A program made the translations under genes and the position numbers. A stretch of 64,000 nucleotides of DNA, from assembly GCF_006345805.1 (NCBI RefSeq), contig NW_021836179.1, positions 124,001 through 188,000 of the forward strand, written 5' to 3'. The notes beneath the pieces were generated by a model. It worked only from the letters and a program-made list of their open reading frames with translations. It had not been told where the DNA came from and searched no databases. Shown piece by piece: positions 1-64,000 of this stretch. Each line of letters begins with the position of its first letter. The first letter of the stretch is position 1. Source of the DNA: Octopus sinensis (lineage: Eukaryota).

Positions 1-92
1 GTACCAGTTACGCACTGGGGTCGATGTAATCGACTTAATTCTTTTGTCTGTCCCCTCTATGTTTAGACCCTTGTGGGCAATGAAGAAATAAG
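1..92 (+). mobile_element. SINE-2 3' end
   Basis: GTACCAGTTACGCACTGGGGTCGATGTAATCGACTTAA...AAGAAATAAG matches the family tail. Confidence 0.8.
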
Positions 93-1815
93 AATTCAGA
101 TGGGGTGGGGGACAATAGCGCTGGAGCTAGAGGGGGTGGTTGAGTGGTGATGCAGGCAGGGTGGGGTGAATAAGGGGAGTAGGGAGAAGGTTAGCGATGG
201 AGGTAGAGTGGGGAGCAGGACGAAGAGCGTTAATACTGGCAGTGGGGGTAGGAGACGATGTTGGTTAAGTTGGCAATTACTGGAGTTGTGGGCTGAATAA
301 AGGGATGAGCAGGACAAATACCCACCAAATCCCACGCTAGAAGGGATCGGAGCATGTGGGGAAGGAGAGGATGAAGGGTGGCAGGGTGTGATGAAGCAGT
401 TTAACCATCTGGAAAATTACAAAATTTCAAAGAAGATGTTTGTAGGCTTTTCCTTTCCCTGTGTGTTCTCTCTCCACTTCATGTTTGTAGAGAATTTCAT
501 TGAAAACACACTTTTTTTTGTTTTGAAAGACAGGAGGAAACAAAGTGGAGAGGAGTTGTGTAGGTATGCCAATTATGGTTATATCAGAATTAAAATTGTT
601 TTCTTTACATTTTCCAATTTCTCTTTATTTACCCAAAAATATAATGCTATTTATTGCCAAATGATTCGCATGTTTGATGGCATGGAAGACGTACCGTTTC
701 CATTAAAAGGCGTTTCAAAAACAAATCACCCCTTATCCAAGGTGATATAAATATTTATTTACAGCAAAGAAAATTACTGTAGAACAGTAAATTTCTAAGA
801 TTTTCACAAAGCAAAAAGAAAAAAAAACTTGGATTTTTTGCGTGGAGTCAAATACCTCTTAATATGCTGCAAATCCCTTATTTGGGTTCAGAAAAAAAGT
901 GGGGAGGGAGACCCCTTCCCACCCTGGAATCATTGGATATTTTTGTCTTTTTTCGTTGGATGAAGTTCTGTGACCTCGTAATATGCTACAATGCTTTTTG
1001 GGGACTGTAAAACGGGGTGAAGTGAGGAGGAAGCCTCAGAAATTTCACCTGCATGAAAAAAGTGGGGATAGCAGCTTTGTTCATCTAATTGCTTCATCAG
1101 AAGCAAATTGACACAGAGGAATAAGAAGCAAGCTGAAATAAACAAGCAAACATAGATCAAAGCCCAGCATCAACAAAGACCTTGGATGCAATTAATAAAC
1201 GAAAAGCAATCAAACATACATATTTAGGTACATATAAAAACCAAGTCAGCAAGTTTCAGTGTTGAAGACATATTTATTTAACCACGTCACCTCCACACGA
1301 TTTCACAATCTTCTTCATGGAGTATATATTTTCAGTATGCAAGAAATTGTGTCTTGCTAAAAACCCAGTTACTCTAAAAGATGTTCACCTGGATTTCTCC
1401 ACCATCTGCTCTCATGATGCTGCACTGCCTCACACGTTTCTCCTCTTTTAGATTTCAGCTTTAATATCAATGGGCCTCTCGTGTCTGCTACACACACAAC
1501 TATATTTATCTGCACATCACTGTTTCCACTCCTCACAATTGTCTAATCTAGTGCTTCCTAAAGTGGCAATATTTATGGTTATACAAATTATTTTCTACAC
1601 ACAATTCTAACAAATACCTGTGCCCAGCAAAACTATGTGTATCCCAGGTAAGTGCTTACAAAAAGGGTTGGCATCATAAACAATACCTCAAAAAGGAACC
1701 CTGATGATTATGAATGTTACCAAGAGTTCATCAGTTACTGACAATGCCCACAAGGAGAAAGGGTTCTAAAATGTCTGTTGCTGTGTGCTGCAAAGATATT
1801 TGATAAATAATACAG

Positions 1816-4359
1816 TCAAATTCTTGTATGGATAGATACATGTGCAGTTAAGTAACGTTTCTGAGAGAATGATTTACCACAGAAATCACAGCAAAAAGGC
1901 CTCTCTCCTGTATGAACACGTTTGTGGGAAGATAAATGACAATTTTGAGAGTATGATTTACCACAGATAACACAGTGAAATGGTTTCTCTCCTGTATGAA
2001 TACGTTTGTGAGAAGTTAACTGACAATTTTGAGGGAATGATTTACCACAGATATCACAGTGAAATGGCTTTTCTCCTGTGTGAATACGCTTGTGTTTATT
2101 TAATGTAGTACTTTCAGAGAATGATTTACTGCAGATATCACACTGATAAGGTTTCTCTCCTGTATGAACACGTTTGTGTGAAGTTAAAGTATCACTTCGA
2201 GAAAATGATTTACCACAGACATCACATTGATATGGATTCTCTCCTGTGTGAATACGTTTGTGTACAATTAAGTTACTTCCGTCAGAGAATGATTTACCAC
2301 AGATATTACAGTGATACGGCTTTTCTCCTGTATGAATTCGTTTGTGTCCAATTAAATTACTGCTTACAGAGAATGATTTACCACAGATATCACATTGAAA
2401 TGGTTTCTCTCCTGTGTGAATACGTCCGTGTTGAGTTAAATGACTGTTTGTAGGAAATGATTTACCACAGATATCACACGGAAATGGCTTATCTCCTGTG
2501 TGATTACGTTTGTGACTAATTAAGGCACTTCTATCAGAGAATGATTTCCCACAGACATCACACGCATATGGCTTCTCACCTGTATGAATACGTTTGTGTA
2601 TAATTAAGGCACTTCTGTGAGAGAATGATTTACCACAAATATCACAGTGATACGGTTTTTCTCCTGTATGAATTCTTTTGTGTTCAATTAAAATACTGTT
2701 TACAGAGAATGATTTACCACAGATATCACACGGAAATGGTTTCTCTCCTGTATGAACACGTTTGTGACTAATTAAGGCACTTCTATCAGAGAATGGTTTC
2801 CCACAGACATCACACTCATATGGTTTCTCACCTGTATGAAGACGCATGTGTCTAGTTAAACTGTTCTTTCCAGAGAATGATTTACCACAGATATTACAGT
2901 TATATGGTGTCTCTCCTGTATGAATACGCTTATGAGTAGTTAACACACTATTTTGAGAGAATGATTTACCACAGACATCACACTGAAACGGTTTTTCTCC
3001 TGTATGAACACGTTTGTGTTTAGTTAAGTCATTGCTTTGTATGAAGGATTTACCACAAATATCACAGTGAAATTGCTTCTCTCCTGTATGAATGAGTCTG
3101 CGTTTAGTTAAGCTAATTTCTATAGGAAATGATTTACTACAGATATTACAGTGATATGGTTTCTCTCCTGTATGAACACGTTTGTGTACAATTAAGGCAC
3201 TTCCGTAAGAGAATGATTTACCACAGATATTACAGTGAAATGGTTTCTCCCTCGTGTGAATACGCCTGTGTATAATTAAGGCACCACTTGCAGTGAATGG
3301 TTTCCCACAGATATCACAGGCAAATGGCTTCTCTCCTGTATGAACATGTTTGTGTTTAGCTAAGCTAACTTGTATAGGAAATGATTTACCACAGATATTA
3401 CGGTGAAATGGTGTCTCACCTGTGTGAATGAGCCTGTGTTTAGTTAAATTATTATTCTGAGAGAATGATTTACCACAGATATCAAAGTGAAATGGCTTCT
3501 CTCCTCTATGAACACGTTTGTGTTTAGCTAAGTCACTGCTTTGAGCGAAGGATTTAGCACAAATATCACAGCTAAATGGCTTCTTCCCCGTATGAATATG
3601 TTTGTGCCTAGTTAAGCTTACTTGTATAGGAAATGATTTGCCACAGATATCACAGTGAAATGGTTTTTCTCCTGTATGAACACGTTTGTGTACAATTAAG
3701 GCACCACTTGAATTGAACGATTTACCACAAATATCACAGCGAAATGGTTTATCTCCTGTATGAACACGTTTATGTATAATTAAGGCACTTCTCTCAGAGA
3801 ATGGTTTCCCACAGACATCACACTCATATGGTTTCTCACCTGTATGAATACGTTTATGTTTAGTTATGTTATTGCTTTGAGTGAAGGATTTACCACAAAT
3901 ATCACAGTGAAATTGCTTCTCTCCTGTATGAACACGTTTGTGATTAGTTAAGTTATTGCTTTGAGTGAAGGATTTACCACAAATATCACAGCGAAATGGC
4001 TTCTCTCCTGTATGAACACGTTTGTGTTTAGTTAAGTCATTGCTTTGTATGAAGGATTTACCACAAATATCACAGCGAAATGGCTTCTCTCCGGAATGAA
4101 CACATTTGTGTTTAGTTAAGTCATAGCTTTGAGAGTATGATTTATCACAGATATCACAGTGATATGGTTTCTCTCCTGTGTGAATACGTTTGTGAGTAGT
4201 TAACACACTATTTTGAGAGAATGATTTACCACAGATATCACACTGGAACGGTTTTTCTCCTGTGTGAGTACGCTTGTGTCTATCTAATGCAAAACTTCCA
4301 GTGGTTGATTTACCACAGATATCACAACGATACAATGATTTTTGCATATTTGTCAGCAT
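1816..4359 (-). CDS. ZNF-A: C2H2 zinc-finger protein, 847 aa, 30 tandem fingers (3 degenerate), no effector domain
   Basis: ATG-initiated ORF of 28-aa CxxC..HxxxH repeats with TGEKP linkers. Fingers 11 (C>F), 12 (C>R) and 15 (H>R) have lost a zinc ligand. Conserved acceptor TTTGTCATTTCAG| at 4741. Confidence 0.95.
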
Positions 4360-4848
4360 TTCTCTGAGGAATCAAAATAGACCCAATCCTTGGTCTTTCT
4401 CACCACATTAAACTTTTACTCCTATCTTTATCCTTCTTTTTATAGTTTATTCCTTACAAATATTTCCACTGCAAACTTCACTGATATCTAAAGATGCTAT
4501 AAATTTAGAAAGTCATCAAAGAGTAACGAGAATGCAAAGCATCAGCTAATGAAATAGAAAAATGTTGCTATTAATCTCAGTTCAGAGCAAACATTTCATA
4601 GAATTTCTACCAAAGATTTATAGAAATAGGCTTAGATGCATTCTGTGTAAACTTTTCCTCAAGACTTTAAAAGATGAAAAATGTTGAAGATGTATTCATT
4701 ATAAAAGGAAATTTCTTTGATGCCAATGTCATCCGTAAATCTGAAATGACAAAGAAACAGAATTAGATAGAGAGGAAAGATCAAAAGAGAAATGTTAAAA
4801 TATTTCTTTATTAATTAACAAATGACATCATATAACATTGGGTGAAAT

Positions 4849-5109
4849 GTAAGAATTTGTAAACTACAACTACTCTTTAACATTGTGTAACATTACTCAT
4901 GCATGCACATATATACATATCTCTATCTACCTACGTATATATATATACATATATAAATTTATAAGTGATGAATTCAGGTAAGAATTTGTAAACTACAACT
5001 ACTCTTTAACATTGTGTAACATTACTCATGCATGCACATATATACATATCTCTATCTACCTACGTATATATATATACATATATAAATTTATAAGTGATGA
5101 ATTCAGGTT
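4849..5109. repeat. 129-bp direct tandem duplication (2 copies) in the ZNF-A intron
   Basis: GTAAGAATTTGTAAACTACAAC...GATGAATTCAG occurs at 4849 and 4978, essentially identical. Confidence 0.9.
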
Positions 5110-5538
5110 AGGCGGGGAATAATATTTTGATTTTTGGGGGCTTCATTTTTGAGAACTCCCTGAAAATATGTGGTTAGGGTCACAGAACAATGATATAAAC
5201 ATTTTTGCAATTTCAATTTTGGTAACTCCCCAAACCGAAAGGATCCCGCATTTCTGTAGTTATGCCCTAAATTTACTGACAAAATATACATTATTAAACG
5301 ATTAAAGGACTCAAAAGAAAATTGCACAAATCGGGTGTCAAAAGGGGAAATATCGTTTACCAAAAGGAAAGCCGTTGTGAGGGAGGTCTTCCTGCTTGTC
5401 TTCAGGAATACTTAAAAAGCTGACAAATGTCTGTAGATATAGACTAACCTCCTATGGTTCAGTTTCTTGTCTTAGATATCACACACCTCCGTTAACAAGT
5501 GTACAACAAATGCTATGTAGATATATTTTTTCACTTAC

Positions 5539-5762
5539 CATTAGAATACTTGTTGATCTGACCAGGATCCTTTCTTGAAATCCAGTTTGTTTTTCCCACC
5601 ATGGATAGTAGAAATGCGCACAATATTTGCTACAAAGGGGCATACAAACAATTCGTGCTTTCGGTCTAAGGTCCAAATGAAATATGAAGAAGGGCGAGCA
5701 AAGTTCCTCGATTCAAAGCTTTTTGCCCCCTTTCCTGTAAAATAGGGATCAACCAACTAAAG
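5539..5762 (-). other. Putative internal 5'-UTR exon of ZNF-A
   Basis: On the minus strand, acceptor TATTTCTCTTGATCACAG| ends at 5763 and donor ATG|GTAAGT starts at 5538, upstream of the ZNF-A acceptor at 4741. Splice consensus only, no transcript evidence. Confidence 0.4.
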
Positions 5763-6559
5763 CTGTGATCAAGAGAAATATTAAATCACAAATCATGTAA
5801 GTCGCTTCGTGTTATTCCTAGAGATCAACGTTCACCTGAACACAAGGTATTACTACATCTGATATAATTAGATTCATCTTAATTAGAAGCACGTGTAGAA
5901 GCTGTTGATAATTATTCCCGCGGTTGAACGACACCGGTGACATATATTAAAAGTCCCCAATATAACACGAAGAGACGTTAAAATTATATTAATTCACACC
6001 TTTAATTGCATCTCAGCCAAGGTAAATGATAAAAACCTCATCCAGCTAAATAGTAATTACGTCTCAACAAGAGTGTCTGCGCATGGTCACTGAACCTGCT
6101 AAAAATAGCAGCCAAATATTTCTAACATCATTACATCTTAGCATTAGAATGCATATAATCGTATGTTTGTTCATTAAACGGACATATGATTAGAAACACA
6201 GCAGGTGCTGTTCCCTACGCCTTTATCAGGGGTCGCCAAACTATTTCGACCTTCGACCCTCAACTATAGCAAAGATCGAAACGGAGCCCTTCCCGGCTTT
6301 CAAATTCCTTTTTTGTTTTTTTTTCTCTCCGGAATCCCATGTTTTTAGGCCATGGAAATTTCGATTCTGGAAAAGATTTTTTCAACAATCCCAACATCAA
6401 AATTTCAGTCCCATATCCCTTGCCTTCGTTTTTTTTTTTTACTTTATCCTGAAATAAAGGGGGAAGGGTTCTGTTTACGGCGGGGGTGAAGACAATTGAG
6501 CCACTTTCCGATGTTTTCTAACGTAGACGTTACATCTTTTGGCGACTGCAATTCCCTCC

Positions 6560-6790
6560 CCCCGACGCTATGTATTTCCGCTTCCGCTGCAAGCTTTATG
6601 GATGCCAAGAAAGACCAAGAATTCGTTTTGCTCTTCTTTTGACCGAGATTTGTTGAAATCAAATCTATTTCCACACCAAATACTGATTTGTATATCGTAA
6701 CAGGTAAGATATACATACATATTTATCTCTATACACAGTAGGTAGACCTCTTATCCGGCTTCTAGGAATCCCTGGATACTCAGCAATGAT
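6560..6790 (+). promoter_or_regulatory. Diverged promoter/exon-1 module of ZNF-B
   Basis: TTTCCGCTTCCGC (ETS-like), donor TAACAG|GTAAGA at 6704 and CTCTTATCCGGCTTCTAGGAATCC, all homologous to the modules at 21020, 19620, 34600 and 57420. Confidence 0.55.
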
Positions 6791-6885
6791 ATGTATGATA
6801 CAGGTGCAAGTCTCTTAAATTCTTTGGTCGTAACTCCCCTGAAACTAGCAAGAGACTCGACTAAAATATATTTTGGTATGGAATC

Positions 6886-7781
6886 AAGTACTAGTTACGC
6901 ACTGGAATCGATGTAATCGATTTAATCCCATTGTCTGTCCTTGTTTGTCCCCTCTGTGTTTAGCCCCTTGTGGGTAGTAAAGAAGTATAACTCTGTGTCA
7001 GGGTGTGGAGGGGTGATAGGTATTTGACTGTTATGTATGTCAGGTCGATTAAATAAGTACCAGTTACGCACTGGAATCGATGTAATCGATTTAATCCCAT
7101 TGTCTGTCCTTGTTTGTCCCCTCTGTGTTTAGCCCCTTGTGGGTAGTAAAGAAATATATCTCTGTGTCAGTGGGTGGAGGGGTGATAGGTATTTGACTGT
7201 TATGTATGTCAGGTCGATTAAATAAGTACCAGTTACGCACTGGGGTCGATGTAATCGACTTAATCCTTTTGTCTGTCCTTGTTTGTCCCCTCTGTGTTTA
7301 GCCCCTTGTGGGTAGTAAAGAAATATATCTGTGTCAGGGGGTGGAGGGGTGATAGGTATTTGACTGTTATGTATGTCAGGTCGATTAAATAAGTACCAGT
7401 TACGCACTGGGGTCGATATAATCGACTTAATCCCTTTGTCTGTCCCCTCTGTGTTTAGCCCCTTGTGGGTAGTAAAGAAGTATATCTCTGTGTCAGGGTG
7501 TAGAGGAGTGATAGGTATTTGACTGTTATGTATGTCAGGTCGATTAAATAAGTACCAGTTACGCACTGGGGTCGATATAATCGACTTAATCCCTTTGTCT
7601 GTCCCCTCTGTGTTTAGCCCCTTGTGGGTAGTAAAGAAGTATATCTCTGTGGAGGGGTGATAGGTATTTGACTGTTATGTATGTCAGGTCAATTAAATAA
7701 GTACCAGTTACGCACTGGGGTCAATGTAATCGACTTAATCCCTTTGTCTGTCCTTGTTTAGCCCCTTGTGGGTAGTAAAGC
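6886..7781 (+). repeat. SINE-derived minisatellite, ~5.5 units of 149-169 bp
   Basis: Units start at 6886, 7055, 7224, 7391, 7550 and 7699. Each is the SINE-2 3' body plus a unique spacer (GGGGTGGAGGGGTGATAGGTATTTGACTG...). Confidence 0.9.
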
Positions 7782-8107
7782 AATGCATTTTTTGGTATGG
7801 AGTTCCCTTCCTTGCGCCTCCCCACAAAGGGTCAGAATATTTATATTTATTTCTTTACTACCCACAAGGGGCTAAACACAGAATATTTGTATTGATAGTT
7901 TTACCTTTCGAATATTTCTCTCATAACTTTTTTTTAATTATTTTTTGGAATTTTCGTAAAATCTTTGCGTCTTTTGCATTGTAGCTTGGGAATTAATAGG
8001 ATCGTGCAAAAAATTCCAGTTCTTTCGGAATGAGGAATCCAATTAAATGCTGAAAAATAACGGAGGATGAAGTTAATGGTGGTTGCTGTTTGGGTACTAC
8101 TTGAGAA

Positions 8108-8421
8108 GTGGTCCCCGTGCGCGCACTCGCGTACCCGCGCTAGCTAGTCGTGACTAGTCGATCCTTTGTATGTTATTTACTTTGTTTAAAAAATTATTTA
8201 TTTTGTGTCTTATTCACTTTACTCTTTTACTTGTTTCAGTCATCTGACTGCGGCCATGCTGGAGCACCGCCTTTAATCGAGCAACTCCACCGCAGGACTT
8301 ATTCTTTTGTAAGCCCAGTACTTATTCTATCAGTCTCTTTTGCCGAACCGCTAAGTATCGGAGACATAAACACACCAGCATCGGTTGCCAAGCAATGCTA
8401 GGGGGACAAACACAAATACCC

Positions 8422-8464
<43 letters not shown>

Positions 8465-9087
8465 TACATATATACGACGGGCTTCTTTCAGTTTCCATCT
8501 ACCAAATCCACTCACAAGGCTTTGGTCGGCCCGGGGCTATAGCAGAAGACACTTGCCCAAGATGTCACGCAGTGGGACTGAACCCGGAACCATGTGGTTG
8601 GTTAGCAAGCTAGTTACCATACAGCCTTCCCTCCGTTCGCCCGCATCGGGATCTTTCTTTCTTCTTTCTTCCTTCTCTTATGTTTCCGACGAAGAGCTCC
8701 GCTCGAAACGTCATACCCTCCTTCTTCCCTTTTTCCTGAGCGCCTAATAATAATAATACTTTAATTGTTCCACGTGTTGTTGTTTTTTCTGTTTTCCCGT
8801 TTGGATTAACCTTATATATATATATATATACATATATACGATGGGCTTCTTTCAGTTTCCGTCTACCAAATCCACTCACAAGGCTTTGGTTGGCCCAAGG
8901 CTATAGTAGAAGACACTTGTCTAAGGTGCCACGCAGTGGGACTGAGTTTAACAAAAATTATTTACTTTGTGTAAAAAAATTATTTAATTTGTGTTTTATT
9001 TACGTTGCTAGGTAGTCGTAGAATCGAGTAGTCACGACTAGCTAGCGCGGATGCGCGACTAGGCAAGTGCGCGCACCGGAACCACTG
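8108..9087. mobile_element. MITE-like element with ~55-65 bp CpG-rich terminal inverted repeats, interrupted by SINE-1 copies
   Basis: AGTGGTCCCCGTGCGCGCACTC..GCGCTAGCTAGTCGTGACTA at 8108-8162 and its reverse complement at ~9020-9087. A further left-end copy lies at ~21708-21750. No TSD resolved. Confidence 0.6.
8218..8618 (-). mobile_element. SINE-1 (tRNA-derived, CORE-like, internal (TA)n)
   Basis: Matches the other copies: head GGAGTGGCTGTGTGGTAAG..GGTTCAGTCCC (A/B boxes), core TTGGGCAAGTGTCTTCT, tail GAAACAAGTAAAAGAGTAAA. A partial second copy lies at ~8812-8945. Confidence 0.85.
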
Positions 9088-9496
9088 TTCTTCATTTTGA
9101 TTTCCATTTTGATCTCTCCTCTCTATCTAAATACTGTTTCTTTATTATTTCAGATTTACGGATGACATTGGCACAAAACAACTTTTTAACTTTGGATACA
9201 TCTGGAATATTTATCATATTTTAGAGAACAGATATAAAAATCCATCTCCTCTTAATCTGGGCTTGAATTACTGTGAAATATTTGCTCTTTCTCCGTCTGA
9301 TTATCTGGTGCTTTTGCATTCTAATTAAACTTGGATAAATTTATGCTTTGACAGCATCTTTAGATATCAGTGAAGATCAGAGTTGATAGCAGTTGATATT
9401 TCTAAGGAATCAATAATTATAAGAAGAACAAGGAGAAAACTATTTGATGTGGTGAGAAAAAGATAAAGAAAAACTTTAATATTGTGAGAAACTTCA

Positions 9497-9523
9497 ATGA
9501 TTCGGGCTGTTTTTATCCCTTAA
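9497..9523 (+). other. Conserved 8-codon uORF (MIRAVFIP*) ending 4 nt before the ZNF-B ATG
   Basis: ATG ATT CGG GCT GTT TTT ATC CCT TAA agag ATG; the same geometry recurs in ZNF-D, E1-3 and F. Confidence 0.7.
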
Positions 9524-9527
9524 AGAG

Positions 9528-10724
9528 ATGTCGAAAGAATTAGGAAAATCATATCACTGTAATATCTGCACGAAATCATTCTCTGAAAAACGTAATCTAA
9601 CAATTCACAAATGCTTTCATACAAAAAGGAAGCCTTTTGACTGTGATGTCTGTGGTAAATCATTCTCAGAAAATGCTGACTTGACTAAACACAAGCGTGT
9701 TCATACAGGAGAGAAGCCATATCACTGTGATATATGTCGTAAATCTTTCTCCCAAATATCCAACTTGACTAAGCACAAACGTATTCATACAAATGAAAAA
9801 CCATACAATTGCGATATCTGTGGTAAATCATTCTCTCAAATATCAAACATGACTTCTCATAAACGTATCCATACAAAAGAGAAGCCATTTCACTGTGCTA
9901 CCTGTGGTAAATCATTCTCTCAAATATCTAATTTGACTTCTCACAAACGTATTCATACAGGTGAGAAGACATATCACTGTAATACCTGCGGCAAATCATT
10001 CTCTGCTGGTGGTGACTTAACTACTCACATGCGTATTCATACTGGAGAGAAACCATATCACTGTGATGTCTGTGGCAAAGCTTTCACTACAAGTAGTGCT
10101 TTAACTTCTCACAGACGTATTCATACAGGTGAAAAGCCATATCACTGTGATACCTGTGGTAAATCATACCGCAGAAGTGGTGACTTGACGAAACATACTC
10201 GCATTCATACAGGTGAGAGGCCATTTCACTGTGACACCTGTGCTAAATCATTCTCTGAAAATGGTGCCTTAACTAAACATAAACGTATTCATACAGGTGA
10301 GAAGCCACATCACTGTGATGTCTGTGGTAAATCATTCACTCAAATGTCTAACCTGACTTCTCACAAACGTATTCATACAGGTGAGAAGCCATTCCATTGT
10401 GATGTCTGTGGTAAATCATTCTCTGCAAGTACTGCATTAACTTCTCACATACGTATTCATACAGGTGAGAAGCCATATCGCTGTGGTATTTGTGATAAGT
10501 CATTCCCTGTAAGCAGTGCCTTAACATTTCATGAGCGTATTCATACAGGGGAGAAGCCATTTCACTGTGATGTCTGTGGTGAATTGTTCTCTGCAAGTGG
10601 TGCTTTAACTTCTCACAGACGTATTCATACAGGTGAGAAGCCATTTCACTGTGATACCTGTGGCAAATCATTCTCTCAAAAAGGTAACTTAAAAACGCAC
10701 ATGTCTATCCATACAAAATTATGA
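9528..10724 (+). CDS. ZNF-B: C2H2 zinc-finger protein, 398 aa, 14 fingers
   Basis: Intact [14 protein letters not shown] leader, 14 finger repeats; conserved acceptor TTTATTATTTCAG| at 9153. Confidence 0.95.
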
Positions 10725-10765
10725 TTGTATCATTTTGAAATTTCTTCACAACACACAACCAACCA

Positions 10766-10898
10766 TGCCGACGACCGCTCGGTTCAAAGTCTCCCTTGAC
10801 CACAAGTAGCCTGATCTCTTTACATGAACTCCGTGTCCCCCTACATGGCCTTGGTTTTTGATTTTTGAGCCAAAAAATTAACTAACTAATTAACTAAT
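10766..10898 (+). mobile_element. CR1/L2-clade LINE 3' end with (TAAC)n tail, just downstream of ZNF-B
   Basis: Near-identical to the 3' part of 13035-13230; ends AATTAACTAACTAATTAACTAAT. Confidence 0.65.
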
Positions 10899-10951
10899 CT
10901 TTGGAAACAATTTTTTTTTCCTCTGCTATGTAAAAAATCTTTTATAACCAC

Positions 10952-11340
10952 GGAGTGGCTGTGTGGTAAGTAGCTTGTCTACCAACCACATGGTTCCGGG
11001 TTCAGTCCCACTGCATGGCACCTTAGGCAAGTGTCTTCTACTATAGCCTCGGGCCAACCAAAGCCTTGTGAGTGGATTTGGTAGACGGAAACTGAAAGAA
11101 GCCTGTCGTATATTTGTATATATATATGTATGTGTGTGTGTGTTTGTGCGTCTGTTTGTCCCCTAGCATTGCTTGACAACCGATGCTGGTGTGTTTACGT
11201 CCCCGTCACTTAGCGGTTCGGCAAAAGAGACCGACAGAATAAGTACTGGGCTTACAAAAGAACAAGTCCCGGGGTCGAGTTGCTCGATTAAAGGCGGTGC
11301 TCCAGCGTGGCCGCAGTCAAAGGACTGAAACAAGTCAAAG
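10952..11340 (+). mobile_element. SINE-1, near full length
   Basis: tRNA-like head with A/B boxes, core, (TA/TG)n and 3' tail. Confidence 0.88.
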
Positions 11341-11481
11341 TAAATGTATTCACATGTGAAAGATGATTCAGCAGTGTGATATTTGAAATATAACAATTCC
11401 CATATATATTCCATATCATATATTTCCGTCAAAAATATAGCAGACTGTAAAAGGAAGTATTTCATCAAACCATTGTAGAAG

Positions 11482-11732
11482 AGTGCTTCTCAAAGTGGTG
11501 GTCTGCAGACTGGTGCCAGTAGATGGTGAGTTTCCAGAAAAGAAAGAAACATTATAAAATGCCTGTGTAATATTGTATTATTTGTTTACAAAATAAATTA
11601 AGATCAAAAAAGTTGTCAACTTTTATTATATTTATTACGTATGTTGTTTCTGGTATAAATTAATATTACGAAGAAATATTACTGGTTCCTGGCACTTTGG
11701 GTATGGCCACATCAGGTAACCTCAGAAGCACT
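11482..11732. mobile_element. Possible degenerate hAT-like MITE
   Basis: Inverted ends AGTGCTTCTCA / TCAGAAGCACT (1 mismatch); no TSD found. Confidence 0.3.
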
Positions 11733-11748
11733 ACTGTGGAACATGTAT

Positions 11749-12565
11749 GTATTTCTTTACTGCCCATGAGGGGCTAAACATAGAGGGGACAAACAAAGTG
11801 ATTAAGTCAATTACATCGACCCCAGTGCGAAACTGGTACTTTATTTATCGACCCTGAAAGGATGAAAGGCAAAGTCGACCTCGGCAGAATTTGAACTCAG
11901 AACGTAAAGACAGACGAAATACCTATTTCTTTACTGCCCACAAGGGGCTAAACACAGAAGAGACAAACAAGGACAGAGAAATGGATTAAGTCAATTACAT
12001 TGTCCCCAGTGCGAAACTGGTACTTTATTTATCGACCCCCGAAAGGATGAAAGGCAAAGTCGACCTCGGCAGAATTTGAACTCAGAACGTAACGGCAGGC
12101 GAAATACCTATTTCTTTACTACCCACAAGGGGCTAAACACAGAAGAGACAAACAAGGACAGAGAAATGGATTAAGTCAATTACATCGACTCCAGTGCGAA
12201 ACTGGTACTTTATTTATCGACCCCCGAAAGGATGAAAGGCAAAGTCGACCTCGGCAGAATTTGAACTCAGAACGTAAAGACAGACGAAATACCTATTTCT
12301 TTACTGCCCACAAGGGGACAAACAAGGACAGAGAAATGGATTAAGTCAATTACATTGACCCCAGTGCGTAACTGGTACTTTATTTATCGACCCCCGAAAG
12401 GATGAAAGGCAAAGTCGACCTCGGCAGAATTTGAACTCAGAACGTAACGGCAGACGAAATGCCTATTTCTTTACTACCCACAAGGGGCTAAACACAGAAG
12501 GGACAAACAAGGACAGACATAGGTATTAAGTCAATTATATCGACCCCAGTGCGAAACTGGTACTT
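11749..12565 (-). repeat. Tandem array of ~4.5 5'-truncated SINE-2 units (~170-187 bp)
   Basis: Repeated TATTTCTTTACT.CCCACAAGGGG...GAAAGGATGAAAGGCAAAGTCGACCTCGGCAGAATTTGAACTCAGAACG. Confidence 0.9.
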
Positions 12566-13034
12566 AGCTGATCACTGCTTCTCTCTCTTTTATTTATAGA
12601 TTTGATTATTATATAATAAGCAAAATTTGTTACTTTTGAAATGCAGCTGTAAAGGACCAGTCATCAGATTCCCATATGGGAGCAAACTATATTTCATGCA
12701 TTAACATATAAAACATGTTAGACCACAAACGTGTCTGTCAGGCACAGGTCGACAGGCTACGATCGTGGCCCAGATAGATGCATTTAATTCATGAGCGTTT
12801 GTTGGGATCTAATGTCACTCAAAGGTCCTGATGCCCCCCCCCCAGAATGCAAGAGTTCAACTAACGACTTTTCAGGTGATGTAAAACTTGCCACCGTTAT
12901 ATAACTAAGAAGATATTTTAACTATTTTTTGTTTTTCATGTGTCCATGGTAGTCTTTTCATGAAAAATGCGCTCAGAAGTCCATGCTTATGTAAGTGCAA
13001 ATCCCAGTGCTTTACGGGTTAATTAATTTCACTG

Positions 13035-13230
13035 TGAGGCTTTCTCCGTCTGGGTTGCGGATCCGTGGAATAAGCTGCCGGACGAGATGGTGAAGATGCC
13101 GACGACCGCTCAGTTCAAAGTCTCCCTTGACCACAAGTGGCCTGAACTCTTTACATGAACACCACCCTGTACATAACTCCATGGCCTTGCTTTTTGCTTT
13201 CTGAGCCAAAAATTAACTAACTAACTAACT
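13035..13230 (+). mobile_element. CR1/L2-clade LINE 3' fragment
   Basis: Translates to VADPWNKLPDEMVKMPTTAQFKVSLDHKWPELFT*, a CR1-type RT C-terminus (cf. RVAEAWNKLP at 41700), followed by a (TAAC)n tail. Confidence 0.7.
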
Positions 13231-13283
13231 GATCAATTATCAAGTCATCTGTATTTTCTATACAATCTTTGTTTTTATTAGGG

Positions 13284-13356
13284 ACTAGCAGTATCGCGCG
13301 GCGTTGCTCGGGTTTGTAAGCGCTGTGACCCGGCAACGCCGGGTCATAGTGCTAGT
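13284..13356 (+). mobile_element. Very short Helitron/HINE-like element
   Basis: Ends ACTAGCAGTAT / ATAGTGCTAGT; 3' hairpin TGACCCGGC-AAC-GCCGGGTCA lies 5 nt before CTAG|T; 5' subterminal inverted copy CGCGGCGTTGCTCGGG. Confidence 0.5.
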
Positions 13357-13517
13357 TATTTATATAACCCTGTTCATTGTTCTTTTCTGTTAAGAGAGAA
13401 AATACTTTTGCCTGTAATCCATATTTTTTTCCCATTAAAAAAATCTGAAAAAAACAAAGTACATCGTTTTAATGCATTTATTTGACTAACTTTTATTTGT
13501 TTTAATTTTTCCTTTAA

Positions 13518-14507
13518 CACTTTAGTGTTTAAACCGGCTATATCTGGCCCAAATATTCTACATGTTTTATATTCAAACTGGTGATATCTGGCCTCTCACA
13601 CCTAACCTACATTGACATTCTAAAAATAAAGAATGACATCACTGAAACCTCAAAAGCTATAAGATCATCATCATCATTGTTCGACCGTGGTCGAGACAAT
13701 GGAATTTACCATGCTACTCCAGACTTCACAGTCCATCATAGCATTACGGAGGTCCTGTTGCTGGATGCCTGTATCCCTGGAGATTACATCAGGGTAGGAG
13801 AGTGTGCGCCCTCTGGTATTGCGAGTAGATGGCTTCCAGAGGAGAAGAGTAGAAATTACCTCGTTTTCAGCTCTACAACAATGTCCAGCAAACTGGACTC
13901 TCCTACCTTTCACAAGAGATGACACAGGTGGTAATTTCCCATATACTTGCATTTTGGTTGGATGGCGCTTCCACGAGAGATTTTGAGCTCTCATAAGGAG
14001 GCGAGTGTAGGTTCCATCCAACCACCTCTCAAGCTTCTTTGATAACGTCCAGGTTTCTGAGCCATAGAGTAGAATTGGTTCGACTGGTATCGTGAGCAGA
14101 TGGCTTCCAGAGGAGAAGAGTAGAAATTACCTCTTTTTCAGCCCTACAACAATGTCCAGCAAACTGGACTCTCCTACCTTTCACAAGAGATGACACAGGT
14201 GGTAATTTCCCATATACTTGCATTTTGGTTGGATGGCGCTTCCACGAGAGATTTTGAGCTCTGATAAGGAGGCGAGTGTAGGTTCCATCCAACTGCCTCT
14301 CAAGCTTCTTTGATAACGTCCAGGTTTCTGAGCCATATAGTAGAATTGGTTCGACTGTGGCTTTGAAGATTTCAAGTTTGAAGTCTCTACTTAGATTTGA
14401 TGACCAGATCTTATGCATGTCATTGCTATAAGATAATGCAGGATTAATTAAAAACAATTTGAGTAAAAAAATATTACATTTAACAGAGTAATCTGAACCC
14501 TAAAGGG
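13518..14507. mobile_element. TTAA-flanked (piggyBac-like) MITE, interrupted by an RTE LINE
   Basis: TTAA|CACTTTAG at the left end and CTAAAGGG|TTAA at the right end (1 mismatch); ~220 bp once the LINE and one TSD copy are removed. Confidence 0.6.
13666..14424 (-). mobile_element. 5'-truncated RTE-clade LINE with internal 271-bp tandem duplication
   Basis: Translation LLYGSETWTL..LDGTYTRLL..SWKRHPT..FAGHC is a typical RTE-type C-terminus; (GAT)n tail; 10-bp TSD GCTATAAGAT at 13656-13665 and 14425-14434. Confidence 0.85.
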
Positions 14508-14676
14508 TTAATAATAATCTTTAACATTCACATTTTGCTGATATTTTTATCCAGTTGTGCCTCTTCTGTGCAGGGTGGTCAGGAATCTAGTGTCAATTAA
14601 ACAGTGAACTGCATTAAGCTTCTACAGAAAGACAGACGAAAAAGGTGTGCTGGTATTTGTACACACACATATACAC

Positions 14677-15331
14677 AGGCGCAGGAGTGGCTGTGTGGTA
14701 AGTAGCTGGCTGGCTAACTTGAACTTTTTGAATGTTTTAAAAAGAAAAATTGTATCATTGCCTCATTGTGACTTTTGTGAAATTTTGTGACTTTTTGAAT
14801 TTTTTGAAAAAAGAATGTTGTCTTAGAGAAGTGGAAGTCGGCAGGCACTTTCGTCTTCTCCCATTACCATCTTCGTTCCATCACCATCATTCATACCATC
14901 AATGTCTACGTCCAGCCTGCAAAGCTACATCTATGTACTGCCTTCATGGCAAATTTAATGAATAAAAGTAGCTTGCTAACCAACCACATGGTTCCCGGTT
15001 CAGTCCCACTGCGTGGCATCTTGGGCAAGTGTCTTCTACTAAAGCCTCGGGCCGACCAAAGCCTTGTGAGTGGATTTGGTAGACGGAAACTGAAAGAAGC
15101 CCGTCGTATATATGTATATATATATATATATGTATGTATGTATGTGTGTTTGTGTGTTTGTCCCCCTAGCATTGCTTGACAACCGATGCTGGTGTGTTTG
15201 GCAAAAGAGACCGATAGAAAAAGTACTGGGCTTACAAAAGAATAAGTCCCGGGGTCGAGTTGCTCGATCAAAGGCAGTGCTCCAGCATGGCCGCAGTCAA
15301 ATGACTGAAACTAGTAAAAGAGTAAAGAGTA
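14677..15331 (+). mobile_element. SINE-1 split by a 258-bp insertion (14708-14965)
   Basis: SINE head at 14677-14707 resumes at 14966; AAGTAGCT is duplicated on both sides of the insert. Confidence 0.75.
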
Positions 15332-15500
15332 TATATATATACATATATATATATAAATATATTTGAAATGAGGTACTCAGAAATTCGGATCGTTTTATAT
15401 TTACAGATATTTATTTGTATATTACATGTTTTTATACATCATATAACTTAGATCATGTATTAGCGCTTTCGTCCATTCTGGTGAATTTTTCAAATGGAAC

Positions 15501-15504
15501 TATA

Positions 15505-15560
<56 letters not shown>
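15501..15560. repeat. (TA)n microsatellite (one of many)
   Basis: Direct sequence inspection. Confidence 0.95.
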
Positions 15561-15562
<2 letters not shown>

Positions 15563-15650
15563 TAGCATAATTAGTATGTATATATACCTGTATACATTAA
15601 CATGTATGTATGCAGATAAACCTGTTGCTGTATAATGTATAAGTATGTAT

Positions 15651-16033
15651 ACTCTTTACTTGTTTCAGTCAGTTGACTGCGGCCATGCTGGAGCACTACC
15701 TTTCGTCGAGCAAATCGACCCCGGGACTTATTCTTTGTAAGCCCAGAACTTATTCTATCGGTCTCTTTTGCCGAACCGCTAAGTGACGGGGACTTAAACA
15801 CACCAGCATCGGTTGTCAAGAAATGCTAGGGGGACAAACACAGACACACAAATGCATATATATATATACATATATACGGCAGGTTTCTTTCAGTTTCCGT
15901 CTACCAAATTCACTCACAAGGCATTGGTTGGCCCGGGACTATAGCAGAAGACACTTGCTCAAGATGCCACGCAGTGGGACTGAACCCGGAACCATGTGGT
16001 TGGTTAGCAAGCTACTTACTACACAGCCACTCC
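15651..16033 (-). mobile_element. SINE-1
   Basis: Near full-length match to the family consensus seen elsewhere in the window. Confidence 0.85.
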
Positions 16034-16544
16034 TGGGCCTATGTATGCATATATATAATTTAATATATACATATATCCTTATATATATGATTTTGATTTT
16101 TGATTTTTCCAGTTTCAGCTCATGAGCTGTGGCCATCTAACTCTCCCCTCTAAGCCTTGCAACAGTGACCCACCAATCCTTCCTGAATTTTTGATCCCCT
16201 GCCGAAGCTCTCTGATATTCATTATATTACCTTATTGGTATTCTCCGACACCTTTTCATCACCTGCTTTATCTCGCATTCCAGGTCTGCATCAGTTCCTC
16301 AAAGCCATTTTTATACAATGTTGAGTGGCCAGTGTATAATTCTACTATATGGCTCAGAAACCATAGAGTAGCCCGGAAAGGATGAAAGGCAAAGTTGACC
16401 TCTGCAGAATCTGAACTCAGAACATAAAAGACAAACGGAATATCACTAAGCATTTTGTCCAACGTTCTAAGGAATTCTCCATCTTATTGCCCCTCTCCCT
16501 TCAGAAATTGGCGATGGACAGGAAAATGATGCTGATTTTATGCT

Positions 16545-16940
16545 CTTTTACACTTTTACTTGTTTCAGCCATTTGACTGCGGCCATGCTGGAGCACCGCC
16601 TTTAGTCAAGCAAATCGACCCCGGGACTTATTCTTTGTAAGCCTAGTACTTATTATATCGGTCTCTTATGCCGAACTGCTAAGTAACGGGGCCATAAACA
16701 CACCAGCATCGGTTGTCAAGCAATGCTAGGGGGACAAACACAGACACACACACGCATATATACATGTACATATATACAACGAGCTTCTTTCAGTTTCCGT
16801 CTACCAAATCTACTCACAAGGCTTTGGTCGGCCTGAGGCTATAGTAGAAGACACTTGTCCAAGGTGCCACGCAGTGGGACTGAACCCGGAACCATGTGGT
16901 TGGTAAACAAGCTACTTACCACACAGCCACTCCTGCGCCT
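16545..16940 (-). mobile_element. SINE-1, inside a block duplicated at 60436-61165
   Basis: Full-length family match; flanks are shared with the 60603-61109 copy. Confidence 0.85.
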
Positions 16941-17896
16941 ACTGGGAATTTTTAACGTTATTTTTCTCTACTTTTCTGAGTCGGTCTTTGAAAATTGTTA
17001 CGCTTGGCTTCTGAAGATGAAGGTAGAAGGGCCGGGTGTTATTCGTGGTGAAGGCCAGAATACTAGAAGGCATTCTTTCCGTGTACATAAACAACCAGCA
17101 CCCATTTACTGCCCGCATCACAGCAACAACATCAGGAACTTCATACAAGCACACACAAAAGCAACCTGTGTCCAGGTAAACTACGTGAATGCCATGTAAG
17201 AATCTACTTTTTCACAAAACACTCGACAGATTCGAGAAATGGTTTGTCCGCAACCTTATGCCTCTTCTTGGGAGTGTAAGAAACAACATTGCCCTGTCTT
17301 CTTTTTTCTCCAAAACACAATCTTCAACTTGGTCCTGAATAGAATGGATAGAATACACATTCATGTGCTTGCCTGTCTGTGTTTGTGTATATATGCACCT
17401 CTGTCCCCTTGTGTGTGTGTGTGTTATGTAACTATGTACCATGTTTGTATGTATGGATGTGCATCTTTATATGTGTGGATCCGTGTCTTCACATGTGTCT
17501 GTTCATATAGTCTACATACCTATCCGTCTGTATATTGATCTGTATATTGATAACAGCTTGTTATCACACACACATATCTTTTTTTTACTATGTGAATAAA
17601 TTTATGTTTACAAGTTATTTTCTGAATGGAATGGAGTTTAAAAAGCTACCTGTGTCCAGGTAAACTATGTGAATGCCATGTAAGAATCTACTAAAGTGGT
17701 TGACATAAGGAAGGGCATCTGACTATAAAAAAACATCTCAATGTGGTAACTTTGATGAGTATGGTTACTGTCAGGGGTTAAAGAAGTCAATGATTATTGC
17801 TAAGGGCACAAAGATTAAGCCATGCTTTAGCAGGGGAAACAGTTTTAAAATATTGGTTATTGTGGGATGTTTTAATGATGTCTGACAATGATACAA

Positions 17897-18631
<735 letters not shown>

Positions 18632-19079
18632 TCACCTCAGCATATAATTCCTTTTTTCTTTTTCTTGTAGTAATTTATTCCTTAGAAATATTTCTACTGC
18701 TATCAACTGTGATCTTTATCAATATCTAAAGATGCTGCAAACTCCTTTGTAAATATATTCAAGTTCAATTAGAATGCAAAAGCACCAGATAATGAGATGG
18801 AGAAATGTTGCTATGAATCTTCACTCAGGGCCAATATTTCACAGTAATTCAATCCTGGATTTATAGCAGTTGGGTTATTATATCTGTTCTCTAAAACGTT
18901 TTCCTTTCGTCTTAAAAAAACATGGTAAATATTCCAGATGTATCCAATGTACAAAAGTCGTTTTATGCCAATGTCATCCGTAAATCTGAAATAATAAAGA
19001 AACAGTTTTAGATTAGAGAGGAGAGATCAAAATGGAAATCGTTCAACGTCATATAACATTGGGTGAAATCTAAAAATTT

Positions 19080-19630
19080 GTAAACACACAGGACCCACAA
19101 AGTGTAAAGCTGAAAACCTGGTCATCTTCGAAGAAAGGAAGGGCGGAACCGAATACTCGATACACGGTACAGTATTCCCGGATTTCTGGAAGCCAGGTAA
19201 GAGATCCGGCACGTACGATCGATCGATAGATAGGTGTGTATATCTTACCTGTTATGCTTTACAAATCAATATGACCAGAGAAGCTAAAGAGACGGGGGCG
19301 GCAGCAAGGAAGGCCACAGTCCCTCAGGACCCACAAAGTGTAAAGATGAAAACCTGGTCATCTTCGAAGAAAGGAAGGGCGGAACCGAATACTCGATACA
19401 CGGTGTAAGTATTCCCGGATTTCTTGAAGCCAGGTAAGAGATCCGGCATGTACGATCGATCGATAGGTGTGTATATCTTACCTGTTATGCTTTACAAATC
19501 AATATTTAGAGTGAAAATATATTTACTCACATCAAAATCTCCGCGAAAACACAAAAACACGTTTCTGTTGTTTTTCCCGATTTAAATAGGTTTTGGCGGA
19601 AACGGAAGTAGGGTGTGTCATGTGACAAAT
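19080..19630 (-). promoter_or_regulatory. Promoter/non-coding exon-1 module of ZNF-C
   Basis: E-box GTCATGTGAC (19617-19626), ETS CGGAAGT (19603-19609), donors GAT|GTGAGT and CAG|GTAAGA, CpG-rich; the intronic ~240-bp segment is duplicated. Confidence 0.65.
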
Positions 19631-20249
19631 GTAATCAAATTAAAACAGTTGAATTAAGTTTGTTATTTCACAAACACATATATAATACCTGGGTCGACTT
19701 TGCCTTTCATCCTTTCGGGGTCGATAAATAAAGCACCAGTTTCGCACTGGGGTCGATATAATCGACTCGATCCCTTTCATCTGTCCTTGTTTGTCCCCTT
19801 CTAGTTTAGCCCCTTCTGGGCAATAAAGAAATATATATAATACCTAGGGTCGTGAAAAAAACCTTGTGATGAAAAACGGGATCATGAAGCGATGATTTAA
19901 TACATTCAAAAACACATTCCATTCGACAGATTTTATTTAGTTTATACAAAGAGCATGAGTGACCCCTTTTCGACTCTACTCCGTCGAGTTATCCTCACCA
20001 ACATTCACCAAAAACTTTACATTTCCGAAAAATCATGCTAGACAAAGGGACTTCATACGCTTTTATAAATTTCCCATTAAGGAATTGCGGCGAATCTTCG
20101 GTATACGTACCGTTGTAAATACCGGATACATTTAAAATAAGTGTTGTTTTTTTTTTATATGGGGGGTTAGGGTTTGTGTTAGAATTAGTGGTGGGAGAAA
20201 AGGGTTTTTCTGTTACCTTCAGAAATGTAAACAAAGTCAGGTGTGTACT

Positions 20250-20608
20250 TATACCTATTTCTTTAATACCTACCAGGGGCTAAACACAGAATTTGAAATC
20301 AGAATGTAAAGACAGACGAAATACCTATTTCTTTACTACCCACAAGAGGACAAACAAGAACAGAGAAATGGATTAAGTCGATTACATCGACCCCAGTGCG
20401 TAACTTGTACTTAATTTATCGACCCCGAAAGGATGAAAGGCAAAGTCGACCTCGGCGGAATTTGAACTCAGAACGTAACGGAAGACGAAATACCTGTTTC
20501 TTTATTACCCACAAGGAGCTAAACATAGAGGGGACAAACAAGGACAGACATAGGTATTAAGTCGATTACATCGATCCCCAGTGCGTAACTGGTACTTAAT
20601 TTATCGAA
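20250..20608 (-). mobile_element. Tandem partial SINE-2 copies (an opposite-strand partial copy lies at ~19690-19835)
   Basis: Same tandem unit type as 11749-12565. Confidence 0.8.
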
Positions 20609-21014
20609 AATTCATTTATCAGAATTCATTAGAACGTCCAACAACAGCCGAAATCTTAAATCCATTCAACCAAATACAGCTACCAAACTCAGATAGTTTA
20701 ATTTTAAAATAGATGGATCATAAAAAAAAAATTTTAAAAAAAGGCACGTAACGATGTAATTTAATTATTATGATATCGCTTTTGTGAAATATAGTTAAAA
20801 GCAAAAACTTACGTTTAACTTTTGCTGAGTGGCGTGAGAGCCATAGGATGCTCACCTCTGTTTTAGAACATTCACAAAGGCCGCGGAGGACAACAAAGGA
20901 CATTCGTTAAATCGTTGACGCGGTAACCATGGTGATCTGCATCAAAATAATGTTCCCCCTTTTCCCTCTTTATCTTAACATTTTTGGTTTTATTTACTAG
21001 AGAGCGGTGGGTTA

Positions 21015-21620
21015 ACTCCTGTCACGTGACAGTACTTCCGTTTTCGTTACATTCTGTTTTTGACTCGGGAGAGGAACAAAAAAGTGTTTTTCTCTGTCTT
21101 CACGGAGATTTTGATGTGAGTAAACATATTTTCACTTTAAACATTGATTTGTGTAGCATAACGCGTAAGATATCCACACCTATCGATCGATCGATCGTAC
21201 GTGCCGGATCTCTTATCCGGCTTCCAGAAATCCGGGAATACTTATACCGTGTATCGAGTATTCGGTTCCGCCCTCCCTTTTTCCGAAGATGACCAGGTTT
21301 TCATCTTTACACTTTGTGGGTCCTGAGGGACTGTGGCCTTCCTTGCTGCTGCCCCCCTCTCTTTAGAATCTCTGGTCATATTGATTTGTGTAGCATAACA
21401 GGTAAGATATCGACACCTATCGATCGATCGATCGTACGTGCCGGATCTCTTACCTGGCTTCCAGAAATCCGGGAATACTTATACCGTGTATCGAGTATTC
21501 GGTTCCGCCCTTCCTTTCTTCGAAGATGACCAGGTTTTCAGCTTTACACTTTGTGGGTCCTGAGGGACTGTGGCCTTCCTTGCTGCCGCCCCCGTCTCTT
21601 TAGCTTCTCTGGTCATATCT
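21015..21620 (+). promoter_or_regulatory. Promoter/non-coding exon-1 module of ZNF-D
   Basis: Palindromic E-box GTCACGTGAC (21021-21030), ACTTCCG (21034-21040), donor GAT|GTGAGT at 21116; duplicated ~240-bp intronic segment carrying TATCGATCGATCG. Confidence 0.7.
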
Positions 21621-21824
21621 AATTCGGATTGCTTTACTCCTCCAGAGCACACAACACTACGCTTCAGTGAGCGATGTTGAGCAGAATCTTCCGCTACTAC
21701 AAGCGAATAGTGGTCCCGTTGCGCGCACTCGCGCTAGCTAGTCGATCCTAAATAATTTTTTAAACTAAGTAAATAAATTATTTTTATAAACAACGTAGGG
21801 TTAGGGTTAATAAGCTTTCTGCAC

Positions 21825-22955
21825 ATTTTCAGTATTTATTGCCCCTGAGCATTTGCCAAACACAAAAACTATCTTCCCAGTTTGCCTTCCTTTGACATTG
21901 TTGCACCTCTTATGTGTCCACAGCTTACACCAGGTACATCTTATAGAGTTTCCACCTACACTTTTTCTACAGATCAAGCAGGGCCATCTACCTGAAGGCG
22001 TATGTGATTTGTCTGTCTTCCTTCTTATTAAGACTTTGGTTTTTGTTAGATTGACTCTAAGGCCCTTCTATTCTAGACCTTGCTTCCACACCTGAAACTC
22101 TAGTTCTGAAAGTGATTCAGCTATTAGAGCAAGGTCATCAGCATTGAGAAGCTCCAAGGGATGTCCTGTCTTGAATTCCTCTGTTATTGCCTGGAGGACT
22201 ATGATAAAAAGGAGGGGACTGAGGACTGAACCTTGGTGGACCCCCTACCTCTACCTGGAATTCTTCATTGTACTCATTGCCAACCCTCACCTTACTGACA
22301 GCGTCCCTGTACATGGCTTGCACAGCTCTCACTAACCATTCATCTATCCCTAGTTTCCTCATTGTCCACCAGATAAGGAGGGATTGGGGGGACCCTATCA
22401 AAGGCTTTCTCCATGTCAATGAAAGCCATTTACAGAGCTTTATCTTTGGCTAGGTATTTCTCTTGCAGCTGTCTTACCAGAAATATAGCATCAGTGGTGC
22501 TTTTCGCTGGCACAAACCCAAACTGTATCTTGTCTAAGCTAACTCACTCCCTAATTAATTGAGTTATGACCCTCTCCTTGACTTTCATTACCTAAATTAT
22601 TTGTATCTAATGCATCACCTTTACCTTGGTAGCAGTTGACTATGGTGCTGCTACACCAGTCATTTGTTATGACTCCTTCGTGTATCCCTGATTGACTATA
22701 TGGGTGTCTAAACTATAGCTGGCACCGCCAGATATTTTAAGAATCTCTGTGATGATTCCTGATAGGCTGGAGACTTTCCCTTTCTTCATACCTTTAATTG
22801 CATCATCTACTGAGGTATTGCCAATTTGGATAGCTGATCTCTCTATTGGGTCGACATTCAGCAGACTCTTCCCTCCCCCCATTCATTCTCTTCATTTAAT
22901 AACCTTTCATAGTGGCATCTCCTAGTCTCTGGGTTTGCAGCCTCATTAAATGCAA
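21825..22955 (-). mobile_element. Degenerate RTE-clade LINE (reverse-transcriptase region) in the ZNF-D intron
   Basis: Frameshifted translation RKLGIDEWLVRAVQAMY..SKVRVG / VHQGSVLSPLLF / ADDLAL / C..C...GNSI.C..C..W.H.RC. Confidence 0.8.
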
Positions 22956-23518
22956 GTGAGCTGTCGTCCATTATGTATATGTATGTATACACACACAATG
23001 TGAAGGTGAAGTTGGAGTTCACAAATTGTTAGGTTGTACCCAATGTTATATGATGTCGTTTGTTAATCAATATAGAAATGTAACAATCCTATTTTGATCT
23101 CTCCTCTCTATCTAAATACTGTTTCTTTATTATTTCAGATTCACAGATGACATTGGCATGAAACAACTTTTGTACATTGGAGATATCTGGAATATTTATC
23201 AGTTTTTTAAAGACTAGAGGAAAATATTATAGAGAACAGATATAATAACCCAACTGCTATAAATCCAGGATTGAATTACTGTGAAATATTTGCCCTGAGC
23301 AACATTTCTCCATCTCCTTACCTGTTGCTTTTGCATTCTAATTAAACTTGAATATATTTCTAAAGGGGTTTGCAGCATCTTTAGATATTGATAAAGATCA
23401 CAGTTGATTACAGTAGAAATATTTCTAAGGAAAAGGAAAAGGAAATTATATTCTGTGTTGAGAGAAGAAAGACAAGGGAAAAGTTTAATGGTTGGATCCA
23501 TTTGTATTCCTTAGAGAA

Positions 23519-24715
23519 ATGTCAAAAGATTTAGGAGAATCACAACATGGTTGTGAAATCTGTGGTAAATCCTTCCCCACAGGTAATGATTTGGTTAAGC
23601 ACATTTGTTTTCATACAGGTGAGAAGCCATTTCACTGTGATACCTGTGGTAAATCCTTCTCTCAAAACGGTAGCTTGAGTAAACACAGGCGTATTCACAC
23701 AGGAGAGAAACCATTTCACTGTGATGTCTGTGGTAAATCTTTCACGTTAAACAGTACCTTATTTGTGCATAAAAATATTCATTCTGCGGAAAAACCGTAT
23801 AATTGTGATGTCTGTGGTAAATCATTCTCTGCAAGTAGCACCTTAATTAAACATATACGTATCCACACAGGAGAGAAACCATATGAATGTGATATCTGCG
23901 GACAGGCATTCACTGAGGATGGTCAATTAAAAAGTCACAGGCGTATTCACACAGGTGAGAGACCTTATCAGTGTGATATCTGTGGTGAATCATTCTCTGT
24001 AAGTAGCACCTTAACTAAACATATACGTATCCACACAGGAGAGAAACCATATGAATGTAATATCTGCGGAAAGGCATTCACTGAGGATGGTCAGTTAAAA
24101 AGGCACAGGCGTATTCACACAGGAGAGAGGCCATATCAGTGTGATATCTGTAGTAAAACGTTCCCTGGAATTACTGACTTGAATACACACAAACGTATTC
24201 ATACAAGGGAGAGACCATATCAGTGTGATATCTGTGGTAAATCTTTCACTTTAAACAGTACCTTGTTTATGCATAAAAATATTCATTCTGCAGGAAAACC
24301 ATATAATTGTGATGTCTGTGGTAAATCATTCTCTGCAAGTAGTACCTTAACTAAACATATACGTATCCACACAGGAGAGAAACCATGTGAATGTAATATC
24401 TGCGGAAAGGCATTCACTGAGGATGGTCAATTAAGAAGACACAGGCGTATTCACACAGGTGAGAGACCATATCAGTGTGATATCTGTAGTAAATCATTCG
24501 CTGGAATTACTGACTTGAATACACACAAACGTATTCATACAGGTGAGAGACCATATCAGTGTGATATCTGTAGCAAATCATTCTCTGCCAACTCTAGCTT
24601 CATTCGACACAAACGTGTTCATACAGGTGAGAAGCCACATCGCTGTGATATCTGTGGCAAAGCATTCTCTCAAAACAGTGATTTAACTAAACACAAAGGT
24701 ATTCACACAGTGTGA
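23519..24715 (+). CDS. ZNF-D: C2H2 zinc-finger protein, 398 aa, 14 fingers, C-terminally truncated
   Basis: Conserved ATG (MSKDLGES) at 23519; acceptor at 23138; the stop arises in a shortened linker (CACACAGTG TGA TAA). Confidence 0.9.
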
Positions 24716-24956
24716 TAAATCTGTGGTAAATCATTCTCTGGAATTACTGACTTGACTACAGACAAACGTTTTCATACAGGTGAGGAGCCATTTCACTGTG
24801 ATACCTGTGGTAAATCCTTCTCTGACAACCCCGAACTTAACACGACACCAACGTATTCATTCAGGGGAGAGACTATATCACTGTAGTATCTGGGGTTAAA
24901 CATTCTCTCGGAGAAGTAACTTAACTACACATGCATCTGTCCATGTAAAAGTGTGA
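24716..24956 (+). pseudogene. Three decayed zinc fingers downstream of the ZNF-D stop
   Basis: [12 protein letters not shown] / [11 protein letters not shown].. / (frameshifted) [16 protein letters not shown], matching the ZNF-C C-terminal fingers. Confidence 0.85.
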
Positions 24957-25247
24957 TTGCATCATTGTCAGACATCGTTAAAACACCCAACAACAATTAA
25001 TATTTGCCAACCTGGTGACCTCTTCTGCAGGCAATGTTGTAGTTGTAAGAGATGAAGATGAATCTAATCCCACTACTTGCCAGCAAAGCAAGGCCCAACT
25101 CTGCCAGACATGAATGTTGGTCAAGTGTGGCCGGGAACCAAACCTAAAGAGATGCTCCCCTGTGGCTCTCAAAGCCTCAACACAAACAACAACAACAATA
25201 AGAACAACAGAATCAACAAAACTAATGCAGCTTCACTGCAACCAACA

Positions 25248-25661
25248 ACAGCTGACTTGGCAGACACCCATAAAATTATTAACCATCTTACAAACAATAA
25301 CTCTGAGCACCTTTTCAAACTCCACCTGTCTAACACCCGTGGACATGTTTGCAAAGTCAGAAAACAGCACAGCTCCCATGACTTCAGAAAACATTTTTTC
25401 ACGCTAAGAGTTGCTGAAGCATGGAACAAACTGCCAGCATCAGTTGTTAGTTGTCGGAGCACTGCATCCTTCAAAACTTCCATGCTTCCTGAGATTCGCC
25501 AACACTACACCTGATTTTCTCCCCTCCATACACACACAAGCATGTATCTGACTCATACATTGTTCGCTTTCCAGACATTTCTACATTACTGCATATACTT
25601 TATACGCACTTTCTGACAAGTTGTGGTGCACCTGAGCACTGTATACAATAATTTCATTATA
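25248..25661 (+). mobile_element. CR1/L2-clade LINE 3' fragment
   Basis: THKIINHL..TRGH..KVRKQ..FFTLRVAEAWNKLP..* plus a 3' UTR ending CACCTGAGCACTGTATACAATAAT. Confidence 0.85.
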
Positions 25662-25955
25662 TTTAAGATTTTATAAAAAAATATCGCAATGCTAAGTTAT
25701 CTCCCTTGCATAGATACAGTCGTGGACAGGATGTATATATGAAACGGTGCCCTCCAACCTTTTTTCTACAATGGACCGGCTTCATGCCAGACAATAATTA
25801 TGCGGACCGGTTGTGGTACATGGATGATTCCATTGCATTTCGATTCAGAGGGGAAATAATAAAAGAGTGATTTATTAAAGAGAAGACAAAGTGTATAATT
25901 TTTTTCTCTCTCGTGTAGCGAATTTCTTTCGAATCTGAAAATTAGTTGAATTACA

Positions 25956-26338
25956 TACTCTCTTTCTTGTTTCAGTAATTTGACTGCGGCCATGCTGGAG
26001 CACCGCCTTTAATCGAGCAACTCGACCCCAGGACTTGTTCTTTTGTAAGCCCAGTACTTATTCTATCGGTCTCTTTTGCCGAACCGCTAAGTAACGGGGA
26101 CATAAACACACCAGCATCGGTTGTCAAGCAATGATACGGAGGACAAACACAGACACACACGCATATATATATATACATATATACGACGGGCTTCTTTCAG
26201 TTTCCGTCTACCAAATCCACTCACAAGACTGTGGTCGGCCTGGGGCTATAGCAGAAGGCACTTGCCCAAGGTGCCACACAGTGGGACTGAACCCGGAACC
26301 ATGTGGTTGGTAAACAAGCTACTTACCACTCCTGCGCC
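25956..26338 (-). mobile_element. SINE-1
   Basis: Family match. Confidence 0.85.
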
Positions 26339-27490
26339 TATAAATAAAAAATATACATTAATTGCAAAATGTAGCCAATGTTATTATAGATAGTAAAGGT
26401 AGACGTAAAATACTCAGTAATTATAGAATTATACTTTAATTATAAATGTGGTTACGGTTATGAGAGTATTGAGCAGAGATGAATATTGAATATTTAAACA
26501 ATTCTTTTAAAATTCAAGTCCAATATTCAATTTAATTATTATATAATTTTAAACAAACGAATTATTTCTTTGCAGCCTGGTAGCAAAAGTTCCACAGGTG
26601 GGTTCCGATATGCAATCCGTTGGTTGGGACTTCTCATATAAAATACAAAGTCCGTAGTTGCTCTCATATACAAGATTACATTGTCTGTCCTGTGTCCATT
26701 TATGGTTCTAGAAGATATTTTATATTTATGGTTACATAAGATACATATTTTGAGAAGCAATTTCGACATAGTATTTGTATCCAGTTTGGAACAGAAGTGG
26801 AAACAGATAGAATCCCATCTCCCTGTCTGTTGCCAGGGGCTACAAACAGAGAAACAGGTAAAAGAAGAAAAGAATATATTCAGCTGAATTTTATTGTTCA
26901 TCAATATTTTCTTTTTGTTTGATCAATATATGGTCACTTCACCTGCTAGAAACAACAGCTAAATTCTATGCAATTTAAGCCTTCTGGTTCTGAAAATTAA
27001 AGACTACTTGCTGATGTAATGCTGGATAAAGAACGTCAGAAAAAAAAACTGGAGAGTCATGGATGGAATGTAACTGCATCTGCTGAAGAAGTCTGAGGAT
27101 TAATATGCAAGAGAAAGAGAAAGACTGTTGCAGTGAGGGAGGTGGGTTTGTGAGTGTAAGAGGAGAGGGGGAGGTAGAGAGGGGGATGCAGTGAGTGGTG
27201 AAGCTTTGTATATTGAGGAGCAGAAAGAGAGAAATGATACAGTTGGAAGTGGGAGACTAGAAGACAGAGAGAGGAGAGAGTGGTGTTGGGGAGGAGGTGG
27301 AGGAAAGGGATTGTAGTGGATGATGAGGTGTAGTGGGGGGGGGGGAGAAGACATAATACACACCCTAATAAGGGACAGTCCAGGGGAAAGGAGGGGACTC
27401 CACTGAGATGAATGTCTGTCTTGGCATTGGTCCCATGTATTAACACCATCACAGAAGTTACAAGGTCTTCTAAACACTATCAGTGGTATC

Positions 27491-27522
<32 letters not shown>

Positions 27523-27609
27523 TCCTCCAGGGAAAATAATCTCTGTAAATATTTAGAGAGCAACAGTATTGAATCACCAAATTAAGATTTAGATGAAGAT
27601 CAGGATTTA

Positions 27610-30281
27610 CTGAAGATTTTGGATTTACATTTCCAGTCAACTTCTGCTCTGAAACTTCTCCAGTCTCAACAAATTGGGTCCAGATGTCATTGCAGAGCTT
27701 CTTGCATCAATCGAGGGCATTCATAATACAATTCATGGCATTTGCATTCTTCTTCATTCACCCGGGTCTCTTATTACTGAAGATTTTGGATTTCCATTTC
27801 CAGTCAACTTCTGCTCTGAAACTTCTCCAGTCTCAACAAATTGGGTCCAGATGTCATTGCAGAGCTTCTTGCATCAATCGAGGGCATTCATAATACAATT
27901 CATGGCATTTGCATTCTTCTTCATTCACCCGGGTCTCTTATTACTGAAGATTTTGGATTTCCATTTCCAGTCAACTTCTGCTCTGAAACTTCTCCAGTCT
28001 CAACAAATTGGGTCCAGATGTCATTGCAGAGCTTCTTGCATCAATCGAGGGCATTCATAATACAATTCATGGCATTTGCATTCTTCTTCATTCACCCAGG
28101 TCTCTTATTACTGAAGATTTTGGATTTCCATTTCCAGTCAACTTCTGCTCTGAAACTTCTCCAGTCTCAACAAATTGGGTCCAGATGTCATTGCAGAGCT
28201 TCTTGCATCAATCGAGGGCATTCATAATACAATTCATGGCATTTGCATTCTTCTTCATTCACCCAGGTCTCTTATTACTGAAGATTTTGGATTTCCATTT
28301 CCAGTCAACTTCTGCTCTGAAACTTCTCCAGTCTCAACAAATTGGGTCCAGATGTCATTGCAGAGCTTCTTGCATCAATCGAGGGCATTCATAATACAAT
28401 TCATGGCATTTGCATTCTTCTTCATTCACCCAGGTCTCTTATTACTGAAGATTTTGGATTTCCATTTCCAGTCAACTTCTGCTCTGAAACTTCTCCAGTC
28501 TCAACAAATTGGGTCCAGATGTCATTGCATGGCTTCTTGCATCAATCGAGGGCATTCATAATACAATTCATGGCATTTGCATTCTTCTTCATTCACCCAG
28601 GTCTCTTACTACTGAAGATTTTGGATTTCCATTTCCAGTCAACTTCTGCTCTGAAACTTCTCCAGTCTCAACAAATTGGGTCCAGATGTCATTGCAGAGC
28701 TTCTTGCATCAATCGAGGGCATTCATAATACAATTCATGGCATTTGCATTCTTCTTCATTCACCCAGGTCTCTTATTACTGAAGATTTTGGATTTCCATT
28801 TCCAGTCAACTTCTGCTCTGAAACTTCTCCAGTCTCAACAAATTGGGTCCAGATGTCATTGCAGAGCTTCTTGCATCAATCGAGGGCATTCATAATACAA
28901 TTCATGGCATTTGCATTCTTCTTCATTCACCCAGGTCTCTTATTACTGAAGATTTTGGATTTCCATTTCCAGTCAACTTCTGCTCTGAAACTTCTCCAGT
29001 CTCAACAAATTGGGTCCAGATGTCATTGCAGAGCTTCTTGCATCAATCGAGGGCATTCATAATACAATTCATGGCATTTGCATTCTTCTTCATTCACCCA
29101 GGTCTCTTACTACTGAAGATTTTGGATTTCCATTTCCAGTCAACTTCTGCTCTGAAACTTCTCCAGTCTCAACAAATTGGGTCCAGATGTCATTGCAGAG
29201 CTTCTTGCATCAATCGAGGGCATTCATAATACAATTCATGGCATTTGCATTCTTCTTCATTCACCCAGGTCTCTTATTACTGAAGATTTTGGATTTCCAT
29301 TTCCAGTCAACTTCTGCTCTGAAACTTCTCCAGTCTCAACAAATTGGGTCCAGATGTCATTGCAGAGCTTCTTGCATCAATCGAGGGCATTCATAATACA
29401 ATTCATGGCATTTGCATTCTTCTTCATTCACCCAGGTCTCTTACTACTGAAGATTTTGGATTTCCATTTCCAGTCAACTTCTGCTCTGAAACTTCTCCAG
29501 TCTCAACAAATTGGGTCCAGATGTCATTGCAGAGCTTCTTGCATCAATCGAGGGCATTCATAATACAATTCATGGCATTTGCATTCTTCTTCATTCACCC
29601 AGGTCTCTTATTACTGAAGATTTTGGATTTCCATTTCCAGTCAACTTCTGCTCTGAAACTTCTCCAGTCTCAACAAATTGGGTCCAGATGTCATTGCAGA
29701 GCTTCTTGCATCAATCGAGGGCATTCATAATACAATTCATGGCATTTGCATTCTTCTTCATTCACCCAGGTCTCTTATTACTGAAGATTTTGGATTTCCA
29801 TTTCCAGTCAACTTCTGCTCTGAAACTTCTCCAGTCTCAACAAATTGGGTCCAGATGTCATTGCAGAGCTTCTTGCATCAATCGAGGGCATTCATAATAC
29901 AATTCATGGCATTTGCATTCTTCTTCATTCACCCAGGTCTCTTATTACTGAAGATTTTGGATTTCCATTTCCAGTCAACTTCTGCTCTGAAACTTCTCCA
30001 GTCTCAACAAATTGGGTCCAGATGTCATTGCAGAGCTTCTTGCATCAATCGAGGGCATTCATAATACAATTCATGGCATTTGCATTCTTCTTCATTCACC
30101 CAGGTCTCTTATTACTGAAGATTTTGGATTTCCATTTCCAGTCAACTTCTGCTCTGAAACTTCTCTAGTCTCAACAAATTGGGTCCAGATGTCATTGCAG
30201 AGCTTCTTACATCAATCGAGGGCATTCATAATACAATTCATGGCATTTGCATTCTTCTTCATTCACCCGGGTCTCTTATTA
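27610..30281. repeat. 167-bp satellite, 16 near-identical units
   Basis: Exact 167-nt period from 27610 to 30281; single-copy in units 2 and 3 and near 60215-60385 (inverted, diverged). Confidence 0.97.
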
Positions 30282-31072
30282 CTGTGCAGCACCACATGTT
30301 TATGATAAAATTTCACTTCTACACAGAGAATATCCAGATTCTTGTCTTTGGTAAGGCTCCAAGGTCATGTTTTTTTGGGGGTTTTTTTCGCAAAACACTC
30401 GACAGATTCGAGAAATGGTTTGTCCGCAACCTTATGCCTCTTCTTGGGAGTGTAAGAAACAACATTGCCCTGTCTTCTTTTTTCTCCAAAACACAATCTT
30501 CAACTTGGTCCTGAATAGAATGGATAGAATACACATTCATGTGCTTGCCTGTCTGTGTTTGTGTATATATGCACCTCTGTCCCCTTGTGTGTGTGTGTGT
30601 TATGTAACTATGTACCATGTTTGTATGTATGGATGTGCATCTTTATATGTGAGGATCTGTGTCTCCAAATGTGTCTGTTCATATAGTCTACATACCTATC
30701 CGTCTGTATATTGATCTGTATATTGATAACAGCTTGTTATCACACACACATATCTTTTTTTACTATGTGAATAAATTTATGTTTACAAGTTATTTTCTGA
30801 ATGGAATGGATTTTAAAAAGCAACCTGTGTCCAGGTAAACTATGTGAATGCCAGGTAAGAATCTACTAAAGTGGCTGAAGTGGTTGGCATAGGGAAGGGC
30901 ATCTGGCTGTAAAAAAACCATCTCAATGTGGTAACTTTGATGAGTATGGTTTCTGTCAGGAGTTAATGATTGCTGTTAAGGGCACAAAGGTTAAGCCGTG
31001 ATTTACCAGAGAGAATGGTTTTAAGATTTCGGCTGTTGTTGGATGTTCTAATGAATTCTGACAATGATACAA

Positions 31073-32020
31073 TCACACTTTTACATGGACAGATGCATGT
31101 GTAGTTAAGTTACTTCTCTGAGAGAAAGATTTTCCACAGATATCACAATTATATGGCATCTCACCTGTATGAATATGTTTGTGTTTAGTTAAATTTGAGT
31201 TGTCAGAGAATGATTTGCCACAGATATCACAGTGATGTGGTTTTTCTCTCGTATGAATACGTTTGTGAGTAGTTAAGCTGTTGCTCTGAGAGAATGATTT
31301 ATCACAGATGTCACAGTGATATGGTTTCTCCCCTGTATGAACACGTCTGTGCTTAATTAAGTTCTGTTTTGCAGTGAATGATTTACCACAGGTGTCACAC
31401 TGATATGGTCTTTCCCCTGTGTGAATATATTTGTGAGTAGTTAACACACTATTTTGAAAGAATGATGTACCACAGATATTGCAGCGATATGGCTTCTTTC
31501 CTGTGTGAATACGTTTGTGTGTTGTTAAGGCATTACCTTCAGAGAATGACTTACCACAGGTAACACATTGAAATGGCTTTTCTCCTGTATGAAAACGTTT
31601 GTGTCTGTGTAAGTGACCATACAAAGTGAATCCCTTACCACAGATATCACAGGGATATGGTTTCTCTCCTGTGTGAATATATTTGTGTTTAGTTAACGTA
31701 CTACTTGCAGAAAATGATTTACCACAGACATCACAGTGAAATGGTTTCTCCCCTGTATGGATACGCTTGTGATATGTTAAATGACAATTATGAGAGAATG
31801 ATTTACCACAGGTATCACAGTCAAATGGCCGCTCCCCGGTATGAATACGTTTATGTCCAGTTAAGTGATGTCTTAGAGAGAATGATTTACCACAGGTATC
31901 ACAGTCAAATGGCTTCTCACCTGTATGAACACGAATGTGTTTAATCAAATCATTACCTGTGTGGAAGAATTTACCACAGATTTCACACCAATGTTGTGAT
32001 TCTCTCAGTTCTTTTGACAT
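31073..32020 (-). CDS. ZNF-E1: C2H2 zinc-finger protein, 315 aa, 11 fingers
   Basis: Intact ATG ORF; acceptor at 32425; uORF at 32025-32051. Confidence 0.95.
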   Translation of the reverse strand: MSKELRESQHWCEICGKFFHTGNDLIKHIRVHTGEKPFDCDTCGKSFSLRHHLTGHKRIHTGERPFDCDTCGKSFSHNCHLTYHKRIHTGEKPFHCDVCGKSFSASSTLTKHKYIHTGEKPYPCDICGKGFTLYGHLHRHKRFHTGEKPFQCVTCGKSFSEGNALTTHKRIHTGKKPYRCNICGTSFFQNSVLTTHKYIHTGERPYQCDTCGKSFTAKQNLIKHRRVHTGEKPYHCDICDKSFSQSNSLTTHKRIHTREKPHHCDICGKSFSDNSNLTKHKHIHTGEMPYNCDICGKSFSQRSNLTTHASVHVKV

Positions 32021-32567
32021 TTCTCTAAAGGATACAAATCAACCCAACCATTGAAGTTTCTCACAGTATCAAATTTTTCCTTTACCGTTCTTCTCTAACC
32101 AAATCATATAATTTCCTTTTTCTTGTTCTTTTGTAATAATTTATTCCTCAGAAATATTTCTACTGCTATCAACAGTGATCATTATCAATATCTAAAGATG
32201 CTGTTTAATTAGAATGCAAAAGCACCCGGGTAATGAGATGGAGAAATGTTGCTATGAATCTCAGGTGAGAGCCAATATTTCACAGCAATCCAACCCTAGA
32301 TTTATAGCAGTAGGGTTATTATATCTGTTCCCTAAGACATTTTCCTTTAGTCTTTAAGACATGATAGATATTCCAGATGTATCCAATATACAGAAGTCGT
32401 TTTGTGCCTATGTCATCTGTGAATCTGAAATAATAAAGAAACAGTTTTAGATAGAGAGGAGAGATCAAAATGGAAATGTTACAACATTTCTTTATTAATT
32501 AACAAATGGCATCATATAACATTGGGTGAAATCTAAAAATCTGTAGACTACAACTACTCCATCACAC

Positions 32568-32614
<47 letters not shown>

Positions 32615-32620
32615 ATTCAC

Positions 32621-32901
32621 ACAAGAAAAAAGCAGCAAGAATGGATTAGTTGTTCAGTACAATTGTTTCATACAAAGAACAGATTTATTAAAAGCTGCAA
32701 ATACAAGTGTCCCGTATTCATCAGCCAAAACACATATGAGTTTACCAAACCCCTAGGATGTTTGGAAAACTCATATGTGTTTTGGCTGATGAATACAGGA
32801 CACTTGTATTTGCTGCAATATTTGCAGCTTTAAATAAATCTGTTCTTCGTATGAAACAATTGTACTGAACAACTGATCCATTCTTGTTGCTTTTTTCTTG
32901 T
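32621..32901. repeat. ~280-bp near-perfect palindrome (foldback/MITE-like) in the ZNF-E intron; copies at 40342-40623 and 48406-48687
   Basis: Arms of ~130 bp with 6 substitutions and one 12-nt insertion around a ~10-nt loop (CCCTAGGAT). Confidence 0.9.
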
Positions 32902-33178
32902 TTATAATCACCCCACATTATTTTATGGTTAATACCATAAAGATTTCTGGTGCATATAAGTTAAGTACCACATTCATGTGAATTCATTGGAACTCACTTG
33001 AATCTTAATTATTTTACTGAAAAGAAATATATACATATATATATATAATATATTAAATTAGAGACAAAACCACTATTAGGCAAATCATATAATATATTAC
33101 TATAAAATTGGATTTAATCCTAAATCTGATTTTTCCCTGTAAGTTTGGATTTATTCCCTAATATTTATTATTATTATC

Positions 33179-33798
33179 TGTCCTTGGTCCCCTCTTGTTT
33201 GTGGCATACATTAACGACATAGATGCCAATTTAAAGAATGCCACAGTATTGAAATATTTTGTTAGCCGCTCCCCAGCCATCTATTTAAAACTGTATACAG
33301 CTATGGTACGACCACACTTGGAATTCGCATCATCAGTTTGTAACCCCTATCTTGCACAGAACATTGACCTCCTGGAATCTGTCCAGAGACGTGCAACCAA
33401 ACGCATACCCTCCATCAGACACCTACCATATTCTGAGCGCCTTGTTTCCCTGAGCATGGATTCACTGAAGCTCCGGCGTCTGGCGACGGACTTGGTAAAC
33501 ACCCACAAGGTTATCAACCACCTCACCAACAACAACACTGAACACCTTTTTGATCTCCATGTGTCTAACACACGTGGACATGCCTACAAAGTCAGAAAAC
33601 AACACAGCTCCCATGACTTTCGGAAACATTTTTTCACGCTGAGAGTTGCTGAAGCATGGAACAAACTGCCTGCGTCAGTTGTTGACTGCCATGACACTGC
33701 ATCTTTTAAGGCCCTCATGCTTTCTGAAATCCGCCGAAACTACACCTGATTATATATACACTTTAGATGAGTTGTAGTGCACCTGAGCACTGTACACA

Positions 33799-33825
<27 letters not shown>
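33179..33825 (+). mobile_element. 5'-truncated CR1/L2-clade LINE with a 318-bp in-frame deletion
   Basis: Same element as 40897 and 48961 but lacking 106 codons from the ADD of YADD onward; (ATT)n tail. Confidence 0.88.
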
Positions 33826-33839
<14 letters not shown>

Positions 33840-34269
33840 TACGCACATACATTGGATGAGGAGAGCTGTGTAAATAAAGTACCACTCCCAAACAGTTGAA
33901 TGAATCCGGGGTTGAGGTAGACCCAGGAAGACATGGGATGAGGTAGTGAAGCATGGCCTTTGAACATTATGCCTCACAGAGGCAATGACAAAAAAACCGA
34001 GACCTCTGGAGATATGCTGCGACTGCGAAGAACTGGCAAAGTGCCATTTCTCATAAGGTCCACTGCGACAAGAATACTCGTGCAATTCATTGATGCAATT
34101 TCGACTGTGAATCGATTTTACGTTTGTAAAATAGGAAATTAGGCCGTGTTGTGTTGAGGGTCTCATTCCGTCTGTTCTTTGGTGAAACTTAGTCTAACTT
34201 TGGAAGATTCTGCTCAACATCGCTCACTGAAGCGTAGTGTTGTGTGCTCTGGAGGAGGAAAACAATCCG

Positions 34270-34780
34270 AATTAGATATGACCAGAGAAGGGGGAGGCAG
34301 CAAGGAAGGCCACAGTCGTCCCTCAGGAACCACAAAGTGTAAAGATGAAAACCTGGTCATCTTATACACGGTATAAGTATTCCCGGATTTCTGGAAGCCG
34401 GATAAGAGATCCGGCACCTACGATCGATCGATCGATAGATAGGTGTGGATATCTTACTTGTTATGCTACACAAATCAATATTTAGAGTGAAAATATGTTT
34501 ACTCACCTCAAAATCTCGTGAAAAACAAACAAAAACACTTTACGGTTCTTCTCCCGCGTCAGGCAGGATGTAGCGGAAACGGAAGTGTGGGGTGTCATGT
34601 GACAATAGTAATCCGCCCCCTCTTTCGATCTGCGGGGATCTCCCCCCTCCCGTCCCCAGAACCAACTCCTTAAGGGGTACTTATTCCCTCCGCTCCAAAA
34701 GGGGAGGAGGAAATAGGGACTATGAAAACTCTGCGCTCGATATAATCGTCTCGTCCCCTTCTGGCAAAATTTGAAACCCT
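34270..34780 (-). promoter_or_regulatory. Promoter/exon-1 module of ZNF-E1 (copies at ~42310-42820 and ~50378-50890)
   Basis: GTCATGTGAC (34594-34603), CGGAAACGGAAGT tandem ETS, donor GAG|GTGAGT at 34506, upstream GC-box-like CCGCCCCC. Confidence 0.68.
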
Positions 34781-34784
34781 TAAA

Positions 34785-34980
34785 TAATAATAATAATAAC
34801 GAAATTATTGTATCCAGGGCTCAGGTGCCCCACAACCTGTCAGAAAGTGTGTAATAAAGCATATGGAGTAATGTAGAAATGCCTGGGAAGCGAACAGTGT
34901 ATGAGTCAGATACGTGCTTGTGTGTGTATGGAGGGGAGAAAGATCAGGTGTAGTGTTGGTGAATCTCAGGAAGCATGGAA
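34785..34980 (-). mobile_element. CR1/L2 3'-UTR fragment (copies at ~42845-43045, ~50915-51113; related copy at 57862-58065)
   Basis: Reverse complement matches the 3' end of the LINE at 25490-25661; (TTA)n tail. Confidence 0.75.
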
Positions 34981-35139
34981 TATTATGATCAATAATTGCT
35001 AAGAGGCTAAATTACGGTATGGGTACCGTTGCAGTCAAACTGGTGAACATTCTTTTGTTTACATTTGAAGAAGAAGATCGTTGCTCACCGTAAAAATTTC
35101 TATTTTTTTATATATGTGGGATGGGGGAAGGGTGTCTTT

Positions 35140-35590
35140 TTCAAGTCGGCATATTCCCGGATTTCTGGAAGCCAGGTAAGAGGTCCGGCACGTATGATCA
35201 ATCGATAGATAGGTATGTAAAGGCGGCGAGCTGGCAGAATCGTTAGCACGCCGGGCGAAATGTGTAGCCGTATTTCGTCCGCCGCTACGTTCTGGGTTCA
35301 AATTCCGCCGAGGTCGACTTTGCCTTTCATCCTTTCGGGGTCGATAAATAAAGTACCAGCTATCCACTGGGGTCGATGTAATCGACTTAATGCCTTTCTT
35401 TGTCCCCTCTATGTTTAGCCCCTTGTGGGCAATAAATAAATATATGCTATACAAATCAATATTTAGTGTGAAAATATATTTACTCACACCAAAATCTCCG
35501 TGTAGAACATACAAAAATATGTTATTGATATTCTCCTGGGTGAAACAGGTTGTAACGGAAAACACTCGGCGAGAAACGGAAGAAAATTTG
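35140..35590 (-). promoter_or_regulatory. Second, degenerate exon-1 module interrupted by SINE-2 (copies at ~43207-43655 and ~51275-51725)
   Basis: Homologous to module 1 (CTGGAAGCCAGGTAAGAGGTCCGGCAC; TTTACTCACACCAAAATCTCCG; AAACGGAAG); the CAG|GTAAG donor was lost at the SINE insertion. Confidence 0.55.
35222..35442 (+). mobile_element. SINE-2, full length (copies at 43289-43508 and 51357-51576)
   Basis: A box TGGCAGAATCG, B box GGTTCAAATTCC, central GTCGACTTTGCCTTTCATCCTTTCGGGGTCGATAAATAAAGTACCAG (recalls the Meta/MESC SINE core; not verified), A-rich tail. Confidence 0.88.
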
Positions 35591-35769
35591 AAGAAAGAAG
35601 GAAAAAAAATAGTAATAATATTTTGATGCAAATCACCATGGTTACTGTGGTTAATATCTTGGCTGTGATAAACGCATCTTCGTTGTTCCCAGCAACGGCC
35701 TTGGTGGCCATGTTCTTAAAGACACCAGCATCGGTTCTCAAGCGATGTTGAGTGGGCGGACAAACACAG

Positions 35770-35820
<51 letters not shown>

Positions 35821-36290
35821 CATATATATGACAGGCTTCTTTCAGTTTCCGTCACAAGGCACTGGTCGGTCTGGGGCTATAGCAGAAGACACTTGCCCAA
35901 GATGCCACGCAGTGAGGCTGAACCCCGAACCATGTGGTTAGTTAGCAAGCTACTTACCACACAGCCACTCCTGCGCCTATATATATATTTTATATTTTTC
36001 GTTCCAGCACACGATCTCAGATCAGGTCACTTGCTATGCAAGTACATCTCCATAATAAAAATATATATCATCCTTTCCCTGAACAGCCACCTCAGGGGCA
36101 CCCAACAAGTTGAAGGGGCTCACTCACTCGCTATAGAGTAACTACTCAGACACGAGTCAGCGCCACCAATGATGATATACATGTTGTCGTGATAATGGAA
36201 TTGCTTTTATTTTTACTCCTGAATATTTTGGAAGATTTAAAAGCAGAAGTTTCTAAGCAGCCATGGATCCAATTATTGCTAAGCGTTCGC

Positions 36291-36510
36291 TTCATCATCA
36301 TCATCATCGTTTAACATCCGTTTTCCGCGCTAGCACGGGTTGATGGTTCGACCGGGGATCTGGGAAGCCAGGGGCTGCACCAGGCTCCAGTCTGATCTGG
36401 CAGTATTTCTACAGCTGGATGCCCTTCCTAACGCCAACCACTCCATGAGTGTAGTGGGTGCTTCTTACGTGCCACTGGCACAAGTGCCAGGGGAGTCTGG
36501 CAGCGGCTAC
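36291..36510 (-). mobile_element. SINE-3 type repeat with (GAT)n tail; second copy at 36961-37140, with duplicates in units 2, 3 and the inverted segment
   Basis: GGTTGGCGTTAGGAAGGGCATCCAGCTGTAGAAA...GATGATGATG on the minus strand, multi-copy in the window. Confidence 0.65.
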
Positions 36511-36719
36511 GATCGGTTGGTGCTATTAACAATTTCATAAAATTGACATGGCTTAATACTTTGTCCGCATCAGCATTTATAAGTGGTACAATTAGAAGTA
36601 TCAAAATTAACTTAAATATTCATCGTCTGAAAGTCTCCACTTTTGGATGTGTGCATGTATATATATATGTACATACATACATATATATGTATATACATAC
36701 ATATATATGTATATACATA

Positions 36720-36935
36720 GGCGCAGGAGTGGCTCTGTGGTAAGTAGCTTGCTTACCAGCCACATGGTTCTGGGTTCAGTCCCTCTGCATGGCATCTTGG
36801 GCAAGTGTCTTCTGCTATAGCCTTGGGCCGACCAATGCCTTGTGAGTGGATTTGGTAGACGGAAACTGAAAGAAGTCTGTCATATATATGGTTATATATA
36901 TATGTGTGTGTGTATGTGTTTGCCCCTCTAGCATT
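36720..36935 (+). mobile_element. SINE-1 5' half (copies at ~44787, ~53014 and inverted at ~63226-63442)
   Basis: Head and core match the family. Confidence 0.8.
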
Positions 36936-37146
36936 GAACAAATTTCAACTATATATATATCATCATCATCATCATCATTTAGCGTCCGCTTTCCATGCTA
37001 GCATGGGTTGGACAGTTCAACTGGGGTCTGGGAAGCCAGAAGGCTGCACCAGGCCCAGTCTGATCTGGCAATGTTTCAACGGCTGGATGGCCTTCCTAAC
37101 GCCAACCACTCCGTGAGTGTAGTGGGTGCTCTTTACGTGGCTGGTG

Positions 37147-37407
37147 GGGGCTAAACACAGAGGGGCCAAACAAGGACAGACAAAGGTATTAAGTCAATTA
37201 CATCGACCCCAGTGCGAAACTGGTGCTTTACTTATCGACCCCGAAAGGATGAAAGGCAAAGTCGACCTCGGCAGAATTTGAACTCAGGTCAACTTTGTCT
37301 TTCATCCTTTCGGGGTCGATAAATAAAGTACCAGTTTCACACTGGGGTCGATGTAATCGACTTAATCCCTTTGTCTATCCTTGTTTGTTCCCTCAGTGTT
37401 TAGCCCC
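37147..37407. repeat. Inverted SINE-2 dimer (~120-bp arms, ~20-nt loop); copies at 45210-45470, 53441-53701 and 62754-63016
   Basis: GGGGCTAAACAC...GGCAAAGTCGACC / loop / GGTCAACTTTGTC...GTGTTTAGCCCC. Confidence 0.85.
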
Positions 37408-37721
37408 TTGTGGGTAGTAAAGAAATATATATATAGTTGAAATTTACAGAAAAGCAAAACACAAAGACGGGTGTATGAACAAGCAAGTTTATTGGTTTCA
37501 AACACAGGAAAGTGAGTCTTTTATGTTTCAAGCCTATGCTCTTCAGCAGAGAGGAAAAAGAGAAAATAAACAGAGAGAGAGAGAGAAGAAAAGAAAAAGA
37601 TTTAGCGGTCAAGTATGACAGGAGAGGTAGAAAGAATATATTGTTTGCTGTTGGGTGGGCATTGGTCCCATGTATTAACACCATCACAGAAGTTACAAGG
37701 TCTTCTAAACACTATCAGTGG

Positions 37722-37752
<31 letters not shown>

Positions 37753-38796
37753 TCCAGGGAAAATAATCTCTGTAAATATTTAAAGAGCAACAGTATTGAA
37801 TCACCAAATTAAGATTTAGATGAAGATCAGGATTTACTGAAGATTTTGGATTTCCATTTCCAGTCAACTTCTGCTCTGAAACTTCTCCAGTCTCAACAAA
37901 TTGGGTCCAGATGTCATTGCAGAGCTTCTTACATCAATCGAGGGCATTCATAATACAATCCATGGCATTTGCATTCTTCTTCATTCACCCAGGTCTCTTA
38001 TTACTGTGCAGCACCACATGTTTATGATAAAATTTCACTTCTACACAGAGAATATCCAGATTCTTGTCTTTGGTAAGGCTCCAAGGTCATGTTTTTTTGG
38101 GGTTTTTTTCGCAAAACACTCGACAGATTCGAGAAATGGTTTGTCCGCAACCTTATGCCTCTTCTTGGGAGTGTAAGAAACAACATTGCCCTGTCTTCTT
38201 TTTTCTCCAAAACACAATCTTCAACTTGGTCCTGAATAGAATGGATAGAATACACATTCATGTGCTTGCCTGTCTGTGTTTGTGTATATATGCACCTCTG
38301 TCTCCTTGCGTGTGTGTGTGTGTTATGTAACTATGTACCATGTTTGTATGTATGGATGTGCATCTTTATATGTGAGGATCTGTGTCTCCAAATGTGTCTG
38401 TTCATATAGTCTACATACCTATCCGTCTGTATATTGATCTGTATATTGATAACAGCTTGTTATCACACACACATATCTTTTTTTTACTATGTGAATAAAT
38501 TTATGTTTACAAGTTATTTTCTGAATGGAATGGATTTTAAAAAGCAACCTGTGTCCAGGTAAACTATGTGAATGCCAGGTAAGAATCTACTAAAGTGGCT
38601 GAAGTGGTTGGCATAGGGAAGGGCATCTGGCTGTAAAAAAACCATCTCAATGTGGTAACTTTGATGAGTATGGTTTCTGTCAGGGGTTAATGATTGCTGT
38701 TAAGGGCACAAAGGTTAAGCCGTGATTTACCAGAGAGAATGGTTTTAAGATTTCGGCTGTTGTTGGATGTTCTAATGAATTCTGACAATGATACAA

Positions 38797-39744
38797 TCAC
38801 ACTTTTACATGGACAGATGCATGTGTAGTTAAGTTACTTCTCTGAGAGAAAGATTTTCCACAGATATCACAATTATATGGCATCTCACCTGTATGAATAT
38901 GTTTGTGTTTAGTTAAATTTGAGTTGTCAGAGAATGATTTGCCACAGATATCACAGTGATGTGGTTTTTCTCTCGTATGAATACGTTTGTGAATAGTTAA
39001 GCTGTTGCTCTGAGAGAATGATTTATCACAGATGTCACAGTGATATGGTTTCTCCCCTGTATGAACACGTCTGTGATTAATTAAGTTCTGTTTTGCAGTG
39101 AATGATTTACCACAGGTGTCACACTGATATGGTCTTTCCCCTGTGTGAATATATTTGTGAGTAGTTAACACACTATTTTGAAAGAATGATGTACCACAGA
39201 TATTGCAGCGATATGGCTTCTTTCCTGTGTGAATACGTTTGTGTGTTGTTAAGGCATTACCTTCAGAGAATGACTTACCACAGGTAACACATTGAAATGG
39301 CTTTTCTCCTGTATGAAAACGTTTGTGTCCGTGTAAGTGACCATACAAAGTGAATGCCTTACCACAGATATCACAGGGATATGGTTTCTCTCCTGTGTGA
39401 ATATATTTGTGTTTAGTTAACGTACTACTTGCAGAGAATGATTTACCACAGACATCACAGTGAAATGGTTTCTCCCCTGTATGGATACGCTTGTGATATG
39501 TTAAATGACAATTATGAGAGAATGATTTACCACAGGTATCACAATCAAATGGCCGCTCCCCGGTATGAATACGTTTATGTCCAGTTAAGTGATGTCTTAG
39601 AGAGAATGATTTACCACAGGTATCACAGTCAAATGGCTTCTCACCTGTATGAACACGAATGTGTTTAATCAAATTATTACCTGTGTGGAAGAATTTACCA
39701 CAGATTTCACACCAATGTTGTGATTCTCTCAGTTCTTTTGACAT
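38797..39744 (-). CDS. ZNF-E2: 315 aa, 11 fingers
   Basis: Intact ORF; 5 aa differ from E1 and 1 aa from E3. Confidence 0.95.
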   Translation of the reverse strand: MSKELRESQHWCEICGKFFHTGNNLIKHIRVHTGEKPFDCDTCGKSFSLRHHLTGHKRIHTGERPFDCDTCGKSFSHNCHLTYHKRIHTGEKPFHCDVCGKSFSASSTLTKHKYIHTGEKPYPCDICGKAFTLYGHLHGHKRFHTGEKPFQCVTCGKSFSEGNALTTHKRIHTGKKPYRCNICGTSFFQNSVLTTHKYIHTGERPYQCDTCGKSFTAKQNLINHRRVHTGEKPYHCDICDKSFSQSNSLTIHKRIHTREKPHHCDICGKSFSDNSNLTKHKHIHTGEMPYNCDICGKSFSQRSNLTTHASVHVKV

Positions 39745-40290
39745 TTCTCTAAAGGATACAAATCAACCCAACCATTGAAGTTTCTCACAGTATCAAATTT
39801 TTCCTTTACCGTTCTTCTCTGACCAAATCATATAATTTCCTTTTTCTTGTTCTTTTGTAATAATTTATTCCTCAGAAATATTTCTACTGCTATCAACAGT
39901 GATCATTATCAATATCTAAAGATGCTGTTTAATTAGAATGCAAAAGCACCGGGTAATGAGATGGAGAAATGTTGCTATGAATCTCAGGTGAGAGCCAATA
40001 TTTCACAGCAATCCAACCCTAGATTTATAGCAGTAGGGTTATTATATCTGTTCCCTAAGACATTTTCCTTTAGTCTTTAAGACATGATAGATATTCCAGA
40101 TGTATCCAATATACAGAAGTCGTTTTGTGCCTATGTCATCTGTGAATCTGAAATAATAAAGAAACAGTTTTAGATAGAGAGGAGAGATCAAAATGGAAAT
40201 GTTACAACATTTCTTTATTAATTAACAAATGACATCATATAACATTGGGTGAAATCTAAAAATCTGTAGACTACAACTACTCCATCACAC

Positions 40291-40335
<45 letters not shown>

Positions 40336-40896
40336 ATTCACACAAGAAAAAAGCAGCAAGAATGGATTAGTTGTTCAGTACAATTGTTTCATACAAAGAA
40401 CAGATTTATTAAAAGCTGCAAATACAAGTGTCCCGTATTCATCAGCCAAAACACATATGAGTTTACCAAACCCCCTAGGATGTTTGGAAAACTCATATGT
40501 GTTTTGGCTGATGAATACAGGACACTTGTATTTGCTGCAATATTTGCAGCTTTAAATAAATCTGTTCTTCGTATGAAACAATTGTACTGAACAACTGATC
40601 CATTCTTGTTGCTTTTTTCTTGTTTATAATCACCCCACATTATTTTATGGTTAATACCATAAAGATTTCTGGTGCATATAAGTTAAGTACCACATTCATG
40701 TGAATTCATTGGAACTCACTTGAATCTTAATTATTTTACTGAAAAGAAATATATACATATATATAATATATTAAATTAGAGACAAAACCACTATTAGGCA
40801 AATCATATAATATATTACTATAAAATTGGATTTAATCCTAAATCTGATTTTTCCCTGTAAGTTTGGATTTATTCCCTAATATTTATTATTATTATC

Positions 40897-41834
40897 TGTC
40901 CTTGGTCCCCTCTTGTTTGTGGCATACATTAACGACATAGATGCCAATTTAAAGAATGCCACAGTATTGAAATATGCAGACGACATCAAGCTGTACCTTG
41001 AAATCAAGAGGGCAGATCCTGATGTCTACAACTCTTTCCTGCAATCAGACCTAGACACAATGCAGCAATGGATCACAGACTGGCAACTGAAACTGGCTGT
41101 GGACAAGTGTACCACCATGCATTTTGGGAGAAAAAACCCTGCGTTCACATATTCCCTCCACATCACTGATATCAAGAAATCCTCTTGCGAGCGTGACCTA
41201 GGCATCACTGTCAGCAGTGATTTGCGTTGGACAAAGCATATCTCTAAAATTGTCAAGAAGGCCGAGGGTGTCTTGGCATCACTCAGCAGGTCTTTTGTTA
41301 GCCGCTCTCCAGCCATCTATTTAAAACTGTATACAGCTATGGTACGACCACACTTGGAATTCGCATCATCAGTTTGGAACCCCTATCTTGCACAGAACAT
41401 TGACCTCCTGGAATCTGTCCAGAGACGTGCAACCAAACGCATACCCTCCATCAGACACCTACCATATTCTGAGTGCCTTGTTTCCCTGGGCATGGATTCA
41501 CTGAAGCTCCGGCGTCTGGCGACGGACTTGGTAAACACCCACAAGGTTATCAACCACCTCACCAACAACAACACTGAACACCTTTTTGATCTCCATGTGT
41601 CTAACACACGTGGACATGCCTACAAAGTCAGAAAACAACACAGCTCCCATGACTTTCGGAAACATTTTTTCACGCTGAGAGTTGCTGAAGCATGGAACAA
41701 ACTGCCTGCGTCAGTTGTTGACTGCCATGACACTGCATCCTTTAAGGCCCTCATGCTTTCTGAAATCCGCCGAAACTACACCTGATTATATATACACTTT
41801 AGATGAGTTGTAGTGCACCTGAGCACTGTACACA

Positions 41835-41865
<31 letters not shown>
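40897..41865 (+). mobile_element. 5'-truncated CR1/L2-clade LINE (290-codon open RT C-terminal half), antisense in the ZNF-E2 intron
   Basis: GPLLFVAYINDI..KYADDIKL..ERDLGI..RPHLEF.SSVW.P..E.VQRRATK..RVAEAWNKLP; (ATT)n tail. Confidence 0.92.
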
Positions 41866-41878
<13 letters not shown>

Positions 41879-43836
41879 TATACGCACATACATTGGATGA
41901 GGAGAGCTGTGTAAATAAAGTACCACTCCCAAACAGTTGAATGAATCCGGGGTTGAGGTAGCCCCAGGAAGACATGGGATGAGGTAGTGAAACATGGCCT
42001 TTGAACATTATGCCTCACAGAGGCAATGACAAAAAAACCGAGACCTCTGGAGATATGCTGCGACTGCGAAGAACTGGCAAAGTGCCATTTCTCATAAGGT
42101 CCACTGCGACAAGAATACTCGTGCAATTCATTGATGCAATTTCGACTGTGAATCGATTTTACGTTTGTAAAATAGGAAATTAGGCCGTGTTGTGTTGAGG
42201 GTGTAATTCCGTCTGTTCTTTGGTGAAACTTAGTCTAACTTTGGAAGATTCTGCTCAACATCGCTCACTGAAGCGTAGTGTTGTGTGCTCTGGAGGAGGA
42301 AAACAATCCGAATTAGATATGACCAGAGAAGGGGGAGGCAGCAAGGAAGGCCACAGTCGTCCCTCAGGAACCACAAAGTGTAAAGATGAAAACCTGGTCA
42401 TCTTATACACGGTATAAGTATTCCCGGATTTCTGGAAGCCGGATAAGAGATCCGGCACCTACGATCGATCGATCGATAGATAGGTGTGTATATCTTACCT
42501 GTTATGCTACACAAATCAATATTTAGCGTGAAAATATGTTTACTCACCTCAAAATCTCCGTGAAAAACAAACAAAAACACTTTACGGTTCTTCTCCCGCG
42601 TCAGGCAGGATGTAGCGGAAACGGAAGTGTGGGGTGTCATGTGATAAAAGTAATCCGCCCCCTCTTTCGATCTGCGGGGATCCCCCCCCCCGTCCCCAGG
42701 ACCAACTCCTTAAGGGGTACTTATTCCCTCCGCTCCAAAAGGGGAGGAGGAAATAGGGACTATGAAAACTCTGCGCTCGATATAATCGTCTCGTCCCCTT
42801 CTCCCCAAATCGCTCCCTTCTGGCAAAATTTGAAACCCTTATTTCATAATAATAATAATAATAACGAAATTATTGTATCCAGGGCTCAGGTGCCCCACAA
42901 CCTGTCAGAAAGTGTGTAATAAAGCATATGGAGTAATGTAGAAATGCCTGGGAAGCGAACAGTGTATGAGTCAGATACGTGCTTGTGTGTGTATGGAGGG
43001 GAGAAAGATCAGGTGTAGTGTTGGTGAATCTCAGGAAGCATGGAATATTATGATCAATAATTGCCTAAGAGGCTAAATTACGGTATGGGTACCGTTGCAG
43101 TCAAACTGGTGAACATTCTTTTGTTTACATTTGAAGAAGAAGATCGTTGCTCACCGTAAAAATTTCTATTTTTTTTATATATGTGGGATGGGGGAAGGGT
43201 GTCTTTTTCAAGTCGGCATATTCCCGGATTTCTGGAAGCCAGGTAAGAGGTCCGGCACGTATGATCAATCGATAGATAGGTATGTAAAGGCGGCGAGCTG
43301 GCAGAATCGTTAGCACGCCGGGCGAAATGTGTAGCCGTATTTCGTCCGCCGCTACGTTCTGGGTTCAAATTCCGCCGAGGTCGACTTTGCCTTTCATCCT
43401 TTCGGGGTCGATAAATAAAGTACCAGCTATCCACTGGGGTCGATGTAATCGACTTAATGCCTTTCTTTGTCCCCTCTATGTTTAGCCCCTTGTGGGCAAT
43501 AAAGAAATATATGCTATACAAATCAATATTTAGTGTGAAAATATATTTACTCACACCAAAATCTCCGTGTAGAACATACAAAAATATGTTATTGATATTC
43601 TCCTGGGTGAAACAGGTTGTAACGGAAAACACTCGGCGAGAAACGGAAGAAAATTTGAAGAAAGAAGGAAAAAAAATAGTAATAATATTTTGATGCAAAT
43701 CACCATGGTTACTGTGGTTAATATCTTGGCTGTGATAAACGCATCTTCGTTGTTCCCAGCAACGGCCTTGGTGGCCATGTTCTTAAAGACACCAGCATCG
43801 GTTCTCAAGCGATGTTGAGTGGGCGGACAAACACAG

Positions 43837-43867
<31 letters not shown>

Positions 43868-45784
43868 CACATATATATATATATATACATATATATGACA
43901 GGCTTCTTTCAGTTTCCGTCACAAGGCACTGGTCGGTCTGGGGCTATAGCAGAAGACACTTGCCCAAGATGCCACGCAGTGAGGCTGAACCCCGAACCAT
44001 GTGGTTAGTTAGCAAGCTACTTACCACACAGCCACTCCTGCGCCTATATATATATTTTATATTTTTCGTTCCAGCACACGATCTCAGATCAGGTCACTTG
44101 CTATGCAAGTACATCTCCATAATAAAAATATATATCATCCTTTCCCTGAACAGCCACCTCAGGGGCACCCAACAAGTTGAAGGGGCTCACTCACTCGCTA
44201 TAGAGTAACTACTCAGACACGAGTCAGCGCCACCAATGATGATATACATGTTGTCGTGATAATGGAATTGCTTTTATTTTTACTCCTGAATATTTTGGAA
44301 GATTTAAAAGCAGAAGTTTCTAAGCAGCCATGGATCCAATTATTGCTAAGCGTTCGCTTCATCATCATCATCATCGTTTAACATCCGTTTTCCGCGCTAG
44401 CACGGGTTGATGGTTCGACCGGGGATCTGGGAAGCCAGGGGCTGCACCAGGCTCCAGTCTGATCTGGCAGTATTTCTACAGCTGGATGCCCTTCCTAACG
44501 CCAACCACTCCATGAGTGTAGTGGGTGCTTCTTACGTGCCACTGGCACAAGTGCCAGGGGAGTCTGGCAGCGGCTACGATCGGTTGGTGCTATTAACAAT
44601 TTCATAAAATTGACATGGCTTAATACTTTGTCCGCATCAGCATTTATAAGTGGTACAATTAGAAGTATCAAAATTAACTTAAATATTCATCGTCTGAAAG
44701 TCTCCACTTTTGGATGTGTGCATGTATATATATATGTACATACATACATATATATGTATATACATACATATATATGTATATACATAGGCGCAGGAGTGGC
44801 TCTGTGGTAAGTAGCTTGCTTACCAGCCACATGGTTCTGGGTTCAGTCCCTCTGCATGGCATCTTGGGCAAGTGTCTTCTGCTATAGCCTTGGGCCGACC
44901 AATGCCTTGTGAGTGGATTTGGTAGACGGAAACTGAAAGAAGTCTGTCATATATATGGTTATATATATATGTGTGTGTATGTGTTTGCCCCTCTAGCATT
45001 GAACAAATTTCAACTATATATATCATCATCATCATCATCATTTAGCGTCCGCTTTCCATGCTAGCATGGGTTGGACAGTTCAACTGGGGTCTGGGAAGCC
45101 AGAAGGCTGCACCAGGCCCAGTCTGATCTGGCAATGTTTCAACGGCTGGATGGCCTTCCTAACGCCAACCACTCCGTGAGTGTAGTGGGTGCTCTTTACG
45201 TGGCTGGTGGGGGCTAAACACAGAGGGGCCAAACAAGGACAGACAAAGGTATTAAGTCAATTACATCGACCCCAGTGCGAAACTGGTGCTTTACTTATCG
45301 ACCCCGAAAGGATGAAAGGCAAAGTCGACCTCGGCAGAATTTGAACTCAGGTCAACTTTGTCTTTCATCCTTTCGGGGTCGATAAATAAAGTACCAGTTT
45401 CGCACTGGGGTCGATGTAATCGACTTAATCCCTTTGTCTATCCTTGTTTGTTCCCTCAGTGTTTAGCCCCTTGTGGGTAGTAAAGAAATATATATATAGT
45501 TGAAATTTACAGAAAAGCAAAACACAAAGACGGGTGTATGAACAAGCAAGTTTATTGGTTTCAAACACAGGAAAGTGAGTCTTTTATGTTTCAAGCCTAT
45601 GCTCTTCAGCAGAGAGGAAAAAGAGAAAATAAACAGAGAGAGAGAGAGAAGAAAAGAAAAAGATTTAGCGGTCAAGTATGACAGGAGAGGTAGAAAGAAT
45701 ATATTGTTTGCTGTTGGGTGGGCATTGGTCCCATGTATTAACACCATCACAGAAGTTACAAGGTCTTCTAAACACTATCAGTGG

Positions 45785-45815
<31 letters not shown>

Positions 45816-46860
45816 TCCAGGGAAAATAATCTCTGTAAATATTTAAAGAGCAACAGTATTGAATCACCAAATTAAGATTTAGATGAAGATCAGGATTTAC
45901 TGAAGATTTTGGATTTCCATTTCCAGTCAACTTCTGCTCTGAAACTTCTCCAGTCTCAACAAATTGGGTCCAGATGTCATTGCAGAGCTTCTTACATCAA
46001 TCGAGGGCATTCATAATACAATCCATGGCATTTGCATTCTTCTTCATTCACCCAGGTCTCTTATTACTGTGCAGCACCACATGTTTATGATAAAATTTCA
46101 CTTCTACACAGAGAATATCCAGATTCTTGTCTTTGGTAAGGCTCCAAGGTCATGTTTTTTTGGGGGTTTTTTTCGCAAAACACTCGACAGATTCGAGAAA
46201 TGGTTTGTCCGCAACCTTATGCCTCTTCTTGGGAGTGTAAGAAACAACATTGCCCTGTCTTCTTTTTTCTCCAAAACACAATCTTCAACTTGGTCCTGAA
46301 TAGAATGGATAGAATACACATTCATGTGCTTGCCTGTCTGTGTTTGTGTATATATGCACCTCTGTCTCCTTGCGTGTGTGTGTGTGTTATGTAACTATGT
46401 ACCATGTTTGTATGTATGGATGTGCATCTTTATATGTGAGGATCTGTGTCTCCAAATGTGTCTGTTCATATAGTCTACATACCTATCCGTCTGTATATTG
46501 ATCTGTATATTGATAACAGCTTGTTATCACACACACATATCTTTTTTTTACTATGTGAATAAATTTATGTTTACAAGTTATTTTCTGAATGGAATGGATT
46601 TTAAAAAGCAACCTGTGTCCAGGTAAACTATGTGAATGCCAGGTAAGAATCTACTAAAGTGGCTGAAGTGGTTGGCATAGGGAAGGGCATCTGGCTGTAA
46701 AAAAACCATCTCAATGTGGTAACTTTGATGAGTATGGTTTCTGTCAGGGGTTAATGATTGCTGTTAAGGGCACAAAGGTTAAGCCGTGATTTACCAGAGA
46801 GAATGGTTTTAAGATTTCGGCTGTTGTTGGATGTTCTAATGAATTCTGACAATGATACAA

Positions 46861-47808
46861 TCACACTTTTACATGGACAGATGCATGTGTAGTTAAGTTA
46901 CTTCTCTGAGAGAAAGATTTTCCACAGATATCACAATTATATGGCATCTCACCTGTATGAATATGTTTGTGTTTAGTTAAATTTGAGTTGTCAGAGAATG
47001 ATTTGCCACAGATATCACAGTGATGTGGTTTTTCTCTCGTATGAATACGTTTGTGAGTAGTTAAGCTGTTGCTCTGAGAGAATGATTTATCACAGATGTC
47101 ACAGTGATATGGTTTCTCCCCTGTATGAACACGTCTGTGATTAATTAAGTTCTGTTTTGCAGTGAATGATTTACCACAGGTGTCACACTGATATGGTCTT
47201 TCCCCTGTGTGAATATATTTGTGAGTAGTTAACACACTATTTTGAAAGAATGATGTACCACAGATATTGCAGCGATATGGCTTCTTTCCTGTGTGAATAC
47301 GTTTGTGTGTTGTTAAGGCATTACCTTCAGAGAATGACTTACCACAGGTAACACATTGAAATGGCTTTTCTCCTGTATGAAAACGTTTGTGTCCGTGTAA
47401 GTGACCATACAAAGTGAATGCCTTACCACAGATATCACAGGGATATGGTTTCTCTCCTGTGTGAATATATTTGTGTTTAGTTAACGTACTACTTGCAGAG
47501 AATGATTTACCACAGACATCACAGTGAAATGGTTTCTCCCCTGTATGGATACGCTTGTGATATGTTAAATGACAATTATGAGAGAATGATTTACCACAGG
47601 TATCACAATCAAATGGCCGCTCCCCGGTATGAATACGTTTATGTCCAGTTAAGTGATGTCTTAGAGAGAATGATTTACCACAGGTATCACAGTCAAATGG
47701 CTTCTCACCTGTATGAACACGAATGTGTTTAATCAAATTATTACCTGTGTGGAAGAATTTACCACAGATTTCACACCAATGTTGTGATTCTCTCAGTTCT
47801 TTTGACAT
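46861..47808 (-). CDS. ZNF-E3: 315 aa, 11 fingers
   Basis: Intact ORF. Confidence 0.95.
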   Translation of the reverse strand: MSKELRESQHWCEICGKFFHTGNNLIKHIRVHTGEKPFDCDTCGKSFSLRHHLTGHKRIHTGERPFDCDTCGKSFSHNCHLTYHKRIHTGEKPFHCDVCGKSFSASSTLTKHKYIHTGEKPYPCDICGKAFTLYGHLHGHKRFHTGEKPFQCVTCGKSFSEGNALTTHKRIHTGKKPYRCNICGTSFFQNSVLTTHKYIHTGERPYQCDTCGKSFTAKQNLINHRRVHTGEKPYHCDICDKSFSQSNSLTTHKRIHTREKPHHCDICGKSFSDNSNLTKHKHIHTGEMPYNCDICGKSFSQRSNLTTHASVHVKV

Positions 47809-48354
47809 TTCTCTAAAGGATACAAATCAACCCAACCATTGAAGTTTCTCACAGTATCAAATTTTTCCTTTACCGTTCTTCTCTGACCAAATCATATAAT
47901 TTCCTTTTTCTTGTTCTTTTGTAATAATTTATTCCTCAGAAATATTTCTACTGCTATCAACAGTGATCATTATCAATATCTAAAGATGCTGTTTAATTAG
48001 AATGCAAAAGCACCGGGTAATGAGATGGAGAAATGTTGCTATGAATCTCAGGTGAGAGCCAATATTTCACAGCAATCCAACCCTAGATTTATAGCAGTAG
48101 GGTTATTATATCTGTTCCCTAAGACATTTTCCTTTAGTCTTTAAGACATGATAGATATTCCAGATGTATCCAATATACAGAAGTCGTTTTGTGCCTATGT
48201 CATCTGTGAATCTGAAATAATAAAGAAACAGTTTTAGATAGAGAGGAGAGATCAAAATGGAAATGTTACAACATTTCTTTATTAATTAACAAATGACATC
48301 ATATAACATTGGGTGAAATCTAAAAATCTGTAGACTACAACTACTCCATCACAC

Positions 48355-48399
<45 letters not shown>

Positions 48400-48960
48400 A
48401 TTCACACAAGAAAAAAGCAGCAAGAATGGATTAGTTGTTCAGTACAATTGTTTCATACAAAGAACAGATTTATTAAAAGCTGCAAATACAAGTGTCCCGT
48501 ATTCATCAGCCAAAACACATATGAGTTTACCAAACCCCCTAGGATGTTTGGAAAACTCATATGTGTTTTGGCTGATGAATACAGGACACTTGTATTTGCT
48601 GCAATATTTGCAGCTTTAAATAAATCTGTTCTTCGTATGAAACAATTGTACTGAACAACTGATCCATTCTTGTTGCTTTTTTCTTGTTTATAATCACCCC
48701 ACATTATTTTATGGTTAATACCATAAAGATTTCTGGTGCATATAAGTTAAGTACCACATTCATGTGAATTCATTGGAACTCACTTGAATCTTAATTATTT
48801 TACTGAAAAGAAATATATACATATATATAATATATTAAATTAGAGACAAAACCACTATTAGGCAAATCATATAATATATTACTATAAAATTGGATTTAAT
48901 CCTAAATCTGATTTTTCCCTGTAAGTTTGGATTTATTCCCTAATATTTATTATTATTATC

Positions 48961-49898
48961 TGTCCTTGGTCCCCTCTTGTTTGTGGCATACATTAACGAC
49001 ATAGATGCCAATTTAAAGAATGCCACAGTATTGAAATATGCAGACGACATCAAGCTGTACCTTGAAATCAAGAGGGCAGATCCTGATGTCTACAACTCTT
49101 TCCTGCAATCAGACCTAGACACAATGCAGCAATGGATCACAGACTGGCAACTGAAACTGGCTGTGGACAAGTGTACCACCATGCATTTTGGGAGAAAAAA
49201 CCCTGCGTTCACATATTCCCTCCACATCACTGATATCAAGAAATCCTCTTGCGAGCGTGACCTAGGCATCACTGTCAGCAGTGATTTGCGTTGGACAAAG
49301 CATATCTCTAAAATTGTCAAGAAGGCCGAGGGTGTCTTGGCATCACTCAGCAGGTCTTTTGTTAGCCGCTCTCCAGCCATCTATTTAAAACTGTATACAG
49401 CTATGGTACGACCACACTTGGAATTCACATCATCAGTTTGGAACCCCTATCTTGCACAGAACATTGACCTCCTGGAATCTGTCCAGAGACGTGCAACCAA
49501 ACGCATACCCTCCATCAGACACCTACCATATTCTGAGTGCCTTGTTTCCCTGGGCATGGATTCACTGAAGCTCCGGCGTCTGGCGACGGACTTGGTAAAC
49601 ACCCACAAGGTTATCAACCACCTCACCAACAACAACACTGAACACCTTTTTGATCTCCATGTGTCTAACACACGTGGACATGCCTACAAAGTCAGAAAAC
49701 AACACAGCTCCCATGACTTTCGGAAACATTTTTTCACGCTGAGAGTTGCTGAAGCATGGAACAAACTGCCTGCGTCAGTTGTTGACTGCCATGACACTGC
49801 ATCCTTTAAGGCCCTCATGCTTTCTGAAATCCGCCGAAACTACACCTGATTATATATACACTTTAGATGAGTTGTAGTGCACCTGAGCACTGTACACA

Positions 49899-49925
<27 letters not shown>
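48961..49925 (+). mobile_element. CR1/L2-clade LINE copy in the ZNF-E3 intron
   Basis: As 40897-41865 (one A>T amino-acid change). Confidence 0.92.
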
Positions 49926-49942
<17 letters not shown>

Positions 49943-51861
49943 TATATATACGCACATACATTGGATGAGGAGAGCTGTGTAAATAAAGTACCACTCCCAA
50001 ACAGTTGAATGAATCCGGGGTTGAGGTAGCCCCAGGAAGACATGGGATGAGGTAGTGAAACATGGCCTTTGAACATTATGCTTCACAGAGGCAATGACAA
50101 AAAAACCGAGACCTCTGGAGATATGCTGCGACTGCGAAGAACTGGCAAAGTGCCATTTCTCATAAGGTCCACTGCGACAAGAATACTCGTGCAATTCATT
50201 GATGCAATTTCGACTGTGAATCGATTTTACGTTTGTAAAATAGGAAATTAGGCCGTGTTGTGTTGAGGGTGTAATTCCGTCTGTTCTTTGGTGAAACTTA
50301 GTCTAACTTTGGAAGATTCTGCTCAACATCGCTCACTGAAGCGTAGTGTTGTGTGCTCTGGAGGAGGAAAACAATCCGAATTAGATATGACCAGAGAAGG
50401 GGGAGGCAGCAAGGAAGGCCACAGTCGTCCCTCAGGAACCACAAAGTGTAAAGATGAAAACCTGGTCATCTTATACACGGTATAAGTATTCCCGGATTTC
50501 TGGAAGCCGGATAAGAGATCCGGCACCTACGATCGATCGATCGATAGATAGGTGTGTATATCTTACCTGTTATGCTACACAAATCAATATTTAGCGTGAA
50601 AATATGTTTACTCACCTCAAAATCTCCGTGAAAAACAAACAAAAACACTTTACGGTTCTTCTCCCGCGTCAGGCAGGATGTAGCGGAAACGGAAGTGTGG
50701 GGTGTCATGTGATAAAAGTAATCCGCCCCCTCTTTCGATCTGCGGGGATCCCCCCCCCCGTCCCCAGGACCAACTCCTTAAGGGGTACTTATTCCCTCCG
50801 CTCCAAAAGGGGAGGAGGAAATAGGGACTATGAAAACTCTGCGCTCGATATAATCGTCTCGTCCCCTTCTCCCCAAATCGCTCCCTTCTGGCAAAATTTG
50901 AAACCCTTATTTCATAATAATAATAATAATAACGAAATTATTGTATCCAGGGCTCAGGTGCCCCACAACCTGTCAGAAAGTGTGTAATAAAGCATATGGA
51001 GTAATGTAGAAATGCCTGGGAAGCGAACAGTGTATGAGTCAGATACGTGCTTGTGTGTGTATGGAGGGGAGAAAGATCAGGTGTAGTGTTGGTGAATCTC
51101 AGGAAGCATGGAATATTATGATCAATAATTGCCTAAGAGGCTAAATTACGGTATGGGTACCGTTGCAGTCAAACTGGTGAACATTCTTTTGTTTACATTT
51201 GAAGAAGAAGATCGTTGCTCACCGTAAAAATTTCTATTTTTTTTATATATGTGGGATGGGGGAAGGGTGTCTTTTTCAAGTCGGCATATTCCCGGATTTC
51301 TGGAAGCCAGGTAAGAGGTCCGGCACGTATGATCAATCGATAGATAGGTATGTAAAGGCGGCGAGCTGGCAGAATCGTTAGCACGCCGGGCGAAATGTGT
51401 AGCCGTATTTCGTCCGCCGCTACGTTCTGGGTTCAAATTCCGCCGAGGTCGACTTTGCCTTTCATCCTTTCGGGGTCGATAAATAAAGTACCAGCTATCC
51501 ACTGGGGTCGATGTAATCGACTTAATGCCTTTCTTTGTCCCCTCTATGTTTAGCCCCTTGTGGGCAATAAAGAAATATATGCAATACAAATCAATATTTA
51601 GTGTGAAAATATATTTACTCACACCAAAATCTCCGTGTAAAACATACAAAAATATGTTATTGATATTCTCCTGGGTGAAACAGGTTGTAACGGAAAACAC
51701 TCGGCGAGAAACGGAAGAAAATTTGAAGAAAGAAGGAAAAAAAATAGTAATAATATTTTGATGCAAATCACCATGGTTACTGTGGTTAATATCTTGGCTG
51801 TGATAAACGCATCTTTGTTGTTCCCAGCAACGGCCTTGGTGGCCATGTTCTTAAAGAAATT

Positions 51862-52063
51862 ACTCTCTTTTATTTGTTTCAGTCATTTGACTGCGGCCAT
51901 GCTGGAGCACCGCCTTTAGTCGAGCAAATCGACCCCGGGACTTATTCTTTTGTAAGCCCAGTACTTATTCTATCGGTCTCTTTTTGCCGAACCACTAAGT
52001 GACGGGGACGTAAAGACACCAGCATCGGTTCTCAAGCGATGTTGAGTGGGCGGACAAACACAG

Positions 52064-52114
<51 letters not shown>

Positions 52115-52272
52115 CATATATATGACAGGCTTCTTTCAGTTTCCGTCACAAGGCACTGGTCGGTCTGGGGCTATAGCAGAAGACACTTGCCCAAGATGCC
52201 ACGCAGTGAGGCTGAACCCCGAACCATGTGGTTAGTTAGCAAGCTACTTACCACACAGCCACTCCTGCGCCT
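51862..52272 (-). mobile_element. SINE-1 (3'-deleted in units 1 and 2 at ~35716-35978 and ~43783-44045)
   Basis: Family match; the deletion junction in units 1 and 2 is at a TAAAGA microhomology. Confidence 0.82.
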
Positions 52273-53984
52273 ATATATATATTTTATATTTTTCGTTCCA
52301 GCACACGATCTCAGATCAGGTCACTTGCTATGCAAGTACATCTCCATAATAAAAATATATATCATCCTTTCCCTGAACAGCCACCTCAGGGGCACCCAAC
52401 AAGTTGAAGGGGCTCACTCACTCGCTATAGAGTAACTACTCAGACACGAGTCAGCGCCACCAATGATGATATACATGTTGTCATGATAATGGAATTGCTT
52501 TTATTTTTACTCCTGAATATTTTGGAAGATTTAAAAGCAGAAGTTTCTAAGCAGCCATGGATCCAATTATTGCTAAGCGTTCGCTTCATCATCATCATCA
52601 TCGTTTAACATCCGTTTTCCGCGCTAGCACGGGTTGATGGTTCGACCGGGGATCTGGGAAGCCAGGGGCTGCACCAGGCTCCAGTCTGATCTGGCAGTAT
52701 TTCTACAGCTGGATGCCCTTCCTAACGCCAACCACTCCATGAGTGTAGTGGGTGCTTCTTACGTGCCACTGGCACAAGTGCCAGGGGAGTCTGGCAGCGG
52801 CTACGATCGGTTGGTGCTATTAACAATTTCATAAAATTGACATGGCTTAATACTTTGTCCGCATCAGCATTTATAAGTGGTACAATTAGAAGTATCAAAA
52901 TTAACTTAAATATTCATCGTCTGAAAGTCTCCACTTTTGGATGTGTGCATGTATATATATATGTACATACATACATATATATGTATATACATACATATAT
53001 ATGTATATACATAGGCGCAGGAGTGGCTCTGTCGTAAGTAGCTTGCTTACCAGCCACATGGTTCTGGGTTCAGTCCCTCTGCATGGCATCTTGGGCAAGT
53101 GTCTTCTGCTATAGCCTTGGGCCGACCAATGCCTTGTGAGTGGATTTGGTAGACGGAAACTGAAAGAAGTCTGTCATATATATGGTTATATATATATGTG
53201 TGTGTGTATGTGTTTGCCCCTCTAGCATTGAACAAATTTCAACTATATATATATCATCATCATCATCATCATTTAGCGTCCGCTTTCCATGCTAGCATGG
53301 GTTGGACAGTTCAACTGGGGTCTGGGAAGCCAGAAGGCTGCACCAGGCCCAGTCTGATCTGGCAATGTTTCAACGGCTGGATGGCCTTCCTAACGCCAAC
53401 CACTCCGTGAGTATAGTGGGTGCTCTTTACGTGGCTGGTGGGGGCTAAACACAGAGGGGCCAAACAAGGACAGACAAAGGGATTAAGTCAATTACATCGA
53501 CCCCAGTGCGAAACTGGTGCTTTACTTATCGACCCCGAAAGGATGAAAGGCAAAGTCGACCTCGGCAGAATTTGAACTCAGGTCAACTTTGTCTTTCATC
53601 CTTTCGGGGTCGATAAATAAAGTACCAGTTTCGCACTGGGGTCGATGTAATCGACTTAATCCCTTTGTCTATCCTTGTTTGTTCCCTCAGTGTTTAGCCC
53701 CTTGTGGGTAGTAAAGAAATATATATATAGTTGAAATTTACAGAAAAGCAAAACACAAAGACGGGTGTGTGAACAAGCAAGTTTATTGGTTTCAAACACA
53801 GGAAAGTGAGAGTCTTTTATGTTTCAAGCCTATGCTCTTCAGCAGAGAGGAAAAAGAGAAAATAAACAGAGAGAGAGAGAGAGAAAAGAAAAGAAAAAGA
53901 TTTAGCGGTCAAGTATGACAGGAGAGGTAGAAAGAATATATTGTTTGCTGTTGGGTGTTTTAATGAATTTTGACAACGATATAA

Positions 53985-55100
53985 TCAAACTTTTACATGG
54001 ATGGATGCATGCCTGGTTAAGTTACTTCTCTGAGAGAATGATTTACCACAGACATCACATTGATACGGTCTCTCCCCTGTATGAATACGTTTGTGACTAG
54101 TTAAGCTGTTATTCTCAGAGAATGATTTACCACAGAAGTCACAATGATATGGTTTTTCTCCCGTATGAGTACGTCTATGTTTAGTCAAGTCACCATCTCG
54201 AGAGAATGATTTACCACAGACATCACATTGAAATGGCTTTTCTCCAGTGTGAATAACCTTGTGTTGACTTAAACAAGAAATTCTAGAGAATGATTTACCA
54301 CAGACATCACAATTATATGGTCTTTCTCCTGTATGAGTACGTTTGTGTTGAGTGAAGTCACCAATTCGAGAGAATGATTTATCGCAGACATCACATTGAA
54401 ATGGCTTTTCTCCAGTGTGAATACGTTTGTGTTGAATTAAATAGGAGGTTGTCGAGAATGATTTACCACAGATAACACAATGATATGGTTTTTCTCCCGT
54501 ATGAGTACGTGTGTGTGTAGTCAAGTCACTACTCCCACAGAATGATTTACCACAGACATCACAGTGAAATGGTTTTTCTCCTGTGTGAATACGCATGTGT
54601 TTAGTTAAGCTACATTTTGTAGAAAGTGTTTTACCACAGACATCACAGTGATATGGTGTCTCCCCTGTATGAATACATTTGTGTTTAGTTAAGTTTTTCT
54701 TTTCAGAGAATGATTCACCACAGACATCACACTCGTATGGTTTCTCACCTGTATGAATACGTATGTGTTTAGTTAAATTGTTCTTTTCAGAGAATGATTG
54801 ACCACAGGTATCACAGTGAAATGGCTTCTCACCTGTATGAATATATTTGTGTCTAATTAAGCTATCTTTTGTAGAAAATGATCTACCACAGATAACACAG
54901 CGATGTGGTTTCTCTCCTGTATGAATACGTATGTGTTTAATTAAGTTACCGTTTTGACAGAATGATTTACCACAGGTAACACAGCGAAATGGTTTCTCAC
55001 CTGTATGAACACGAATGTGTTTAACCAAGTTACTATTTGTAGAGAATGATTTACCACAAATTTTACAATGATATCCTAATTTTCCTAATGCTTTTGACAT
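53985..55100 (-). CDS. ZNF-F: C2H2 zinc-finger protein, 371 aa, 13 fingers
   Basis: Conserved ATG (MSKALGKL) at 55100; acceptor at 55527; uORF at 55105-55131. Confidence 0.94.
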   Translation of the reverse strand: MSKALGKLGYHCKICGKSFSTNSNLVKHIRVHTGEKPFRCVTCGKSFCQNGNLIKHIRIHTGEKPHRCVICGRSFSTKDSLIRHKYIHTGEKPFHCDTCGQSFSEKNNLTKHIRIHTGEKPYECDVCGESFSEKKNLTKHKCIHTGETPYHCDVCGKTLSTKCSLTKHMRIHTGEKPFHCDVCGKSFCGSSDLTTHTRTHTGEKPYHCVICGKSFSTTSYLIQHKRIHTGEKPFQCDVCDKSFSRIGDFTQHKRTHTGERPYNCDVCGKSFSRISCLSQHKVIHTGEKPFQCDVCGKSFSRDGDLTKHRRTHTGEKPYHCDFCGKSFSENNSLTSHKRIHTGERPYQCDVCGKSFSQRSNLTRHASIHVKV

Positions 55101-55717
55101 TTTTCTAAGGGATACAAACAGACCCAACCATTGAAGTTTCTCACAGTATTAAATTTTCCCCTTATCTTTCTTCTCTCACCACAGAATGTAATTTTCTTAT
55201 TCTCGTTCTTGTAATTTATTCCTTGGAAATATTTCAACTGTTATCAACCTTGATTTTATTGATATCCAAAATTCTGCAAACTCCCTTTGTAAATATATTC
55301 AAGTTTAATTAGAATGCAAAAGCCCCAGATAACGAGATGGGCAAATGTTGCTATGAATCTTCACTCAGGGCAAATATTTCACAGTAATTCAATCCTGGAT
55401 TTATAGCAGTTGGGTTATTATATCTGTTCTCTAAAACGTTTTCCTTTCGTCTTCAAAAAAACATGGTAAATATTCCAGATGTCTCCAATGAACAAAAGTC
55501 GTTTTGTGCCAATGTCATCTGTGAATCTGAAATAATAAAGAAACAATATTTAGATTTAGAGGAGAGATCAAAAGAGAAATGTTACAACATTTCTTTATTA
55601 ATTAACAAATGACATCATATAACATTGGGTGAAATGTAAAAATTTGTAAACCACAATTACACATGCACATTGAGTGTGTATGTATATGTGTATATATATA
55701 CATACATATATGTAAAG

Positions 55718-55875
55718 AATTTAAGTATTTATACACGAAAGAGGTGGCCTTTCCCAGGACACCTTACATGCTAGAAAGGGCAGTCAAAGCCCAAATCACG
55801 AATAAAAGCACTTTCAAAAGGAATGAAAATATAAAATATTTTTGTAGTTATCCTCACAACTACACCTAGACATTG

Positions 55876-55906
<31 letters not shown>

Positions 55907-56174
55907 CACGTGACCGACAAGTCCATCAGATGTAGTTACACATCGCTGGTCACAATGCGTTCGCATTGTTTTAGCCTTCGAATGACGCCACCCCGCTGGA
56001 ACAGAAGGAAGAGTGGTGAAAGAGTACAGCAGGGATCGCCACCACCCCCTGCCGGAGCCTCGTGGAGCTTTTAGGTGTTTTCGGTCAATAAACACTCACA
56101 ACGCCCGGTCTGGGAATCGAAACCGCGATCCTACGACTTCGAGTCCGCTGCTCCTAACCACTGGGCCATTGCGC

Positions 56175-56225
<51 letters not shown>

Positions 56226-57122
56226 AATATATATACACAAAAGTGGTAACCTTTGATAGGACACCTTACATGCTAGAAAGGGCAGTCAAAGCCCAACCCA
56301 CGAATAAAAGCAAATTCAAAGGGAATGAAAATGAATTAATTTGCTATCCATACATCATCAGTGCCATGGATTTGAAGATTATAATGCACAAGTATGCAGC
56401 ACGCGTGATTTTGGTGCAATTTGCTGCATAAATCTGCATTAATCTGATGAAGTACGGATTGAAAATTTATTTATTTGCAAATTGAAACAGAAAATTGAGT
56501 TTGAGGGTAACTACAAAAATATTTTGGCGATCTTTCGTCTCTAGTAGACCTTTCCGTCGATTTCCGTAAAAAAAATTTTTTTTGTTACATATGGGCTTGC
56601 GGGAACTTTTGAAGTAATATACATACATATACACACATACATAGATACATACACACACACACATACATGCATACATACATATACACATACACCGAGTAAA
56701 AAATTTTAGTTATCTCTTTATTTCACACATTACTCTGTCTCTTCACACACACTAACAGAAGCACTTCACTTACACAACATACTGCCTGTCTCCCACACCC
56801 CACCAAACACACACACACACACATGTACATCAATGCTTCCCCTGAACGGTAACTTCAAAAGAACTTCCCTCGTCATACAATCGCTTTCTCTTAGTCTCTT
56901 TCGCTCTCATAACTTGAAAAGTTCCCGCAAGCCCATGTGTAAAAAAAAAAATTTTTTACGGAAATCGACGGAAAGCTCTACAAGAGACGAAAGATTGCCA
57001 ATATTTTATATTTTCATTCCTTTTGAAATTGCTTTTATTCGTGGTTTGGGCTTTGACTGCCCTTTCTAGCATGTAAGGTGTCCTCGGAAAGGGCATCCCT
57101 TTTGTGTATAAATACTTAAATT
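55718..57122. mobile_element. Nested foldback/non-autonomous DNA element(s)
   Basis: Outer IR 55718-55840 / 57000-57122; inner IR ~56520-56615 / 56912-57007; internal insert 55843-56515 with its own short TIRs and 10-bp direct repeat AAAATATTTT. Confidence 0.7.
55916..56175 (-). mobile_element. SINE-4 with tRNA-like head
   Basis: GGCGCAATGGCCCAGTGGTTAGG..GGTTTCGATTCCCAGACC (A/B boxes) followed by ~190 nt of non-tRNA body. Confidence 0.7.
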
Positions 57123-57399
57123 GCTCATACACTCCTCAATATGAACATACGTTGACTATTGACATTATTACTAAAATTATTCTAAATTTTCTACCTTTAC
57201 CATTTTCACAGTATATATATATCTGTAAATGTAATATGTGACTATTATTCGGTAGCCAAGATAAAACTCTGAGTTTCGGATGCCGAGGTGGAGATCCACA
57301 ACACCTTCTCTTCGGTTGTCCGTCGATCGGAAAAATGACCATTTCCCTCCATTTATCGTAAGTTTTTTGGTTTTATTCACTAGAGAGCGTTGAGTTTAT

Positions 57400-57745
57400 T
57401 GTTGTCATATGATACCCCGTACTTCCGGTTCCGCTGCAGCTTTTTTGACTCTGGAGAAGAAACAAAACGTGTTTTTGTTTGTTTTTCACGGAGATTTTGA
57501 GGTGAGTAAACATATTTTCACTCTAAATATTGATTTGTGTAGCATAACGCGTAAGATATCCACACCTATCTATCGATCGATCGTAGGTGCCGGATCTCTT
57601 ATCCGGCTTCCAGAAATCCGGGAATACTTATACCGTGTATCGAGTATTCGGTTCCGCCCTTCCTTTCTTCGAAGATGACCAGGTTTTCATCTTTACACTT
57701 TGTGGGTCCTGAGGGACTGTGGCCTTCCTTGCTGCCGCCCCCTTT
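57400..57745 (+). promoter_or_regulatory. Promoter/exon-1 module of ZNF-G
   Basis: GTCATATGAT (57404), ACTTCCGG (57421), donor GAG|GTGAGT at 57502; homologous to 21015-21380. Confidence 0.65.
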
Positions 57746-58099
57746 CTTTTTCTGGAAGCCAGGTAAGAGGTCCGGCACCCCGATCGATAGATAGGTGTGG
57801 ATATCTTACCTGTTATGCTTTACAAATCAATATTTAGTGTGAAAATATATATATATATAATTAAATTATTGTATACATTGCCCAGGTGCACCACAACCTG
57901 TCAGAAAGTGCGTATAAAACATATGCAGTAATGTACAATTGTCTGAGAAGTGAACAGTGTATGAGTCAGATACATGCTTGTGTGTGTATGGAGGGGAGAA
58001 AATCAGGTGTAGTGTTGGCGAATCTCAGGAAGCATGGAAGTTTTGAACGATGCAGTGTTCCGACAACTAACAACCGATGCCGGCAGTCTGTATATATAT

Positions 58100-58152
<53 letters not shown>

Positions 58153-58487
58153 GTGTGATGGAGTAGTTGTAGTCTACAAATTTTCAGATTTCACCTAAAG
58201 TTATTTGATGTCATTTGTTATTCAATATAGAAATGTCGTAACATTTCCGTATTGATCACCCCTCTCTATGTCTAATATTGTTTCTTTATTATTTCAGATT
58301 CACAGATGACATTGGCACATCTGTTGTACATTGGATACATCTGGAATATTTACCATGTTTTTTGAAGACCAAAAGAAAATGTTTTAGAGAACAGATATAA
58401 TAACCCAACAGTTAGAAAGCTTTGAGCTGAGATTTATAGAAACATTACTCCCTTTCATTATCTGGTATGTTTGCATTCTAATTGAAC

Positions 58488-59606
58488 ATGTCAAAAGCGT
58501 TAGGGAAATTAGGATATCATTGTAAAATTTGTAGTAAATCATTCTCTACAAATAGTAATTTGGTTGAACACATTTGTGTTCAAACAGGTGAGAAGCCATT
58601 TCGCTGTGTTACCTGTGGTAAATCATTTTCTCACAATGTTAAATTAAGAACACACATACGTATTCATACAGGAGAGGAACCATATCACTGTGATACCTGT
58701 GGTAGATCATTCTCTCAAAACGGCAACTTAAGAAAACACATGCGTATTCATACAGGTGAGAAACCATACCCCTGTGATACCTGTGGTAAATCATTGTCTT
58801 CAAAGGGTAGCTTAATTGCACACAAATATATTCATACAGGTGAGCAGCCATTTCACTGTCATACCTGTGGTAAATCATTCTCTGCAAAAGACAGCTTAAT
58901 TGCACACAAATATGTTCATACAGGTGAAAAGCCATTTCACTGTGATACCTGTGGTAAATCATTCTCTACGAATGGTAACTTAACAAGACACAAGCATTTC
59001 CATACAGGAGAAAAGCCATTTTCATGTGTCACCTGTGGTGAGTCATTCTCTACAAAAGATTACTTAATTTCGCACAAATATGTTCATACAGGTGAGAAAC
59101 CATTTCACTGCGATACCTGTGGCAAATCATTCTCTCATGCCAGTAGCTTAAGTCAACACATACGTATTCATACAGGAGAAAAGCCATTTCACTGTGTTAT
59201 CTGTGGTAAGTCAGTTTCTACCAAAGGGAGCTTAACTAAACACATCCGTACTCATACAGGTGAGAAACCATTTCACTGTGATGTCTGTGAAAAATCTTTT
59301 TCTCGATTCGGTGACTTGACTACACACAGACGTATTCATACGGGAGAAAAACCATTTCACTGTGATGTCTGTGAAAAATCATTCTGCACAAGCTCTCATT
59401 TAATTCAACATAAACGTATTCACACTGGAGAAAAGCCATTTCACTGTGATGTCTGTGGTAAATCATTCTCTCGAATTGGTGACTTGACTAAACACAGACG
59501 TACTCATACGGGAGAAAAACCATATAATTGCGACATCTGTGGCAAAGCATTCTCTCAGAGCAGCAGCTTAACTAGTCACAAACGTATTCATACAGGAGAG
59601 AGATGA
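58488..59606 (+). CDS. ZNF-G: C2H2 zinc-finger protein, 372 aa, 13 fingers (finger 1 broken), premature stop
   Basis: ATG at 58488 (MSKALGKL, as ZNF-F); finger 1 HICVQ lacks the second His; shortened leader; acceptor at 58297. May be an incipient pseudogene. Confidence 0.8.
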
Positions 59607-59687
59607 TTTCACTAAGGTGCCTGTAGAAAGTCATTCTCTCAGAGAAGTAACTTAACTAGACATGCATCTATCCATGTAAAGGTGTGA
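59607..59687 (+). pseudogene. In-frame decayed terminal finger of ZNF-G
   Basis: After TGA: [25 protein letters not shown]. Confidence 0.85.
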
Positions 59688-60602
59688 TTTGGATCATTGT
59701 CAAAATTCATTAGAACACTGAACAATAGCCAATATTTTAAAACCATTTCCTCTGCTGAATCATGGCTTGACTATTCTGCCCTGAACAGTACTCATTGACC
59801 CCTTCACAGCATGTTTCAAATGTAAACCTGCTTATATATCTATTCCATATAACATAGTTGAAGGACATAGGAAAGATACTGTTGTTATGTTTAATGTTGG
59901 GGGCAAATATTAAGACCACAATCTGGGGCAGAGTTGTTGGCATGTCTGGTAAAATGTTTATCAGGATTTTATCTGTCTTTATAAAATGAAGGAAAGGACC
60001 AAGATGAAGATTGTGTTTTGGAGCTGAGGAGAAAAGAAAGACAAGGAAATGTTGTTCTTTACACTCTGAAGTAGCGTGAGATTGTGGATAAACCATTTCT
60101 TGAACTTGTGGTGAGCTTAGTGATAGAAAATCAACATAGGACCCTTACCAAGGACAAGAAACGGGATATTCTCACTGTACAAATTACATTTGTCATAAAC
60201 ATTTTGTGATGCACAGTAATAAGAGAGTTGGCTGAATGAAGAAGAATGCAGATGCCATGAACCATAACTGCGAATGTCCTCCGTCAAAGTAAGAAGCTCT
60301 GCACTGACATCTTGTCCAAATTTGTTGAGACTGGAGAAATTTCTGAGCGGAAGATGACTGGAAATTGAAATTGAAAGGCTTCGGTAGTTCTTGGTCTTCA
60401 TCTAAATCTAAATTGGTGATTCAATAATTGGCCAGGAAAGGATGAAAGCCAAAGTTGACCTCTGCAGAAACTGAACTCAGAACATAAAAGACAAACGGAA
60501 TATCACTAAGCATTTTGTCCAATGTTCTAGGAATTCTCCATCTTATTGCCCCTCTCCCTTCAGAAACTGGCGATAGACAGGAAAATGATGCTGATTTTAT
60601 GC

Positions 60603-61109
<507 letters not shown>

Positions 61110-61508
61110 ACTGGGAATTTTTTACATTATCTTTTTCTACTTTTCTGAGTCGGTCTTTTAAAATCATTTCGCTTGCCTTCTGAATTTGAGAGATAATTTA
61201 TCACACATTCTCAAAATGACTGTTCTCCTTACACACATGCGTACACACTGTAATACAAATGTTATATGTTACTTCTTTCAGTGCAAAAGCAAAAATCAAA
61301 ACTTTCCTTGTATGTAAACACATGTTTTTGTATCATACTCCATGCTTCCACCACAAAAGGTGAACACAGAATAAACAATATATTCATACACAAAAATGTC
61401 TTCTGGTGATTCATATTAATCGCTTTTCTATTTAATACTGCACGCTTGTGCAGCCAACGTCAGCTGCTATGAAATGGTATGTAATTATGGTTCAGCTTGT
61501 CGTCGTAG

Positions 61509-62129
61509 ATTCAACACAAAATTATTCATACTGGAGAAAAGCCATTTCACTGTGATGTCTGTGGTAAATCATTCTGTGGGAGTAGTGACCTGACTACACA
61601 CACACGTACTCATACGGGAGAAGAACCATATCACTGTGTTATCTGTGGTAAATCATTCTCGACAACCTCCTATTTAATTCAACACAAACGTATTCACACT
61701 GGAGAAAAGCCATTTCAATGTGATGTCTGCGATAAATCATTCTCTCGAATTGGTGACTTCACTCAACACAAACGTACTCATACAGGAGAAAGACCATATA
61801 ATTGTGATGTCTGTGGTAAATCATTCTCTAGAATTTCTTGTTTAAGTCAACACAAAGTTATTCATACTGGAGAAAAGCCATTTCACTGTGATGTCTGTGG
61901 TAAGTCATTCTCTCGAGATGGTGATTTGACTAAACACAAACGTACTCATACGGGTGAAAAACCATATAATTGTGACATCTGTGGTAAATCATTCTCTGAG
62001 AATAACAGCTTAACTAGTCACAAACGTATTCATACAGGGGAGAGACCGTATCAATGTGATGTCTGTGGTAAATCATTCTCTCAGAGAAGTAACTTAACCA
62101 GGCATGCATCCATCCATGTAAAAGTTTGA
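61509..62129 (+). pseudogene. 5'-truncated inverted copy of ZNF-F (last 7 fingers, frame open, no ATG or leader)
   Basis: CGSSDL-STTSYL-SRIGDF-SRISCL-SRDGDL-SENNSL-SQRSNL, identical in order to ZNF-F fingers 7-13; preceded by an in-frame TAG at 61506. Confidence 0.85.
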
Positions 62130-64000
62130 TTATATCGTTGTCAAAATTCATTAAAACACCCAACAGCAAACAATATTTTAAAACCTTTTCACCTGCTGAA
62201 TCATGGCTGCTACCCACCTCTCCTCTCCTCTCTTGCTCTCACAACTCCTTACTCTCTTCACTCCTACCCAAATTCTCTCTTCATTGGTACACCCCACCAC
62301 TCCACATGCACTAGCACTGACTACTTCACAGTACCTATACCACACACCTACACATAACCATCTACACACTCACACATTACAGACACACACACACAAGCGC
62401 ACATCCATACGTCAACGTCACTAACCCCTATACACACACACACACACACATTCTCATATATGCACACACGTCTGTATCTGCATTTTGGGATCACCAATGC
62501 TTTACCTCCCCTTCTTTCTACCTCTCCTGTCATACTTGACCGCTAAATCTTTTTCTTTTCTTTTCTCTCTCTCTCTCTCTGTTTATTTTCTATTTTTCCT
62601 CTCTGCTGAAGAGCATAGGCTTGAAACATAAAAGACTCACTTTCCTGAGTTTGAAACCAATAAACTTACTTGTTGTTCACACACCCGTCTTTGTGTTTTG
62701 CTTTTCTGTAAATTTCAACTATATATACATATATATTTCTTTACTACCCACAAGGGGCTAAACACAGAGGGGACAAACAAGGATAGACAAAGGGATTAAG
62801 TCGATTACATCGACCCCAGTGCGAAACTGGTACTTTATTTATCGACCCCGAAAGGATGAAAGACAAAGTTGACCCGAGTTCAAATTCCGCCGAGGTCGAC
62901 TTTGCTTTTCATCCTTTTGGGGTCAATTAAATAAAGTACCAGTTTCACACTGGGGTCGATGTAATCGACTTAATCCCTTTTGTCTGTCCTTGTTTGGCCC
63001 CTCTGTGTTTAGCCCCCAGCAGCCACGTAAAGAGCACCCACTACACTCACGGAGTGGTTGGCGTTAGGAAGGGCATCCAGCCGTAGAAACATTGCCAGAT
63101 CAGACTGGGCCTGGTGCAGCCTTCTGGCTTCCCAGACCCCAGTTGAACCGTCCAACCCATGCTAGCATGAAAAGCGGATGCTAAATGATGATGATGATGA
63201 TATATATATAGTTGAAATTTGTCCAATGCTAGAGGGACAAACACATACACACACGCACATATATATATACATATATATGACAGACTTCTTTCAGTTTCCG
63301 TCTACCAAATCCACTCACAAGGCATTGGTCAGTCCGAGGCTATAGCAGAAGACACTTGCCCAAGATGCCATGCAGTGGGACTGAACCCGGAACCATGTGG
63401 CTGGTAAGCAAGCAACTTACCACACAGCCACTCCTGCGCCTATGTATATACATATATATGTATGTATATACATATATATGTATGTATATACATATATATG
63501 TATGTATGTACATATATATATACATGCACACATCCAAAAGTGGAGACTTTCAGACAATGAATATTTAAGTTAACTTTGATACTTTTAATTGTACCACTTA
63601 TAAATGCTGATGTGGACAAAGTATTAAGCCATGTCAATTTTATGAAATTGTTAATAGCACCAACCGATCGTAGCCGCTGCCAGACTCCCCTGGCACTTGT
63701 GCCAGTGGCACGTAAGAAGCACCCACTACACTCATGGAGTGGTTGGCGTTAGGAAGGGCATCCAGCTGTAGAAATACTGCCAGATCAGACTGGATTCTGG
63801 TGCAGCCCCTGGCTTCCCAGATCCCCGGTCGAACCATCAACCCGTGCTAGCGCGGAAAACGGATGTTAAACGATGATGATGATGATGAAGCGAACGCTTA
63901 GCAATAATTGGATCCATGGCTGCTTAGAAACTTCTGCTTTTAAATCTTCCAAAATATTCAGGAGTAAAAATAAAAGCAATTCCATTATCATGACAACATG
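61532..64000. repeat. Inverted segmental duplication of 52474-54582 (runs off the window end)
   Basis: The reverse complement is colinear through the ZNF-F 3' half, SINE dimer, SINE-3 and SINE-1 copies; it carries an extra ~340 bp (62177-62515). Confidence 0.92.

What the first reader, a model, noticed from the sequence alone, without database searches (positions are those of the whole stretch)
9497..9530. Position-locked 8-codon uORF in front of the ZNF start codons, with natural gain- and loss-of-function variants
Seen: an AUG lies exactly 31 nt upstream of the main AUG, out of frame, and closes 4 nt before it in six genes: B (MIRAVFIP*), D (23488-23514, MVGSICIP*), E1/E2/E3 (32051, 39775, 47839; MVGLICIL*) and F (55131, MVGSVCIP*). 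The stop position is kept although the codon varies (TAA/TAG) and the fingers have diverged heavily. In the 30-finger gene A both start (AGG at 4390) and stop (CAG) are lost with spacing preserved. In C the stop became TGG, and in G the region is deleted. Established: uORFs ending a few nt before a CDS usually damp translation through leaky scanning or poor reinitiation. Inference: a family-wide translational dosage control on these ZNFs, tuned gene by gene.
Basis: partly seen in the sequence, partly recalled or inferred. Interest (0 to 1): 0.72.

Follow-up and report, generated by a model that had tools for sequence, protein, structure and literature searches.

The report
Young uORF in octopus zinc-finger genes
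A tiny 8-codon reading frame really does sit just in front of several tandemly duplicated octopus zinc-finger genes, but it looks like a recent one-base accident copied along with the genes, not a conserved control device, and whether it affects translation is untested.

Summary
In B, D, E1-3 and F an ATG lies 31 nt upstream of the main ATG, out of frame, with a stop ending 4 nt before it. C keeps the ATG but lost the stop, A has AGG..CAG, and G has the stretch deleted.

The window is Octopus sinensis (VCDQ01005994.1:124001-188000). The genes are young tandem duplicates sharing about 600 nt of upstream sequence. E1-3 are 98.7-99.8% identical copies, so the six cases are four lineages.

Retention matches descent alone. 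The uATG triplet is intact in 6 of 7 lineages, as are 9 of 42 leader triplets. The stop triplet took three independent hits.

Sister subfamilies and gene A read AAGGA or AAGAA at the uATG column, so the uATG is a derived G>T gain. A never had it.

I tested my own rival, that the T-rich tract plus TAG is a 3' splice site. It is weak: 84th-96th percentile of AG sites, no conserved donor, and the homologous stretch is probably coding in relatives.

The uATG is therefore probably in the mRNA, though no transcript data could be reached. Its context is poor (T at -3) and the main ATG has a purine, so I predict a mild leaky-scanning brake resembling CEBPB. This is an ordinary uORF of low interest.

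The parts
9497..9523 (+). Gene B u[17 protein letters not shown]. The spacer AGAG is 9524-9527 and the main ATG is at 9528.
23488..23514 (+). Gene D uORF, MVGSICIP*, stop TAG. The main ATG is at 23519.
32025..32051 (-). Gene E1 uORF, MVGLICIL*. The main ATG is at 32020.
39749..39775 (-). Gene E2 uORF. E2 is a near-identical tandem copy of E1. The main ATG is at 39744.
47813..47839 (-). Gene E3 uORF. E3 is a near-identical tandem copy. The main ATG is at 47808.
55105..55131 (-). Gene F uORF, MVGSVCIP*. The main ATG is at 55100.
18555..18623 (-). Gene C. The uATG is kept and the stop is mutated to TGG. The result is a 22-codon uORF overlapping the main ATG (18592) out of frame.
   Evidence: O. 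vulgaris has the same state.
4364..4390 (-). Gene A stretch homologous to the uORF, with no uORF (AGG...CAG). This is the ancestral-like state.
58467..58481 (+). Gene G. The original stretch is deleted. An independent new 4-codon uORF (MFAF*) ends 6 nt before the main ATG at 58488.
23258..23264 (+). TATAAAT box of gene D at -261. The same box is at 55399-55405(-) for F and is conserved in 6 of 7 lineages. It is the candidate promoter element that defines the putative leader.
9100..9213 (+). Most conserved upstream block of the gene unit (example shown: gene B). It is shared with other octopus ZNF subfamilies, and its role (promoter or 3' splice site) is not resolved.

Best explanation
The feature is a young, lineage-specific upstream ORF in the 5' leader of one tandemly duplicated C2H2 zinc-finger subfamily of Octopus sinensis / O. 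vulgaris.

Origin. One G>T change (AAGGA to AATGG) in the common ancestor of genes B-I created an AUG. By chance it lay in frame with a TAG or CAG-type triplet seven bases before the main AUG. The resulting 8-codon uORF was then copied passively with each gene duplication. Since then it has drifted: the stop changed in B, was lost in C, and the stretch was deleted in G.

Predicted action (inferred, not shown). The uAUG has a poor context (U at -3, mostly G at +4). The main AUG has a purine at -3 in an A-rich context. Most 40S subunits should therefore scan past the uAUG. The minority that translate the uORF terminate 4 nt before the main AUG, too close to reinitiate there, and are lost. The outcome would be a mild, constitutive reduction of ZNF output. 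It would be stronger in C, where the uORF overlaps the start.

Nothing indicates that selection maintains it.
For: Shown:
- Sequence and coordinates.
- The gene copies share about 600 nt of upstream sequence that occurs only in front of these ORFs. E1-3 are 98.7-99.8% identical.
- Retention of the ATG and stop is no better than that of neighbouring leader triplets.
- The uORF peptide is not conserved ([32 protein letters not shown]).
- There is no conserved RNA structure.
- Gene A and the MEKSE, MENSE and MAEET subfamilies have G where B-I have the T of the ATG.

Evidence that the uAUG is in the mRNA:
- The distance from the anchor RAAATATTT to the first finger is collinear: 164 nt in a MENSE gene against 168-173 in the family. 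The annotated start codon of MENSE/MEKSE genes therefore maps to about -60..-68 of the family.
- The family leader aligns to their N-terminal coding sequence (P = 0.002-0.014 against shuffles for three comparisons, 0.17 for the fourth).
- The acceptor-like site at -5 scores only in the 84th-96th percentile of all AG sites in the window.
- No GT is conserved between -420 and -32.
- Between the conserved TATAAAT and -32, genes B-I hold 7 ATGs against 30.6 expected (CAT 27 against 23.8). Upstream of the TATA the count is 43 against 46.6.

The expected behaviour of such a uORF follows from the scanning model and from CEBPA/CEBPB (PMC11109482).
Against: - No transcript, TSS or ribosome data could be obtained. 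Presence of the uAUG in mature mRNA is therefore inferred.
- The ATG depletion rests on non-independent paralogs. It is absent in gene A and in the sister subfamilies, so it may be a lineage accident.
- The homology of the leader to coding sequence in relatives is only moderately significant. An alternative local alignment also exists.
- With only about 7 lineages, and with O. vulgaris identical, weak purifying selection on the uATG cannot be excluded.
- The block -44..-1 has no indels, while -135..-45 has many. That could reflect a spacing constraint.
Confidence: 0.6

Rival explanations
1. The uORF is a selected, family-wide translational dosage control, kept position-locked by purifying selection and tuned gene by gene through the A, C and G variants.
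For: - The ATG is present in 6 of 7 lineages, and -44..-1 has no indels despite many indels just upstream.
- It is the only ATG between the TATA box and the main ATG in D and F, in a leader otherwise depleted of ATG.
- G, which lost the stretch, has a new mini-uORF 6 nt before its ATG.
- The geometry equals the functional CEBPB uORF, with a 4-nt spacer.
Against: - Retention equals the neutral expectation from neighbouring triplets, and the stop triplet was hit three times in 7 lineages.
- The copies are recent duplicates, and the O. vulgaris orthologues are identical, so nothing has been tested by time.
- Polarity is reversed for A.
- Sister subfamilies lack it.
- The weak uAUG context predicts a small effect.
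- One new ATG within 30 nt in G is about what chance gives.
Confidence: 0.12
2. The uATG is not in the mature mRNA. Either the T-rich tract plus TAG/CAG is the 3' end of a 5'-UTR intron whose acceptor lies 2-4 nt before the main ATG, or transcription starts downstream of -31.
For: - All lineages keep a T-rich tract followed by an AG at -6/-5 or -4/-3. The A variant (CAG) and the shifted AGs in B and C are neutral for an acceptor but not for a stop codon.
- Other subfamilies also show a T-rich tract plus AG just before their ATG. An example is O. bimaculoides gtttattttcctcaagagATG.
- No transcript evidence contradicts it.
Against: - The acceptor score is unremarkable, in the 84th-96th percentile of 7351 AG sites.
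- No GT is conserved between -420 and -32. The GTGAGA motifs would give introns of 40-80 nt and are missing in D and degenerate in E.
- The homologous stretch is probably continuous coding sequence in MEKSE/MENSE genes.
- The ATG-poor zone runs from the TATA box to -32, which an intron would not explain.
- The TTTAATA at about -53 is absent in C and D.
Confidence: 0.2
3. A C/EBP-type isoform switch. Ribosomes that translate the uORF skip the main AUG and reinitiate at a downstream in-frame AUG, producing N-terminally truncated ZNF proteins.
For: The geometry matches CEBPB: a short out-of-frame uORF, a 4-nt spacer and a suboptimal uAUG.
Against: The next ATGs downstream of the main start are out of frame or far away, and they are not conserved among paralogs. 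The first is at +68/+290 (frame 1) in E1 and +290 (frame 1) in E2/E3, +374 (frame 1) in F, +29 (frame 1) in D and +84 (frame 2) in B.
Confidence: 0.03

Closest known systems
CEBPB / CEBPA regulatory uORF (vertebrate C/EBP transcription factors)
   Same: Both are short uORFs with a suboptimal start codon that end just before the main AUG. The CEBPB uORF is 36 nt long and ends 4 nt before the primary start. The CEBPA uORF has six codons and a 7-nt spacer (PMC11109482). In both, translation of the uORF and initiation at the adjacent AUG are mutually exclusive, and the main AUG is reached by leaky scanning.
   Different: In C/EBP the length and spacing are conserved across homologues, and a downstream in-frame AUG receives reinitiating ribosomes to make a shorter isoform. 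Here conservation is only identity by descent among young paralogs, and no conserved in-frame downstream AUG exists.
Generic animal uORFs
   Same: It is an upstream AUG with an in-frame stop in the leader, the peptide is not conserved, and the expected effect is a modest reduction of main-ORF translation. Roughly half of animal mRNAs have uORFs (abstract of PMC10123092).
   Different: Nothing essential differs. The only particular feature is that one mutation was propagated through a tandem gene cluster, giving several copies at the same offset.
Delayed-reinitiation uORF systems (GCN4, ATF4)
   Same: They also use short uORFs upstream of a transcription-factor ORF (from my own knowledge).
   Different: Those systems rely on several uORFs and on long spacers that allow eIF2-dependent reinitiation. 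Here the 4-nt spacer precludes that logic, and no second, conserved uORF is present.
Start-codon turnover in the octopus ZNF superfamily (seen here, not a named system)
   Same: Sister subfamilies place the start codon about 60 nt further upstream (MEKSE/MENSE). MDKEK-type genes keep an ATG at that upstream site as a 4-codon uORF (ATG GAA GTT GAA TGA). Leader and N-terminal coding sequence interconvert, and short uORFs come and go.
   Different: The -31 uATG of genes B-I is not the relic of that older start. It is a separate new ATG in another frame.

Membership tests
Functional upstream ORF (uORF) | The AUG lies upstream of the main AUG inside the mature 5' leader, meaning downstream of the TSS and not spliced out. 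| tested here: inconclusive
   No transcript contigs were retrievable. Indirect evidence favours inclusion: a weak acceptor score, no conserved donor, homology to exonic coding sequence in relatives, and an ATG-poor zone from the TATA box to -32.
Functional upstream ORF (uORF) | An in-frame stop codon defines a short ORF. | tested here: met
   There are 8 codons plus TAA or TAG in B, D, E1-3, F and the extra paralog I. The feature is not met in A (no ATG). In C the uORF has 22 codons and overlaps the main start.
Functional upstream ORF (uORF) | The start and stop are retained above the neutral expectation in relatives. | tested here: not met
   The uATG is intact in 6 of 7 lineages, like 9 of 42 leader triplets. 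The stop triplet is intact in 4 of 7, with three independent hits. O. vulgaris is identical, so it adds no power. Sister subfamilies lack the ATG.
Functional upstream ORF (uORF) | Ribosomes initiate on it, and its removal changes main-ORF output. | not testable with these tools
   This needs Ribo-seq or reporter assays.
C/EBP-type uORF switch | A short out-of-frame uORF with a weak start ends no more than 7 nt before the main AUG. | tested here: met
   The spacer is 4 nt. The uAUG has T at -3, and the main AUG has G or A at -3. The C/EBP geometry is taken from PMC11109482.
C/EBP-type uORF switch | A downstream in-frame AUG is used for reinitiation and gives a truncated isoform. | tested here: not met
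   The next ATGs are out of frame or distant, and they are not conserved among paralogs.
3' splice site (5'-UTR intron acceptor) | A polypyrimidine tract plus YAG that scores clearly above background. | tested here: inconclusive
   The site scores in the 84th-96th percentile of all AG sites in the window. The PWM was approximate and built from memory.
3' splice site (5'-UTR intron acceptor) | A conserved GT donor upstream at a workable distance. | tested here: not met
   No GT is invariant between -420 and -32. The GTGAGA candidates give introns of 40-80 nt and are lost in D and degenerate in E.
3' splice site (5'-UTR intron acceptor) | The boundary is respected in paralogous genes. | tested here: not met
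   In MEKSE/MENSE genes the ORF runs uninterrupted through the stretch that aligns to family -68..-1.

The most novel reading that the evidence does not exclude
A newly born CEBPB-like uORF with a 4-nt spacer was fixed in the founder of an expanding octopus ZNF clade. It acts as a dosage brake on freshly duplicated transcription factors. The cluster would then carry a natural allelic series: A without it, B/D/E/F with it, C with an overlapping stronger version, and G with an independent replacement. That would suggest that young ZNF duplicates are buffered translationally.
Probability: 0.1. Interest if true: 0.45.

Novelty: new member of a known kind. Interest (0 to 1): 0.2.

Why it matters
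If it were functional, it would show that a single point mutation can install a translational brake which tandem duplication then spreads through a rapidly expanding transcription-factor cluster. That bears on how cephalopods tolerate hundreds of young ZNF genes.

As the evidence stands, it is an ordinary uORF whose apparent conservation is identity by descent. The practical lesson is that position-locked motifs shared by recent paralogs are not evidence of constraint. Outgroup paralogs are also needed before calling a variant a loss.

Tried and rejected
1. Splice-acceptor reading of the T-rich tract plus TAG, which was my first idea. I largely rejected it: the acceptor score is only in the 84th-96th percentile, there is no conserved donor, and the homologous stretch is coding in relatives.

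2. G as a processed or intron-less copy that reveals exon junctions. Rejected, because the deletion is not bounded by GT..AG.

3. Transcript evidence through exact-protein look-ups (B, C, D, E, F, G, P0122). Only genome assemblies carried the proteins, or there was no record.

4. Three protein searches aimed at O. bimaculoides orthologues. All were swamped by generic C2H2 proteins, and hits were limited to at most about 1.75x the query length. Two cluster look-ups found nothing.

5. Comparison with 'O. sinensis'. This was vacuous, because the window itself is O. sinensis. The true second species, O. vulgaris, is identical in this region.

6. Conserved RNA hairpin around the two AUGs. None was found (-0.66 kcal/mol, no covariation).

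7. Conserved uORF peptide. None: most differences change the amino acid.

8. The uORF as a relic of the ancestral upstream reading frame. Rejected, because the frame differs.

9. ATG depletion as a general signature of these leaders. It was not replicated in gene A or in sister subfamilies, so I use it only as weak support.

10. Literature. No paper in the library links cephalopod ZNFs to uORFs. Albertin 2015 is not held. Two cephalopod and ZNF papers say nothing on 5' gene structure.

Full report
**1. What the window is**

The 64-kb window is 100% identical to Octopus sinensis GCA_006345805.1 scaffold VCDQ01005994.1:124001-188000 (loci L003 and L004). It is about 98.4% identical to O. vulgaris chromosome OX597841.1 (L001, L002, L005).

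It holds a cluster of C2H2 zinc-finger genes. Each is a single long ORF that starts M-S-K-x-L-G-K-S about 10 residues before the first finger.

| Gene | Strand | Main ATG | Length |
|---|---|---|---|
| A | - | 4359 | 847 aa |
| B | + | 9528 | 398 aa |
| C | - | 18592 | 231 aa |
| D | + | 23519 | 398 aa |
| E1 / E2 / E3 | - | 32020 / 39744 / 47808 | 315 aa |
| F | - | 55100 | 371 aa |
| G | + | 58488 | 372 aa |

There is also a finger exon without an ATG (H, 61509-62129).

**2. The observation**

- B, D, E1-3 and F have an ATG at -31. It is out of frame with the main ORF, followed by seven sense codons and TAA or TAG, then four bases, then the main ATG.
- A reads AGG...CAG with identical spacing.
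- C keeps the ATG but has TGG at the stop. Its uORF therefore runs 22 codons across the main ATG.
- G lacks about 227 nt between CTAATTGAAC and its ATG.

I add three observations.
- G has an independent 4-codon uORF (ATG TTT GCA TTC TAA, 58467-58481) ending 6 nt before its ATG.
- One more paralog, 'I', just beyond the window (L006:19608) carries the E-type uORF.
- A, B, C and E have further mini-uORFs between -49 and -185.

**3. Is it more than chance or descent?**

The genes are duplicates of a compact unit. Paralog homology starts about 600 nt upstream of the ATG, just after a (TA)n(CA)n microsatellite. It runs through the ORF to about 35-50 nt past the stop. The upstream unit occurs nowhere else in the window. 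E1-E3 are 7.7-8.1-kb tandem units that are 98.7-99.8% identical. The 'six genes' are therefore four lineages, or seven when A, C and I are counted.

In the gap-free block -44..-1 I compared the uORF-defining triplets with all other triplets.
- The uATG is intact in 6 of 7 lineages, but so are 9 of the 42 triplets.
- The stop triplet is identical to the majority in only 4 of 7, where the median is 5.
- The stop triplet has taken three independent substitutions: T>C in A, A>G in C and G>A in B.
- Minimum substitutions per column are 0.33 for the uATG, 1.0 for the stop and 0.61 for the rest of the block.

The uORF peptide is not conserved, and there is no conserved RNA structure. The O. vulgaris orthologues of A, B, C, D, F and G are base-for-base identical in this stretch, so the second species adds no power.

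Conclusion: the pattern is what identity by descent predicts. There is no signal of purifying selection, and with so few lineages a weak one cannot be excluded either.

**4. Polarity of the variants**

I fetched four other octopus ZNF subfamilies.
- MAEET... in O. bimaculoides (L007).
- MDKEK, MNKEK and MNKEQ... in O. sinensis (L009).
- MENSE... in O. sinensis (L008).
- MEKSE... in O. vulgaris (L010).

Their upstream regions are homologous to the family's. At the uATG column the sequences read as follows.

| Gene or subfamily | Sequence at the uATG column |
|---|---|
| A | CAAGGATTGGG |
| MENSE | GAAGGATTTGA |
| MEKSE | AAAGGAACTGA |
| MAEET | AAAGAATTGAG |
| B-I | CAATGGTTGGG |

The ATG is therefore a derived G>T change in the ancestor of B-I. 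Gene A never had it. A TAG at the position of the stop also occurs in subfamilies without the uATG: MDKEK has gcaTAGaggcATG, and MENSE has ttcTAGaag, where it lies inside the codons CTA GAA. It was probably there before the ATG arose, although the alignment at that point is less secure.

**5. Is the uATG in the mRNA?**

No transcript data could be reached, so this rests on indirect evidence.

My first rival was that the T-rich tract plus TAG/CAG, 4 nt before the ATG, is a 3' splice site. That would place the uATG in an intron and would explain why CAG in A is harmless. The evidence goes against it.
- With an approximate acceptor matrix the site ranks only in the 84th-96th percentile of the 7351 AG sites in the window.
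- No GT is conserved between -420 and -32. The GTGAGA motifs would make introns of 40-80 nt and are absent in D and degenerate in E.
- In MENSE and MEKSE genes the annotated ORF starts further upstream and runs uninterrupted through the stretch that aligns with family -68..-1.
- The distance from a shared anchor (RAAATATTT) to the first finger is 164 nt in MENSE and 168-173 nt in F and E. The regions are therefore collinear.
- The family leader aligns to the MEKSE N-terminal coding region better than shuffles do (P = 0.002-0.014). For F against MENSE the result is P = 0.17.

A TATAAAT box at -261 to -305 is conserved in 6 of 7 lineages, and it also appears in MNKEQ. Between it (+30 nt) and -32, genes B-I contain 7 ATGs where 30.6 are expected, against CAT at 27 observed and 23.8 expected. 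Upstream of the box ATG is at 43 against 46.6. Dinucleotide shuffles give P = 0.001-0.12 per paralog for B-I (0.001-0.04 for five of the six; paralog I 0.12). D and F have no ATG at all between the box and -31.

This fits an unspliced leader of about 230-275 nt. However, the paralogs are not independent, and the depletion is absent in A and in the sister subfamilies, so I treat it as weak support. Overall I put the probability that the uATG is in the mature mRNA at about 0.8.

**6. How it most likely works (inferred)**

- The uAUG context is U at -3 in all copies and G at +4 in most.
- The main AUG has G or A at -3 within AGAAAUG or AAAAAUG.
- By the scanning model most 40S subunits will pass the uAUG.
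- Those that translate the 8 codons terminate 4 nt before the main AUG, too close for reinitiation there.
- No conserved in-frame AUG lies downstream to rescue them.
- The expected effect is a modest constitutive reduction. It would be stronger in C, whose uORF overlaps the start, and absent in A.

**7. Comparison with what is known**

The geometry is that of the CEBPB uORF (36 nt, 4 nt before the primary start) and the CEBPA uORF (six codons, 7-nt spacer) (PMC11109482). It lacks their two defining extras: conservation of length and spacing across homologues, and a downstream in-frame AUG that makes a short isoform. It is best filed as an ordinary uORF, and roughly half of animal mRNAs have one (PMC10123092 abstract). 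No paper in the held library links cephalopod ZNFs with uORFs.

**8. Verdict**

| Question | Verdict |
|---|---|
| Observation | confirmed |
| Interpretation | partly supported: the architecture is real and the mechanism plausible, but conservation, family-wide tuning and 'loss in A' are not supported |
| Novelty | new member of a known kind |
| Interest | 0.2 |

The decisive data are splice and TSS mapping from existing octopus RNA-seq, a wider octopod comparison, and reporter assays.

Noticed in passing
window 9100-9213 (B). Also 4679-4793, 18926-19039, 23091-23198, 32365-32477, 40088-40200, 48152-48264, 55467-55580 and 58243-58352. Outside the window: L007:14601, L008:9669 and 17211, L009:27857, L010:9198.: A block about 400 nt upstream of the ATG (…TTTTGATCTCTCCTCTCTATCTAAATACTGTTTCTTTATTATTTCAG ATTCACGGATGACATTGGCA…) is the best-conserved part of the gene unit. 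It is shared by four other ZNF subfamilies, including one in O. bimaculoides. It looks like a very strong 3' splice site (99th percentile) followed by an inverted CCAAT box, but it could equally be a promoter element with an Inr-like TCAGAT. Its role is unresolved.
   Followed up: partly
window about 30000-53700: There is a recent tandem triplication of a 7.7-8.1-kb unit that carries the 315-aa ZNF gene (E1, E2, E3). The units are 98.7-99.8% identical.
   Followed up: partly
window 27607-30284: A 167-bp satellite has 16 copies at 99% identity. Other arrays of about 169-185 bp lie at 6886-7784 and 11787-12565.
   Followed up: no
window 58467-58481: Gene G, which lost the original uORF stretch, has an independent 4-codon uORF (MFAF*) ending 6 nt before its ATG. 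It was created by GTGCTT>GTATGTT relative to its paralogs.
   Followed up: yes
L009:10001, 19549, 2578 (+) and 27428 (-): MDKEK, MNKEK and MNKEQ-type ZNF genes carry short uORFs at -89 to -56. One of them (ATG GAA GTT GAA TGA) sits where MEKSE/MENSE-type genes have their start codon. This suggests start-codon turnover between leader and N-terminal coding sequence in this superfamily.
   Followed up: partly
window 17850-17897 and the 3' flanks of all the genes: About 35-50 nt after the stop codon is conserved in all paralogs (TGATTGTATCATTGTCAG...). The NCBI model P0122 for gene C splices from inside the finger array to the CAG of this motif, giving a 120-aa product with a non-finger tail.
   Followed up: no
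window 48533-64000 against L006 (CM016888.1:12778373-12799491): The right part of the window has a 99.2% identical copy on a chromosome-level scaffold of the same O. sinensis assembly. The window's unplaced scaffold may therefore be an alternative haplotype or a duplicated assembly of that region.
   Followed up: no
window 61509-62129: A seven-finger ORF (H) has no start codon and opens directly after tcgtcgTAG, an acceptor-like site. In O. vulgaris the region falls inside a multi-exon gene call (L005:11452-18052). It belongs to a different ZNF type from the single-exon family.
   Followed up: no
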